Shown here in pieces: positions 1 to 58,568 of a stretch of 58,568 nucleotides of DNA. Position 1 is the first letter of the stretch; each line of letters begins with the position of its first letter. The stretch covers positions 1 through 58,568 of the forward strand of contig JABSQW010000072.1 of the NCBI GenBank assembly GCA_013215605.1, given 5' to 3'. The position numbers were made by a program, and so were the translations under genes. This DNA is from Myxococcales bacterium (GTDB lineage Bacteria; Myxococcota_A; UBA9160; SMWR01). Below the pieces are notes generated by a model. That model had not been told where the DNA came from, did not search any database, and was given only the letters and a program-made list of their open reading frames with translations.

Positions 1-123
1 CACTACATCTGGCTCGTGAAGGCCGACCTCGCAGCGCCCCTCGCCCACGCCGCCGTGCTCGCAACACTCCTCGGCTACCGCGCCCACGTCCACCGCAATC
101 AGACCCGAACGACGACGGGTTGA
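1..123 (+). CDS. msrQ: C-terminal end of MsrQ/YedZ heme-binding membrane subunit (partial, runs off window start)
   Basis: Frame 1 reads HYIWLVKADLAAPLAHAAVLATLLGYR...*, matching the characteristic MsrQ C-terminus (HYxWxVK-D...LLGYR). Confidence 0.75.
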   Translation, partial: HYIWLVKADLAAPLAHAAVLATLLGYRAHVHRNQTRTTTG

Positions 124-149
124 CGCCTCACGAGTCCCCGAAGAAGGAG

Positions 150-521
150 CTAGAGGTGGATCTTGCCCGGCATCGACTGACCCGGCACCACGATGCGCGA
201 CGCCTCCTGGCGCTGTAGCTCGCGCGCTTCCTCGACCATGCGGTCCACGGCGGCAGCGACGCCGTCGGGGAACTGGTCGATCGCCTCCTCGAGCGTCTGA
301 GCGTCGAGCGGACACTGAACCGGAAGCGGTCCGGCCTGGGACATGAGCGTCGTCTGTCCGGAGTACAGCACCGGGCGGCTCGGGTCTGGCGAGCCGTCGG
401 ACTGGATCGGGATCATGCAGCGGATCGTCGCGACCTTGAGATCCGTGTAGATCTCCTCGCGATACAGATTGTTCCGATCGACCGCGATCTCTCTCAACGA
501 AACTTGTTCCGGATCACTCAA
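150..521 (-). CDS. Conserved hypothetical cytoplasmic protein (~123 aa)
   Basis: TTG start at 521 preceded by AAGGAG; protein-like sequence NLYREEIYTDLKVATIR...GPLPVQ...ASRIVVPG. Confidence 0.7.
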   Translation of the reverse strand: MSDPEQVSLREIAVDRNNLYREEIYTDLKVATIRCMIPIQSDGSPDPSRPVLYSGQTTLMSQAGPLPVQCPLDAQTLEEAIDQFPDGVAAAVDRMVEEARELQRQEASRIVVPGQSMPGKIHL

Positions 522-925
522 GAGCTTCTCCTTCTGCGACGCCAAACCCACGACGCCAACCCATTCGCAATGAATTCGCGATCCGAGATGCGACCGCTGG
601 ATCGGATCGGCACGATGCGCCGGGCGCATCGGAGCCGAGAGGCTATCACCTCCCGAAGAACTCTTCATTTTGCGCAAAACCCCAGCCCCGCGCCACCGTC
701 GGGTCCCCCGCTACACTCCGAAGCCCCAGCCCCGGGGGTTCGAAGCCGTGAGAGGCCTACGGCCGGCGCCATTCCTCCCGATGAGTTGAGCACGGGGGAG
801 CGCCTGCGCGAAGAGCGAGCGGCGGTGACGACCCAAGCAGCGAGGTCAGGATCATTCCTTCAGATCGACTCGACGCGGCGACGGCCGAGAAGCCCGACCG
901 AGACTACGCGCGAGACGTCCACACG

Positions 926-2068
926 GTGCGGGTGGACGGGCGGGAGTTCATCCTCGTCGGGACGGCGCACATCTCGCGGGAGTCCACCGACCTCGTCCGA
1001 CGCGTGATCGAGAACGAGCGGCCCGACTGCGTCTGCGTCGAGCTCGACGCTCAGCGATTCGAAGCGCTGTCGCAGAAGAAGCGCTGGAAGAACCTCGACC
1101 TCAAGCAGGTCATCCGCGACAAGCAGCTCTCCGCGCTGCTCGCGAACCTGCTGCTCGCGTCGTTCCAGCGGAAGCTCGGCGGAGATCTCGGCGTCACGCC
1201 CGGAACGGAGCTCCTCGAGGCGACGATCACCGCTGACGAGCTCGACATTCCGGTAGCGCTCTGCGACCGAGACGTCCGCGTGACGCTGCGGCGCGCATGG
1301 GCCTCGATGTCGCTGTGGAACAAGTCGAAGCTGATGGGAACCCTCGCGGTGAGTGTGTTCGAGCGCCCGGAAATCGACGAGAACGAGCTGCGCAAGCTGC
1401 GCGATCAGGACGTCCTCTCCGAGCTGATGAACGAGCTCGGCGAGGAGCTCCCCGGTCTGAAGCGCGTACTCATCGACGAGCGGGACTCCTTCCTCACGCA
1501 GAAGATCAAGCAGGTCGAGGGTGATCGAATCGTCGCCGTGGTCGGTGCCGGTCACGTTCGCGGCATGCAGGCCGCGCTGCGCGAGCAGCGCGACATCGAC
1601 ATCGACGAGATCAACACGATCCCGCCCGTCCGCTCCTTCTACAAGTGGCTCGCGTGGTCGATTCCGGCGCTGATCCTGGGCGCCCTGATGTTCATCGGGC
1701 TCACCAAGGGCGCGGCCGTCGCCGGCGAGAACGCTCTCTTCTGGGTGATCGCCAACGGCATCCCCACGACGATCGGCGCGGCTCTCGCGCTGAGCCATCC
1801 CATTACGATCGCGTGCGCCTTCTTCGTCGCCCCGGTGACGAGCCTCATCCCGGTGATCGGCGCCGGCTACGTGCTCTCGTTCCTGCAGGCGTGGCTGCTG
1901 CCGCCGACGGTGTCCGAATTCGAGAGTGTTGCCGATGACGTCGGCACCTTTCGCCGCTGGTGGAAGAGCCGCCTGCTGCGAATCTTCCTGGTGTTCATCC
2001 TCACCACGTTCGGCAGCATGATCGGGACGTGGGTGGGCGGACTCGAGATCTTTTCGAATCTGTTGTGA
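926..2068 (+). CDS. TraB/GumN (TraB/PrgY-like) family membrane protein; true start may lie ~25 codons upstream
   Basis: Motifs LVGTAHIS, CVELD, LIDERD, VAVVGAGH; hydrophobic C-terminal TM helices. Confidence 0.85.
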   Translation: MRVDGREFILVGTAHISRESTDLVRRVIENERPDCVCVELDAQRFEALSQKKRWKNLDLKQVIRDKQLSALLANLLLASFQRKLGGDLGVTPGTELLEATITADELDIPVALCDRDVRVTLRRAWASMSLWNKSKLMGTLAVSVFERPEIDENELRKLRDQDVLSELMNELGEELPGLKRVLIDERDSFLTQKIKQVEGDRIVAVVGAGHVRGMQAALREQRDIDIDEINTIPPVRSFYKWLAWSIPALILGALMFIGLTKGAAVAGENALFWVIANGIPTTIGAALALSHPITIACAFFVAPVTSLIPVIGAGYVLSFLQAWLLPPTVSEFESVADDVGTFRRWWKSRLLRIFLVFILTTFGSMIGTWVGGLEIFSNLL

Positions 2069-2094
2069 TCCGGCCGGGGTCCCGGCCGCGCGCC

Positions 2095-4029
2095 TCAAGA
2101 ACCCGTCGAGCGGAAGCCGAGCCGCCACCACACCGGGATCAGCCCGAACCCGACCCCAACCAGCATCGCGATCCAGACACCGGGGGACGCCACCCACCAA
2201 ACCGGCGCCGGACTCTCCACGAGCCACGACCCGAGACCCGTGAGCAGCGAGAACATCGAGAGCGAGGCCAGGGCCGTCGCGAGAAGACCGCCTCCGAGCC
2301 GTTTCAGGTCTCGGGCGGGGTCGCGACCGCAACGGCGCGCGACCGGGTGCCAGAAGCCCGGAGGGTGCGCGCGTTCGTAGAACGCATCGAGCGTCGCGTC
2401 ATCTTCGGGAGCGGTGAGGAGCGATGCCGCGACGCCGGCGCACGTCGAGCCGAGCGCCATGAGGAGAAGCCGCAGCGCCTCGAGATCGGACGGAACGCTG
2501 ACCAGGAGGATCGGAGCAAGCAACATCGACGCGCCAATCGCGGCGAGCTCACCCCACGCATTGATGCGCCACCAGAACCAGCGAAGAACCAGCAGCACCC
2601 CCATCCCCGCACCGAGGAGCAAGCTGGCCTGCCAGGCCGCCTGAATCGACGAGAGCTGCGTCATGATGGCGAGGGCTATCGCGAGGACGATGAGGTTCGA
2701 CGCACGGGCTACCCACACGAGCGAGCGTGGCGAGGCCTCGCGACCCCGCCAGGCCCGACAGTAGAAGCGCGCATACAGATCGTTCGTCCAGTACGACGCT
2801 CCCCAGTTGAGGTGCGTGTCGATCGTCGACGCGAGCGCAGCGAGCATGCCGGTGAGCATGATTCCGAGCACGCCGCTCGGCAGCAGCTCCGCCATCCCGC
2901 GCACGAACGTCACTTCGCGGTCGGCTTGCAGCGCCGCCGTGTCGAGCCCCGCGTCTGGTGGAAACAGCACGATCAGACCGAGACCGATCGGCAGCCACAA
3001 CAGACTTCGCAGGACGACCTGGAGCCCGGTAAACACAACGGCCGCGAGCTTCGCGTCGGCGTCGCTTCGACACGCCATGCTGCGTTGCGCGAGGTAGCCG
3101 GTGCCGTCGGCGTTCATCTGAACGAGCCACTGCAGGCCGTAGACGGCGAGCACCGCAAACGTCGCGTCGCGTGCGTGCGACGGCGTGAACGCGAGCATTT
3201 GCGAAGCCGTGATACCAGTAGCTCCGGCATCGGCGTACGTGCCCCGGATCGTCTCCAGCAGCGCACTCATGCCTCCGGCAGCGTCGACCACCACCCACGA
3301 ATACGCGGCGGTACCGACGAACATCAGGCCAAGCTGCGCGATGTCCGTGCGTACGACGCCTCGCAGACCCCCCGTGGTCGAGTACGCGAGAGTCACGGCC
3401 ACGAGCAGGGCGAGCGAGATCAGGTTGTCTGCGGACCGGGTGTACAGCGGCGCCAGTCCCGTGTCGGCGGCCGCGGCGACCGCTCGAGCGAAGGGCACGC
3501 CCACGCTCGTCACGACCGACTCGATTGGCGCGAACACCCCGGGCGGTAGCCAGCTGTGCCACGTGAGGAACGGCTCCGCAATCTCCTTCGCGGCCCAGAG
3601 CACCATCGCGAGCACGGTGCAGTTGAAGACCGTCCCGAAATACACGGCCTTCACCCCTCGCAGGACCGCAGCGGGACGCGAAGCGAAGCGAAGCTCGGCG
3701 AGCTCGGCGTCGGTAACCACTCGCGCGCGGCGCCAACAGGGTGCGAGCACGAAGCCCATCAGCAGGAACGCCACGGCGTAGATCCACATTCGCCAGAGGC
3801 CGAAGATTCCGGCCGTCGCGATCAATCCGGTGACGAGCAGCGGTGTGTCCGCGGCGAACTGCGTCGCCGCCATGCTCGAACCCGCGGACCAACCCGACAG
3901 GCTGCGTCCCGCGAGGAAGTACTCCTCGAGACTCTGCGAGGCTTGGTGACGCGCCCGCCATCCCGATGCGATCGCCCACGCGGCGAAAGCCAGGAGAATC
4001 GTCGAATCGATGAGCGAGAGTCGAGTCAC
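2095..4029 (-). CDS. Sodium:solute symporter (SSS) family transporter
   Basis: EYFLAGRSL, SMAATQFAADTP, GGLRGVVRTD, LAQRSMAC, AALASTIDTHLN; many TM helices. Confidence 0.9.
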   Translation of the reverse strand: MTRLSLIDSTILLAFAAWAIASGWRARHQASQSLEEYFLAGRSLSGWSAGSSMAATQFAADTPLLVTGLIATAGIFGLWRMWIYAVAFLLMGFVLAPCWRRARVVTDAELAELRFASRPAAVLRGVKAVYFGTVFNCTVLAMVLWAAKEIAEPFLTWHSWLPPGVFAPIESVVTSVGVPFARAVAAAADTGLAPLYTRSADNLISLALLVAVTLAYSTTGGLRGVVRTDIAQLGLMFVGTAAYSWVVVDAAGGMSALLETIRGTYADAGATGITASQMLAFTPSHARDATFAVLAVYGLQWLVQMNADGTGYLAQRSMACRSDADAKLAAVVFTGLQVVLRSLLWLPIGLGLIVLFPPDAGLDTAALQADREVTFVRGMAELLPSGVLGIMLTGMLAALASTIDTHLNWGASYWTNDLYARFYCRAWRGREASPRSLVWVARASNLIVLAIALAIMTQLSSIQAAWQASLLLGAGMGVLLVLRWFWWRINAWGELAAIGASMLLAPILLVSVPSDLEALRLLLMALGSTCAGVAASLLTAPEDDATLDAFYERAHPPGFWHPVARRCGRDPARDLKRLGGGLLATALASLSMFSLLTGLGSWLVESPAPVWWVASPGVWIAMLVGVGFGLIPVWWRLGFRSTGS

Positions 4030-4154
4030 GAATTCTGAGCGGCGGAGGACTCACGAACGATAGCGGGAAGGGGTCGCGTTTTCCCTCGACCCCACCACCC
4101 GTTATCCTCTGGATTCGTGCCCACCGCACCTTCTGTGCCCTGCGGACGTTTCCC

Positions 4155-5264
4155 ATGCCCCGGCATCTGACCGTCGCCCACGTCACCGGTGAGTCCGGAT
4201 TCTCGGGCGGCGAGGTACAGGTGTTCCTCCTCATGGAGGGCCTGCGCAAGCGGAGCCACACGAACGTGCTCGTGTGTCCCCTCGGCAGCGCCAGCGACGA
4301 AGAGGCGCGGAGGCGCGGCATCGAGACGCGGCCGGTTCCGCTTCGCAGTGAGTGGTCGCTGCGCGGGGTGCACGGCATCCGGCGTGAGCTTCGCGACATC
4401 GGCCCCGATGTGGTGCATCTCCACACGGGCCGAGCCAACTGGCTCGGCGGACTCGCGGCGTGGCATCTCGATCTGCCGGCCATCACGACCCGCCGCATGG
4501 ACCGTTCCGTCAAACGCAACCTGCGCACCCGCTTCCTCTACGGCTCGTGCGTACACCGTGCCGTCGCGATATCCCACGCCGTGGGCCACCAGCTGATGAG
4601 GGCAGGCGTGCCCGAATCGATGGTCCGGGTCGTGCGCAGCGCAGTGGCCCCCGAGGCCCTGCATCCGCAAAACGGCCGAGAGGCGACGCGGGCGACACTG
4701 GGTCTTGGCGCCGACACGGTGTGTCTGCTCGCCATCGCGTCGCTCGTTCGGCGCAAGGGGATCGACGTCCTCCTGCAGGCCCTGGCCTTGCTCCGCGAGG
4801 CGGGACTACGCCCGGCGCTGTGTGTCGCGGGCGAGGGTCCACAGCGAGCCCGCCTCGAACGCATCACTCGACAGCGCGGATTGTCCGACCAGGTGCGGTT
4901 TCTGGGACAGCGCGATGACACCGCCGACCTCCTCGTGGCGAGCGACCTGTTCGTACTGCCCTCGCGCCAGGAGGGTCTCGGAGTGGCGGCCCTCGAGGCG
5001 ATGGCGCTCGGACGTCCCATCGTGGCATCGCGCGTCGGCGGACTCGCCGAGGTGGTCGACCAGGGCCGCTCGGGCCTGCTCGTGCCGCCAGACGACGCAC
5101 GGGCGCTCGGCGACGCGATCGCCAAACTCGTCGAGGACCGGGGCCTGCGCGAGCGCCTCGGCGCCGCCGGCCCCCCTCGCGTTCGTAAGGACTTCTCCCT
5201 CGACGGGATGGTCGGCGCGTACGAGCGCATCTACGCCGACGTCACGGAAGAGCGGCGCCGCTGA
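4155..5264 (+). CDS. Glycosyltransferase family 4 (GT-B)
   Basis: GFSGGEVQ N-terminus, RKGID, PSRQEGLGVAALEAMALGRPIVASRVGG. Confidence 0.92.
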   Translation: MPRHLTVAHVTGESGFSGGEVQVFLLMEGLRKRSHTNVLVCPLGSASDEEARRRGIETRPVPLRSEWSLRGVHGIRRELRDIGPDVVHLHTGRANWLGGLAAWHLDLPAITTRRMDRSVKRNLRTRFLYGSCVHRAVAISHAVGHQLMRAGVPESMVRVVRSAVAPEALHPQNGREATRATLGLGADTVCLLAIASLVRRKGIDVLLQALALLREAGLRPALCVAGEGPQRARLERITRQRGLSDQVRFLGQRDDTADLLVASDLFVLPSRQEGLGVAALEAMALGRPIVASRVGGLAEVVDQGRSGLLVPPDDARALGDAIAKLVEDRGLRERLGAAGPPRVRKDFSLDGMVGAYERIYADVTEERRR

Positions 5265-6238
5265 TGGACGCTCCCCGGGTGGGGGTGATCGGGGCACGCC
5301 GCCGCCGCCAGGGTCTCGGCCCGTTCGTCGTGCGCGATCTCATCGCCGCGGGTGCGGAGGTTCCGTGCTTCGTCGGAACGAGCGCCGAAACGCTCAAAGA
5401 GACGGCGAGTGCCCTTGCGGTGGATTCGGGCGTCGACGCCCGCGGCTACCTCGACCTTCACGACATGCTCGGCGCCGAGCGCCTCGACGCCCTCGCGGTG
5501 CTCTCCCCTGCGGAGACACACGAGGTGTATCTCGACGCGGCGTCGCGCGCGGGACTCCACGTGCTTTGCGAGAAACCCTTCCTCTGGAAGAGCTGCGTGC
5601 CCGCCGAGCGCGGGCGGGCGATTCTCGACCGCTTTGCCGCGGCAAAGCGCGTGGTGGTCGAGAACTGTCCGTGGCCGTGGACGCTGCCGGCGTGGGCATC
5701 GCTGCATCCCCGACGCCGAAGCGCCGCTCCCTCGACGTTCGAGATGTTCCTCGAGCCCGCTGACAGCGGACTGCAGATGCTCGGCGACTCTCTCCCCCAT
5801 GCCCTCAGTCTCCTGCAGGCGCTCATTCCGGGGAACGCGCCGCGACTCGATCGGGTGCGCTATGAGGGCGATCCGTGGGACGGCCCGATCGTTGCGGCGT
5901 TCCGTTTTCGCAGCGGAGGCCATGCGACACGCTGTCGTGTCGTTCTCTCGCCAAGCGCCGCGCGTCCACGCCGCGCCGGCTTCGTCACCGACGGCCAGCG
6001 CGCCGAGCGCCGGGTCGTGCCCGGTAGCTACGAGATCACTTTTAGCGACGGCGACCGCAGCGTGCCGGTTCCCGATCCCATGCCGCGCCTCGTCGCTGAC
6101 TTCGTCTCTCGCGTCCGACGCAGTACTGTGGAGCGCGAGCGCGCCGAGCGCGCCCGCATTGGGGATCGTCTCCGCCTCCTCGACAACCTCGTGCGTCACT
6201 ATCTCGCCTGCCGGGGCCCCGACCCGCGCGGTGGGTGA
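5264..6238 (+). CDS. Gfo/Idh/MocA family oxidoreductase (divergent)
   Basis: VGVIGA N-terminus, SPAETH, HVLCEKP; start overlaps GT4 stop. Confidence 0.7.
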   Translation: MDAPRVGVIGARRRRQGLGPFVVRDLIAAGAEVPCFVGTSAETLKETASALAVDSGVDARGYLDLHDMLGAERLDALAVLSPAETHEVYLDAASRAGLHVLCEKPFLWKSCVPAERGRAILDRFAAAKRVVVENCPWPWTLPAWASLHPRRRSAAPSTFEMFLEPADSGLQMLGDSLPHALSLLQALIPGNAPRLDRVRYEGDPWDGPIVAAFRFRSGGHATRCRVVLSPSAARPRRAGFVTDGQRAERRVVPGSYEITFSDGDRSVPVPDPMPRLVADFVSRVRRSTVERERAERARIGDRLRLLDNLVRHYLACRGPDPRGG

Positions 6239-7277
6239 TCCCGAGCGCATCCTGGTCCGGCTCCCCACCTGGGTGGGCGACACGGTCATGTCCACGCCCG
6301 CGCTTCGCGCCCTGCGCGCCGCTCATCCGACGGCCGAACTCTGCGTCGAGGGTCGCCCGATGCTCGAGGGGCTGCTCCAGGGGCTCACGACGTTCGACCG
6401 GTTCCTCGCGGACGACCACCGCGGGCTGCGGGGCGCGTGGCGGCGCAGCCAGCAGCTGCGCCGTCCACCTTTCGACTGGGCGGTGCTCCTGCCCGACTCC
6501 GTCCGCGCGGCCGTCGGCCCCTTCCTCGCGGGTGTTCCGCGTCGAGTCGGATACGCGCGCGACGTCCTTCGCCGGGCACTCATCAACGACGCCCTGCCAC
6601 TCCCGCGCGACTCCTCGGGGCGGCGGACCGCCCTTCCGACGGTGGAGCGGTACCTGCGCATCACGCGCCACGTCGGCTGCGCGGACCGCGGCGACGACGT
6701 CGAGCTGGCGGTCGACCCACGCGCAAGAGAGATCGTGGAAACCGAGCTCGCGCGCCTCGGCGTCGGCAGCGGCGAGCGACTGCTCGTGGTCGCGCCGGGT
6801 GCGGGATTCGGTCCCAGCAAGCTCTGGCCCGCCGAGCACTTCGCGGAGGCCTGCACGTCTCTGGCGGCGCGCCGCGGGCTGCGGGCCGTACTCGCCCCCG
6901 CGCCCGCGGAGTGCACCCTCGCCGCGATGATCGCCGGACGCTCGCCGGGCAGCCTCGTCTGGCGCGCCGACGGCTCAGCGACCCTCGCCGCGCTCAAGGC
7001 CCTCGTCGCGCGGTCGGACCTGGTTCTGTCGAACGATACCGGACCGCGTCACGTTGCCGTCGCGCTCGGTGTCCCCGTGGTGGTGCTGATGGGTCCGACG
7101 AATCCACTCCACACCGCCAGCCAGCAGGGACTCCAGCGCGTGCTGCGCGAAGACGTCGAGTGCAGCCCGTGTCAGAAGAGGGTCTGCCCGATCGATCACC
7201 GCTGCATGACGCGACTCACCCCCGATCGCGTGACCGCGGCCGCGGACGAGCTACTGGGATCTGGCTTGGCTGGGTAG
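6231..7277 (+). CDS. waaF: Lipopolysaccharide heptosyltransferase II (GT9)
   Basis: RLPTWVGDTVMSTP, APGAGFGPSKLWP, SNDTGPRHVAVALGVP, CSPC...CPIDHRCM. Confidence 0.85.
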   Translation: MGDPERILVRLPTWVGDTVMSTPALRALRAAHPTAELCVEGRPMLEGLLQGLTTFDRFLADDHRGLRGAWRRSQQLRRPPFDWAVLLPDSVRAAVGPFLAGVPRRVGYARDVLRRALINDALPLPRDSSGRRTALPTVERYLRITRHVGCADRGDDVELAVDPRAREIVETELARLGVGSGERLLVVAPGAGFGPSKLWPAEHFAEACTSLAARRGLRAVLAPAPAECTLAAMIAGRSPGSLVWRADGSATLAALKALVARSDLVLSNDTGPRHVAVALGVPVVVLMGPTNPLHTASQQGLQRVLREDVECSPCQKRVCPIDHRCMTRLTPDRVTAAADELLGSGLAG

Positions 7278-7278
7278 C

Positions 7279-7334
7279 GGCGGGCGAAGCCCGCCTGCGA
7301 GCCTTCGCTCGGCATGGCTCGCCGCGCACTTCGC
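7279..7334 (+). repeat. Degenerate copy of REP-like intergenic element
   Basis: GCGGGC-GAA-GCCCGC hairpin followed by CTTCGCTCGGCATGGCTCGCCGCGCACTTCGC, similar to copies at 41297 and 52488; lies between convergent genes. Confidence 0.6.
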
Positions 7335-7343
7335 TGGCTCGAA

Positions 7344-8084
7344 CTACTCGAGCAACCGCTCCCTGAGACTCGCGATTGCGGCGTCGTCGAGGCCCACAGT
7401 GCGCGCGTAGCCCTCCATCGAGCCGTGCCGCTCGCGAATCCCGTCCAGCAGCTCGATCATCGTTTCTGGGTCCGCGTGCAACGTGTCCGGCGGCAGTTCC
7501 TTCCACATGTCGCGGTACCCTCCGGACGCGTTCAGCCGCGCGACGATGGCGTCGAGGTTTTCCCGGGTGGCCGCGTAGTCGAGGACGATGACGTCGTCTT
7601 CGACGCCCAGGATTCCGAGAATCAGCGCCGAGATCACGCCAGTGCGATCCTTGCCGGCCGCGCAGTGGTAGACGAGCGGGCTCTGCGTCCCCGCGATGGT
7701 CGAGAGCACTCTCCCGATCGGCTCTCTCGCCCGCTCGGTCATTCCCAGGTACATCTCCGCAAGGCTCAGCATCTGCGGCGGCTCGAGACGTGTTTCGTCG
7801 CCATCGGCGCCGGCGTCGAAAAGGGGCAGATGATGGAAGTTGATCGCCTCGTGCTGGAGGAGTCCGCGCCCGTCGATCTCGATCTCGCGCGTCGAGCGCA
7901 GATCGATGATCTCTCCCAGCCCCACGTCGTCGCGGAGGTCGGCCACGTCCTTCGGTGTGAGCTGGCCGAGGCTGTCGGCGCGAAACAGCAGCCGCCACTG
8001 AACCGTTCGGCCGTCTGTGGTGGGATATCCCCCCAAATCACGGAAGTTCAGGCACCCTTCGAGATCCACGCGTCGGCTCAGCAT
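7344..8084 (-). CDS. Protein tyrosine/dual-specificity phosphatase (IphP/MptpB-like)
   Basis: NFRDLGGY, IIDLRS, P-loop HCAAGKDRTG; ATG at 8084 with GGAG RBS. Confidence 0.9.
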   Translation of the reverse strand: MLSRRVDLEGCLNFRDLGGYPTTDGRTVQWRLLFRADSLGQLTPKDVADLRDDVGLGEIIDLRSTREIEIDGRGLLQHEAINFHHLPLFDAGADGDETRLEPPQMLSLAEMYLGMTERAREPIGRVLSTIAGTQSPLVYHCAAGKDRTGVISALILGILGVEDDVIVLDYAATRENLDAIVARLNASGGYRDMWKELPPDTLHADPETMIELLDGIRERHGSMEGYARTVGLDDAAIASLRERLLE

Positions 8085-8113
8085 TCGCGCATTCTCCAGG
8101 AAATCGCCCCCCC

Positions 8114-8129
8114 TGTGAAGTAGTTCACT
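8114..8129. promoter_or_regulatory. CRP-type binding site TGTGA-N6-TCACT
   Basis: TGTGAAGTAGTTCACT matches 9/10 of TGTGA-N6-TCACA; divergent intergenic region next to a Crp/Fnr gene. Confidence 0.55.
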
Positions 8130-8182
8130 GAGATCGACCTCGATCTGGGCGAAATCCTCTACTGAACCTGGAGGAAGTACCG

Positions 8183-8374
8183 ATGGCCGCCAAACCCCTG
8201 TCCGAATTTCTGGTCCTGTCATCCCTGATTTGCGGGGTCGTGGGCCTGCTGGTTCTCGGCGGCATGCTGGTGACCGAGGACCTGCCTGCGGCCGGCACGA
8301 CCGCATCGGTTGCGCTCGAAGCGAACGCGGCGCCACAGACCGTCAGCGGAGACGCAGCGCTCGCGAGCTACTAG
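8183..8374 (+). CDS. Small single-TM hypothetical protein (63 aa)
   Basis: Strong GGAGG RBS, one hydrophobic helix, Ala-rich tail; fills the gap between two genes. Confidence 0.55.
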   Translation: MAAKPLSEFLVLSSLICGVVGLLVLGGMLVTEDLPAAGTTASVALEANAAPQTVSGDAALASY

Positions 8375-9081
8375 AGGAAGACCTGCTGCGTGAGCCTCTC
8401 GAGTTCGTCGAAGCGGTGGATCGTGACGTAACCCTTTTCGACGCTGATCACGCCCTGCTGGATCCAGCCCCGCAGCTGCTTGTTGATACTCTCGCGTGTG
8501 GCGCCGACGAGGTCGCCCCACTCCTCTTGCGACATCTTGAGGTTGATGCGTACACCGTCTTGCGTCTCCTCGCCGTGCTCGCGCGCGAACGCCGAGAGCT
8601 TCTTCGCCAACCGAAGGGGCAGGTTCAGGAACTGGGTGTCCTCTACCAGCTCGCTCACGCCTTTGAGCCGCAGCGCCAGGATCTCGAGGAGCGCAACAGC
8701 CGCCTCGGCGTGGCTGCGCAGGAACGCCAGGAAATCGCGGCGGTCGATCACGATGAGCTCGCAGGGCTCCATCGCGACGATCGTCGCCGTGCGCGGCGAC
8801 CCCGTGAGCAGAGCCACCTCGCCGATCACCTCGCCCGGCGTGATGACGTTGAAGACGACGTCGTCGCCGAGCACGGAGGTCGCCAGGACCTTGAGGCGCC
8901 CGTCGACCACGAGATAGACCTGGCTTCCCGGGTCGCCCTTGTGGAACAGCTCTTTCCGCGTCTCGAGTCGCAGTGAGGTCGCGACGCCTGCGAGCGCCTC
9001 CAGATCACCTGGGGCAAGGGGCGCGAACAAGGGCGTCGTGGCGAGGAGTGCCTGCTTGTCCGTACGGGTGACGGTCGGCAT
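8371..9081 (-). CDS. Crp/Fnr family transcriptional regulator (cNMP-binding)
   Basis: LFHKGDPG, GEVALL...PRTATIVA cNMP pocket, HTH SQEEWGDLVGATRESINKQL. Confidence 0.93.
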   Translation of the reverse strand: MPTVTRTDKQALLATTPLFAPLAPGDLEALAGVATSLRLETRKELFHKGDPGSQVYLVVDGRLKVLATSVLGDDVVFNVITPGEVIGEVALLTGSPRTATIVAMEPCELIVIDRRDFLAFLRSHAEAAVALLEILALRLKGVSELVEDTQFLNLPLRLAKKLSAFAREHGEETQDGVRINLKMSQEEWGDLVGATRESINKQLRGWIQQGVISVEKGYVTIHRFDELERLTQQVFL

Positions 9082-9189
9082 GCTGCCAGCATACCGCTTG
9101 ATAGGGTCCCGACGGGCCGAGCCTTCCACCACCCCCCGAACACCCCGCGGGTGCTCAGCTCCGCCCGTCGGCCAGCCGATGAAGATGGC

Positions 9190-9671
9190 GTGGTGAGACG
9201 CGTATCGCGCTGGACCGTATCCGCCGAGCTGGGTGCCCGCACCCCGGAGGCCCTCGTACGCCTCGGGGACCACCGCGTCGAATCCGGAAGATCATCCCGG
9301 TGGGCGTCGGGCGACCCACTCGGGTTTCGACCCTGCATCCGCTGCTCCAGCGGGCGCTCGAGGCGACGCCCCATCCAGTGCCGCGTGTCGACACCGCGCC
9401 GCCCGGGCGTTGCACGGGCAGCGACCGCGGATTTCCCGGTGCCGTTCTCTGGCTGTCGGAAAGTGGCTGTCGCTTCCGTTCGGCCGAACGCCGCAATGAG
9501 GGCGGGTCGCTCCGGCTGCTCTTCGCGCTCCCTCACCGTCGCATGATTTCACCGCACGTTCGCGTCATCGAGCCTCGGGGCGAGGCCGTCGGCCTGCGCT
9601 TCGACGACGCGACCGCACGCTCCCGATTCGCGATCGCCCGGTACGTCGAGGATCGACTCATCGCCCCGTAG
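9190..9671 (+). pseudogene. Degenerate/frameshifted PilZ-domain gene
   Basis: Frame 9300-9671 shows a PilZ-like pattern (PRVDT..., LSESGC, GLRF, terminal helix IARYV) but RxxxR is eroded; no good in-frame start. Confidence 0.45.
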
Positions 9672-9715
9672 CCGCCGGCGGCGGGCCCGACGCCGAGCCC
9701 GCGTGGAGACCCGAC

Positions 9716-10735
9716 ATGTCCTCACCGAAGATTTCGCTCGAAGAGCTCACCCGCTTCGGGATCGCACCAGAGGACGAGCTCTTCCATGTGCACAGCTCCC
9801 GACCGGAGTGGTGGAACGAATCGTTCTCGTGGGACTGGTTCGACGAGCGCGGCGAGCGCGCCGGTCACTGCCGATTCGCGACGTTTCCGAATCAGGATCG
9901 AGCCTGGGTCTGCCTCTACCTCTACGACGGTGCCGGCGACGGCGCTCCCGAGTGGATCGCCCTCGACGAACCGCGCCTCCCCCTCGCAAATGTCGACCGC
10001 GACGAGCTCACGTTTCGCTCCGCGGGCTTCGAGCTCCGCTACCAGCCCTTCGACCCTCTGCGCACCGGCAGTCTTGGCTTCTCGGGTCGCGGTCGCGCGT
10101 TGTCCGGGCCGCGCGCCGGAGCGCTCATCGACCTCGACCTCGACCTCGAGATCGCCGGCATCGACGCGCCGCACTCGCGCGGAGTCAGGAACGTGGCCAG
10201 CGCCGAGTCCACAGGCGTGTCGACGAATCGCTTCGTGCAGTCGACCGACGTCCACGGCACGATTCGGGCGGGTTCCGACCCAGTGGAGTTCGTGGGCTTC
10301 GGCGATCGCGATCACGCGTGGGGCCCTCGCAGCTGGAACATGGAGTGGGAGTTCGTATCGCTGCGCGGACCGGGCCGCCGCCTGCAGGCCGCTGTGCGGA
10401 AGATCCCGAACGTCGGCCGCTTCGCGACGGGGTTCGTTCTCGGTGACGAGTTCACATCGGTCAGCGAGGCCGATTTCCGCGTCGAGTTCGAACGTGGCCC
10501 GCAGTCGGTTCCGACCCGCGCGAGCCTCGCGATCAAGACGGAGGACTCGAAGCTGATCACGGGGCATCTCGAGCCGATCTCCGGCGTCGAGATCGATCTC
10601 TCCCACACCGACTCGCCACGCGAACGCACGCGCTTCCACCGCACGCTCGTGCGCTTCGTCGAGGACGGCGTCAAGCCGCGCAGGAAGCGCCCGCCGACCA
10701 TCGGCTGGTTCGAGACGAACCGCTACCTCGAATAG
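9716..10735 (+). CDS. Hypothetical protein, tocopherol-cyclase/lipocalin-like beta-barrel family
   Basis: EWWNESFSWDWFD and GDRDHAWGPRSW motifs; GGAG RBS. Confidence 0.65.
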   Translation: MSSPKISLEELTRFGIAPEDELFHVHSSRPEWWNESFSWDWFDERGERAGHCRFATFPNQDRAWVCLYLYDGAGDGAPEWIALDEPRLPLANVDRDELTFRSAGFELRYQPFDPLRTGSLGFSGRGRALSGPRAGALIDLDLDLEIAGIDAPHSRGVRNVASAESTGVSTNRFVQSTDVHGTIRAGSDPVEFVGFGDRDHAWGPRSWNMEWEFVSLRGPGRRLQAAVRKIPNVGRFATGFVLGDEFTSVSEADFRVEFERGPQSVPTRASLAIKTEDSKLITGHLEPISGVEIDLSHTDSPRERTRFHRTLVRFVEDGVKPRRKRPPTIGWFETNRYLE

Positions 10736-10946
10736 CCGAGGGTCCCCACCAGCCCCCGGGGAAACCCCAAGGGCCTCGATGGAGCCCTCTCAGCCTCTGG
10801 GTCGCGTGCAGCTCCCTCTGCAACGCGCTGATCTGGCGGGACTAACTCCCCATTTCTGCACACGCGCTCGAAGTGATGCGGCGGTACCCTATCCCTGTCG
10901 CCGCATCGGCGAGTGGCGTCTACGCGGACACTCCAGGGAGGGCCGA

Positions 10947-13301
10947 ATGGACAACGCGGACAAGACCCGCGAGCAGCTCCTGGCTGAGCTCGCGGAGCTG
11001 CGCGACGACGTCAGCGAGCGAAGTCAGAGCCGTGCTCGTGTCTTCGAGAGCGTCCGCGCCATCATCATCGAGATGGATGCGGGCGGCCGCTTCACGTACG
11101 TGAGTCCTACGGTTACCGAGGTGCTGGGCTACCTCCCCGATGAGGTCTACTCGACCCAGGACCGGAACTTCCTCCACACAGACGATCGCGAGCCTCTCGC
11201 CGAACTCCTCCGGAAGATCACCTCTTCGGGCCAGGCGGAGGTGACCCATATCCGTGTCCGCCACAAGGCGGGACACTGGCTCTGGCTCTCCATCAGCATC
11301 GACGGGTACCGCGATGGAAGCGGCGAAACCCACACCGTCGCCCTGGCGCGTGACGTCACCGCCGAGTTCGAAGCCTCCGAGTCCCTGCGCGTGAGTGAAG
11401 CGCGCTACCGCGCGCTCGCGGAGAACGTGATGGATCTCATCCTGGAGATCGACGAAGACGGTGAGTACACGTACATCGGGCCGAACTGCGAGGCCATCCT
11501 CGGATATACAGCCGAGCAGCTGCGATCGGGAGATCTTCGCGGCCCGCCGAACCTGACTCCGGAAACAAACGGGCTCCTCAGTTCGTACTTCGAAGAGGGC
11601 TCCTCTCAAACGGCCGCGGTCGTGTACCGCTTCCGACACGGCAACGGCTCCTGGCACTGGCTCGAGAGCTCCGGCAGCGCGCGCCGCGGTCCGGACGGAC
11701 AACGGCGCACCGTGATCATCTCGCGCGACGTGACCGAGCGGACGAAGGCCGAGCAGGATCTCGCGATGAGCGAGGCGCGCTACCGCCGGCTCGCCGATGT
11801 CAGCGAGGAGTGGATCACCGAATCCGATCACGAGGGCCGCCTCCTCTACGCGAGTCAGAACTGCGAAAAAGTTTTCGGGCGATCGGTCAAATCTTTCATC
11901 GGCACCACGCCCCTCTGGGTCATCCACCCCGACGACGTCGAGGAGCGCGCCGCCAAGGACATCGAGGCAACGCTCAACGGCGAGCCGTTCACCACCAAGC
12001 CGTACCGCGTATTCCACGCCGACGGAAGCTGGCTCTGGGTGGAGTCGCGGGGGTGTACCTACCGCGGTCCCGACGGAAACCCCGTCATCCTTCGTGTCAC
12101 GCGAGAGATCACCGATCGCGTCCAGGCGGAGGAGGAAAAACGCGAACTCGAGGCGCGGATGCAGCAGGCGCAGAAGCTCGAGGGCCTCGGCGTCATGGCG
12201 GGCGGTATCGCGCACGACTTCAACAACCTGCTCACGCCGATCCTCGGCGACACGTCACTCGCGCTGCTCGATCTGCCGCCGGAATCGCCGGTGCGCCCGC
12301 GCCTCCAGAAGGTTCAGGCAGCGGCTCACCGCGCCGCCGCCCTCACGAATCAGATGCTCGCCTACGCGGGCGAGGAGACCCTCCACATCGAGAGCGTGAA
12401 CCTCTCGAACCTCGTCGAAGAGATGGGAACGCTGCTCGAAACTGCGGCGTCCCGCGAGGCGATCGTCGAGTACGAGATCGCCAGCGATCTCCCGTTCGTG
12501 GAGGCCGACGCGGCGCGTCTGAGCCAAGTGGTGATGAACCTGATCACCAACGCCTCGGAAGCGCTCGGCCACGACGAAGGGCGCATCACCCTCAGCACGG
12601 GAACCGTCGACCTCACCAGCAACCAGCTCCAGCTGCTCGTGATGGGAAGCGATCGACCGGCGGGGGAGTACTGCTTCGCCGAGGTACGCGATACCGGCTG
12701 CGGCATGGACGCCGAGACGCTGTCGAAGATCTTCGATCCGTTCTTCACCACGAAGCTGACGGGCCGAGGGCTCGGTCTCGCGGCGGTGCTGGGCATCGTG
12801 CAATCCCACCGGGGCGCGATCGACCTGCGAAGCACACCCGGAAAAGGGACCACGTTCCGCGTGCTGTTCCCGTCGACGAAACGGCGCTTCGAAGCACACG
12901 CCGCGCCGATACTCGACGCCGGCGACTGGCAGACCGAGGGCCTCGTCCTCGTGGTGGACGACGAAGAAGGCGTGCGGGATCTCTGCGCCGACACGCTCGC
13001 CCGCGCCGGCCTCGACGTGATCTGCGCGACGAACGGGCGCGAGGGCATCGAGCTCTTCGAGCGCCACCAGGACGAGATCCGCGCCGTGCTGCTCGATCGA
13101 ACCATGCCCACCACGAGTGGCGAGGAAGCGTTCATCGAAATGCGGCGTATTCAGCCGAACGCCCGCATCATCCTCGTCAGCGGCTATTCGAAGGATGAGG
13201 CGGGGCAGAGATTCATGGACAAGGGCCTCGACGCCTTCCTCAAGAAGCCCTTCCTCCCCTCCTCGCTGCTGCGGATGATGCGCGAGGTCCTCGAGCGCTA
13301 G
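10947..13301 (+). CDS. Cytoplasmic hybrid sensor kinase (3x PAS, HisKA, HATPase, REC)
   Basis: Three PAS/PAC repeats, GIAHDFNNLL, NLITNA, DTGCGM, FDPFFTTK, GLGL, C-terminal VVDDE...LLDRTMP; GGGAGG RBS. Confidence 0.95.
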   Translation: MDNADKTREQLLAELAELRDDVSERSQSRARVFESVRAIIIEMDAGGRFTYVSPTVTEVLGYLPDEVYSTQDRNFLHTDDREPLAELLRKITSSGQAEVTHIRVRHKAGHWLWLSISIDGYRDGSGETHTVALARDVTAEFEASESLRVSEARYRALAENVMDLILEIDEDGEYTYIGPNCEAILGYTAEQLRSGDLRGPPNLTPETNGLLSSYFEEGSSQTAAVVYRFRHGNGSWHWLESSGSARRGPDGQRRTVIISRDVTERTKAEQDLAMSEARYRRLADVSEEWITESDHEGRLLYASQNCEKVFGRSVKSFIGTTPLWVIHPDDVEERAAKDIEATLNGEPFTTKPYRVFHADGSWLWVESRGCTYRGPDGNPVILRVTREITDRVQAEEEKRELEARMQQAQKLEGLGVMAGGIAHDFNNLLTPILGDTSLALLDLPPESPVRPRLQKVQAAAHRAAALTNQMLAYAGEETLHIESVNLSNLVEEMGTLLETAASREAIVEYEIASDLPFVEADAARLSQVVMNLITNASEALGHDEGRITLSTGTVDLTSNQLQLLVMGSDRPAGEYCFAEVRDTGCGMDAETLSKIFDPFFTTKLTGRGLGLAAVLGIVQSHRGAIDLRSTPGKGTTFRVLFPSTKRRFEAHAAPILDAGDWQTEGLVLVVDDEEGVRDLCADTLARAGLDVICATNGREGIELFERHQDEIRAVLLDRTMPTTSGEEAFIEMRRIQPNARIILVSGYSKDEAGQRFMDKGLDAFLKKPFLPSSLLRMMREVLER

Positions 13302-13338
13302 CGAGCTCGAAGCGCGCGTATCGAGCCGAAGGCGAGCG
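13302..13338 (-). repeat. Partial copy of REP-like intergenic element
   Basis: Reverse complement CGCTCGCCTTCGGCTCGATACGCGCGCTTCG aligns with CGCTCGCCGATGGCTCGCTGCGCGCGCTTCG in the 52488 copy. Confidence 0.55.
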
Positions 13339-13417
13339 TTACCGGATCGTCAGGAGCGGCGGCTCGCTCGGGATCATCGGGCGCAGAATCGAATCTTCAG
13401 TATTCTCGGACTTCCCC

Positions 13418-16276
<2,859 letters not shown>

Positions 16277-16289
16277 CCAGTCCACGCAC

Positions 16290-17663
16290 GTGACGAGAAC
16301 CGGCGCGCGGGCCCGGAACAGCGGCCGTAGCCCCGTGGTGGCACTCGTCGCTTCCTTCGCCGTCCTCGGCTGCGCGGTCGACGCCCCCACGAACGACCGA
16401 CCCAACCTCGTCCTGATCGTGGTCGACACGCTGCGCGCCGACGCGCTCACCCCCTACGGAGCGCCCGACACCGCTTCGCCGAACATCGACCGCCTCGCCC
16501 GGAGCGGCGCGACGTTCGACAACGCCGTTGCGGTGTCGCCGTGGACCGGACCTTCGGTGTCCAGCATGGTCACCGGTCGCTATCCCAACGAGCTCGGCAT
16601 CCACGATCTGCGCACTCCGCTGCCGCCGAACGCCACCACGCTCGCGATCCACCTCGGCCGCGCGGGCTATACAACGGGTGCGGTGGTGTCGAACGACATC
16701 GCCGGACCCTCGTACGGCCACGCGGTCGGCTATGACTTCTTTCACTTCGAGTCGTACAAGGGCGAGCGCAGTGACGGCCCTCGCCTGCCCGCCTTCCGCG
16801 CCGATGGAGTCACCGGGGTCGCCGTCGCGTGGATCGAAGACCGCGGTCCCTCGCTCTTCTTCGGTCCGGCGCCGCCTTTCTTCCTGCACGTTCACTACAC
16901 CGATCCCCACGAGCCGTACCTTCCACCCGCGGTCTTTCGAGACGCCGCGCTCGAGGGTCTCGAGAGGCTCGACGATCGGTATCTCCTCGAGAAGACCTTC
17001 GTCAGCTCTCCACCGACGCAGGGGCAGCTCGCGTCCCTCGAGGCGTCGTACCGTGGGGAGGTGGCATTCGTCGATGCCCAGATCGGGCGCCTGCTCGCGT
17101 CGCTGCCCGAAAACACGGCGGTGGTACTGGCGAGCGACCACGGCGAGGAGTTCTGGGACCACGGAGGCTTCCTGCACGGGCACAGCCTGTACGAGGAGTT
17201 GCTCAGGGTCGCGATGATCGTGCGGGGTCCGGGAGTCCCGCCGGGCGTTCGGGTCGCGTCGACGGTTTCGCACGTCGACATCGCGCCAACGCTGCTCGAC
17301 TTCGCGGGGATCGAGCCTTCCGGCGCTGCGGCGATGTCGGGTCGTAGCCTGCTGGCCCTCGCTCGTGGCGAAGTCGCGGACGAGCCGACGGTGTTCTCGG
17401 CGGTTGCGACGGAGCGCGGTGAATGGCTGACCGCGCGCAGCGGCGCGTTCAAGCTGCACGTCCTGCCGCGTACCGCTCGGGTGCAGCTCTTCGACGTCGA
17501 ACGCGATCCGCGCGAGCACCGCGACCTCTCGGGGCAGCGGCCGGCGGTGACGCGGAAACTCCGCGAAGCCCTCGTCGACTGGCAGGGGCGCGGCTCGGCC
17601 CGAACCACGGGCGCCGACCCGAAACGCCTCGAAGCGCTGCGTGCGATCGGCTACATCGAGTGA
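16290..17663 (+). CDS. Sulfatase-like (alkaline phosphatase superfamily) lipoprotein
   Basis: VVDTLRAD, SPWTGPS, DPHEPY, SDHGEEF, HGHSLY; lipobox VLGC; start approximate. Confidence 0.85.
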   Translation: MTRTGARARNSGRSPVVALVASFAVLGCAVDAPTNDRPNLVLIVVDTLRADALTPYGAPDTASPNIDRLARSGATFDNAVAVSPWTGPSVSSMVTGRYPNELGIHDLRTPLPPNATTLAIHLGRAGYTTGAVVSNDIAGPSYGHAVGYDFFHFESYKGERSDGPRLPAFRADGVTGVAVAWIEDRGPSLFFGPAPPFFLHVHYTDPHEPYLPPAVFRDAALEGLERLDDRYLLEKTFVSSPPTQGQLASLEASYRGEVAFVDAQIGRLLASLPENTAVVLASDHGEEFWDHGGFLHGHSLYEELLRVAMIVRGPGVPPGVRVASTVSHVDIAPTLLDFAGIEPSGAAAMSGRSLLALARGEVADEPTVFSAVATERGEWLTARSGAFKLHVLPRTARVQLFDVERDPREHRDLSGQRPAVTRKLREALVDWQGRGSARTTGADPKRLEALRAIGYIE

Positions 17664-18706
17664 CCGTGGTACAGAATCTCGGCAGGCGGAGCGTCGCGGT
17701 GCTGCTCTTCGCGCTGGCCTTCTTCGCGACGGTGAGGCTCGTGGGCTCGTTTCGCGCCACGAGCTCACTCGTCGAGGCAAAGCTCGGTCAGATCGTGCGC
17801 GATGCCGCGGACATCGACGTGATCTTCCTTGGCAACAGCCGCGCATACCGCCACGTCGACCCCGAGACGTTCGACCGTCATACGGCCGACGCGGGGCACC
17901 CGACGCGCAGCTACAACCTCGGCGCCCCCGACATGTCCTTCGCCGAGCTCGACTACGTCGTGCGCACCCTGGAGACGCTAGGCCTCGAGAATCTCCGCTG
18001 GGTCTTCATCGACCTCACCACGAGCTGGCGGGTCGATCCCCGCAACCTCGGCTCGCGGCGGGTCATCGCCTGGCACGACCTGCGGTCGTCCCTGATTGCG
18101 CTGTCGCTGGCCGCTGACGGCGAAGCGGCCGGCAGCGAAGCTGCGCCCGCGGAAGGTACGGACGCCGAATCGCCGGCGGCGCGCCACGTCTCGAACTTCT
18201 TCGTCCGGCTCACAGGCGCTGGCTACGGGCGCGATGCCACTGAGTATCTGCTGGAAGGTGGCGCGTACGACGATCCCCTCGCGGGACACGTGCGCGGATT
18301 TCTCCCCCTGACCGCGGACTCCGTGGGGGCGGAACGTCGCCACGCCCGATTTCTGAGCAACGCGTCCGCGTATCGAATGCGCATCGAACGTCTCAAGCAC
18401 TCGGCGCGCGTCGTCGGCTCTCCGGGACCTCGCCAGGAAGCGCTGCTCGAGCGACTGATCGGCGAAGCGACGGAGGCCGGCATCCGCGTCGTGCTCTACA
18501 TGCCGCCCGTGGCTTCCAGGACGCTTTGGATGAGTGAGCGTCGACCGGACAGCCCCGACTACCTCTACTTCGCGTTCAACGATCCGAACGACTACCCCGA
18601 GTTCTTCCGGGTGTCCGATCGTTTCGATCCGCAACACCTGAACGCCTCTGCGGCGCGCCGCTTCAGCAAGACCCTGGCGCTGCGGTTCGCGGCGGCGCTT
18701 CACTAG
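17660..18706 (+). CDS. SGNH-like (DltD/DUF1574-like) membrane-anchored protein
   Basis: N-terminal TM helix, FLGNSR (GxS), YNLG, C-terminal DPQHLN (DxxH); GTGA overlap with the sulfatase-like gene. Confidence 0.65.
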   Translation: MTVVQNLGRRSVAVLLFALAFFATVRLVGSFRATSSLVEAKLGQIVRDAADIDVIFLGNSRAYRHVDPETFDRHTADAGHPTRSYNLGAPDMSFAELDYVVRTLETLGLENLRWVFIDLTTSWRVDPRNLGSRRVIAWHDLRSSLIALSLAADGEAAGSEAAPAEGTDAESPAARHVSNFFVRLTGAGYGRDATEYLLEGGAYDDPLAGHVRGFLPLTADSVGAERRHARFLSNASAYRMRIERLKHSARVVGSPGPRQEALLERLIGEATEAGIRVVLYMPPVASRTLWMSERRPDSPDYLYFAFNDPNDYPEFFRVSDRFDPQHLNASAARRFSKTLALRFAAALH

Positions 18707-20805
18707 GAGTCAGGACCCGAGTCCATCTCGGTCGGTGGTCGGGGCTGAGCTTCGTTCGCGTGCAGCATCTCGGCGATGGCGTCGGCGAGATCCGATTCGC
18801 CCGATTCGCGCGCGAGCTGCTGGGCGCGCCGGTACTGTACGGTCGCTTCGCGCGGACGACCGGCGCGATCGAGCGCACTCGCCAACAACGTGACGAAGCC
18901 CGGATCCCCGGGTTCGAGGCGAACCGCGGACGAGAAGTGCTTGGCGGCGCCTCTGCCGTCGTCCATGTGGAGAAGCAGTTTTCCAAGATGGGCGTGTACC
19001 AGCGCGCGGTCCGGGTCGAGCGCGAGTGCGGCTTCGAGGTGGCGCTGCGCGCTCGCGAACTTGCCCGTCTCTACGAGCGTCACCCCGAGGTTCGCGTGAG
19101 CGTCGACCTGATCTGGCTCGAGATCGAGCGCGCGTTCGAAGCGATCGATGGCCTCATCGACGCGTCCAACGCGGACGAGCACCATTCCGAAGTTCACGTG
19201 AAGACCCGGGACCTCAGACTCCAGCGACAGAGCCGTGTCGTACGCGGCAACCGCATCCGGGTGACGGTCCTGAAGGTAGAGCGCCTGGGCGAGTCCTCCG
19301 TGCCAGACGCCGAAGCGGGGCTTCTTTCGCAGCGCCCTCCGGTAGTGGTATTCGGCTTCACGCGGGCGCCCGAGACGCAGGTGCATCTCGCCCATCGCCG
19401 CGTGAGCGAAGGCCGCGCTCGGAACGATCCGAAGCGCGGTCACGAGGTGAGCGGTAGCATCCCGATAACGCTGCTTGCGGACCAGCTCCTCGCCCATGTT
19501 GATGTGCGCAACGTAGTTGTCGGTGGTGACGGAGAGCGCGTGTTCGAAGAGGGTGAGCGTGTCGCGCCACACCCGGATCTGCAGTGAAGTCGCTACGCCG
19601 AAGCCAAGCAGCGACGCGACCGCCAGCGCGGCGACGGGACGCCGCCACCCCGGTCGTGTCGCGATGACGTCGCGCATGCAGAACACGACGGCGATCGCGA
19701 GACCGATCATCGGCAGATACGTGTACCGATCCGCGCGGGCCTGCGCACCGACCTGCACGAGGCCGATCACCGGAACGAGCATCCCCAGGAACCACAGCCA
19801 GCCAACGAGTAGATACGGCCGCTTCGCGTATCCGAGCCCGGCGAAGAGGGTCGCGAGGAGGAGCGCCGCAGCGGCGAGCACCGCTCGCCACACCTCGAGC
19901 TTCGCGCCCGGATGCGGATAGAAGACGGCGAGGTCACTCGGCCAGACGGACTTCGCCACATACCACACCGCGGACTCGGCCGCGTTCCCGACGCGCAGCG
20001 CCGGCGAGAGATGGTCGAGCGATTGGACGGCTTCCCAGCTCCCCTGCGCTGCAAGGGTGACCGCGCTCGCGATTGCAGCGAGCCCGAACAACGGAAGCTT
20101 CTCCACCACCACACCGCGCAAGCGGTTGAGATCGAGCTGGGCTGGCGCGTCGGCACGCTGCACGCGGGCGAGGGGCCAGACATCGAGAAGCAGCAGAACG
20201 AACGGCAGCGTCACGAGTGTTGGCTTCGCCATCAGACCGAGCGCGAGCAACCCGACCAGCGCGGCGTAGGGGCGCCAGCGGCCGCGGCTCAGCGACGCGT
20301 CGGCGCTCACGACGACGTACCGCGCATACGCGAGCAGGGCGAGCGCGAAGCACAGTCCGCTCAGCACATCGCGGCGGTACGACGCCCACACCACCGACTC
20401 GACGTGAAGAGGATGCAGCGCGAAGATCCCCGCCACCATCGCGCTCGACCACAGATGTCCCGTGAGTCGGCGCAGCGCCGCGAAGAGTGCGACCGCAGCC
20501 GCCGCGTGAAGGAGCAGACTCGTCGCGTGGAACGCCCACGCCTCGACCCCGAAGAGCTCGGCGTCCAGCATCCACGAGAGCCGCGTCAGGGGAAACCAGT
20601 TGGCTCCGTGGAACGACGAGAATGCCCAGCCGATGCTCTGCGGAGTGAGCCCGGCGCGAACCTGGAGGTGATCCGTGATGTAGAGATCATCGTCGTAGGC
20701 AATGAATTCGTTACCCGGCCACGGATAGAACTCCGGCGCGTAGGCGGCGAGGATCGCCAGGGCGAGGACGGCCGAGATCGCGACGTGGCTCGAGCGGAAA
20801 TTCAC
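18703..20805 (-). CDS. TMTC-like GT-C membrane glycosyltransferase with C-terminal TPRs
   Basis: First-loop YDDDLY, NWFPLT, HPLHVESVVW, ADRYTYLP, many TM helices, several TPRs. Confidence 0.85.
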   Translation of the reverse strand: MNFRSSHVAISAVLALAILAAYAPEFYPWPGNEFIAYDDDLYITDHLQVRAGLTPQSIGWAFSSFHGANWFPLTRLSWMLDAELFGVEAWAFHATSLLLHAAAAVALFAALRRLTGHLWSSAMVAGIFALHPLHVESVVWASYRRDVLSGLCFALALLAYARYVVVSADASLSRGRWRPYAALVGLLALGLMAKPTLVTLPFVLLLLDVWPLARVQRADAPAQLDLNRLRGVVVEKLPLFGLAAIASAVTLAAQGSWEAVQSLDHLSPALRVGNAAESAVWYVAKSVWPSDLAVFYPHPGAKLEVWRAVLAAAALLLATLFAGLGYAKRPYLLVGWLWFLGMLVPVIGLVQVGAQARADRYTYLPMIGLAIAVVFCMRDVIATRPGWRRPVAALAVASLLGFGVATSLQIRVWRDTLTLFEHALSVTTDNYVAHINMGEELVRKQRYRDATAHLVTALRIVPSAAFAHAAMGEMHLRLGRPREAEYHYRRALRKKPRFGVWHGGLAQALYLQDRHPDAVAAYDTALSLESEVPGLHVNFGMVLVRVGRVDEAIDRFERALDLEPDQVDAHANLGVTLVETGKFASAQRHLEAALALDPDRALVHAHLGKLLLHMDDGRGAAKHFSSAVRLEPGDPGFVTLLASALDRAGRPREATVQYRRAQQLARESGESDLADAIAEMLHANEAQPRPPTEMDSGPDS

Positions 20806-21100
20806 GCGGACCTCGTCATGGGGGCCGGAGTGTAGCCCCGACCCCTGCGCCCGGGGGGCGATCCGCTTCGCAGAAGCCGGTCGCTGCTTCGAGGATTCCT
20901 ACCGCCACAAAGACGCGATCGAGTACACCCTGTAGGCGGGGACGACACCAAGATCCTCGAGCTCCTCGAGAAGTCGGGCGGCTACCGCGCAGGTCAGCCT
21001 CTCTCATCGATCGCCGGTCGGCGCGGTGCGTTGTCGGTGACAGACGTCTGTCGCCTCGGCCGATTGATCGACGGCCCTGCAGACCGCTCGAGTCGAGCGT

Positions 21101-22096
21101 CTAGAACATGCCGCGCTGGTGTCCCTTGATCGGGTGCGGCTGGTAGGGCGCCTCCAACGCGGCTGCTTCTTCGTCGGTCAGCTCGATGTCGAGCGCACCG
21201 AGGGCATCGTCGAAGTGCTCGAGCTTCGTCGCCCCGATGATCGGCGCTGTGACCGAGGGTTGGCGCAGCAGCCAAGCCAACGCGACCTGGGGCATCGAGG
21301 CCCCCCGCTTCTCGGCCACGCTGCGAACGGCCTCGACCACGTCCCAGTCGGACGCCTGGTCGTAGAGGTAGCTCGAGATCTCGTCGGATCCAGCGCGGGT
21401 GGTCGATTCCCGGTCGTCGAGCGAGCTGCGCTTGCCGCCGAGCAATCCGCGAGCAAGCGGCGACCAGGGAATCGACCCCAGTCCCTCGGTCTCGCACAGC
21501 GGCAGCATCTCGCGCTCTTCCTCGCGGTAGATGAGGTTGTAGTGGTTCTGCACGCTCACGAACCGCGCCCAGCCGTTGCGCTCGGAGACTGAAAGAGCGC
21601 GCATCAATTCCCACGCGAACATCGAGCTCGCCCCGAGATAGCGGACCTTCCCCTGGGTTACGAGGTGTTGGAGCGCCGCCAGCGTCTCTTCGATGGGCGT
21701 GTTCCGGTCGACCCGATGGATCTGGTAGAGATCGATGCAATCGACGCCGAGACGTCGGAGACTCGCCTCGCACGCCTGTTGAATGTGCTTTCGCGAGAGG
21801 CCGCCCATGTTGGGCCGCTTGTTCAGCGGCATGAAGACCTTCGTCGCTAGGACGCACTCGTCGAGATTCGCGTACTCGCGTAGCGCCCGTCCCGTGACCT
21901 CCTCACTGGCACCGAGCGAGTACCCGTCGGCTGTGTCGAAGAAGTTGACACCCGCCTCGACGGCCCGGCGGAAGAAGGGCTTCGCATTCGCTTCTTCGAG
22001 CACCCACGGCCGCCACTCGGGTGTCCCGTAGCTCATGCATCCGAGACAGAGGCGCGAGACACGGAGACCCGTCGTTCCAAGGCGTACGTATTTCAT
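21101..22096 (-). CDS. Aldo/keto reductase
   Basis: VSRLCLGCMSYG, FFDTADGY, DLYQIHR, QNHYNL, PWSPLARG; strong RBS. Confidence 0.95.
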   Translation of the reverse strand: MKYVRLGTTGLRVSRLCLGCMSYGTPEWRPWVLEEANAKPFFRRAVEAGVNFFDTADGYSLGASEEVTGRALREYANLDECVLATKVFMPLNKRPNMGGLSRKHIQQACEASLRRLGVDCIDLYQIHRVDRNTPIEETLAALQHLVTQGKVRYLGASSMFAWELMRALSVSERNGWARFVSVQNHYNLIYREEEREMLPLCETEGLGSIPWSPLARGLLGGKRSSLDDRESTTRAGSDEISSYLYDQASDWDVVEAVRSVAEKRGASMPQVALAWLLRQPSVTAPIIGATKLEHFDDALGALDIELTDEEAAALEAPYQPHPIKGHQRGMF

Positions 22097-22224
22097 CCTT
22101 CGTCCTCCTTCGTGTCGATTCCGACGCGGGGAATGATACGCGGATGGGGCGGAAATCCGGAACATCGTCGGATTCGCACCGGCCGACTCGTCGACACGCG
22201 AAACTGGCGGCTGCGTCCCCGGGG

Positions 22225-23403
22225 TCAGGCGGCAACGACGTCTGGCTTCGGTTCCGGTCGTCTCGCGCGCAACACGAGCTCGGTGATCTCGGCCGGCGCA
22301 AACAGCCGCATCGGCGGTCCCCAGAACCCCGAGCCGCGGCTCACGTAGAGCTGGGAATCTCCGAGGCGGTAGTGCCCCGCCAGCCATGGGATCGCGAGCC
22401 TCACCAGGTAGTGGAACGGCCAGATCTGCCCGCCGTGAGTGTGTCCTGAGATCTGCAGATCGATACCGAGCCGCGCGGCCCGCTTGAACGTGGAGGGATC
22501 GTGCGCGAGCAGTACCGCCGGTCGCGACGCGTCGCGACCCGCGACAGCGGCCGGTAGATCTTCCCCGCCCGATCCGAGCATGTCGCCTCTGTGGTCGTCG
22601 ACGCCGATCAGATCGAAGCTCGCAATGCCGTCGCGAATTTCGACTCGGCGGTTGCGGAGCACCGTCAACCCGAGCTCGGCGACCTTCGCCGCCCAGTCGT
22701 CGGCGCCCGAGTAGTGGTCGTGGTTCCCCGTCACGAAGTAGACACCGTGACGCCCCTCGAGACCGGAGAAAGGTGCCACGGCCGGCGCGAGACCGGGCAC
22801 GCGACCATCGACGAGATCGCCCGTCAGTGCGACAAGATCCGCGTCGAGTTCGTTCACGCGGCGCGTGAGGCGCTCGGCGAAACGGCGTCCGATCAGCGGA
22901 CCGATGTGGATGTCGCTGATCTGCGCGATGCGAAATCCGTCGAGCGCACGCGGCCAGCGCGGCAGCTCGAGCTCGATGCGCACCAACCTCGGCGGTCCGA
23001 GCCCCGAGCGCAGCGCCGCCGCGGAAGCGACAGCAGCCATCGCGAGGACCACCACCGCGCGCTGCGTGGCGAGTGACGTCTCGCCCGGGTCGCCCAGCTC
23101 GGCTGTCGCGGCCGCTCCGGCGAAGAGGAAGAGCAGCAGGTCCGACGCACCGAGGATCACGACCAGCAGGAAGCTCGTGCCCATCCAGAGAGCGGCCGGC
23201 GCGGCGAACACCCGCGCGATCGAAAGCGGCAACGTCCGCTCGGCGATGGGTCCGGCGACCAGGCAGCTAGCGAGCAGTACGACGATCCCCGTCGCGAGAC
23301 TCCTCCAGGGCGCACCGAGCCCCGGCTCGACGATCAGGCGCTCGACCATGTAGACGTGGGCACCGAACAGCAACCCCGCGGCGAGCGCCGCGAAGACGAG
23401 CAT
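22225..23403 (-). CDS. Membrane-bound metallophosphoesterase (YkuE-like)
   Basis: N-terminal TM helices; SDIH, GDLVD, GNHD, LAHDP, SGHTHGGQ; start approximate. Confidence 0.92.
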   Translation of the reverse strand: MLVFAALAAGLLFGAHVYMVERLIVEPGLGAPWRSLATGIVVLLASCLVAGPIAERTLPLSIARVFAAPAALWMGTSFLLVVILGASDLLLFLFAGAAATAELGDPGETSLATQRAVVVLAMAAVASAAALRSGLGPPRLVRIELELPRWPRALDGFRIAQISDIHIGPLIGRRFAERLTRRVNELDADLVALTGDLVDGRVPGLAPAVAPFSGLEGRHGVYFVTGNHDHYSGADDWAAKVAELGLTVLRNRRVEIRDGIASFDLIGVDDHRGDMLGSGGEDLPAAVAGRDASRPAVLLAHDPSTFKRAARLGIDLQISGHTHGGQIWPFHYLVRLAIPWLAGHYRLGDSQLYVSRGSGFWGPPMRLFAPAEITELVLRARRPEPKPDVVAA

Positions 23404-23589
23404 CGCCAAAACGGTTCCAGACCGCACGGCCCGCGAAGTTTCCGAAGAAGACACAACCGCAGGATACCCATCCGCAACCTGGCGCAACTTGGGGACGTTC
23501 CACGCCAACTTGGGGGCGATCCAACTCGACCCAGGTCGGGTCGCGAAGTCCTTCCCCTTCGGAGAGGGAGGACGGTAAGATCCCGTCCC

Positions 23590-24348
23590 ATGGAACTTCG
23601 TCTCGACGGGAAGGTCGCGCTGGTCACTGGCGGATCGCGCGGAATTGGACTGCAGATCGCGCGGGTGTACGCGGAGGCCGGTGCAAAGCTGATGATCACC
23701 TCGCGCAAGGCGGAAGCTTGCGAGAAAGCCGCTGCCAGCATCGACGGCGAGGTCGCGTGGGCGCCGAGCAACGTCGGCAAGCTCGACGATGCGGAGCGAG
23801 TGATCGACGCGACGCTCGATCGCTTCGGCGCGCTCGACATCCTCGTCAACAACGCCGCGACGAACCCCTACGCGGGACCGGCGATCGACGTCGATCTACC
23901 GCGCTGGGAAAAGACGATCTCCGTGAACCTGACCGCACCGATGTTCTGGACCCAGCTCGCCTGGCGACGCGCGATGAAGAAAGGCGGCGGCGTGGTCATC
24001 AACCTCTCGTCCGTCGGCGGACTCGCCACCAGCCCGATCCTCGGCGTGTACGACGTCACGAAGGCCGCCCTCATCCATCTGACGATGCAGCTCGCCGCGG
24101 AGCTCGCCCCCCAGGTTCGCGTCAACGCCATCGCACCCGGCCTCATCAAGACCGACTTCGCGCGAGTGTTGTGGGACGAAGGGCGGGGCGAGAAGGTCGC
24201 GAAGGCCTACCCCCTCGGCCGACTGGGCGAAACCCAGGACATCGCGGGCGCCGCGTTGTTCCTCGCGTCCGAATCGGGGAGCTGGATCACGGGGCAGACG
24301 CTGGTGCTCGACGGCGGCGGACTGGTCGCGTTCAAAACGGTCGCGTGA
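23590..24348 (+). CDS. Short-chain dehydrogenase/reductase
   Basis: TGGSRGIG, NNAA, YDVTK, VNAIAPG, ITGQTLVLDGG. Confidence 0.95.
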   Translation: MELRLDGKVALVTGGSRGIGLQIARVYAEAGAKLMITSRKAEACEKAAASIDGEVAWAPSNVGKLDDAERVIDATLDRFGALDILVNNAATNPYAGPAIDVDLPRWEKTISVNLTAPMFWTQLAWRRAMKKGGGVVINLSSVGGLATSPILGVYDVTKAALIHLTMQLAAELAPQVRVNAIAPGLIKTDFARVLWDEGRGEKVAKAYPLGRLGETQDIAGAALFLASESGSWITGQTLVLDGGGLVAFKTVA

Positions 24349-24554
24349 TCGGGCAAGACCGCTTCGTCCCCCAAGCCAACCTCCCGCTGTCGGCGACGCA
24401 CATCTCGCGAATCTCGTCGCGGAGATCACGGGGGCGGAAGGAATTCCGGAGAACGTTCGCGTCCGCGGCGGCGGACGAGCGTGCTCTGATCGCGAGAGAC
24501 TACAAAAAATAATCGATATTTTTCAAAAGGTTAGAGGAAGAGTTGCCGGTGTGT

Positions 24555-25571
24555 CTACCAGCCGCGCAGGTCGATGGGCCAGCTTTCGACGACGCCCTCG
24601 CCCGACACCAGATGCACCCGTTCGTGGTAGGCGACGGTGGGATCGACGTGTGCCGGAACGACGCGAATGCGATCGCCGACCCGAGGCAGCGCGACGGCTT
24701 CGCGGTCATCGCCCTCGGCGCGACCGAACGTGACGTGTTCGTCGGAGCAGAACCACACGCGGTAGCCGTCGATCGTCGGATCGCCGTGATCCATGCCAAG
24801 CGCCTTGAGCCCGCAGTCGGCGACCGCGTAGTTGGAGGAACGGGAGATCACGGTGGCGAGGAGGAATAGCGCCGGTCGGAATGGCGATCCGATCTTTGCG
24901 TACGCGGTGTCCATGAGAGCGTACGAGCCGGCCTGGATCTCTGTCGCGAAGCCGTTGCACGCGTAGCTCCCGGTGCCGCCGGCGGAGATGACGTCGCCCC
25001 CGACGTCGGCGTGTGCAGCGGCGAGGCGATCCATCGACGCGGCGACGATACCGGCGCGTTCGCCGGCGTCTTCGATCAGCATGGCGTGCCCCTCGTAGCC
25101 CATCACACCACGCACTTCGAGCTTCTTCCTGCGGGCGAGGTCTGCGAGCGACCCGGCTCGATCGGGATCGCAGCCGCAGCGAGGCAGTCCGACGTTGACA
25201 TCGATGAGCACTTCGCGAACGCCACCCATCGCAGCGGCGTCGATCGTCTCCTCCGAATCGACCGCGACGGTCACACGGGCGTCGAGCGCACCGAGACGTC
25301 GAGCGTCGAGCACCTCGTTCGCGAGCAGGAGGTCGTCGCCGAGGCCTGCACGCGCGAGGCCCTCCATTTCCCGCACGGTCGCACACGTGAACCCGCGGTG
25401 ACCGAGCTTCGACTGGCGCCGCGCGAGCTCGCTGCACTTGTGGGCCTTCACGTGCGGGCGGAGTCGCGGACCCGGTAGCGCCTCGGACATGACTTTCAGG
25501 TTGTGGTCGAGCGTCGCGGCATCGAGCAGGAGCGCCGGGGTCGGGAGATCGTCGATGAAGTTCCCCGTCAC
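24555..25571 (-). CDS. Fold-type III PLP enzyme (D-threonine aldolase / DSD1 family)
   Basis: LPTPALLLD, RPHVKAHK, GVMGYEGH, GGTGSY, EIQAGSY, SDEH, PAHVDPT. Confidence 0.9.
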   Translation of the reverse strand: MTGNFIDDLPTPALLLDAATLDHNLKVMSEALPGPRLRPHVKAHKCSELARRQSKLGHRGFTCATVREMEGLARAGLGDDLLLANEVLDARRLGALDARVTVAVDSEETIDAAAMGGVREVLIDVNVGLPRCGCDPDRAGSLADLARRKKLEVRGVMGYEGHAMLIEDAGERAGIVAASMDRLAAAHADVGGDVISAGGTGSYACNGFATEIQAGSYALMDTAYAKIGSPFRPALFLLATVISRSSNYAVADCGLKALGMDHGDPTIDGYRVWFCSDEHVTFGRAEGDDREAVALPRVGDRIRVVPAHVDPTVAYHERVHLVSGEGVVESWPIDLRGW

Positions 25572-25701
25572 GTAGCCACCCCCGTCTTTCGCAACCATCC
25601 CCATCCAGAGCCACCGGGGTTCACCCGAAGTGGACCACGGGAACGCCCGAGTCGATCGTTTGCAGTCGATTTGCGGATCGAATCCACCCATTCGACGCAG
25701 C

Positions 25702-26037
25702 GTGAAGAAAGATTACGACGCCATTGGTATCGGCGCCGGCTCGGCGGGCCGGGCGGCCGCGCTCGACTTGCCTGAAGCGACTCCAGGGAGCTCGGGGACG
25801 CTCGGGCCCCAAGCGATTGCGGCCCTCGATCGGCATGGAACCGCGGCGAATCGTCCCGTCGAGCGGTGCGAGGTCTCCAGCGCGCGCGAAGTGTGCGGCG
25901 GCCGACAGGCTCTGGTTCGTTCCCTGTATAGTCGTCGCGTGCTCGTCTCTCCGGGTTTCCGAGAGCTCGATTCGGCTGCATTCGCCCGCGAGAAGAAGCG
26001 AAGTCAGCGATTCCCGGCGTTCTTCCCCTCGCGCTGA
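25702..26037 (+). pseudogene. Remnant of an FAD-dependent oxidoreductase
   Basis: Begins KKDYDAIGIGAGSAGRAAAL (Rossmann GxGxxG with an eroded beta strand), then degenerates and stops after ~110 codons. Confidence 0.5.
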
Positions 26038-26082
26038 GCCAGGGGCGCTCATCTAATCGAAACACCGGACACGGAGCCGTCA

Positions 26083-27177
26083 ATGACCGTTCGATCTCTG
26101 TCCACCGCGAGCTATCCGCGGTCTGTCGTCCTCCTTGGGCTGGCTTGTCTGGCCTGCACGCTCACACTTTCTCCCGAAGCGGTCAGTGCCGGCGGGATCG
26201 GCCTCGCGCGCGAAGTCTTCGTCGACACCTCTCGCCCGACCAAGGCGAGCCCGCCCTTCGAAGGGGAAGCGGTGCGGCGACTCGACACGTGGATCTGGTA
26301 TCCCGCGGACACCGATACCGGCGAGCCCGTCGCCGATGCTCCGCTGGGCAAAGGCTCACCGTGGCCTTTGATCGTGTACAGCCACGGCACCTATGGCCAG
26401 CCCAACAACGCGACGCACTTCATCGAGTATCTCGCGAGTCGCGGCTACGTGGTCGCGGCGCCGGCCTTTCCGCTGACCTCGCGCATTGCACACACGAAGT
26501 TGCCGGCCGCCGACGTCAGTGACGCCGGCAACCAGCCGGGAGACGTCAGCTTCGTGATCGACTCGCTCCTCGCGCACCCGCAGTACGGCCCCGCGATCGA
26601 CGCCGCGCGGATCGGTGCGACGGGCATCTCGCTCGGCGGAATCACGACCTACTTCGCGAGCTTCGGCTACCCGACCCTCGACCCGAGGATCAAGGCGAGT
26701 GCGCCCATTGCGGGAGGCGACCCTCCGTACGCTTCGTTGAGTTTCGGCCTCGGTTTCGAGGGCACGGTCTACGCTCCCGTCTCCGTCCCCGCGCTGTTGC
26801 TGGTGGGCGACGCCGACATCTTTTCCTCCACCACCGGCGGACCCGCGGCCGCCTACGCGCGCTTGAAGGCTCCCAAGTACATGGTCGAGATCCGCGATGC
26901 GCCCCACGTCTGGTTCGGCAACCGCGCGAACGTGCCACCGGAAAACCGCAACCCCGACTGTTTGTTCTTCGAGGACCAGACGGACATGGTTCTGCCCATG
27001 TGCGCCGAACGCCGACCCCTGATCGACCCCGCTCGCCAGAAGACGATCGTGCGCCATGCGCTCCTCGCCTTCTTCGACGCGTACCTGAAGGATGATGCCG
27101 AGGCGCTGTCGCGCATCGGATCCATCGGAAAGACCTTCGACGAGGTCACCCTCCACCGGAAGCTTTCGAAGCCGTGA
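26083..27177 (+). CDS. Secreted alpha/beta hydrolase (dienelactone hydrolase/PAF-AH-like)
   Basis: Signal peptide, PLIVYSHG, YLASRGYVVAAP, nucleophile GISLGG, GDAD, APH. Confidence 0.85.
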   Translation: MTVRSLSTASYPRSVVLLGLACLACTLTLSPEAVSAGGIGLAREVFVDTSRPTKASPPFEGEAVRRLDTWIWYPADTDTGEPVADAPLGKGSPWPLIVYSHGTYGQPNNATHFIEYLASRGYVVAAPAFPLTSRIAHTKLPAADVSDAGNQPGDVSFVIDSLLAHPQYGPAIDAARIGATGISLGGITTYFASFGYPTLDPRIKASAPIAGGDPPYASLSFGLGFEGTVYAPVSVPALLLVGDADIFSSTTGGPAAAYARLKAPKYMVEIRDAPHVWFGNRANVPPENRNPDCLFFEDQTDMVLPMCAERRPLIDPARQKTIVRHALLAFFDAYLKDDAEALSRIGSIGKTFDEVTLHRKLSKP

Positions 27178-27294
27178 TCGCGTCCCCAGTGCTCACGCGG
27201 GCCGGCGGGCCACGGTTCGCGCCAAACGGCCGACAGCCCCCACCGACCACCAGCCTGCGACCGACGAGCACCGCGATTCCGGTCGACGAGGGAA

Positions 27295-28257
27295 CTAGAA
27301 GCGACGAGCTTGGGGCAGGACCTCGGTCGCCACCTGCTCGAGCGCTTCGACGGCGCCGGCGAAGCTCGGATCGGAGGCCAGGCTGATTCCGGCGACCAGG
27401 TGCTCGAGCCCCGCGTCGGCGAAACTCCGCAGTCCCTCGAGGACCTCTTCGGTCGTGCCCCGCATCGATGCACCTTCGATCGCGGGCAAGCCGTCTCCCA
27501 ACACGATGCCTTCAATCAGCGAGACCGTGATCGAAGCGGGCGCCCTTCCCGCTCGCTCCGCGAGCTCTCGAAGACGCGCGGTCTCGGCAGCCAGGGACGT
27601 TGGATCCGAAGCGATCGCCAGGTAGCCGTCCCCGAGCTCGACCGCGCGGCGTAGCGCGCGCTCGCCCTTGCCTCCAATCCAGACCGGCAGACGCGTCTCG
27701 CGCGCTGGCTGCGGGCGCGCCCCGATCTCGTCGAAGTCCACGAAGGGCCCCGAGTAGCTGGCCGCCTCCTTGGCCGTCCAGGCGGCTTGCATGGCGCGCA
27801 GGTAGTCCATCGTGACCGCGCCGCGGCGATCGAAGTGGTCGGCGGGAAGCCCCAGGGCCTCGAACTCGTCGCGCAGCCAGCCGACGCCGGCTCCCAGAAT
27901 GATGCGGCCCTCCGCGAGCTGATCGGCAGTGGCCAACATCTTCGCCGTGGTGAGTGGGTGGCGATACGGAATTACGAGGACCGAAACGCCTATTTCGACG
28001 CGCTCGGTCGCCTGGGCCAACGCCCCCATCAGGACCAGCGGTTCGTGGATGTCCTGGTCCCACGAGTAGGGGAAGGTGCCCGTCGAGTTGTGGGGATAGG
28101 GTGCCTGGCGTTCGCGCGGCAGGACGATGTGGTCGGTCACCCAGACCGAATCGAAACCCAGGCCCTCGGCGTGAACGGCGAGATCGACGCAGGCGCGGGT
28201 GCTGCGCCCGGTGTCGGGAAAGCCGGCAAAGTTGTGAACGAGGACGCCGATCTTCAC
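27295..28257 (-). CDS. LLM-class, probably F420-dependent oxidoreductase (Rv2161c-like)
   Basis: GFDSVWVTDHIV, PYRHPLTTAK, GRIILGAGVGWLRDEF, PVWIGG. Confidence 0.88.
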   Translation of the reverse strand: MKIGVLVHNFAGFPDTGRSTRACVDLAVHAEGLGFDSVWVTDHIVLPRERQAPYPHNSTGTFPYSWDQDIHEPLVLMGALAQATERVEIGVSVLVIPYRHPLTTAKMLATADQLAEGRIILGAGVGWLRDEFEALGLPADHFDRRGAVTMDYLRAMQAAWTAKEAASYSGPFVDFDEIGARPQPARETRLPVWIGGKGERALRRAVELGDGYLAIASDPTSLAAETARLRELAERAGRAPASITVSLIEGIVLGDGLPAIEGASMRGTTEEVLEGLRSFADAGLEHLVAGISLASDPSFAGAVEALEQVATEVLPQARRF

Positions 28258-28289
28258 GGCTTTAGATTAGAAGAAAAGGTGGAGCTCGC

Positions 28290-28859
28290 TCATTGGCCAT
28301 CGCGCGTCAGCACCACGCGCTGTGCGGTTCCGGGATTCGGAGCACCCGCCGTCTCGCCCAGCAGGCGAATCTCGGCCGTGAGCGACTGAGGTTCGATGTC
28401 GAGCAGTCCGACGGTCCCCAGGCGGTACTCCTTGTGGTGGGGCAGCGTGGGGCTTCCCGGGTTGACGAGCAGCACGTCCTCCCGCCGTTCGAGGATCTCG
28501 AGGTGCGTGTCGCCGCTGACCAGCACGTCGACGGGGTGGCCGCCGAGGTGCTGGTCCAGGATCTCCGCCGTGGGCCGGGCTCGCGGCCGGATCTCGTGGA
28601 CGAGTCCGATGCGCCAGCCCTCGAGGGTGAGCCGGTGCACGGGCGCCATGCGCGGGTCCTCGAACAGGTCGTTGTTCCCCCGCGCGACGAGGGTCGGGGC
28701 GAACTCCTCCAGCCAGTCGATCACACTCGGCGCGGTGACGTCGCCGGCGTGTAGAATCAAATCCGCCGTTGCCAGGAAGTCACGGATCTCAGGCCCGAGT
28801 TCATCGAGCTGTCGGATCACGGAGGGAAGATGGGTATCGGCGATCAGCCCGACTCGCAC
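28290..28859 (-). CDS. YfcE/MJ0936-family metallophosphoesterase
   Basis: IADTH, HAGD, ARGNND, SGDTH, NPGS. Confidence 0.9.
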   Translation of the reverse strand: MRVGLIADTHLPSVIRQLDELGPEIRDFLATADLILHAGDVTAPSVIDWLEEFAPTLVARGNNDLFEDPRMAPVHRLTLEGWRIGLVHEIRPRARPTAEILDQHLGGHPVDVLVSGDTHLEILERREDVLLVNPGSPTLPHHKEYRLGTVGLLDIEPQSLTAEIRLLGETAGAPNPGTAQRVVLTRDGQ

Positions 28860-28930
28860 GCGCCCACTCTACGAGAAGCCTCGTCGATGGCGCAAACAAC
28901 GCGGCCCCGCGCCGCTGACGGACGACCCGC

Positions 28931-30121
28931 ATGAACCCCGAGCGCAGCGCCAGCATCGTCGGAATCTCGGAATACCCCCTGAGACTCGCACGCGGCGTGT
29001 CCCCGATGGAGATCAAGGTCGACTGCATTCGCGCAGCGCTCGACGACGCGGGGCTCCGCTGGAGTGACATCGACGCGGTGTACGACGCCGGCGATGGCGA
29101 GGCGGGCGGCGGGCTGCAGCTGAGTGCGTACCTGGGCCTGCGCCCATCGGTGATCGACACGACACAGGTCGGGGGGTCGTCCTACGAGTTCCAGGCCGCG
29201 CACGCGCTGCGCGACATCGCGGCGGGGAAGTGCCGCGTGGCGATCCTGAGCTACGGCTCGACGGCGGCCTCGAACCGCTTTGCGATCGGTACGGGTGGGC
29301 TGCATCGCGGTGGCGGTGGCAACTGGCAGGCGAACATGGAGATGCCCTACGGCTCCACGCTGATCGCCAACTACGCGATGGTGAAGCAGCGCCACATGCA
29401 CGAGTACGGCACCACGACGGAGCAGCTGGCGGGCATCTCGGTCTCCACGCGGCGCCACGCCATGCGCAACCCCGAGGCCGTCAAGGCGATGACCGACCTC
29501 GAGTTCGTGGGCGTGAACGAGATCACCGCGGCCGATGTCCTCGAATCGCGCATCGTCGCGGACCCCCTGCACCTGCTGGAGTGCTGCATGATCAGCGACG
29601 GTGGCGGCGCGGTGGTGATCGCTTCGGCCGAGGTGGCGCGCGACGCGCGCAAGCCGCCGGTCTGGATCATCGGCAGCGGTGAGGCGACCAAGTACTGCGA
29701 GAACGACGGCGACATCACCACGAGCGCGGGCGCACAGAGTGGGCCCGAGGCGTTCGGCCACGCCGGCGTCCGGCCCGACGAGGTCGACATCGCAATGATC
29801 TACGACTCCTTCAGCATCACCGTCGCGGTGTGTCTGGAAGACATCGGCTTCTGCAAGAAGGGGGAGGCGGGCGACTTCGTCGCCGGCGGCCGGCTGGCCT
29901 TCGACCAGCCCGGGAGGCTCACGCTCAACACCGATGGCGGTGGGCTCTCCTCCAACCACCCGGGCATGCGCGGCATCTTCCTGCTGATCGAGGCCACGCG
30001 CCAGCTCCGGGGAGAGTCGACCTCGCAGGTTCCGGATGCGCGGATCGCCCTCGCGCACGGAAACGGCGGCATGCTCGGCAGCACGCACACGGGCGGCACC
30101 GTGATCCTGGCGAGGGACTGA
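28931..30121 (+). CDS. Thiolase-like protein (SCPx/Ltp type, no catalytic Cys)
   Basis: Thiolase fold motifs HMHEYGTT, SDGGGA, YDSFS, NTDGGGLS, EATRQLRG; GGSS where CxSG is expected. Confidence 0.88.
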   Translation: MNPERSASIVGISEYPLRLARGVSPMEIKVDCIRAALDDAGLRWSDIDAVYDAGDGEAGGGLQLSAYLGLRPSVIDTTQVGGSSYEFQAAHALRDIAAGKCRVAILSYGSTAASNRFAIGTGGLHRGGGGNWQANMEMPYGSTLIANYAMVKQRHMHEYGTTTEQLAGISVSTRRHAMRNPEAVKAMTDLEFVGVNEITAADVLESRIVADPLHLLECCMISDGGGAVVIASAEVARDARKPPVWIIGSGEATKYCENDGDITTSAGAQSGPEAFGHAGVRPDEVDIAMIYDSFSITVAVCLEDIGFCKKGEAGDFVAGGRLAFDQPGRLTLNTDGGGLSSNHPGMRGIFLLIEATRQLRGESTSQVPDARIALAHGNGGMLGSTHTGGTVILARD

Positions 30122-30124
30122 AGC

Positions 30125-30538
30125 ATGCCCAAACGACCCCAGCCCAGATTTCCCGAGCCCAACACCGAGCCCTACTGGAACGGCGTGAAGGAACGCGAGC
30201 TCCGCTACCCGGTGTGCACCGTGTGCGACCAAGTAGTCTTCACTCCACGGATGCACTGCCCCGCGTGCGGCGCGCGCGACCTCGAGTGGAGGACGTCGAG
30301 CGGTGAGGGCACGGTGTACACCTTCTCCGTCGTGCGCCAGAACCGCATGCCGGGCTTCATCGACCTCGGTGCCTACTCGGTGGCGTACATCGATCTCGAC
30401 GAGGGCTTTCGCCTGCTGAGCAGCGTCGTCGGCGTCGACGACCCGACGCGCGATATCCACATCGGCCAGCGCGTCCGCGTCGAGTTCGAGGAGCAGGAAG
30501 AAGGCGAGTACCCGATCCCGGTGTTCCGGCCGGTCTAG
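30125..30538 (+). CDS. DUF35 Zn-ribbon/OB-fold protein (ChsH2-like thiolase partner)
   Basis: CxxC...CPxC, GEGTVYTFSVV, IDLDEG; immediately follows the thiolase-like gene. Confidence 0.92.
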   Translation: MPKRPQPRFPEPNTEPYWNGVKERELRYPVCTVCDQVVFTPRMHCPACGARDLEWRTSSGEGTVYTFSVVRQNRMPGFIDLGAYSVAYIDLDEGFRLLSSVVGVDDPTRDIHIGQRVRVEFEEQEEGEYPIPVFRPV

Positions 30539-30635
30539 GAGCTCGCGGGCGCCCACTCGAACACGCCCGCAGAATGCTCGGATCCGTCCGGCGTGAGTCG
30601 GAAGCCGGGGCCGGGATTCGTATTCACTGCATCGG

Positions 30636-31556
30636 TCAGAGACGAGTCAGCCAGCTCTCGTACTTGCTCTGCTTCCCCTCGACGATCTCGAAGAAGGACT
30701 CCTGGAGGAGCTTCGTCGTCGGTCCGCGTTTTCCGCTGCCGATGGTGCGGCGGTCGACCTCGCGAATCGGGGTGACTTCCGCGGCGGTTCCCGTGAGGAA
30801 GAGCTCGTCGGCAATGTAGAGCTCGTCGCGCGTGACGGTGCGCTCCGTGATGGGAATGCCCTTGTCGCGAGCGATCTCGATCACCGACGCCCGGGTGATG
30901 CCGGCGAGCACGGTGTGCGGGGGCGGAGTCACGAGCAGACCATCGCGCACCATGAAGATGTTCTCGCCACTCGCCTCCGCGACCAGGCCGTCGGTATCGA
31001 GCATGATGGCCTCGTCGTAGCCGTCGAGCAGGGCTTCGCGTTTCGCGAGAATCGAGTTCACGTAGTCGCCGCAGGTCTTGCCCTTGGTCATCTTCGAGTT
31101 GGGAAAGTGACGGCTGAACGTGGACACCTTCGCGCGGATCCCCGACTCCATGCCCTCTTCCCCGAGATACTTGCCCCATTCCCACGCAATGATGGCGACG
31201 CGCACGGCGTTGTCGCCGGGGTTGAGACCCATCTCGCCGTCGCCGATGAAGATGATCGGACGCACGTAGCCCTCGGCGAGACGATTCTGACGGAGCGTCT
31301 CGAGGATCGCGGTCTCGATGTCGGCCTGGGAATACGGTACATCGAGGAGGTTGATGTGCGCCGAGTCGAAGAGCCGGCGGACATGCTCGGGCAGGCGGAA
31401 TACCGCCGAGGCACCGTCGGCGGTGCGGTAGCAGCGAATGCCCTCGAACACGCCGAGCCCGTAGTGGAGCGTGTGGGTGAGAATGTGGACGTTCGCGTCC
31501 GCCCAGTCGACGAACGCACCGTCGATCCAGACCTTCTCGCCGGTCACCGTAGCCAT
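30636..31556 (-). CDS. ilvE: Branched-chain amino acid aminotransferase
   Basis: [43 protein letters not shown]. Confidence 0.97.
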
Positions 31557-31574
31557 CGATTGCCTCCGCCGGGG

Positions 31575-33521
31575 TCAGCGACGGAACAGCCGTCCGATGA
31601 ACCCCATCGCCTTGCGTCGCCTCATCTCGATCAGGCGAAGCTCGCTCAGCGCGTCCGCGCAGTCCGGCTGGATCTGCACGGCGCGGTTGAACATCTTTTC
31701 CGCCACATCCTGGCGGTCCAGCGCCTTGAGGAGGCGACCCATGTAGAGGTAGGGCTTCTCGCGGTGGCCCGCCAGCTTGATGCCCCGCTTGACGTGCTCC
31801 AGGGCCTCCTGGGTGATGGCAGCATCCCGCGGATGGCACAGGTGCAACGCCCACCCGTAGTGGGCGTGGTATTCGCCCTCGTCCGGGCACTGCTCGAGGG
31901 CCTTCCCGAAGCACAGCAGAGCGGCGTCGTAGCTGCGCTGTCGCAGCGCGGTCTCGCCGTGTTGAAACTGGATCTCGGCGTCGAGCGCCTTCTTCGCGGC
32001 CTCCCGTTCCGCGAACTCCCGGTCCAGCCGACTGATCTCGAGCAGATACGAGGTCCGCTGCCGCGGGTCCATCAACACATCGTGGGCCTGCTCCACCAGG
32101 GAGAAGACCTCCGCGGCGAGTTTCTTCACGGTCTGGCTCGCGTTCACCATGCGGTCGGGGTGGGCGCCTTCGGCGAGTCGCGAGAACGCCTGGTGGATCT
32201 CGTCCTCGGCTGCGCCCGTGCCGACGCCGAGCACTTCGAAGTGGTTCTGCTTCCGGCAGCGCTCGACGCGGGCGGCGAGCTCCGCGCGCTGGTTCTCGTC
32301 GTGGGGTCGCGGAGACGAGAATGGCGAGCCGGTCACGTCGAGGTCGAGCACAGCGGCGGGCCGGCGGCGCAGCGTGCGCTCCTTGATGGGCCGGCCGCGC
32401 CGCAGCTCGAGCATTCCGGTGGCGATCAGCGCGTAGAGTGTCCGGCGATCGGGTTCGCTCGCGCGGGCGAACTGCGAGAGCCGGACCGTGCCGTCGATGC
32501 GACGCAGCAGCGCGAGCTGGTCGTCGCCGAGCTCCGCGTCCTGAAAGCGGTAGAAAGGACTCTCGGCGGGCGCGACATACGCGCGCCCGTCGTTCTGGAA
32601 GAATGCGTCGAGCACCACGACCGGCAGCCGCTTGCGCACGCCCGTCAGAATCAGGTTTGCCGGACTCTCGTCGACGGGCAGGACGTTCGCGCGCTGCAAC
32701 AGCGCGCCGATCTCGAACCGAAACGAGCCCGACTCCCACGTGAAGATCTCGAACAGCTTCTGCTCGGCCTGCGCGCGCAGTGCCAGCGCCATCTCCTGTT
32801 CGGTGAGCGCATCCATCGCGACGAGGATCTCACCCTGCAGGCGACCACTGCCCATCTGGCGGCGCGACTCCGCCGCCGCGGCCGGTGACACACTCCCACC
32901 CCGCACGAGCATGTTTCCGAGCGTCTCGTTCACGAGATTGCCGCGCACGGCCACTGGGTAGCCGTCGCGAAACTGGATCCACTTGCGCTTCTTCACGCTC
33001 GCGAGGTGGAGCACACCCTCGGTGCGCAGTCCGTGGAGGTGGTGAAGAAGCGCTGCGAAAGGCAGCTTCTCGAGTGATCCCGCGAGACCCTCCGCTCGAC
33101 GCTTGCCGTCGCCGCGGGCCTCCACCGATGAGGGAATCGGGTCCTTCGCCCCGCGCAGGTGATGGGCGATGGCGGCGAACAGACGCTGCAGGGGGACGGG
33201 CTTCGCGAGCACGTCGCTGGCGCCCAGCACTCCGGCACGGCGATCGAAATCTGGCGTGCGCGAGTTCCCGGTGATGAGCACCACCGGGACACCACCGCGG
33301 GGCTCCGGGAGATCGCGGATCTTTTCGAGCACGTCGAGTCCGCTCTGCCCCGGCAGCGCGACGTCGAGGAGCACCAGGTCCGGCGGAACTTCCGCCAGCA
33401 CCGCGAGCGCCTCGACTCCGTCGAAGGCGGTCTGCACCCGGTAGCCCTCGCCGCCGAGAGCCTTGGCGAGGATCCGGCAGAGATTGCGATCCCCTTCGAC
33501 GCAGAGAACGGTCCTGGACAC
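31575..33521 (-). CDS. Response regulator with DUF4388-like, J-domain and TPR regions
   Basis: N-terminal REC (LLDVALPG), LAGSLEKLPF...GVLHL segment, NHFEVLGV...HPDR J-domain, C-terminal TPRs. Confidence 0.85.
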   Translation of the reverse strand: MSRTVLCVEGDRNLCRILAKALGGEGYRVQTAFDGVEALAVLAEVPPDLVLLDVALPGQSGLDVLEKIRDLPEPRGGVPVVLITGNSRTPDFDRRAGVLGASDVLAKPVPLQRLFAAIAHHLRGAKDPIPSSVEARGDGKRRAEGLAGSLEKLPFAALLHHLHGLRTEGVLHLASVKKRKWIQFRDGYPVAVRGNLVNETLGNMLVRGGSVSPAAAAESRRQMGSGRLQGEILVAMDALTEQEMALALRAQAEQKLFEIFTWESGSFRFEIGALLQRANVLPVDESPANLILTGVRKRLPVVVLDAFFQNDGRAYVAPAESPFYRFQDAELGDDQLALLRRIDGTVRLSQFARASEPDRRTLYALIATGMLELRRGRPIKERTLRRRPAAVLDLDVTGSPFSSPRPHDENQRAELAARVERCRKQNHFEVLGVGTGAAEDEIHQAFSRLAEGAHPDRMVNASQTVKKLAAEVFSLVEQAHDVLMDPRQRTSYLLEISRLDREFAEREAAKKALDAEIQFQHGETALRQRSYDAALLCFGKALEQCPDEGEYHAHYGWALHLCHPRDAAITQEALEHVKRGIKLAGHREKPYLYMGRLLKALDRQDVAEKMFNRAVQIQPDCADALSELRLIEMRRRKAMGFIGRLFRR

Positions 33522-33677
33522 GAAACACCCCCCTCGCGGGCATTGATTGGGGGGTTATCGACACGCTTGGTTTCCGAATGAAGGAGTTTCCAGTGGGCCG
33601 AGAAACCTGCTTGGGGGCACGGCGACGCTGTCATGCAGGTCGCCCGCAGTTCCCGCGCAGCCCGCCCGGGGGCGGGG

Positions 33678-35834
33678 TCAGGGGTCCGGCGTGGACTCGA
33701 CGCCCAACTCGAAGAGGTTCTTCAGCAGTTTGCCCGCGCTCTCGGCACCCGAGCGAAGCGGCTTTTCGAGTACGCCGGCGAGCGTCGATCGAATCCGCGG
33801 GAGACCGAGTGCGGCGAAGAAGCCCTTCACCACGGTCGGTGTCACCTCCACCTTGGGCTGCGTGAGCGTGCCGCGCACCGAAGCCAGGGGAACCACCCGT
33901 GGGGTGGCGACCCTCGCGCCGAGCGCAGCAACGAGATTCCCGCCCAGCGTGAGGTTGCCCTTCATGTCGAGCGAGAGGTCGGTCAGCCGCAGCATCCCCC
34001 AGAGATCGACCTCGTAGGTCGTGTACACGGCCCGGAGGTCGTCGGTGGTAATGACGCCGTCGTCGATCTTCAACGTTCCGCCGATCGATTCAAACTCCCC
34101 GTCAAAGAAGCGATCGAGGTTCAGGTCGCGAGACACGAAGCCCACCAGGTGCGCGGCTTTGCCGAGAGGTCCGATGGCATCGAACGACGCCTGGAGGAGC
34201 GACACCCCCTCGATGCGGCCGTCCGTGATGTCGAAGCGCACGGAGCCGTTCAAGCTCTCGATCGCCGCCACCAGGTCGCTGAGGCTGCCGCTCACCAGAC
34301 CCTGCAAGGCGAGGTCGCCGTGCAGGCGTGCAGGCTCACCCGTGATCGCGGAGACGATTGCGCTGGTGTCGACGCCTTCGGCTTCGACGCGAGCCCGCTC
34401 GTTTCTGTCGCCCCAGAGATCGTTGACGTCGACCTCTACGCGGAACTCCTGCTCGGCTGCGGTCGCGACGAGATCGCGCGTGCGCAGCGCGTCTCCGTCC
34501 ACGAGGACCGTTCCGTCCAGCCGCACGGGTATGAAGCCAGCCACCGGCAGCACCAGTCCTTGGAGCTTCACCCGACCCCGCAGATCGAGGGGCTTCGTGC
34601 GGAGCACCAACGCTTCGAGTCCGACGTTCCCCTTGAGGCCGTACGGCGCGATGGGCGGTATCAGCGCCGCAAGCCCTCCAATCTCTGTCGGCGGCGCGTC
34701 GAGGGCCAGCATGAGCCGCTCGCCCAGCAGCATGCGTCCGTGCGCCTCGAAATCGCGGATCTCGAGGCGCACGTCGTCCACGGTGAGCGCGCCGTCCACA
34801 CCGCGCAGGATGCGACCCGTCACGTGCGCCTCGTCGCCCGGAGGTTTCGTGAACGCCCCGCCGTAACGAAGATCTGCGGCGGTCGCATCGAGAGCGAAGG
34901 TGCCCGTGGGCGCGTCTGGAAACCCAGTCAGCGCGGCGTCGACAGCAACGAGCCCGCCGACCTCGATCTCGTCGAACGCGAGCTGCGCCTTCCGGAGACG
35001 CAGGTCTGCTGTCACGCTCGGCCCGCTCGCGGGTCCGCGGAATGTCACACGTCCCGTCGCGAGACCGCCCACGACGGGCGCGGAGTCGGCAGAGCCCGTC
35101 CCCCCGCCTGCAACGAGATATTGGACCGAGGCGCCGACCTGCACGTCGTCGAGATCGGCGGTGACGTCGACGACCGCATCGCGTGTCGAGCTTCCCCGCA
35201 GCTGGAGACGCCCTCCACTCGCGAGCGTGAGCGCGAGGTCGAACTCGACAGGCGCGGTCACCGATTCGGTCTCGGCGTGGCCCTCGATGTCGCGGAACTC
35301 GATGACGAGCGGCGGCGTCGTCGCCTCGTCACGCAACACGATCTTCGACCGCCGGATCCGCACCTCGCGCACCGCGATCGAGAAGCTGGGCGGCGCGCTC
35401 GGCACGGGCTGCGACGCGTCCGCGGGCCGCTCGTCGGCCGTCCGTTCGGGAGGCGCCGGCCACTGAAATCCGTCGGCGGTGCGCCGCAATCGCAGGGTGG
35501 CGCCCTCGGCGACGAGCGAATCGATGATCACCCGACGGTCGAGCAACGGCCGGGTCGCGATCCGAAGCGCGAGGCTCTCGAGCTCGACCCAGGGAGCGCC
35601 TCCGGCCTCGTCGCCGGCAACCCTCGGCCGAACGAACACGACCGACAGCGGCGCGAGCTGGAGCTCGAGCGCCTCGACCGTCACTTCGCGTCCGACGGCC
35701 GCCACCAGGGCGCCGACGATCTCAGCACGCACCGCGTCGCTCTCGAGCAGGCGCGGCGCCGCGACCACCAGCACCACCAGCGCTGCCAGCACGACGATCA
35801 GCAGCGCGGCCGTCGCACGGAGCACGACGCTCAC
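33678..35834 (-). CDS. AsmA family protein
   Basis: N-terminal TM anchor, long beta-rich body, C-terminal LNGSVRFDITDGRIEG...VRGTLTQP. Confidence 0.8.
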   Translation of the reverse strand: MSVVLRATAALLIVVLAALVVLVVAAPRLLESDAVRAEIVGALVAAVGREVTVEALELQLAPLSVVFVRPRVAGDEAGGAPWVELESLALRIATRPLLDRRVIIDSLVAEGATLRLRRTADGFQWPAPPERTADERPADASQPVPSAPPSFSIAVREVRIRRSKIVLRDEATTPPLVIEFRDIEGHAETESVTAPVEFDLALTLASGGRLQLRGSSTRDAVVDVTADLDDVQVGASVQYLVAGGGTGSADSAPVVGGLATGRVTFRGPASGPSVTADLRLRKAQLAFDEIEVGGLVAVDAALTGFPDAPTGTFALDATAADLRYGGAFTKPPGDEAHVTGRILRGVDGALTVDDVRLEIRDFEAHGRMLLGERLMLALDAPPTEIGGLAALIPPIAPYGLKGNVGLEALVLRTKPLDLRGRVKLQGLVLPVAGFIPVRLDGTVLVDGDALRTRDLVATAAEQEFRVEVDVNDLWGDRNERARVEAEGVDTSAIVSAITGEPARLHGDLALQGLVSGSLSDLVAAIESLNGSVRFDITDGRIEGVSLLQASFDAIGPLGKAAHLVGFVSRDLNLDRFFDGEFESIGGTLKIDDGVITTDDLRAVYTTYEVDLWGMLRLTDLSLDMKGNLTLGGNLVAALGARVATPRVVPLASVRGTLTQPKVEVTPTVVKGFFAALGLPRIRSTLAGVLEKPLRSGAESAGKLLKNLFELGVESTPDP

Positions 35835-35841
35835 GGGGAGG

Positions 35842-37299
35842 TCAGGCTCCTAGCTTTTGGGTCAGCAGCTCGCGTACCGCTGCCGGGTCGGCCTTCCCCT
35901 TCGTCTTCTTCATCACCTGGCCCATGAGGAAGTTCTGCACCTTCTGCTCGCCGCTTCGGAAGCGGTCGACATCGTCGGGATGCGCGGCGATGACTTCGTC
36001 GACCGCCCGCTCGATGACTCCGGTGTCGGACAGGGCCTCGAGCCCGCGCTCGCGCATCCAAGCCTCCGGGTCGCCGCCGCTCTCGACGAGCTCCGGGACG
36101 AGACCGCGTGCGCTCTTCGGCGTCAGCTTCCCGTCGTCGACGAGGCGGAGCAGCGCGGCAAATTGCTCGGGCGTGACCGCGGCATCCTCGAGCTCGCGCT
36201 CTCCGAGCGCCTCCCGGAGGTCTCGCAACACCCAGTTCGCCACCGTTTTCGCGACACCGTGGGCGGCGACGGCGGTTTCGAAGAACTCCGCGAGCTCGCG
36301 ACTGATCGTGAGCTGACGCGCGTCGTACTCCGACAGACCGTACTGGTCCTGGAAGCGCTGGTAGCGCGCTTGGGCGAGCTCGGGGAGCTCGTCGCGGATG
36401 CGGTCGACGTCGGCGTCGCTGATCACGAGAGGGATGAGATCGGGATCCGGGAAGTAGCGGTAGTCGTCCGCGTTCTCCTTGAGACGCAACACGCGGGTCC
36501 GCCGCGACACCGGATCGAAGGCCATCGTCGCCTGCACCACGCTGCCGCCGTCGTCGAGGATCTCGGCCTGTCGAAGGATCTCCGACCCGAGGGCGAGCTC
36601 GACGTTGCGGAAGGAGTTCAGGTTCTTGAGCTCCGTACGGATGCCGAACTCCCGGGCTCCTGCCTCCCTCAGCGAGACGTTGGCATCGCAGCGAAAGTTG
36701 CCCTTCTCCATGTCGGCGTCGGAGACGTCGATGTAGCGGAGGATCGAGCGCAGTGTTCGCAGGTACACCGCGGCCTCCGCGGGCGACCGGAGATCCGGCT
36801 CGGACACGATCTCGAGCAGCGGCACGCCGGCGCGATTCAAGTCGACGTGCGTAGCAAAACGCCCGGTCACCTCCGAGTCGTGGATGGACTTCCCGGCATC
36901 CTCCTCCATGTGGATTCGCGTCAGGCCGATGCGCTTGGTCGCCTTGCCGTCGCCCTCGTCAGCATCGCCTCCGGCGGGGATGTCGATGTAGCCGCCCGTC
37001 GCGAGGGGCTCCTCGTACTGCGAGATCTGGTAGCCCTTCGGAAGGTCGGGATAGAAGTAGTTCTTCCGCGCGAACACCGAGCTCGTGTGGACCTTGCAGT
37101 GCGTCGCAAGCGCCGCGCAGACCGCCAGCTCGACGGCGCGTCGGTTCAGCACGGGCAACACGCCGGGGAGTGCGAGGCAGATCGGGTGAACACTGTGGTT
37201 CGGCTCCCGCCCGAAGGAAACCGGGGCCGGGCTGAACAGCTTCGAATCCGTGCGCAGCTGGCAGTGAACCTCGAGGCCGATGACGACTTCGTACGCCAT
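35842..37299 (-). CDS. gatB: Asp-tRNA(Asn)/Glu-tRNA(Gln) amidotransferase subunit B
   Basis: YEVVIGLEVH, RKNYFYPDLPKGYQISQ, HMEEDAGKS, RCDANVS, DYRYFPDPDL. Confidence 0.98.
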   Translation of the reverse strand: MAYEVVIGLEVHCQLRTDSKLFSPAPVSFGREPNHSVHPICLALPGVLPVLNRRAVELAVCAALATHCKVHTSSVFARKNYFYPDLPKGYQISQYEEPLATGGYIDIPAGGDADEGDGKATKRIGLTRIHMEEDAGKSIHDSEVTGRFATHVDLNRAGVPLLEIVSEPDLRSPAEAAVYLRTLRSILRYIDVSDADMEKGNFRCDANVSLREAGAREFGIRTELKNLNSFRNVELALGSEILRQAEILDDGGSVVQATMAFDPVSRRTRVLRLKENADDYRYFPDPDLIPLVISDADVDRIRDELPELAQARYQRFQDQYGLSEYDARQLTISRELAEFFETAVAAHGVAKTVANWVLRDLREALGERELEDAAVTPEQFAALLRLVDDGKLTPKSARGLVPELVESGGDPEAWMRERGLEALSDTGVIERAVDEVIAAHPDDVDRFRSGEQKVQNFLMGQVMKKTKGKADPAAVRELLTQKLGA

Positions 37300-37322
37300 G
37301 TGGTTCTCCTTGAGGTTCAGCG

Positions 37323-38792
37323 TCAGACCGCGGTTGGCCGCGCTTCGTGGTGATCGGTCAGACGCTGGTAGGCGTCGGCGACGCGCAACAGCGTCGACTC
37401 GGCCAGCGTACCGCCGAGGAGTTGCAGGCCCACGGGCAATCCGGAACTCTGCCCACACGGGATGGACACGCCCGGAATTCCCGCGAGATTCGCCGATACC
37501 GTGTAGATATCGCCGAGGTACATCGCGAGCGGGTCGCCCGTCTTCTCGCCGAGGCGGAAGGCCGTCTCCGGACACGTCGGCGTGGCGATCACGTCGCACA
37601 GCCGGAAGGCACCCTGGAAGTCGCGCGCGAGGAGCCCGCGCACCTGCTGCGCCTTTCGGTAGTAGGCGTCGTAATAGCCGGCCGAGAGCACGTAGGTGCC
37701 GAGCATGATGCGGCGTTTCACCTCGTCGCCGAAGCCCTCGGAGCGCGTGCGGTGGTACATGTCGGAGAGACCGCTCGGATCGTCCGCGCGACGGCCGTAG
37801 CGGACGCCGTCGTAGCGGGCGAGATTGCTCGACGCCTCGGCAGTGGCGATGAGGTAATACGTGGCTACGGCGTAGCGCGTGTGCGGGAGGGACACCTCGC
37901 GCACCTTCGCCCCCGCGGCCTCGAGGACGGCGACGGCGGCGCGGACGGCGTCGAGCACGCCGGCGTCGACGCCGTCGCTGACGAAATACTCGCGCGGCAG
38001 TCCGATCACGAGATCCGAGACGTCCCCCGTCTGCGCCGCTCGGTAGTCGGGAACGGGCTCGGGGATCGACGTCGAGTCGCGCTCGTCGTGACCCGCGATG
38101 GCGCCGAGCAGGAGCGCCGCGTCGGACGCATCGCGCGCGAACACCCCGATCTGGTCGAGGGACGACGCAAACGCCACGAGCCCCCAGCGCGATACGAGAC
38201 CGTAGGTGGGCTTGATCCCCAACACACCGCAGTGTGCTGCGGGCTGGCGGATCGACCCGCCGGTGTCGCTCCCGAGTGCCGCGGGTACGATCCCCGCCGC
38301 CACCGCGGCCGCGGAGCCGCCCGACGAACCCCCGGGCGCGCGGTCGAGATCCCAGGGGTTGCGGGTTGCACCGAAGCACGAGTGCTCGGTGGAGGATCCC
38401 ATCGCGAACTCGTCCAGGTTCGTACGACCGACGATCACCGCGCCGGCGGCGCGCAGCTTCCCGACGGCGGTACCCGTGTAGGGCGAGACGAAGCCCTCGA
38501 GAATGCGCGAGGCGCAGGTGGTGGGCTCGCCCTCCATGACCATGTTGTCCTTGATCGCGACCGGAATGCCGTCGATCGAAGAGAGCCCCTTCCCCTCCAC
38601 GCGCCGCGCGTCGGACGCGGCAGCGTCCCCACGAGCGCCCTCGGAGCGCATTCCCGTGAATGCCCTGAGCGAGCCGTCGATCGACTCCGCCCGCTCGAGA
38701 CTCGCCTCCGTGATCTCGACGGACGACAGCTCGCCGGCATCGAGCGCGCGACGCAGCTCGCCAACCGACGGGAGCGGTCGGGAATCCGGCAC
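37323..38792 (-). CDS. gatA: Amidotransferase subunit A
   Basis: [53 protein letters not shown]. Confidence 0.98.
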
Positions 38793-38793
38793 G

Positions 38794-39099
38794 TCAGCCC
38801 TCTTCTTCGCCGTCGATCACCTTGGGCACGACGAAGGCGAAGCCCTTGGCGACCGGCGCGTTGGCCACGGCTCGATCCGGCGCCATCGCGGCAACGGCAC
38901 GGTCCTCGCGCAGTGGGGTCTCGAGCGGAAGGACGTGCTCCATGGGCCGAACCCCTTCGGTGTTGACCTCGCCCAGGGTCTCGACGTAATCGAGGATGGC
39001 CTCGAGGTCCGCGGCGAGACGGGCGGTTTCCTCCTCGCTGTACGTGAGACGCGCGAGCGACGCCACGTGCTTGACCTGTTCCGCCGAGATTCGCGTCAC
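38794..39099 (-). CDS. gatC: Amidotransferase subunit C
   Basis: [10 protein letters not shown]...LREDRA...NAP...FVVPKVI; first gene of gatCAB. Confidence 0.95.
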
Positions 39100-39181
39100 A
39101 GCGGAAACTATAAGGTCCGGCGGCGGCGCCCGCCCGGACCGTGGGGCCCGCCCGGTTGGCCTGTGATAGCCTCGCGCGCCA

Positions 39182-40663
39182 ATGAGCGAACTCGACGCGC
39201 TGTTTCTCGACCTCCCGGAGCCCATTCAGCGCGGGATTCGCGATCTGAAGTGGACCTCGCCCATGGCCGTTCAGGCAAAGGTCATTCCGCGAATGCGCGA
39301 AGGCGCCGACCTGATCGTCCAGGCCCACACGGGCAGCGGCAAGACGGGCGCCTTCGGGATTCCGATCGTCGCCGATCTCGACCCGGAGCTGAACGCCTGC
39401 CAGGCCCTCGTGATGGCGCCGACGCGCGAGCTCGCCAATCAGGTCGCCGGCGAGATCGAGACCCTGGGTCGCCACCAGGGCGTCCGCTGCCTGCCCATCT
39501 ACGGCGGCGTCGGCTACGCGCCTCAGATCGAGGGCATCGAAGCCGGCGCCCACGTCATCGTAGGCACCCCAGGCCGCATGCTCGACCACCTCGGATCGGG
39601 TCGGCTGCGCTTCGACAGCGTGAAAACCCTGATTCTCGACGAGGCCGACGAGCTGCTCTCCCTCGGCTTCTGGCCCGACATGCGGGAGATCAACAAGTAT
39701 CTGCCGAAGGAACGGCAGTCGTGTCTCTTCTCCGCCACGATTCCCGAGCGGGTGCGCTCGCTGTCCCGGGTCTTCCTCAACGAGCCGGACTACCTGTCGC
39801 TCTCAGACGAGGGCCTCGCGCCGCAAGAGATCCAGCATTTCTTCATGGTGACCACCGCCCAGGAGAAGGAGACGAATCTCGCGCGTGTCCTCGAGTACGA
39901 AGATCCCGAGAGCGCCATCATCTTCTGCAACACGAAAGACGACGTCCGCTTCGTCACCGCCTACCTGCAGCGCCGCGGCTTCGATGCCGATCAGATCTCG
40001 GGCGACCTCTCCCAGGCCGCGCGCGAGCAGGCAATGGGGCGCATCAAGAGTGGACAGCTGCGCTTCCTGGTCGCCACCGACGTCGCCGCCCGCGGCATCG
40101 ACATCAGCGACCTCTCCCACGTCATCGGCTACTCGTCGCCGCAGAGCCCCGAAGTCTACATCCACCGCACCGGGCGGACGGGGCGCGCCGGCAAAGCGGG
40201 CGTTGCCATCTCCCTCGTGTCGGGCCTCGACATCGGGAACTTCCGACAGCTCCAGCAGGTCAACAAGATCGTCATCACCGAGCGCGACCTCCCGAGCGAA
40301 AAGGTGATCGTCGATCGCCTCCAGGAACGCATGTCGGTGAAGGTCGAGCAGGAGATGCGCGAGATCCCGGAGCGCGAGCGGCAGTGGAAGGTCGACCGCT
40401 TCATCCCGATCGTCGAATCGCTGGTCTCCACGCCGGAAGGCCGCCGCGAGCTCGCGGCCATCTGTTCCTCGTTCCTGCGCGAGCACCGCCCGGAGACATC
40501 GGTCACGCCCCCGGATTTCGATCCGGACGCGCCCGAGAACCGGGCACCGCCGCGCGGCCGCTCGGACCGCCCGGGGGGCGGGGGACGCCGTGGAGGGGGC
40601 GGGGGTGGATCGCGCCGCGGCCGCGATGGCGGGGGCGGGGGCGGACGCCGGCGCAATCGCTAG
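39182..40663 (+). CDS. DEAD-box RNA helicase with Gly/Arg-rich tail
   Basis: AHTGSGKT, PTRELA, TPGR, DEAD, SAT, HRTGRTGR; RGG-like C-terminus. Confidence 0.96.
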   Translation: MSELDALFLDLPEPIQRGIRDLKWTSPMAVQAKVIPRMREGADLIVQAHTGSGKTGAFGIPIVADLDPELNACQALVMAPTRELANQVAGEIETLGRHQGVRCLPIYGGVGYAPQIEGIEAGAHVIVGTPGRMLDHLGSGRLRFDSVKTLILDEADELLSLGFWPDMREINKYLPKERQSCLFSATIPERVRSLSRVFLNEPDYLSLSDEGLAPQEIQHFFMVTTAQEKETNLARVLEYEDPESAIIFCNTKDDVRFVTAYLQRRGFDADQISGDLSQAAREQAMGRIKSGQLRFLVATDVAARGIDISDLSHVIGYSSPQSPEVYIHRTGRTGRAGKAGVAISLVSGLDIGNFRQLQQVNKIVITERDLPSEKVIVDRLQERMSVKVEQEMREIPERERQWKVDRFIPIVESLVSTPEGRRELAAICSSFLREHRPETSVTPPDFDPDAPENRAPPRGRSDRPGGGGRRGGGGGGSRRGRDGGGGGGRRRNR

Positions 40664-40738
40664 CGAGGAAGCCGACCGGGGGGTCGGCCTTCGCGCAGTG
40701 GGCCGACGGCGAACGAAGTTCGGACGAACGGGGGAGCC

Positions 40739-41290
40739 GTGCGCATCGCGGTCTACTGTGCGTCGAGTCGAAGATCGCCAGAGGGGTTCCTCGCGGACGC
40801 GCGCGCCGTCGGGAGGGAGATCGCCAGCCGGGGTCACGTCCTCGTGTATGGCGGCGGTCGCACGGGGCTGATGGGCGCAGCAGCAGGCGCCGCGCTGGAA
40901 GTCGGCGGCGAGGTGCGGGGTGTGATCGCGCGGCGTTTCGTCGACGACGACCTCCACCACGAGGGCCTGAGCGAGCTCGTGCAGGTCGACGAGATGCGCG
41001 CGCGCAAGGCCGGTCTCGACGCGAGCGCCGACGCCTTCATCGCACTGCCCGGCGGCCTTGGCACCCTCGAGGAACTCTCCGAGATCCTCTCGTTCCGGAA
41101 GATCGGACTCCACACGAGGCCGCTCGTATTCGTGAATACGAGCGGCTTCTACGATCCGCTGCTCGCCTTCCTCGAAGGCGCCATCGCCACCGAGCTCGAC
41201 CGACCCGTCGTGCGCGACTACTTCGAAGTCACCCGCGACCCGGTCGAAGCCGTTCGCCTCTGCGAGTCATCGCTCCACCAGGACCTCTAG
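40739..41290 (+). CDS. LOG family nucleotide phosphoribohydrolase
   Basis: VYGGGRTGLMG, MRARK, PGGLGTLEE. Confidence 0.92.
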   Translation: MRIAVYCASSRRSPEGFLADARAVGREIASRGHVLVYGGGRTGLMGAAAGAALEVGGEVRGVIARRFVDDDLHHEGLSELVQVDEMRARKAGLDASADAFIALPGGLGTLEELSEILSFRKIGLHTRPLVFVNTSGFYDPLLAFLEGAIATELDRPVVRDYFEVTRDPVEAVRLCESSLHQDL

Positions 41291-41296
41291 CCAAAC

Positions 41297-41372
41297 GCAG
41301 GCGCGAAGCGCTCGCAGCGAGCCAACGGCGCGGGAAGCCGGGTAGATCTGGGCTTCGCCCAGATCCGGTCCC
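41297..41372 (-). repeat. Full copy of REP-like intergenic element (~76 bp)
   Basis: GATCTGGGC-GAA-GCCCAGATC hairpin plus TGGCTCGCTGCGAGCGCTTCGCGC; near-identical to 52488-52564; between convergent genes. Confidence 0.8.
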
Positions 41373-41380
41373 CGAAGGCG

Positions 41381-42334
41381 CTAGACGGGAAACCACCGGA
41401 CGCGGCGGTCGCCCAATGCGTCGCGGACGCCGAGGCGTCGGTCGGCCGGGTCGAGGACCACCAGCCGCAGCGCGACTCCGCCATCCGCGAGACAGCCCTC
41501 GAGGGCGTCGATACCGTTCGGCGGGCTCTCTCGCAGTCGCTTGGAGATCTCCGCCTCGCGCCCGCCGCCCCCGGCTTCGACGAGCACGCCCTCGCTGGGA
41601 CGCAGTACACGTCGCTCGTCGCCGAGGATCTCGACCCCCGCCACCTCGCCGCTCGCGTCGCCCACGAAGAGGATCGCACGACCGCCTGCCGGGCGTCCCA
41701 CCAACCAGTCGAGCGCGCCCTCGACACTGCCGAACCGCGCCAGGCAATCGTGGACGAGGAGGAGGGCCGGGGCCGTGCAGTCACCGGGCGCGCGGCCTCC
41801 CGGAACGCAGGTGACGGCGAGACCTACCTCGTTGACGCCTCCCAGCGCCGACGTGAGCCACGGCAGGGTCACCTCGATCGAGCGGTGGTTGCCGTCGGGA
41901 CGACTGCGGCGCACCACGAGATGCGGAGACACGCGTGCCGCGAGGTAGCTCGCGGCCAGGGCTTCGGGTGGGCGACGCGCGGGCACCGCGACGACGCCAC
42001 CCGTCCAGCGCGGCGGGTGCACCGCCAGCTGATGAGCGAGCGTGGCCGACAGCCACGACGCGGGGACACCCGCACCGCGCGCAATTCCCTCGATGGACTC
42101 GGACTGGTGGGGGAAGTGGCGCCGCAGGTCGCGCGCAACGTGCGCGGTGTGTGCGTCGACCCGTCCCAGCCGATGCGCGAGTCGCGTCCAGAGCGGCAGG
42201 GCCCCGTAGTCGGAACGCAGCACGCTGCTGCAGCCAGCGCCCTGTGCAAACCCGACGTCGCGCGGCGCGCCCTCGCAATCGATGGGCGCCAGCGCGTCCC
42301 GGGGGTCGGCCGCGCTATCCGGCGCGCCGCTCAA
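41381..42334 (-). CDS. Peptidase C45/NAAA-like Ntn-hydrolase homolog (divergent)
   Basis: EGAPRDVGFAQG, EGIARGAG, GGVNEVGLAV, FVGDASG; overlaps larE stop. Confidence 0.65.
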   Translation of the reverse strand: MSGAPDSAADPRDALAPIDCEGAPRDVGFAQGAGCSSVLRSDYGALPLWTRLAHRLGRVDAHTAHVARDLRRHFPHQSESIEGIARGAGVPASWLSATLAHQLAVHPPRWTGGVVAVPARRPPEALAASYLAARVSPHLVVRRSRPDGNHRSIEVTLPWLTSALGGVNEVGLAVTCVPGGRAPGDCTAPALLLVHDCLARFGSVEGALDWLVGRPAGGRAILFVGDASGEVAGVEILGDERRVLRPSEGVLVEAGGGGREAEISKRLRESPPNGIDALEGCLADGGVALRLVVLDPADRRLGVRDALGDRRVRWFPV

Positions 42335-43182
42335 CGAGTCGAACCGGAGGGACTGCTCGAAATGGTCAGGATCTCGTTCAGCGAACCGGTTCGGTATCCC
42401 TCGAGGTCGAGCGACACCCAGCGAAAACCGAGCGGCTTGATGGCGTCGACGATCTGCCGCGTCATGTCGGCGTCGAAGGCCCTGGCGAGCTCGGACGGAT
42501 CGATCTCGACGCGGGCGAGCTCACCGTGGTGTCGCAAGCGCACCTGGCGAAACCCGAGACCACGAAGACGCTCTTCGCCCTCTTCCACCTGGGCGAGGCG
42601 CTCGGGCGTGACCTCGGTACCGTACGGCAGACGTGACGAGAGACACGCAGACGCGGGAAGCTCGGCCGTGGGCAGACCGGCCATGCGAGAGAGTGCGCGC
42701 ACGTCTTGTTTCGCGAGTCCGGCGTCGAGCAGCGGCGACAGTACGCCGTGTTCGTCGGCTGCGCGGTGACCGGGTCGGTAATCGCTGGCGTCGTCCAGGT
42801 TGACCCCGTAGGCGACGGCGTCGAACCCGAGCTTTTCGCGAAGCGCACCGAGAACGTCGAACAGCTCGGTCTTGCAGTGGTAGCAGCGGTCGGGACGGTT
42901 GCTCCGGTAGTCGGCGCTCTCCATCTCGTGCGTCTTCACGAACCGGTGGGCGATCTGGAAGTCGCGCACGATCTGCTCGGCCATCTTGCGGTGCGACGCC
43001 GGGTACGACAGCGACTCGGCGGTCACGGCGAGGGCGTTCTCGCCGAGGGTCTGGTGTGCCTCCCAGGCGAGATAGCTCGAGTCGACGCCGCCCGAGAAAG
43101 CCACCATGACGCGCCCCGCGCGCCGCAGCACAGCGCGAATCGTCTCGCGTTTTTCATGGAGTTCCGGAGAGATGGAGGACAC
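42331..43182 (-). CDS. larE: ATP-dependent sulfur transferase LarE
   Basis: PP-loop AFSGGVDS, RCYHCK, DYRPG, SACLSSR, QVRLRHH, GYRTGSLN. Confidence 0.92.
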   Translation of the reverse strand: MSSISPELHEKRETIRAVLRRAGRVMVAFSGGVDSSYLAWEAHQTLGENALAVTAESLSYPASHRKMAEQIVRDFQIAHRFVKTHEMESADYRSNRPDRCYHCKTELFDVLGALREKLGFDAVAYGVNLDDASDYRPGHRAADEHGVLSPLLDAGLAKQDVRALSRMAGLPTAELPASACLSSRLPYGTEVTPERLAQVEEGEERLRGLGFRQVRLRHHGELARVEIDPSELARAFDADMTRQIVDAIKPLGFRWVSLDLEGYRTGSLNEILTISSSPSGSTR

Positions 43183-43282
43183 TCGACCAAGTTACGAGCC
43201 CGGCCGGGCAGGGTCAAGCGGGCGCGCCGTGGGGCGACTTCACCGCTATGATCGATGGGGTTTCAGGAGGGGAGACGCTCGG

Positions 43283-44380
43283 ATGGCGAAGTTGCGCCTG
43301 GGCCTGCTGTTCGGCGGTCGTTCGGTGGAGCACGAAGTTTCGCTGTCTTCCGCGACGTCGATCCTGCGGGCGCTCGACCCGACCCGCTACGACGTGACGC
43401 TCATCTCGGTGGGCCACGACGGCCGCTGGCGCCTCGGTGCACCGTCCCTGCCGGCGCCCGCCGAGCAGGCGGAAGGCCGCGAGGTGCGACTCCCGGCCGC
43501 TCCCAACGGCGGTTCCCTCGTGCCGGTGGGTGGGACGGAGCTCGGAGCCTCGGGCGACCTCGACTTGATCTTCCCCATCATCCACGGTCGCGGCGGCGAA
43601 GACGGAAGTCTGCAGGGCCTGCTCGAGCTTGCGGACGTCCCCTACGTGGGCTCGGGCGTCCTCGGATCCGCGCTGCAGATGGACAAGGAGACCGCAAAGC
43701 GGCTGCTCCACGCGGCCGGCCTGCCTGTCACACCCTGGCTCTGCGTTCGCTCGCGCGAGCTCACGCGAGACTCGGAACGCGTCGCGCAACGAGCGCTCGA
43801 CGCGCTGTCGCTGCCGCTCTTCGTGAAGCCGGCAAACTCTGGATCGTCGATCGGCATCACGCGGGTTGCGGCGGCCGACGAGCTCATCCCCGCGCTGCGC
43901 GAAGCGGCGCGCTACGACGACAAGCTCCTGATCGAGCGGGGCGTGGACGCCCGGGAGCTCGAGGTCGCGGTACTCGGGGGCGATCCTCTCGAGGCGTCGG
44001 TTCCGGGAGAGATCCGCACGGGACGCGATTTCTACGACTACGAAGCCAAGTACGTCGACGAGGACACCGAGCTCATCGTCCCCGCGGAGCTGACGGAGGA
44101 GCAGATCGCGGAGATCCGGCGCCTCGCGGTGGAGGCGGTGGCCGTCCTCGAGGGTGAGGGTCTCGGCCGTGTCGACTTCCTGATGGAGCGCTCGACCGGG
44201 AAGTTCTACATCAACGAGGTGAACAGCCTTCCGGGATTCACCGAGAGCTCGATGTACCCGCGACTCTGGGAGGCGTCGGGACTCAGTTACCCGGCGCTGC
44301 TCGAGAGGCTGATCGAGCTGGCGCTCGAGCGCCACAGCGTCCGCTCGAAGCTCGAAACGCTCTTCCGGAGCGGGACCTGA
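43283..44380 (+). CDS. ddl: D-alanine--D-alanine ligase
   Basis: FGGRSVEHEVS, HGRGGEDG, KPANSGSS, FYDYEAKY, NEVNSLPGFT. Confidence 0.97.
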   Translation: MAKLRLGLLFGGRSVEHEVSLSSATSILRALDPTRYDVTLISVGHDGRWRLGAPSLPAPAEQAEGREVRLPAAPNGGSLVPVGGTELGASGDLDLIFPIIHGRGGEDGSLQGLLELADVPYVGSGVLGSALQMDKETAKRLLHAAGLPVTPWLCVRSRELTRDSERVAQRALDALSLPLFVKPANSGSSIGITRVAAADELIPALREAARYDDKLLIERGVDARELEVAVLGGDPLEASVPGEIRTGRDFYDYEAKYVDEDTELIVPAELTEEQIAEIRRLAVEAVAVLEGEGLGRVDFLMERSTGKFYINEVNSLPGFTESSMYPRLWEASGLSYPALLERLIELALERHSVRSKLETLFRSGT

Positions 44381-44383
44381 CGA

Positions 44384-45820
44384 CTACTTCACCACGTACC
44401 CGAGCGCCTTGAGCTGGCCGAGCATCAGCTCGCTCACCTCCTTGCGCTCGGGCTCGACACCCCACGGACTCGACGCCGACGCCACATAGCCGTCCACCAT
44501 CGCGCGCAGCCGGGCGGTGTCCTCGGGGCGCTCCGCCTGAACGTTCTCCATCTGCCCGGGGTCGGTGCTGTGGTCGTAGAGTTCGATCCGCTCCGGCTTT
44601 GCCAGCGGGTAGAAGAGCTGTAGATCGCCATCTTGAAGCGCGATGAGGGGATTCGGCTCGATTCCACGCCTTCCCCAGCCAATGTTGAGCTGGCCGAACG
44701 CGGGCCGCTCGAGGCCCTCGGTGGAGGGGGCATCGGCGGCGGCACCCGCTGCGAGAACGATTGGAACCAGCGAGACCCCGTCGACATGGGGCATCGGCGG
44801 AAGACCCACGAGATCGAGAATGGTGGGCCAGAGGTCCATGTTCGAGGCGAGCGTGTCGACCTCGATGCCCCCTTCGATATAGAACGGCGGGATGATGATG
44901 AACGGGACGTTCGTGACCTCCCGATAGAGATTCTTCGCGTGGCCCTCCCAGCCGTGCTCCTGAAAGGCCTCGCCGTGATCGGCCGCGATCACGAGCAGCG
45001 TCTTGCGGCGCAGCCCGCGTTCGCTCAGCTCCTCCACGAAGTGTGCGAGGAGGCGGTCGGACCAGTGGATCGACTGGTCGTAGACGTCGAGGTAACTCGT
45101 TCCAAATCGCGCGGCGCCGTTGTCGTAGACGTACTGGTGGACGTCCATGAAGTGGATGTAGAGAAAGAACTTCTGGTGCCCGTAGTTGTCGAGGAACTCC
45201 TTCGCAGAGACGATGAGGTCCTCGTCGGTTCCGGCGAGGAAACTGCCGCTCGGGTTCTTCCGCGCGATGCGTGCGCGCTCACGCCCGGCGAGGGGCTTGA
45301 TGTAGGTGTCGAAGCCCTGTTTGAATCCGAAGTTGGGCGCCACCCATCCGTTGCGGTAGATACCGGCGGTCCGGTAACCCGCCTCCTTGAACACTTCGGC
45401 GGGGAGCGTTGCGACGTCCGGTATCACGTGGTCGTAGTGGACGATCCCGTTGTTGAGAGGGCGGGTCGCCGTCCAAAGCGACGCCATGGACGTCTTCGTC
45501 CAGCTCGACTGCGAGACCATTTCCTTGAAGACCACTCCGCCCTGCGCGAGGGCGTCGATATTGGGGCTCGTGTCGCGCTCGTAACCGTAGATGCCGAGGT
45601 GATCGGCACGCAGGGTATCGATGAGGAGGAAGACAACGTTGAGGTCGTCGCGTTCGGACAGCGCAGCGAGATCTTCGACCGTTCCAAAGGAGACGGCCGG
45701 CCGCCGGATCTCGAACTGGCTCGCAACAGCAACGACCAGCAGCAGGGCAGCCCCGACGAAGTAGGGCCACGGCTTGTCCCACCAGCTCCCCTCTTCGGTC
45801 TCGTCGGGCTCGTCAGCCAT
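44384..45820 (-). CDS. Membrane-anchored sulfatase-like (alkaline phosphatase superfamily) protein
   Basis: N-terminal TM helix, LIDTLRADHL, QSSWTKTS, MDVHQY, ADHGEAF, LKALGY tail. Confidence 0.88.
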   Translation of the reverse strand: MADEPDETEEGSWWDKPWPYFVGAALLLVVAVASQFEIRRPAVSFGTVEDLAALSERDDLNVVFLLIDTLRADHLGIYGYERDTSPNIDALAQGGVVFKEMVSQSSWTKTSMASLWTATRPLNNGIVHYDHVIPDVATLPAEVFKEAGYRTAGIYRNGWVAPNFGFKQGFDTYIKPLAGRERARIARKNPSGSFLAGTDEDLIVSAKEFLDNYGHQKFFLYIHFMDVHQYVYDNGAARFGTSYLDVYDQSIHWSDRLLAHFVEELSERGLRRKTLLVIAADHGEAFQEHGWEGHAKNLYREVTNVPFIIIPPFYIEGGIEVDTLASNMDLWPTILDLVGLPPMPHVDGVSLVPIVLAAGAAADAPSTEGLERPAFGQLNIGWGRRGIEPNPLIALQDGDLQLFYPLAKPERIELYDHSTDPGQMENVQAERPEDTARLRAMVDGYVASASSPWGVEPERKEVSELMLGQLKALGYVVK

Positions 45821-45924
45821 CCAGAACAGCGTAAGCGATCGGCTGAAATGCGGCTCGACGAATGTCGGACCGCCTGAACTTTTCTCGCTCTGCCTCGGGA
45901 GTCTGCCAGGAACTCGAAGACCCC

Positions 45925-45962
45925 AACAAGAAAGGCGGCCACCCCTTTCGGAGTGGCCGCCT
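45925..45962 (-). terminator. Rho-independent terminator of the PEP-CTERM gene
   Basis: 10-bp stem AGGCGGCCAC/GTGGCCGCCT followed on the minus strand by TTCTTGTT, ~30 bp after the stop. Confidence 0.8.
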
Positions 45963-45991
45963 CGAAGTGGACAGAGTCCTGGGACTCTGAG

Positions 45992-46861
45992 TTACTTCTT
46001 CATGCGGCGGTGACCGAGGACGGCCAGACCGGCAACACCCGACACGATTAGCAGCATCATTCCCGGCTCGGGAACGGGGCGAATTGTCAGAATCGACGTC
46101 CCAGAGCTCTTTTTCGCGCTCGTATTCGTAATGTTGGTCGTCACCTGGGTCGGCGTCACGAACTGCAGCACGCCAGCCGGGCCAGAGGCTCCGCCGAGCG
46201 CCACTGTCGACGCCAGGGACGCGGGACCGTGAGCCGTACCCTTCTCCGTCACGATGCTGAAGCCCGTACCCGGACCGCCGGTCGAATTTACCGAACCACC
46301 GGTGTCCGGCTGGTCGATCATTTCACCGGTCATGATCGTCCACGGTCGGGCATCGATCGAAATGCGCAGCGAGCCCGATCCACCGATCGTCTGCTGGCCA
46401 CCCAGGCCGGCTCCGATGCCACCGCCCGGCGCGAGGTTCAGCGGCAGGTTGACGCCGCAGCCCACAACCAGGCACAGCCGAACGAGCCCGCCGGCGAGAC
46501 CCATCGTGTTCTTCGTCAGCGCGATGACCGTGTCGCCGGAGCTGCCGGGCACGATCTTACCGAGGACGCCTGCGCCTCCGGTCGCCGTCAGGCGAATCGA
46601 GACAAAGACACCGTCGGGGTCCGTCACCGGAACGATCTGGGAGCCAGCGATATCGCCCGGACCCAGTGTCAGTGTCGTCACATGGCTGCCGCCCGCTCCG
46701 CCATTCAGCGTCGCGACGCCGGTACCCGTAACGATGGCCGGGTCGAGTTGACCGAGGGTTACTTGGATGGTACCCGCGTAGTAGGACGTGCCCGCGGTCG
46801 CCTGCATGGCGAAACCGAAGACCACGGCCGTAGCGAATAACAGGACTAATAGTTTTCGCAT
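45992..46861 (-). CDS. PEP-CTERM sorted surface protein (~289 aa, Gly/Thr/Ser-rich)
   Basis: Signal peptide MRKLLVLLFATAVVFGFAMQATA; C-terminal VPEPG, TM helix, RRMKK; AAGGAG RBS. Confidence 0.95.
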   Translation of the reverse strand: MRKLLVLLFATAVVFGFAMQATAGTSYYAGTIQVTLGQLDPAIVTGTGVATLNGGAGGSHVTTLTLGPGDIAGSQIVPVTDPDGVFVSIRLTATGGAGVLGKIVPGSSGDTVIALTKNTMGLAGGLVRLCLVVGCGVNLPLNLAPGGGIGAGLGGQQTIGGSGSLRISIDARPWTIMTGEMIDQPDTGGSVNSTGGPGTGFSIVTEKGTAHGPASLASTVALGGASGPAGVLQFVTPTQVTTNITNTSAKKSSGTSILTIRPVPEPGMMLLIVSGVAGLAVLGHRRMKK

Positions 46862-46957
46862 CGTTGTTGGCTCCTTTGGAGTCGTTGTTCTGGTGCCGCG
46901 GTACGAACGTCGTTCGACGGCCCGCCCACGGCACAGGCATTCCTGGCAAGATAAGAA

Positions 46958-46973
46958 TGCAACTCGGGTGCCA
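46958..46973 (-). promoter_or_regulatory. Sigma-54 (-24/-12) promoter of the PEP-CTERM gene
   Basis: Minus strand TGGCACCCGAGTTGCA has GG-N10-GC spacing and matches TGGCAC-N5-TTGCW. Confidence 0.85.
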
Positions 46974-47000
46974 GCTCCTCGAACTCTCGAAGATTCCCTA

Positions 47001-47018
47001 TAACTATTTGAAAAATAT
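47001..47018 (-). promoter_or_regulatory. Probable IHF site upstream of the sigma-54 promoter
   Basis: TTTCAAATAGTTA is one mismatch from WATCAANNNNTTR; AT-rich; ~27 bp upstream of the -24 box. Confidence 0.6.
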
Positions 47019-47535
47019 AGACTAATCGGATCGATGCGACACCCCCAGGGATAGGCGGAGTGCCCTGATTGGAAGCATCTTCCCCAAAAAGAGAAAAGAA
47101 GTTCCCAGGCTTCCCATGGGTTGGGGGGTCGTGCCTTCGTCCCCACTCGATCGGTCGAGAATCGGGTGCCTTCGAGCGAGCCATGGCGTGCTCGTGTGTG
47201 GTGAGTTTCTCACACCCAACTTAAGGTAGTGATCGGTTCATTCGAAGACTGGATTGGGGCTGCTGGGGGAACCGCACCCGTGCTCTCCGAATGTGGGATA
47301 GCGACACGATGTGCGTCCTGCCGAAGCTTTCGACCGTGGGATAAAGTCGCGAAATGGTTAAGAAATTCTCGTTCCTCCCGCACATCTCACGGGGCGCCGT
47401 CGTATAATCCGCCACGCATTTGGACCCCGTCCCCCCGCTCGCAGCGCGCCTCGGACGTTCCTGCTGATCTGCACGAGAGAAAGTCCCCGGGGTTCTGCCC
47501 ATCCAGACGATTCGTTTTGGAGGTCTTCGCGACCG

Positions 47536-49998
47536 ATGCCCACATCCAGTTCGCCTCAAAGTCCCCCGCTGCGAGGTCTCGAAATCGGGTTTCCCGAGAC
47601 CCCGAGGGCCGGCTCCGTCCGGTCCCGGTCGCCGCTTGCGGCGCTCGGTTTCCTTCTCTTCGTCGCGCTCGGCTGCGGCGGCGACATCGAGTCGCGGATG
47701 GCCGAAGTGCGCGCCCTGCAGGATGTTGGGCAGTTCACCGCCTCCATCGAAGAGTTGCGGGAAATCCTCGTGTCGGTCCCCGACCTCCCCGAGGCGAGCT
47801 ACCGACTGGGCGTGGCCCTGGTCCAGACCGGCGAGCGGAGCCGCGCGATCTGGTCGCTCCAGAAGGCCAGCGAGTCGTCGGAGTACGCGGTGCCCGCCGG
47901 CTCGCTTCTCGCAACGATCTACCTGACCAATCAGGACTACGAAGAGGCGCTCAACGTCATCGATCGCGTCCTCGAGATCGAGCCCGACCGCCAGGCCGCC
48001 CTGCTGTCGCGCGCCAAGGCGAACATCGGCGCCAAGAACTTCGACATCGCGCTGGCCGACAGCGTGCACCTCATTGAGCTGTTTCCCGACGACTACACGG
48101 CACACGCCGTGCACGCCACGGCTCTGGTAGACGCAGGCAAGCTCGAAGAAGCCGAGATCGTCCACGATCGCCTGAAGACGATGAGCGCCGAGAGCGGCGA
48201 CCCCGACACCGAGGCGCGCGGTTGCCTCGCACCGGCGCTGTTCGCGAAGGACCAACTCAAGGACATCGAGAAGGCGACGGCCCTCTACGAGGACTGCATG
48301 ACGAAGTTCCCGAACAAGGGCTTCGTCCTCACGCAGGTCACAGAGTTCTACGACGGGATCGGCCGCGACGATCGCTCGACGGAGATCTTCCGAAAGGCCA
48401 TCGAGGACTCACCGGAGAATCTCGGACTGCGGTCCAGCCTCGCGAACCGCCTGCGCGGTCGCGGGCAGACCGAAGAGGCCGAGAGCGTCTTCGTCGAAGC
48501 GGCCGACACGTTCGGATCCGCCCAGGCCTGGAACATGCTCGCCGGCTTCTATCGCATGACCGATCAGCCGCAGCAGGCCCTCGACGCGATCGACAAGGTC
48601 ATCGAGCTGTCCGGCAACGCCCGTGACCCGATTCGCTTCGCACAGGCCGATCTGCTCGTCGACCTCGGCGAGCTCGACCGCGCGGAAGAGATCGCCGACT
48701 CCCTCGGCGAGCCCACCTACGCGACGCTGATCAAGGGCCGAGTGTTGATGTCGCGTGGCGACGCCGCCGGTGCCCTCGAAGCCTTCGACAAGGGCATCCG
48801 GAGCTGGCCCAACAACGCCGCTGCGCGATACCTCGCCGGCCTGGCCGCGCGCGATCTCGGACTGTTCGACCGAGCGATCTCGGAGCTTCGCGAATCGGTG
48901 CGCGCCGACCAGACGGCCACGGACGCCGCCGTGGTCCTCTCGCGGATCTACTTCGATCGCGGCGACCACAACAGCGCTCTCACCTTCGCGAACCTGTTCA
49001 TCAAGGGCCGACCCCAGGCGGACCAGACCCCAGCGCTGCGCATCGCGGCGCGCTCAATGACCGCGCAGAAGCGCTACCCCAACGCGCGGCGCAGCGCCGA
49101 GCTGCTCGGTCGACTCCCGGGCGGGGAGCTCGCGTCGCTGGTCGAGCTGGCGCGTATCGAACGCGCCGCCCAGGGACCCGCGGCCGCCATCGAGGTGCTC
49201 GAGGGAACGGAGATCGATTTCCTCACCGAGGAGAGCGAAGAGATCCTGCGGCTGCTCGCCGACAACTACATCGAGCTCGAGCGACCGGGCGATGCGCTCG
49301 CGAAGGTCGACGCTGCGCTCGCCACACGGCCCGATGCGGCCTCGCTCCACGAGCTCCGCGCAACCTCCCTCGCGCGCCTCGATCGGCGCGACGAAGCCCT
49401 CGAGTCGTTCCGCAGGGCTACCGAACTCGACCCGGAGCACGCACCCGCCTTTGGCGGCCTCGCCACCCTGACGGCCATCGGCGGGCAGAGCGGCGAGGCC
49501 ATCGAGCTCTTCGACCGGGCGAGCGCGCTCGCGCCGGACAACGTCGACTACGCCTATTCGGCGGCGCAGCTCGCCCTCGCGGCGGGAGATCTCGACGGAG
49601 CCGCGGAGCGACTACGCGGTGTGGTGCGCCGGTCGGCCAGTCACGCGGGCGCCCGCAACGACCTCGCCTGGATCCTCACCGAGCGTTCGGGAGATCTCGA
49701 CCTCGCGCTACGCCTGTCGAAGGAGGCGCGAAGACTCTCGGCGACCGCGAACAACCTCGACACGCTCGGCTGGGTGCACCTGAAGCGCGGCGAAGCCGAG
49801 GCCGCGGTGAGCGTCCTCGAGAAAGCCACTGCCCTCGAACCCGACGCGCCGAGCATCCGCTACCACCTCGCGCTCGCGCTCGAAGAAGTCGGTCAGCCTG
49901 CGCGCGCCAAGGACATGCTGCAGGCGGCGCTCGACGCCGGCGCATTTCCCGAGGTCGAGGATGCGCGCAAGAAACTCGAGCAGTTCAGCCAGCTCTAG
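47536..49998 (+). CDS. TPR-repeat lipoprotein, PrsT-like (PEP-CTERM system)
   Basis: Lipobox VALGC, TPRs throughout, C-terminal NDLAW...LDTLGWVHLKRG...YHLALAL; divergent from the PEP-CTERM gene. Confidence 0.8.
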   Translation: MPTSSSPQSPPLRGLEIGFPETPRAGSVRSRSPLAALGFLLFVALGCGGDIESRMAEVRALQDVGQFTASIEELREILVSVPDLPEASYRLGVALVQTGERSRAIWSLQKASESSEYAVPAGSLLATIYLTNQDYEEALNVIDRVLEIEPDRQAALLSRAKANIGAKNFDIALADSVHLIELFPDDYTAHAVHATALVDAGKLEEAEIVHDRLKTMSAESGDPDTEARGCLAPALFAKDQLKDIEKATALYEDCMTKFPNKGFVLTQVTEFYDGIGRDDRSTEIFRKAIEDSPENLGLRSSLANRLRGRGQTEEAESVFVEAADTFGSAQAWNMLAGFYRMTDQPQQALDAIDKVIELSGNARDPIRFAQADLLVDLGELDRAEEIADSLGEPTYATLIKGRVLMSRGDAAGALEAFDKGIRSWPNNAAARYLAGLAARDLGLFDRAISELRESVRADQTATDAAVVLSRIYFDRGDHNSALTFANLFIKGRPQADQTPALRIAARSMTAQKRYPNARRSAELLGRLPGGELASLVELARIERAAQGPAAAIEVLEGTEIDFLTEESEEILRLLADNYIELERPGDALAKVDAALATRPDAASLHELRATSLARLDRRDEALESFRRATELDPEHAPAFGGLATLTAIGGQSGEAIELFDRASALAPDNVDYAYSAAQLALAAGDLDGAAERLRGVVRRSASHAGARNDLAWILTERSGDLDLALRLSKEARRLSATANNLDTLGWVHLKRGEAEAAVSVLEKATALEPDAPSIRYHLALALEEVGQPARAKDMLQAALDAGAFPEVEDARKKLEQFSQL

Positions 49999-50010
49999 AT
50001 CGAGATTCTG

Positions 50011-52482
50011 ATGTTCAAGCCCCTTTCCCTCCATCGCGCCACGCACCTCGCGCTCTCCGGTCTCCTCGCCGGCGTCCTCGTCACCACGGGCTGCAAGTCG
50101 CCCGAGGAGCGCGTCGCCGACCACGTCGCGCGCGCCGAGGAGTACATCGCGAATGGCCAGCGCAAGGAGGCCATCCTCGAGTTCATGAGCGCGCTCAACG
50201 TCGACCCCGCCGACGCCGAGATCAGCGAGCGCGTCGCTCATCTGATGAGTCGACAGGGCGCGCTCGAGACCGCGGCCCGGTACTTCCTCGAGGCGTACAA
50301 CCTCGACCCGACACGCGTCGGGGCGGCCATGCACCACGCGGAGCTGATCGCCTGGACGCAGCGTGAGCGCGCCGACCGGCTCGTCGCGGACGCCCTCGAG
50401 AGCTCGCCCGACGAGCCGATCGTGCACCGTACCGTCGCGACGCTGGCGCTGATCGACCAGGATCTCGATGCCGCCAACGCGGCCGCGCAGAAAGCGATCG
50501 CCCTCGACGAGACCGACCCGGAGAGCTGGGCCCTGCTGGGGCGCGTGCGGCTGGGTTCGGTCAGCCTCGCGATCCTCTCGAAGAGCGTTCCGCCGGACGC
50601 CGTGTACCAGGAGTCCATCGCGGCCTTCAGCAGGGCTGACGAACTCCGGGGGGGCGACGTCGGCGTGAAGCTCGAGCAGGCGAAGGTGCTGGCGGCCTGG
50701 CAGGGACACGCCAGCGAGGCGATCGCCGCCTACGACGCGGCGATCGAGCTGGCAAAACAGCAGGGGGATTCCGAAGTTCGGTCCTTCGCCGCGCACGCCC
50801 TCGCCGAATACGGACAAAAGAGCGGACGCCCCAAGCTGCTCGAGCGCGGGCTGCGGGAGGTGGTTGCCGCCGCGCCCAACGAGATTCGAACCTGGCGCCG
50901 TCTCGCCGAAGTGTCCCACCGCTCGGTTCCGGGATCCGGACAGTGGGTCTTCGACCAGCTCCTCGAGCAGCGCCCCAACGACGCGCGCGCCCACCGCGCC
51001 TACACCAACTACCTGGTCAGTCACGATCGGGCACACGACGCCATCGGCTACCTCGAAAGGGTGCTGGCTGATGGCATCGACAGCCCGGCGATGTGGGACG
51101 ACCTGATCCGCTATCGGCTGCAGCGCGGCCAGATGAGCGAAGCCCAGGCGAGTCTCGCGAAGCTCGAGGAGCGGGCGGGCGACCACCCGCTCACCCAGCG
51201 GGCCCGCGCGCGCGTCGCGATGGCCGAGGGTCGCAACGGAAAGGCCGTCGAGCTCCTCCGCTCGATGCCCGCCGCGGCGAATAGTGTCGAGGGCCAGCGA
51301 CTGCTCGCGCTCGCGGAACTCCGCCGCGGCAATCTCGACGAAGCCGGCGCGGCCATCGACCGCTCCGTCGCGCTCTCCGACGAGTTCGCGATGCCGTCGA
51401 TGCGCCTCAAGGCCCGTATCCACCACGCCGCCAACGAGTGGAGGCGGGCCTATGACACATTCAAGGAGATCGGTCAGCACACGGTGGACCTCACCGCCAG
51501 TGAGAAGCTGATGATCGCGCGGGCGATGTACGAACGGCGCCGACCCAAGGCCGCGCGAGGAGTCCTCGAAGAAATTCTCGCCGGCGACGACTTCCATCCG
51601 ATGGCGGCCGTGGAATTCGCGCGGCGCGAGGGGCTGCGAAGTCCCAACGCGGCGTTGGACTACCTGAGCGCGGTGCGGGCCCGGGAGCCGGGCAACTACC
51701 CCGTCCTCGAAGCCGTCGTCACGCTCTACCGACAGCGGGGCGGGTCAGTGGAAGCGTTAGCGATCGTGAAAGAAGCGGTCGCCGCGGGGCACGGAGGACC
51801 ACGCGCCATGCTGTTGCGCGCCCAGCTCCTCGCGGACACGGGTGACCTCGCGCGCGCCGAGACCGACGCCCTGCGCGCCTTCGAAGCGGCACCCGCTCTG
51901 CCCGGAGCGGTCGACGTTCTGATTCGCATCTACCGCGGTCAGGACAAGCTCGAGGCGGCACTGCGGTCCTTCGAAGAAGCCGAGGCGGCCGGCGTGCTCC
52001 ACACCGGCGCGCGACGCTTGCTCGGTCGCCTCTACGCCGAGCAGGGCCAGTTCGAGCAGGCGCAGGAAATGCTCGAGAAGGTGATCGCCGATCGCCCACG
52101 GATGGGCGGCCCGAAGAGCGACCTCGCCGTCGTGCTCGTCGAGCAGGGCGTGGATCTCGAGCGCGCGATGGACCTCGCGCGCGAGGGCGCGAAATCCCAG
52201 GCGCTGGATCCAACGGCCGCCTACGCGGCCGGAACCGCGTACTACCACAACGGCCTGCACGAGGCCGCGCTCGTGGAGTATCGGCGCGCCATCAACCTCG
52301 ACCTTTCGGGCGATAAACGACTCGCGCCCACCCTCCAGTACCACCTCGGGTTGACCCTCAAGGCTCTCGACCGTGGAGCGCAGGCCGCAGCCGCGTTCTC
52401 GACGGCCCTCGAGATCTCCCCCAACTTTCCCGAGGCCGACGAGGCGCGCCGCCAGCTCGAGGAAACGAAGCAGACCTCCTAG
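50011..52482 (+). CDS. Second TPR-repeat lipoprotein, PrsT-like paralog
   Basis: Lipobox VTTGC, all-TPR body, 823 aa, C-terminal FPEADEARRQL similar to the upstream paralog (FPEVEDARKKL). Confidence 0.8.
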   Translation: MFKPLSLHRATHLALSGLLAGVLVTTGCKSPEERVADHVARAEEYIANGQRKEAILEFMSALNVDPADAEISERVAHLMSRQGALETAARYFLEAYNLDPTRVGAAMHHAELIAWTQRERADRLVADALESSPDEPIVHRTVATLALIDQDLDAANAAAQKAIALDETDPESWALLGRVRLGSVSLAILSKSVPPDAVYQESIAAFSRADELRGGDVGVKLEQAKVLAAWQGHASEAIAAYDAAIELAKQQGDSEVRSFAAHALAEYGQKSGRPKLLERGLREVVAAAPNEIRTWRRLAEVSHRSVPGSGQWVFDQLLEQRPNDARAHRAYTNYLVSHDRAHDAIGYLERVLADGIDSPAMWDDLIRYRLQRGQMSEAQASLAKLEERAGDHPLTQRARARVAMAEGRNGKAVELLRSMPAAANSVEGQRLLALAELRRGNLDEAGAAIDRSVALSDEFAMPSMRLKARIHHAANEWRRAYDTFKEIGQHTVDLTASEKLMIARAMYERRRPKAARGVLEEILAGDDFHPMAAVEFARREGLRSPNAALDYLSAVRAREPGNYPVLEAVVTLYRQRGGSVEALAIVKEAVAAGHGGPRAMLLRAQLLADTGDLARAETDALRAFEAAPALPGAVDVLIRIYRGQDKLEAALRSFEEAEAAGVLHTGARRLLGRLYAEQGQFEQAQEMLEKVIADRPRMGGPKSDLAVVLVEQGVDLERAMDLAREGAKSQALDPTAAYAAGTAYYHNGLHEAALVEYRRAINLDLSGDKRLAPTLQYHLGLTLKALDRGAQAAAAFSTALEISPNFPEADEARRQLEETKQTS

Positions 52483-52487
52483 TTTTG

Positions 52488-52564
52488 GGGACCCGATCTG
52501 GGCAAAGCCCAGATCGACCCGGGCTTCGCTCGCCGATGGCTCGCTGCGCGCGCTTCGCGCTTGC
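52488..52564 (+). repeat. Full copy of REP-like intergenic element
   Basis: GATCTGGGC-AAA-GCCCAGATC hairpin (52495-52515) plus CTTCGCTCGCCGATGGCTCGCTGCGCGCGCTTCGCGC; between convergent genes. Confidence 0.8.
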
Positions 52565-52584
52565 AACTCGAGGGACCGTGACTT

Positions 52585-54231
52585 CTAGAAGTGATGTTGG
52601 TACTTGCGGAGCTCCGCGATCTCTTCGCGTGTTGCTTCGTCTGTCGGTCCTCCGACCTCGAGTGCCCGCTCGAGCACGGCAATCGCTTCACTCATCTCGC
52701 CGCGCGCCACGTAAGCGCGCGCGACGGTGCGAAGCTCGAGCTGTGTCGGGTTCTCCTTGACGTGAAACATCGCGATCCGGCGCGCTGCGATCTCGCTCAC
52801 CACGGCCCGAAACTTCGCGTGCTTCCGGATGGGCGCGAGCGCGGGATCGGCGTCGAGCTGCTGAAAGCGCAGATAGCCCCGCGCCACGGCGCCTCGAATG
52901 TTCTCCACGGCGGTGTCGACGTCACCGAGCTGCGCCGACCGCTGCGCGCGCTGGAGATGAGCCGAGACTCCGTTCGGGTAGTGGCTTGCGGCGTCGTCGA
53001 GAATGAACACGGGATTGCGCCAGATCGCCGCACGCTCGCCACTGTGCCAGGCGAAGAAGACCAACATCCCGGCACCCGCACCCATCAGGGCGCGACGGAC
53101 CTTCTCGGCGCTGCCCTCGTCGACGAGCTGCGAAAAAACGTCGCGCCCCATCAGCAGTGCGACGCCGATCAGCCCCGGCATGATGAAATAGAGGTAGCGA
53201 TCCGCCATCGGGTAGAGGAATGGAAACACCTGGGAGACGGGCGCGAACGACACCAGCGCCCACACCCAGTAGGCGACCTCGTTCCGCCGTGCGCGGATTC
53301 CCGTCAGTAGACGCCACGCGACGAATACGGCGGCGGGCAGGGCCGCGAGCCACCAGAGATCGAACGGCGAGTGCACGGGCTCGGGCTCGTGGAACGCCGA
53401 GACGCCGTACGACGTGCCCGCCATCACGAGATAGCGGACGGCGAGGGCCATCACGGTGCGAATCAGGACGAACGGCGTGTCGTAGAGCACGGCGTCCGCG
53501 GCTCCGGAGCGTTGGTGGGCGCTGAACTCGATCGCCGCGTACGTCGCGAGGACGAGCACCGCCACCAACAGCCAGCGTCGGGGTGGGAGCAGTGCGCGGG
53601 CCCCGCGCGCCGGGTCGGCGGCGCACCACGCGAAGACGGCCGCCACCGGTAGCACGAACGCCGCGGTCGGCTTGGCGAACAGCGCGAGACCAAACAGCAG
53701 GGTGGCGAGCGCCGGCCGCCTCGCGAACCAGAGCAATGACGCGAGCGACAGCACCAGCGCAGAGCTCGACTTCAGCTGGCTGATCCACGCCACCGCCTCG
53801 ACGTTTGCGGGGTGGAGGAGGAACCAGCTCGCACCGAAGAACGCAGCCATCCTGGGAATCCGACTGCGGACCAGCAGAGGGAAGAGCAGCGCCGACGCGA
53901 GCGCGTGCAGCACGACGTTCGCAACGTGATGTCCGAGGGTCGAGGTCCCGAACAGCTTCCACATCACAGCGTGGAGCAGGAGATGAATGGGCGTGTAGTT
54001 CACCACCGCCACCGCCGCGCCGCCAGTCGGGTCGAGGATGTCGACGACGTTTTCGAGCGACAGCTCGTGGATGTAGACGTTGTCGCGGACGTAGTGGAGG
54101 TCGTCCGAGACGAACGGACCCTGCAGCACCCGACCGTACACGAACAGTGAGACGACGAGGAATCCGCAAAACAGCAGGGCGACGCTGCCGGCCTCGCCTG
54201 CGCTCGACCCGGACGACTTCGGCCGCGCCAC
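52585..54231 (-). CDS. TMTC-like GT-C membrane glycosyltransferase with short TPR tail
   Basis: FVSDDLHY, NYTPIH, HPANVEAVAWISQLK, MADRYLYF, DPALAPIR; GTG start just after the upstream stop. Confidence 0.85.
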   Translation of the reverse strand: MARPKSSGSSAGEAGSVALLFCGFLVVSLFVYGRVLQGPFVSDDLHYVRDNVYIHELSLENVVDILDPTGGAAVAVVNYTPIHLLLHAVMWKLFGTSTLGHHVANVVLHALASALLFPLLVRSRIPRMAAFFGASWFLLHPANVEAVAWISQLKSSSALVLSLASLLWFARRPALATLLFGLALFAKPTAAFVLPVAAVFAWCAADPARGARALLPPRRWLLVAVLVLATYAAIEFSAHQRSGAADAVLYDTPFVLIRTVMALAVRYLVMAGTSYGVSAFHEPEPVHSPFDLWWLAALPAAVFVAWRLLTGIRARRNEVAYWVWALVSFAPVSQVFPFLYPMADRYLYFIMPGLIGVALLMGRDVFSQLVDEGSAEKVRRALMGAGAGMLVFFAWHSGERAAIWRNPVFILDDAASHYPNGVSAHLQRAQRSAQLGDVDTAVENIRGAVARGYLRFQQLDADPALAPIRKHAKFRAVVSEIAARRIAMFHVKENPTQLELRTVARAYVARGEMSEAIAVLERALEVGGPTDEATREEIAELRKYQHHF

Positions 54232-54233
54232 CG

Positions 54234-55919
54234 CTACCCGCTCCCCGGCATCCGCTCGCGCATGCGTACGAGTTCCTCGCGCACGAGGTCGTCCTGGAAT
54301 CCGCCGATGGCGAGCGCCCGCTCGAACGCCTCTGCGGCGAGTGCGTACTCGCCGCGCACCTGGTGGGCGAGTCCGACGATCCGGTACTCGGGCTGCGTCG
54401 TGACTCCGCGGCGTCGGGCTTTTTCGATCCAGCGGCCAGCCATCTCGCGAACCAGCTCCTGGAACGCGGGATCGCGGCGAATGGGCGCGAGCCCGGGATC
54501 GGTGAGGAGGATCGAGAAGCGCGCCGCGTGGTTTTCCTCCGCGCGCCGCAGGAGCGGAATCGCCGCGCTGACATCGCCGCGCTGCGCAGCGCTGCGCGCG
54601 TCGAGGAAGCTCGCGGTACCGCCTTCCGGATAGTGGCGCGCCGCATCGAGGAGCAACTTCGTCTCGCTCTTCCAGAGCGAAGCACGCGCCGCACTCCGCG
54701 CGCCGAATCCACACAGCACCACGAACGCGAGCACCCACGCTATCGACCTTGCGCGAGCACCGCCCTGGCGCGGGAATCGAGCGGCGGCCAGCAGCACGCC
54801 CCCGATCAAGCCGGGGAGGATGAAGTAGAGGTAGCGATCCGCCAGGGGATTCACGAACGGGAGGATCTGCGACACCGGACCAAACGAGGCCGCCGCGAAC
54901 AGCCACCACGCCGCCTCCTCGCTGCGGGCCCGCAGGGTCGCGACGATGCGCCAGGCGAGAAGCGCGGCCAGGGGGAGCGCGGCCAGCCACCAGGGATTCG
55001 CGAACGAGGTGACCGGAGCCGGCTCCTGGAACGCAGCGACGCCGTAGGAAGTCACCGCCATCACGAGGTATCGCGACCCGACCGCCGCGATGGACCGCAC
55101 GTGCACCCACGGATCCGAATACGCGGGCTCCTCGAACGCGGAACCGAACCCGAACGAGCTGAGCTCCGGAACCACGTAGATGAACAAGACGAGCAGCCAG
55201 ACGCCCACGCCCTGCCAGTGGGCGCGCGATCCTCCGGGTCCGCCGCTGCGCGCCCAGGTCAACGCCGCGATCATTGGCAGTGCCGCGTAGGCGGACGCCT
55301 TCGTGAGCAACGCCACGGCGAACACAGCACCGCTCCACATGGGGATTCGCCGGTGAAGGAGCATCGCAGCGAGCGTGAGGACGAGCGACCCGGTGGTCTT
55401 CAGCTGGGAGATCCACGCCACGGCTTCGACGTTGGCCGGATGGACGAGGAAAAAGAGGGTACCGGCGATCGCGAGCGGAGCGGCCACCTGCGACCGCCCG
55501 AGCAACGCCGCGAGCAGCAGCGCGGCGAGCGCGTGCAGGGCCACATTCACGAGGTGGTATCCCAGCACTTCGTCGGCGAATATCTGTCGTTCGATGGCGG
55601 TAACCACCAGGTGAATCGGCGCGTAGTTGGCGGTGTACTCCCTTGCCTGTCCGGCGGGGTCGAACATCTCGATCAGGTTCGGGACGTCGAGGGAGGTCGT
55701 GTACGGATTCGTGACGATGTACCCGAAGTCGTCCGAGACGAACACGCCGCGGAGAGCGCCCTGGTAGACGAACAACGAGATCGCCGCGAACGCGGCGAAT
55801 GCCAGAAGGGGGCCGCCCCGCGGCCATTCGAGGGTGGGCAGGGACAGCGGGGAGGGCCCCGGCGCTGCGACGCTGTTGCCCTCGTGGTCGTCCGCTCCGG
55901 GCCCTGCCTTCGACGCCAT
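54234..55919 (-). CDS. TMTC-like GT-C membrane glycosyltransferase, tandem paralog
   Basis: FVSDDFGY, NYAPIH, HPANVEAVAWISQLK, LADRYLYF, DPGLAPIRRDP. Confidence 0.85.
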   Translation of the reverse strand: MASKAGPGADDHEGNSVAAPGPSPLSLPTLEWPRGGPLLAFAAFAAISLFVYQGALRGVFVSDDFGYIVTNPYTTSLDVPNLIEMFDPAGQAREYTANYAPIHLVVTAIERQIFADEVLGYHLVNVALHALAALLLAALLGRSQVAAPLAIAGTLFFLVHPANVEAVAWISQLKTTGSLVLTLAAMLLHRRIPMWSGAVFAVALLTKASAYAALPMIAALTWARSGGPGGSRAHWQGVGVWLLVLFIYVVPELSSFGFGSAFEEPAYSDPWVHVRSIAAVGSRYLVMAVTSYGVAAFQEPAPVTSFANPWWLAALPLAALLAWRIVATLRARSEEAAWWLFAAASFGPVSQILPFVNPLADRYLYFILPGLIGGVLLAAARFPRQGGARARSIAWVLAFVVLCGFGARSAARASLWKSETKLLLDAARHYPEGGTASFLDARSAAQRGDVSAAIPLLRRAEENHAARFSILLTDPGLAPIRRDPAFQELVREMAGRWIEKARRRGVTTQPEYRIVGLAHQVRGEYALAAEAFERALAIGGFQDDLVREELVRMRERMPGSG

Positions 55920-57062
55920 CGCGGTCGAGTCTACCAAGCCCTCGCGCGAATCCCGGTCCTCCTGCTGCTCGCAGCAGGTGTGGCCTGCACCGAGCAGCGC
56001 GCACCAGCGGCACCCGATCGCGCGGATCAGCGACTCGAGATCCGCGGCGCCGCATCCGGAGGGCTCGTGTTCGTCCGCATGAGTGGAGCGTCGATGGATC
56101 TCGTACGCGCCCGGTTGTCCGACGGATCGATCGCTCACCTCACCGACACCGACGATCGGAACGAGAGCTGGCCCTACTGGTCGCCCGCGGCGGGTCGCCT
56201 CGTCTACCAGAGCGCCGGGCGCCGCGACGGCGGGCACGCCACCCCGACCGACCTGATGCTGTGGCGACCCGGAGGCGAGCCGCGGCCGCTCCTCTCGACG
56301 CCAGCGCGCAACGAGAGTTGGCCGGTGTGGTCGCCGGACGGACGCCGCGTCGTACACGTCTTTCGGGGCCCTGGCAGCGCGGCCGGGATCGCGAGCATAG
56401 ACGTCGCCACGGGCCAATCGACGCTCGTCGCCCGCGTCGTGCCACCCCGATTCCTCCTGCGCCCCAACTTCGCGCCAGACGGTGTGCGAATCGTCGCCGA
56501 GCAGCGGCGCGACTCGGGGGGTACCGCGCTGCGCGTACTCACACCGGGAGAGCCCCCGAGTGTCCTCACCGACGAGCCGAACCTGTCGGACTCGAAGGCC
56601 TGGTTCTCGCGCGATGGCGCGACGATCGTGTTCACTCGGAGTGCGGGCAGCAATTCCCTGGCCTCGAGCGACGTGTTCTCGATCCCCTCGACCGGCGGAT
56701 CCGCGCGCCCCCTGTTCGCCGATCCCGATCTCGCCGAACACTCCGCCCGCCCGTCGCCGACCCGCGACGAGGTGGTCTACATCGCGGGTCCGGACGGACA
56801 CACCGACGTATTTATCGCGAACCTGGACGGCAGTAGAAGCCGGCCGCTCGTGCGAACCGCGGACGTGAACGAGTTCACGCCGCGGTGGTCGCCCGACGGC
56901 GAGTTCTTCACGGTGATCGCGGTGCCCGCCGGCAGAGGCCCAGGCCGCCTCGACGATCCGGACTCGCTCGCTCGAATCCAGCTCCGCGCGTACGACCGCG
57001 AGGGAAACCTGCGCTTCGACACGAGGGGGATGATGGCGGACTGGATGCCCGCGTGGCCGTGA
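55884..57062 (+). CDS. TolB-like WD40/PD40 beta-propeller lipoprotein (start uncertain)
   Basis: Lipobox LLLLAAGVAC; repeated ESWPYWSP, WPVWSPDG, PNFAPDG, FSRDG, PRWSPDG blades. Confidence 0.8.
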   Translation: MVVRSGPCLRRHRGRVYQALARIPVLLLLAAGVACTEQRAPAAPDRADQRLEIRGAASGGLVFVRMSGASMDLVRARLSDGSIAHLTDTDDRNESWPYWSPAAGRLVYQSAGRRDGGHATPTDLMLWRPGGEPRPLLSTPARNESWPVWSPDGRRVVHVFRGPGSAAGIASIDVATGQSTLVARVVPPRFLLRPNFAPDGVRIVAEQRRDSGGTALRVLTPGEPPSVLTDEPNLSDSKAWFSRDGATIVFTRSAGSNSLASSDVFSIPSTGGSARPLFADPDLAEHSARPSPTRDEVVYIAGPDGHTDVFIANLDGSRSRPLVRTADVNEFTPRWSPDGEFFTVIAVPAGRGPGRLDDPDSLARIQLRAYDREGNLRFDTRGMMADWMPAWP

Positions 57063-58568
57063 CCCACGATCGGCGTGACCCGGCCCCGGAGACCCGAACC
57101 CTCGCGATCTCGGTCGCTCTCCTCGTCGTCCTGACGCTTGCGGTCTTCCTGCCATCGCTCGGTTACGAGTTCGTCAACTACGACGATCCCATCATGATCG
57201 CCAACAACCCGCACGTCGCCAACGGCGTCTCGATCGACGGCCTGCGCTGGGCGTTCACGACTTTCTACGGTGCGAATTGGTTCCCTCTCACGTGGATCTC
57301 GTGGATGCTCGGCGCGTCGCTGTTCGGATTGGACGCGCGCGCCTTCCACGCCACGGGTGTGCTGTTGCACGCATGCACCGCGGCGCTCCTCTTCCTCACG
57401 CTCGTGCGCGCGACCGGCAAGGTCGCTCCGAGCGCGTTCGTGGCGGCCGTCTTCGCGGTGCACCCGCTCCACGTCGAGTCGGTGGTTTGGATCTCGGCGC
57501 TCAAGGACACGCTGAGCGGGCTCTTCTTCGCGCTCGCGCTCCTCGTGCACTGCGGCGGGCGCGGTGCAACGCCGACCCCCCAACGCCGCGCCGCTCTCTT
57601 CGGGTGTGTGCTCGCGTCGCTCATGGCGAAGCCCACGGCGGTCGTGCTCCCCTTCGCCCTGGTACTGCTCGACGCCTGGCCGCTCGGGCGACTCGGCGGA
57701 TCGGGCAGCAAGACGACTCGCGCGTTAGAACCGCGCGCGCTGCTCCGCTCGTTCGCGGAGAAGGTCGAGCTCTTCGTCCTGGTTGCTGTCGCCAGCGGTA
57801 TCTTCTTCGCCGCGCAACAGCACGCGGGTGTCGTCGTACCGCTCGAGCGTCTCGGTCTCGGCTCGCGCATCGCCAATGCGCTCGTCGCCTACGCGGCGTA
57901 CCTCGGCAAGGCGTTCTGGCCGAGCTCGCTCGCCGTCCTCTACCCACATCCCGGCGACAGCCTCCCCCTCTGGCAGCCGGCCCTGGCTGGTGTGCTCCTG
58001 CTCGCGGTGTCGGTTGCGGCGCTATCGGCATGGCGACGTGCGCCCGCCGTGCTCGTCGGCTGGCTCTGGTTTCTCGGCATGCTCGTCCCCACCATCGGCA
58101 TCGTGCAGGTCGGCTCTCAGGCCATGGCCGACCGCTACATGTACCTGCCGCTCGTCGGCCTCGCGGTCGCGCTGGCATTCGGACTGCCCGCCCTTTCCCC
58201 ACGCGCAACCCATGCGACGGGCGGTCGCCTAGCGATTGCCGCGGCTGCGGTCGCAGTGGTCGGGCTCGCCACAACAGCCGCCGTGCAGACGGCGGTCTGG
58301 CGAAATAGCATCACGTTGTTCGAGCACACGCTCGATGTGACGAAAGACAATCCGATCGCACACGCCCACCTCGGCGCCGCCCTCCTCGCACGCGGCCGCG
58401 TCGAGGAGACCGTCACCCACTACACGGAGTCGATCCGGCTGAGCCCCAACGACGCGGACGTGGCGAACAACTTCGCTTGGCTCCTCGCCACCTACGACGA
58501 CGTCGAAATCCGCAACCCCTATCTCGCGGTGCGCCTGGCGGAACGCGCGGTCGCCCGGACGCAGCGCA
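57059..58568 (+). CDS. TMTC-like GT-C glycosyltransferase with TPRs (partial, runs off window end; not in the ORF track)
   Basis: GTG at 57059 overlaps the TolB-like stop; reads ...YEFVNYDDPIMI...GANWFPLTW...HPLHVESVVW...MADRYMYLP...NNFAWLLAT with no stop. Confidence 0.88.
   Translation, partial: MTHDRRDPAPETRTLAISVALLVVLTLAVFLPSLGYEFVNYDDPIMIANNPHVANGVSIDGLRWAFTTFYGANWFPLTWISWMLGASLFGLDARAFHATGVLLHACTAALLFLTLVRATGKVAPSAFVAAVFAVHPLHVESVVWISALKDTLSGLFFALALLVHCGGRGATPTPQRRAALFGCVLASLMAKPTAVVLPFALVLLDAWPLGRLGGSGSKTTRALEPRALLRSFAEKVELFVLVAVASGIFFAAQQHAGVVVPLERLGLGSRIANALVAYAAYLGKAFWPSSLAVLYPHPGDSLPLWQPALAGVLLLAVSVAALSAWRRAPAVLVGWLWFLGMLVPTIGIVQVGSQAMADRYMYLPLVGLAVALAFGLPALSPRATHATGGRLAIAAAAVAVVGLATTAAVQTAVWRNSITLFEHTLDVTKDNPIAHAHLGAALLARGRVEETVTHYTESIRLSPNDADVANNFAWLLATYDDVEIRNPYLAVRLAERAVARTQR

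Follow-up and report, generated by a model that had tools for sequence, protein, structure and literature searches.

Two kinds of described system are relevant to the locus reported here. Two characterised glycosyltransferases in which a GT-C membrane domain is combined with TPR, TMTC (PMC7801869) and TfpW (bioRxiv 10.1101/2020.04.19.049825), are described as acting on proteins. TfpW, a GT-C enzyme predicted to have 11 transmembrane (TM) helices, contains a DDX motif and has its TPR domain in the periplasm; its gene lies directly 3′ of the substrate gene pilA, and TfpW is required for pilin glycosylation. [quoted passage not shown] The locus is best explained, tentatively and with slightly less than an even chance of being right, as a conserved envelope-glycosylation cluster of an uncultured Myxococcota lineage that is joined to a PEP-CTERM/PrsT-like module.

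Gene content of the cluster

The window, which comprises all 58,568 nucleotides of contig JABSQW010000072.1, contains every element that the initial annotation had listed, and the ORFs and translations confirm the coordinates of each and their contiguity. Sulf1, a membrane-anchored enzyme of the alkaline-phosphatase superfamily (44384–45820, minus strand), is followed by the gene for a PEP-CTERM surface protein of 289 aa (45992–46861, minus) and by those for two PrsT-like lipoproteins, TPR1 (47536–49998, plus; 820 aa, lipobox VALGC) and TPR2 (50011–52482, plus; 823 aa, lipobox VTTGC). Then follow the multi-pass membrane glycosyltransferases GT1 (52585–54231, minus) and GT2 (54234–55919, minus), a PD40 β-propeller lipoprotein (55884–57062, plus) and GT3, a glycosyltransferase of a second subfamily (57059–58568, plus), which is cut by the contig end. 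The cluster runs past this edge onto contig C364, which overlaps the end of the window and encodes the C-terminus of GT3, a methyltransferase and another GT-C-like protein. Elsewhere in the window a second sulfatase-like gene (16200–17660, plus; PF00884, 126.6 bits) adjoins that of a fourth GT-C/TPR protein (18706–20898, minus).

The cluster encodes three GT-C glycosyltransferases of the PMT/ArnT/TMTC clan that face the periplasm, probably four or five with those of C364, and all three in the window bear a C-terminal TPR domain, which is short in GT1 and GT2. The GT-C fold that had been proposed is borne out by the AF2 model of GT2 (pLDDT 87.1, pTM 0.86), of which the 26 best Foldseek matches are all GT-C enzymes; the predicted structure resembles that of yeast Pmt1 most closely (6p2r_A; Z 16.8, rmsd 5.0 for 339 aligned residues, VIA-align). 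GT1 is 43% identical to GT2 and matches its membrane-domain profile with an E value of 8.8e-155, while GT3 matches this profile at 8.8e-17 and is 46% identical to the product of gene 18706–20898. The genome as a whole contains 27 matching GT-C/TPR ORFs. The DD, HPxxVExVxW and ADRYxY motifs noticed earlier are real and conserved. Among 38 GT2-type sequences, conservation is complete or at least 90% for D63/D64 in the first loop, H160-P161..V164-E165..W169 and R362-Y363..Y365, and K207 is invariant; the positions equivalent to the DD, HPxxVE and DRYxY motifs are likewise invariant in 16 GT1 orthologues.

TPR1 and TPR2 score 255.7 and 159.2 bits against the PrsT model TIGR02917, below its cut-off of 312.2, and have orthologues in relatives with identities of 41–63% and 36–50%, respectively. 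The propeller protein contains PD40 repeats (PF07676, E 4.2e-11) and scores 58.7 bits against the TolB model TIGR02800 (cut-off 343); an overlap of 36 nt with the start of GT2 makes its own start uncertain. The description of Sulf1 as a membrane sulfatase-like enzyme is upheld by its Pfam match (PF00884 Sulfatase, 172 bits) and single N-terminal TM segment, but not by its putative active site, where WTKTS aligns opposite CAPSR of arylsulfatase 6hhm, placing a Thr at the nucleophile position that in sulfatases is occupied by the formylglycine Cys. All matches of Sulf1 to NCBIfam equivalogs are far under their cut-offs. Orthologues of Sulf1 (47–65% identity) flank the cluster in relatives, and the second sulfatase-like enzyme of the window is 28% identical to it (E 1e-39); the cluster carries one or two such membrane-anchored Thr-type enzymes.

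The PEP-CTERM gene and its promoter

The PEP-CTERM protein has an N-terminal signal peptide and a tail consisting of VPEPG, a hydrophobic stretch and HRRMKK, which scores 20.0 bits against the Pfam PEP-CTERM cut-off of 20.7. P264-E265-P266 is invariant in 18 homologues, and two Cys residues are conserved. The mature protein contains 20.2% Gly, 13.4% Thr and 8.0% Ser, compared with 8.8, 4.9 and 6.1% over 2314 background ORFs of the genome. RNA-library contigs from two studies span positions 45994–46900.

The sequence predicts that this gene is a transcription unit of its own. A sigma-54 promoter, TGGCAC-N5-TTGCA (46958–46973, minus), lies 97 nt upstream of the ATG and is the sole exact match in the window; relaxed matches number 21 in the entire 6.7-Mb genome. 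Directly 3′ of the stop codon an intrinsic-terminator-like hairpin (45932–45963, minus) has a 14-bp stem with 10 G-C pairs, a 4-nt loop and a T-rich tail. Upstream repeats TTTCC..GGAAA..TTTCC (47071–47100, minus), for which an alignment of 16 upstream regions gives the consensus tTTcc-N7-GGAAaa-N3-TTTCc, form a candidate enhancer-binding-protein site. Between these repeats and the promoter lies an A/T-rich element (47001–47014, minus), presumably akin to an IHF site, which in the same alignment includes a partly conserved block tCAg..acTT. The sigma-54 element is found 58–207 nt upstream of all 16 readable in-cluster PEP genes of relatives, and upstream of none of five off-cluster copies. This predicted single-gene unit, with its terminator and its exact promoter kept by the in-cluster copies, is new. 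The same pattern finds no motif upstream of the GT and TPR genes, and with the PEP gene having its own promoter and terminator a shared regulon does not follow.

Conservation of the cluster and linkage of the PEP-CTERM gene

The block TPR1-TPR2-GT1-GT2-propeller-GT3, together with Thr-type sulfatase-like enzymes, is kept in uncultured Myxococcota, and its gene order is maintained across many genera. In the 15 family-f1 loci around GT2-type matches, TPR2-GT1-GT2 is always present, the propeller in 14 and GT3 in 13. Of eight family-f1 loci scanned beyond GT3, six have the methyltransferase 3′ of it, followed in two by a PMT_2-positive membrane protein, a continuation that is likewise found on C364. 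Conserved order by itself is weak evidence, since ddl and a PP-loop-like ORF, both unrelated, are equally syntenic with the cluster.

GT2-type genes occur in 103 of the 151 genomes of the order and the PEP family in 46, so the glycosyltransferases cannot serve the PEP-CTERM protein alone. In addition, pairs of sulfatase-like and GT-C/TPR genes recur without a PEP gene (for example at 16200–20898 of the window and in L026, L090 and L133). Both observations favour an explanation that we regard as unlikely: the GT-C battery, Thr-type enzymes and methyltransferase would build or decorate a non-protein glycoconjugate (exopolysaccharide, lipopolysaccharide or glycolipid), and the PEP-CTERM protein would be a partner that these enzymes leave unglycosylated and that binds or organises the polymer, a role put forward for floc-forming XrtA systems. 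This explanation would fit the effect of PepA on exopolysaccharide in Aquincola, and many structural matches of GT2 (ArnT, AftA/B/D, EmbA, PimE and ALG enzymes) act on lipids or polysaccharides. However, the protein acceptors described for TMTC and TfpW argue against it, as does the gene content seen in the cluster and its continuation, which includes neither Wzx/Wzy nor an ABC exporter, an initiating phosphoglycosyltransferase or a polysaccharide export porin.

Within the cluster, the PEP-CTERM gene is common yet dispensable. Of the 16 readable family-f1 loci, 11 have it and five do not; it is also seen in clusters of f7 and f12 genomes, and usually lies between the sulfatase-like gene and TPR1, in zero to three copies; in genome G124 (93% complete), which has the cluster, a search for the PEP family gave no match at E ≤ 1e-8. 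Such variability would suit a gene order that is inherited but functionally uncoupled, the PEP gene being a mobile, separately regulated cassette of one Myxococcota family, as would its own promoter and terminator and the equally conserved ddl and PP-loop-like neighbours. The closest orthologue (60% identity, genome G025) has moved off-cluster, between P450, ABC-F and carboxyltransferase genes, and in the tree the off-cluster copies fall among the in-cluster ones, a distribution that requires at least three changes. Eight off-cluster loci (L055–L059, L061, L062 and L066) show no GT-C, TPR1/2 or sulfatase-like neighbours, and of the 21 PEP-CTERM ORFs that a regex finds in this genome, only one is on the same contig as a GT-C/TPR ORF.

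Nevertheless, we judge uncoupled adjacency rather improbable. Up to about 10 kb from GT1/2-type genes, the density of PEP-CTERM ORFs is about six times that of the background, as estimated from loci of related genomes against a single genome: 20 filtered ORFs in 78 loci (1.205 Mb, 16.6 per Mb) versus 18 in the 6.74 Mb of the own genome (2.67 per Mb). Fourteen of the 20, themselves Gly/Thr-rich, match the same PEP family (E ≤ 1e-13). The co-localisation of PEP, TPR and GT genes expected by the initial annotation indeed recurs across genomes, with PEP/GT adjacency in at least four arrangements, namely Sulf1-PEP-TPR1, GT3-GT3-Sulf-Sulf-GT2-PEP (L092, L085), a GT1-type gene with a PEP gene about 350 nt away (L148) and, in another genus, exosortase-PEP′-TPR/CHAT-GT2, in which PEP′ belongs to a different PEP-CTERM family. 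The restriction of the sigma-54 promoter to in-cluster copies also speaks against a lack of coupling. That the glycosyltransferases serve the PEP-CTERM protein is favoured by the enrichment and weakened by the loci without a PEP gene and by the separate transcription unit.

Highly improbable is the speculation, consistent with the data but not indicated by them, that GT-C enzymes assemble and Thr-type enzymes phospho-modify a periplasmic glycan or glycolipid anchor to which exosortase ligates the cleaved PEP-CTERM protein: exosortase occurs in 142 of the 151 genomes, never within the main cluster, and putative lipid-linked-donor and phosphotransferase-like enzymes are combined there with a cargo gene, but TPR domains point toward protein acceptors, and Sulf1 has a single TM anchor where the lipid-dependent transferases EptA and LtaS have several membrane helices.

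Proposed function and comparison with known systems

In the envelope-glycosylation reading, the GT-C enzymes would take sugar from a polyprenyl-phosphate donor and, via the conserved DD loop, attach it in the periplasm to Ser/Thr residues on exported proteins, with the TPR domain picking the acceptor as in TMTC and TfpW. The in-cluster PEP-CTERM protein would be the best candidate substrate, neither sole nor obligatory. An exosortase whose gene lies elsewhere may cut its sorting signal; as the initial annotation had it for the window, exosortase was not found on this contig, and the search elsewhere located one, with PrsT/PrsR-like genes, on contig C8. The PrsT-like and propeller lipoproteins may handle or export the protein in the periplasm, perhaps as the scaffold that the initial annotation proposed, while the Thr-type enzymes and methyltransferase could decorate the glycan. 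Because a conserved Pmt-like GT block often lies beside a separately switched PEP gene, the PEP-CTERM protein is a testable candidate substrate, and its glycosylation by the cluster enzymes is what we infer from sequence. The earlier interpretation is, as a whole, partly supported.

The assignment to the TMTC type stands for architecture and two catalytic motifs, but not for family membership. GT1–GT3 find no match among Pfam GT-C families, including TMTC_DUF1736, PMT and PMT_2, even at E ≤ 10, and in the PDB, searches by sequence and by profile match their TPRs only. A paralogue on contig C611 does pass TMTC_DUF1736 (38.0 bits, cut-off 27) and matches positions 24–399 of the GT2 membrane profile (E 6e-9). 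On these matches GT1–GT3 are TMTC-like rather than demonstrable TMTC members. They share with TMTC a membrane GT-C domain followed by C-terminal TPR; their DD, HPxxVE and DRYxY motifs correspond to TMTC motifs M1 and M7, and K207 of GT2 matches motif M4 in its Lys only (PMC7801869). In these respects the membrane sugar-transferases of an uncultured myxobacterium resemble eukaryotic protein O-mannosyltransferases.

Organization of the cluster and its accessory proteins

The gene layout was read from the ORF list together with the start-codon contexts. Both give the genes that the initial annotation had listed at 44384–58568, and its observation is therefore confirmed. Next to ddl (43283–44380, plus strand) lie the genes for a sulfatase-like enzyme with a single N-terminal transmembrane segment, Sulf1 (44384–45820, minus), and for the PEP-CTERM protein (45992–46861, minus), followed by those for the TPR lipoproteins TPR1 (47536–49998, plus) and TPR2 (50011–52482, plus), the membrane proteins GT1 (52585–54231, minus) and GT2 (54234–55919, minus), a PD40 propeller lipoprotein (55884–57062, plus) and GT3 (57059–58568, plus). 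The stop of GT2 abuts the start of GT1, and the start of GT3, which runs off the contig, overlaps the propeller stop. For the propeller only GTG 55884 retains the lipoprotein signal, and for GT2 only ATG 55919 or TTG 55937 retains the first transmembrane helix; with these starts the 5′ ends of the two divergent genes share 36 nt or more. One start may be wrong or non-canonical. Between 44001 and 48000, a stretch that spans Sulf1, the PEP-CTERM gene and a long intergenic region, the G+C content is 0.63–0.64, compared to 0.66–0.71 in the rest of the window. An Rfam scan of 44000–58568 returned no family. Outside the cluster, the ORF at 42331–43182, provisionally labelled 'LarE' after its SGGVDS motif, has no Pfam match at 1e-5, and 31578–35849 encodes a response-regulator/DUF4388/DnaJ/TPR protein and an AsmA/YhdP-like protein, unrelated to the cluster as far as seen.

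The contig (C684) belongs to a genome bin of 6.74 Mb in 713 contigs, with a completeness of 89.9% and a contamination of 4.69%; its closest database proteins bear the name 'Myxococcota bacterium'. The cluster is extended by another contig of this bin, C364 (locus L067, 1–5685), which starts with the last ~50 residues of GT3 seen in the window. After the GT3 C-terminus, C364 encodes a Methyltransf_23 protein and, as a 614-aa ORF, a GT-C-like protein that shares 45% identity with a PMT_2-positive protein from a relative. A DsbA-like gene comes next, along with a 530-aa ORF that has a weak 'cell surface glycopolymer formation' match (18.7 bits) and no other family match. A polyprenyl-phosphate-sugar donor synthase was not identified in the cluster.

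Sulf1 passes the Pfam Sulfatase model (172 bits), but does not carry the C/S-x-P-x-R maturation motif and passes no NCBIfam equivalog. In an alignment to arylsulfatase 6hhm, the cysteine of CAPSR faces the threonine of the Sulf1 segment WTKTS, and Sulf1 is a Thr-type member of the alkaline phosphatase superfamily, not a formylglycine (S1) sulfatase. TPR1 lies divergent from the PEP-CTERM gene at a distance of 675 nt, an adjacency that is the same in relatives. The term PrsT-like suits TPR1 and TPR2 as large TPR lipoproteins beside a PEP-CTERM gene, but with 255.7 and 159.2 bits, respectively, neither passes the PrsT model TIGR02917 (cut-off 312.2 bits). This model is unspecific: 13 of 14 control genomes have matches, and its 83 matches in the own genome all stay under the cut-off; TIGR02917, TIGR02915 and TIGR02916 give many sub-threshold matches genome-wide and therefore cannot name PrsT, PrsR or PrsK. 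The propeller, likewise, shares with TolB the PD40 repeats alone, scoring 58.7 bits against a cut-off of 343.15 for TIGR02800, and Tol-Pal genes were absent among the ORFs scanned. 'PrsT-like' and 'TolB-like' are apt as descriptions, without implying family membership.

Fold and motifs of the membrane glycosyltransferases

From 38 sequences, AF2 gave a confident GT2 model (pLDDT 87.1, pTM 0.86). The 26 best rows of a Foldseek search with this model are all GT-C enzymes (STT3, PglB, AglB, Pmt4, ArnT, ALG9/ALG3 and AftB/AftD), the best with an E-value of 2.5e-3 and none at E ≤ 1e-3. Among the 48,161 chains compared using VIA-align, yeast Pmt1 (6p2r_A) comes first, with 339 residues aligned to GT2 at an rmsd of 5.0 (Z 16.8), and the first 17 rows are all GT-C-fold chains (Z 16.8–12.1, 294–342 residues aligned). 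The model thus bears out the proposed GT-C fold for the multi-pass membrane domain of GT2, and profile matches with GT2 tie GT1 (E 8.8e-155) and GT3 (E 8.8e-17) to the same fold. Pfam, even at E ≤ 10, detects only TPRs in GT1–GT3 and no GT-C family, TMTC_DUF1736 included, and a PDB phmmer search with GT3 and a PDB profile search with alignment A1 gave solely TPR matches. Neighbouring bacterial clusters in the ESM Atlas, one of them with PMT_2 on 30% of its members (score 0.98), provide a lead only. In GT1 and GT2 the last 120–140 residues are matched by TPR families and NF047558, as are residues 380–500 in GT3; the GT2 model shows helical repeats at 419–556, and the TPR tail of GT1 and GT2 is short (~130 aa). 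A complex prediction for the GT2 and GT1 membrane domains scored 0.00 and is uninformative for or against a Pmt1–Pmt2-like heterodimer. With STT3, PglB and AglB among the fold matches, a reading as N-oligosaccharyltransferases was considered; the C-terminal TPR domain spoke against it, as did the translations, in which no WWD-type motif was seen by eye, and it was set aside.

The putative catalytic motifs are conserved. In the alignment of GT2-type proteins (n = 38), residues D63, H160, P161, V164, E165, W169, K207, R362, Y363 and Y365 are invariant and D64 is conserved in at least 90%, while the GT1 orthologues (n = 16) have D43/D44 and the equivalents of the GT2 motif residues invariant. In six divergent paralogues F60, D63, D64, P101, H129, E165, K207, R362 and Y365 are all retained. 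The DD pair is placed just after the first transmembrane helix in the GT2 model, and would probably sit in the first extracytoplasmic loop. Among the TMTC motifs M1–M7, of which PMC7801869 describes the DD of M1 as strictly conserved and M7 as (E/D)RxxY, M1 and M7 (as DRxxY instead of ERxxY) are found in the GT family. M2 is partial (N-Y/W-x-P); of M4 the Lys alone is kept, with the Glu replaced by Pro or Ala; and M3 is K-D in GT3 and R-x-D in other paralogues, but not recognisable in GT1 and GT2. No assignment could be made by eye for M5 and M6, the former not being recognisable in GT1 and GT2.

The TMTC reading of the initial annotation thus stands for architecture, fold, M1 and M7, but does not extend to family membership, and GT1–GT3 are best described as TMTC-like. 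A wider context is provided by the own genome, in which 27 ORFs match the GT2 membrane-domain profile. In a Pfam scan of 21 of these paralogues (20 on other contigs and a fourth GT-C/TPR gene of the window), PMT_2 is passed by two and approached by three more, PMT is approached by one, and TMTC_DUF1736 is passed by one, on contig C611 (38.0 bits versus a cut-off of 27). GT1–GT3 are members of a large family of bacterial proteins spanning PMT_2-type and TMTC-type signatures. A single genome's family bridging PMT_2-type and TMTC_DUF1736-type GT-C enzymes bears on the origin of TMTC-type enzymes.

The fourth GT-C/TPR gene (18706–20898; 46% identity to GT3) forms a second pair with a sulfatase-like gene (16200–17660), which by eye has Thr at the nucleophile position; a PEP-CTERM gene is absent nearby. 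Such pairs recur in relatives, e.g. at loci L026, L090 and L133. On contig C228 (L068, 585–2933), a PMT_2-positive GT-C/TPR gene (35.9 bits) has a divergent neighbour at a distance of ~300 nt, a partial ORF at the contig end with a weak match to exosortases (Pfam 28.5 bits; NCBIfam 20–22 bits, far under the cut-offs).

The PEP-CTERM gene, its control region and the exosortases

The PEP-CTERM assignment holds: the translation reveals a signal peptide, a C-terminal P-E-P motif, a hydrophobic helix and a basic tail, and P264, E265, P266 and G267 (the PEPG tail) are invariant in 18 homologues. The score for PF07589 is 0.7 bit under the gathering threshold (20.0 versus 20.7 bits; E 7.2e-4). The family has two conserved Cys residues and a conserved H-G-P-x-S-x-T-S-x-T-A patch, and the mature protein contains 20.2% Gly and 13.4% Thr. 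Its AF2 model is all-beta, with a mean pLDDT (53.2) too low to serve for fold comparison.

Upstream of the gene, 97 nt from its ATG, the element TGGCAC-N5-TTGCA (46958–46973, minus strand) is the sole exact sigma-54 consensus match in the window. With the spacing of its −24 GG and −12 GC it is a predicted sigma-54 promoter. A relaxed pattern with at most two mismatches occurs 11 times in the window against 13.7 expected, so that only the exact match counts; the own genome has 21 relaxed matches in total. Among relatives, the element is present 58–207 nt upstream of all 16 readable in-cluster PEP genes versus none of five off-cluster copies; in the wider locus set it precedes 6 of 13 readable PEP-family ORFs. 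The 16 aligned upstream regions also share conserved TTTCC/GGAAA repeats ~100–130 nt upstream, with an A/T-rich block between these repeats and the sigma-54 element. Together, the conserved element and the upstream repeats provide a handle on regulation. Directly behind the gene lies a terminator-like, G+C-rich hairpin of 14 bp that ends in a T-rich tail. No sigma-70 promoter was found in a scan of 44300–47700, and the divergent intergenic region (46862–47535; 675 nt) contains neither an Rfam family nor a sigma-70-type promoter. RNA-library contigs from two studies cover 45994–46900 at 90–99% identity, and a third study contributes two identical pieces of the TPR1 gene. In runs X1–X4 no RNA contig lies on Sulf1 or upstream of 46900, a result that is unreadable as absence of transcription.

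As the initial annotation had noted, no exosortase, prsK or prsR lies in the window. The exosortase that it proposed to locate elsewhere was found: six PF09721 matches are present in the own genome, all on other contigs, the best of them on contig C8 (247.6 bits). This protein scores 194.9 with TIGR02602 (cut-off 105.55) and falls just under the XrtA cut-off (204.7 versus 208). The same contig encodes an 843-aa PrsT-like TPR ORF, an NtrC-type regulator and a histidine kinase side by side at 10889–15664, ~18 kb from the exosortase gene (33299–34078), and this set is the own genome's more classical PEP-CTERM system. With an exosortase in 142 of the 151 genomes sampled from the order, a phyletic comparison with exosortase is uninformative. 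In genus g2, loci L022 (2817–13349) and L023 (4455–13188) contain an exosortase–DUF3485 fusion, a sigma-54-type motif, another PEP-CTERM protein, whose tail reads LPEPE.W, and a ~1130-aa TPR-CHAT protein, which adjoins the single GT2-type gene of those genomes.

Conservation, proposed function and relation to known systems

GT2-type genes (E ≤ 1e-60) occur in 103 of the 151 genomes. Twenty loci were fetched, 15 of them from the own family (f1, with genus g2 excluded), and these reveal a conserved cluster: TPR2-GT1-GT2 is present in 15/15, the propeller in 14/15, and GT3 and TPR1 each in 13/15, the two loci without TPR1 being cut by contig ends. A methyltransferase follows GT3 in six of eight relatives' loci scanned, and a PMT_2-positive protein in two. 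In L014 (8305–11385) and L017 (1835–4948) an MFS-spermidine-synthase fusion of ~1000 aa is located between TPR2 and GT1; the own genome encodes its orthologue (48% identity) apart from the cluster, on the 3.9-kb contig C338.

The PEP-CTERM gene is a recurrent but dispensable neighbour of this cluster, with its own putative sigma-54 element. The Sulf1–TPR1 interval is readable in 16 genomes of the family, with three loci at contig ends left out. It contains one to three PEP genes in 11 (G000, the own genome, and G136, G109, G017, G100, G133, G089, G032, G118, G093 and G065, the last placed from coordinates only) and none in five (G025, G055, G124, G127 and G130). In other families a PEP gene is present there in G015 (f7) and G087 (f12) and absent in G042 (f4). 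A wider scan of 78 loci contains 20 filtered PEP-CTERM ORFs in 1.205 Mb versus 3.2 expected at own-genome density, counts that are not independent because many of the loci come from genomes already counted; 14 of the 20 are Gly/Thr-rich and match the window PEP family at E ≤ 1e-13. The gene orders include Sulf1-PEP-TPR1, GT3-GT3-Sulf-Sulf-GT2-PEP, and a PEP gene ~350 nt from a GT1-type gene, and in genus g2 the exosortase–DUF3485 fusion is followed by another PEP-CTERM family, the TPR-CHAT protein and the GT2-type gene.

Taken together, these features suggest, tentatively, a system for O-glycosylation of exported proteins in the periplasm. A polyprenyl-phosphate sugar would be the donor, the PEP-CTERM protein may be a main substrate, and the TPR and propeller lipoproteins could help in handling or export. 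Proteins of the PEP-CTERM type occur widely, and what becomes of them after translation is known mostly by inference; the cluster supplies concrete enzyme candidates together with a concrete candidate substrate. The 78 related loci all come from uncultured bins, mostly labelled Myxococcota, Myxococcales or Deltaproteobacteria with a few other automatic labels, and tests therefore need heterologous expression.

Alternatively, the enzymes might serve a non-protein glycoconjugate pathway, which we consider unlikely. ArnT (GT83), a bacterial enzyme that uses a polyprenyl-phosphate-sugar donor, shares the GT-C fold (5f15_A, Z 14.7). ArnT differs, however, in its lipid A acceptor and in having no TPR domain, and neither Pfam (E ≤ 10) nor PDB profile sequence searches link it to GT1–GT3.

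Synteny without a functional link between the PEP-CTERM gene and the glycosyltransferases is regarded as more doubtful still. Several observations argue against tight linkage. Only 46 of the 151 genomes have the PEP family, and G124 keeps the cluster without any PEP-family match. The closest PEP orthologue (G025, 60% identity) lies amid P450, ABC-F and carboxyltransferase genes, and eight off-cluster PEP loci have no GT-C, TPR1/2 or sulfatase-like neighbours. In the tree the off-cluster copies are interleaved with the in-cluster ones, and ddl and a PP-loop-like ORF are equally syntenic with the cluster. Finally, it is improbable that the GT-C battery and the Thr-type enzymes build a periplasmic glycan or glycolipid acceptor for the exosortase-cleaved PEP-CTERM protein, in which case cargo and anchor would both be encoded in the cluster, with the TPR and propeller lipoproteins carrying the conjugate outward.

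The proposed O-glycosylation system can be compared with several known ones. Like TMTC1–4, the eukaryotic protein O-mannosyltransferases of GT105 (GT-C/PMT clan), GT1–GT3 combine an N-terminal multi-pass GT-C domain with C-terminal TPRs, and they share the DD in the predicted first extracytoplasmic loop (M1), the M4 Lys, an HP..(T/V)E(A/S)V segment and (E/D)RxxY before a late transmembrane helix (M7). [quoted passage not shown] PMTs are described in PMC7759382 and PMC12705809 as dimers that glycosylate Ser/Thr-rich proteins; in comparison with the Pmt1–Pmt2 pair, GT2 and GT1 form a conserved tandem gene pair.

In bacteria, bioRxiv 10.1101/2020.04.19.049825 describes TfpW of Pseudomonas aeruginosa, a pilin D-arabinofuranosyl transferase of the GT-C type. 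[quoted passage not shown] Its gene adjoins that of its protein substrate, as the GT cluster adjoins the PEP-CTERM gene. As an enzyme of a pilin operon TfpW stands alone, whereas three to five enzymes occur here with lipoproteins; in place of pilin, exosortase cargo under a putative sigma-54 promoter of its own is the candidate substrate. The cargo module resembles the XrtA system of Aquincola tertiaricarbonis, for which PMC9850573 reports pepA as adjacent to prsT and sigma-54-dependent. Shared features are the PEP-CTERM gene beside a large TPR lipoprotein gene, a −24/−12 promoter at the PEP-CTERM gene only, and an exosortase and NtrC-type regulators encoded in the own genome. In contrast to the XrtA system, TPR1 and TPR2 remain under the PrsT cut-off, the neighbours are GT-C enzymes, and no exopolysaccharide genes, exosortase or prsK/prsR are near the cluster, the corresponding set being on C8 instead. 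In the literature searched, no paper pairs PEP-CTERM with GT-C, none of the papers listed joins exosortase to TMTC, PMT_2, ArnT or DUF1736, and the combination of a GT-C cluster with a PEP-CTERM module was not found there; the closest known kinds are TMTC and PMT for the enzymes, TfpW for a bacterial GT-C enzyme with TPRs, and XrtA/PrsT/pepA for the cargo module.
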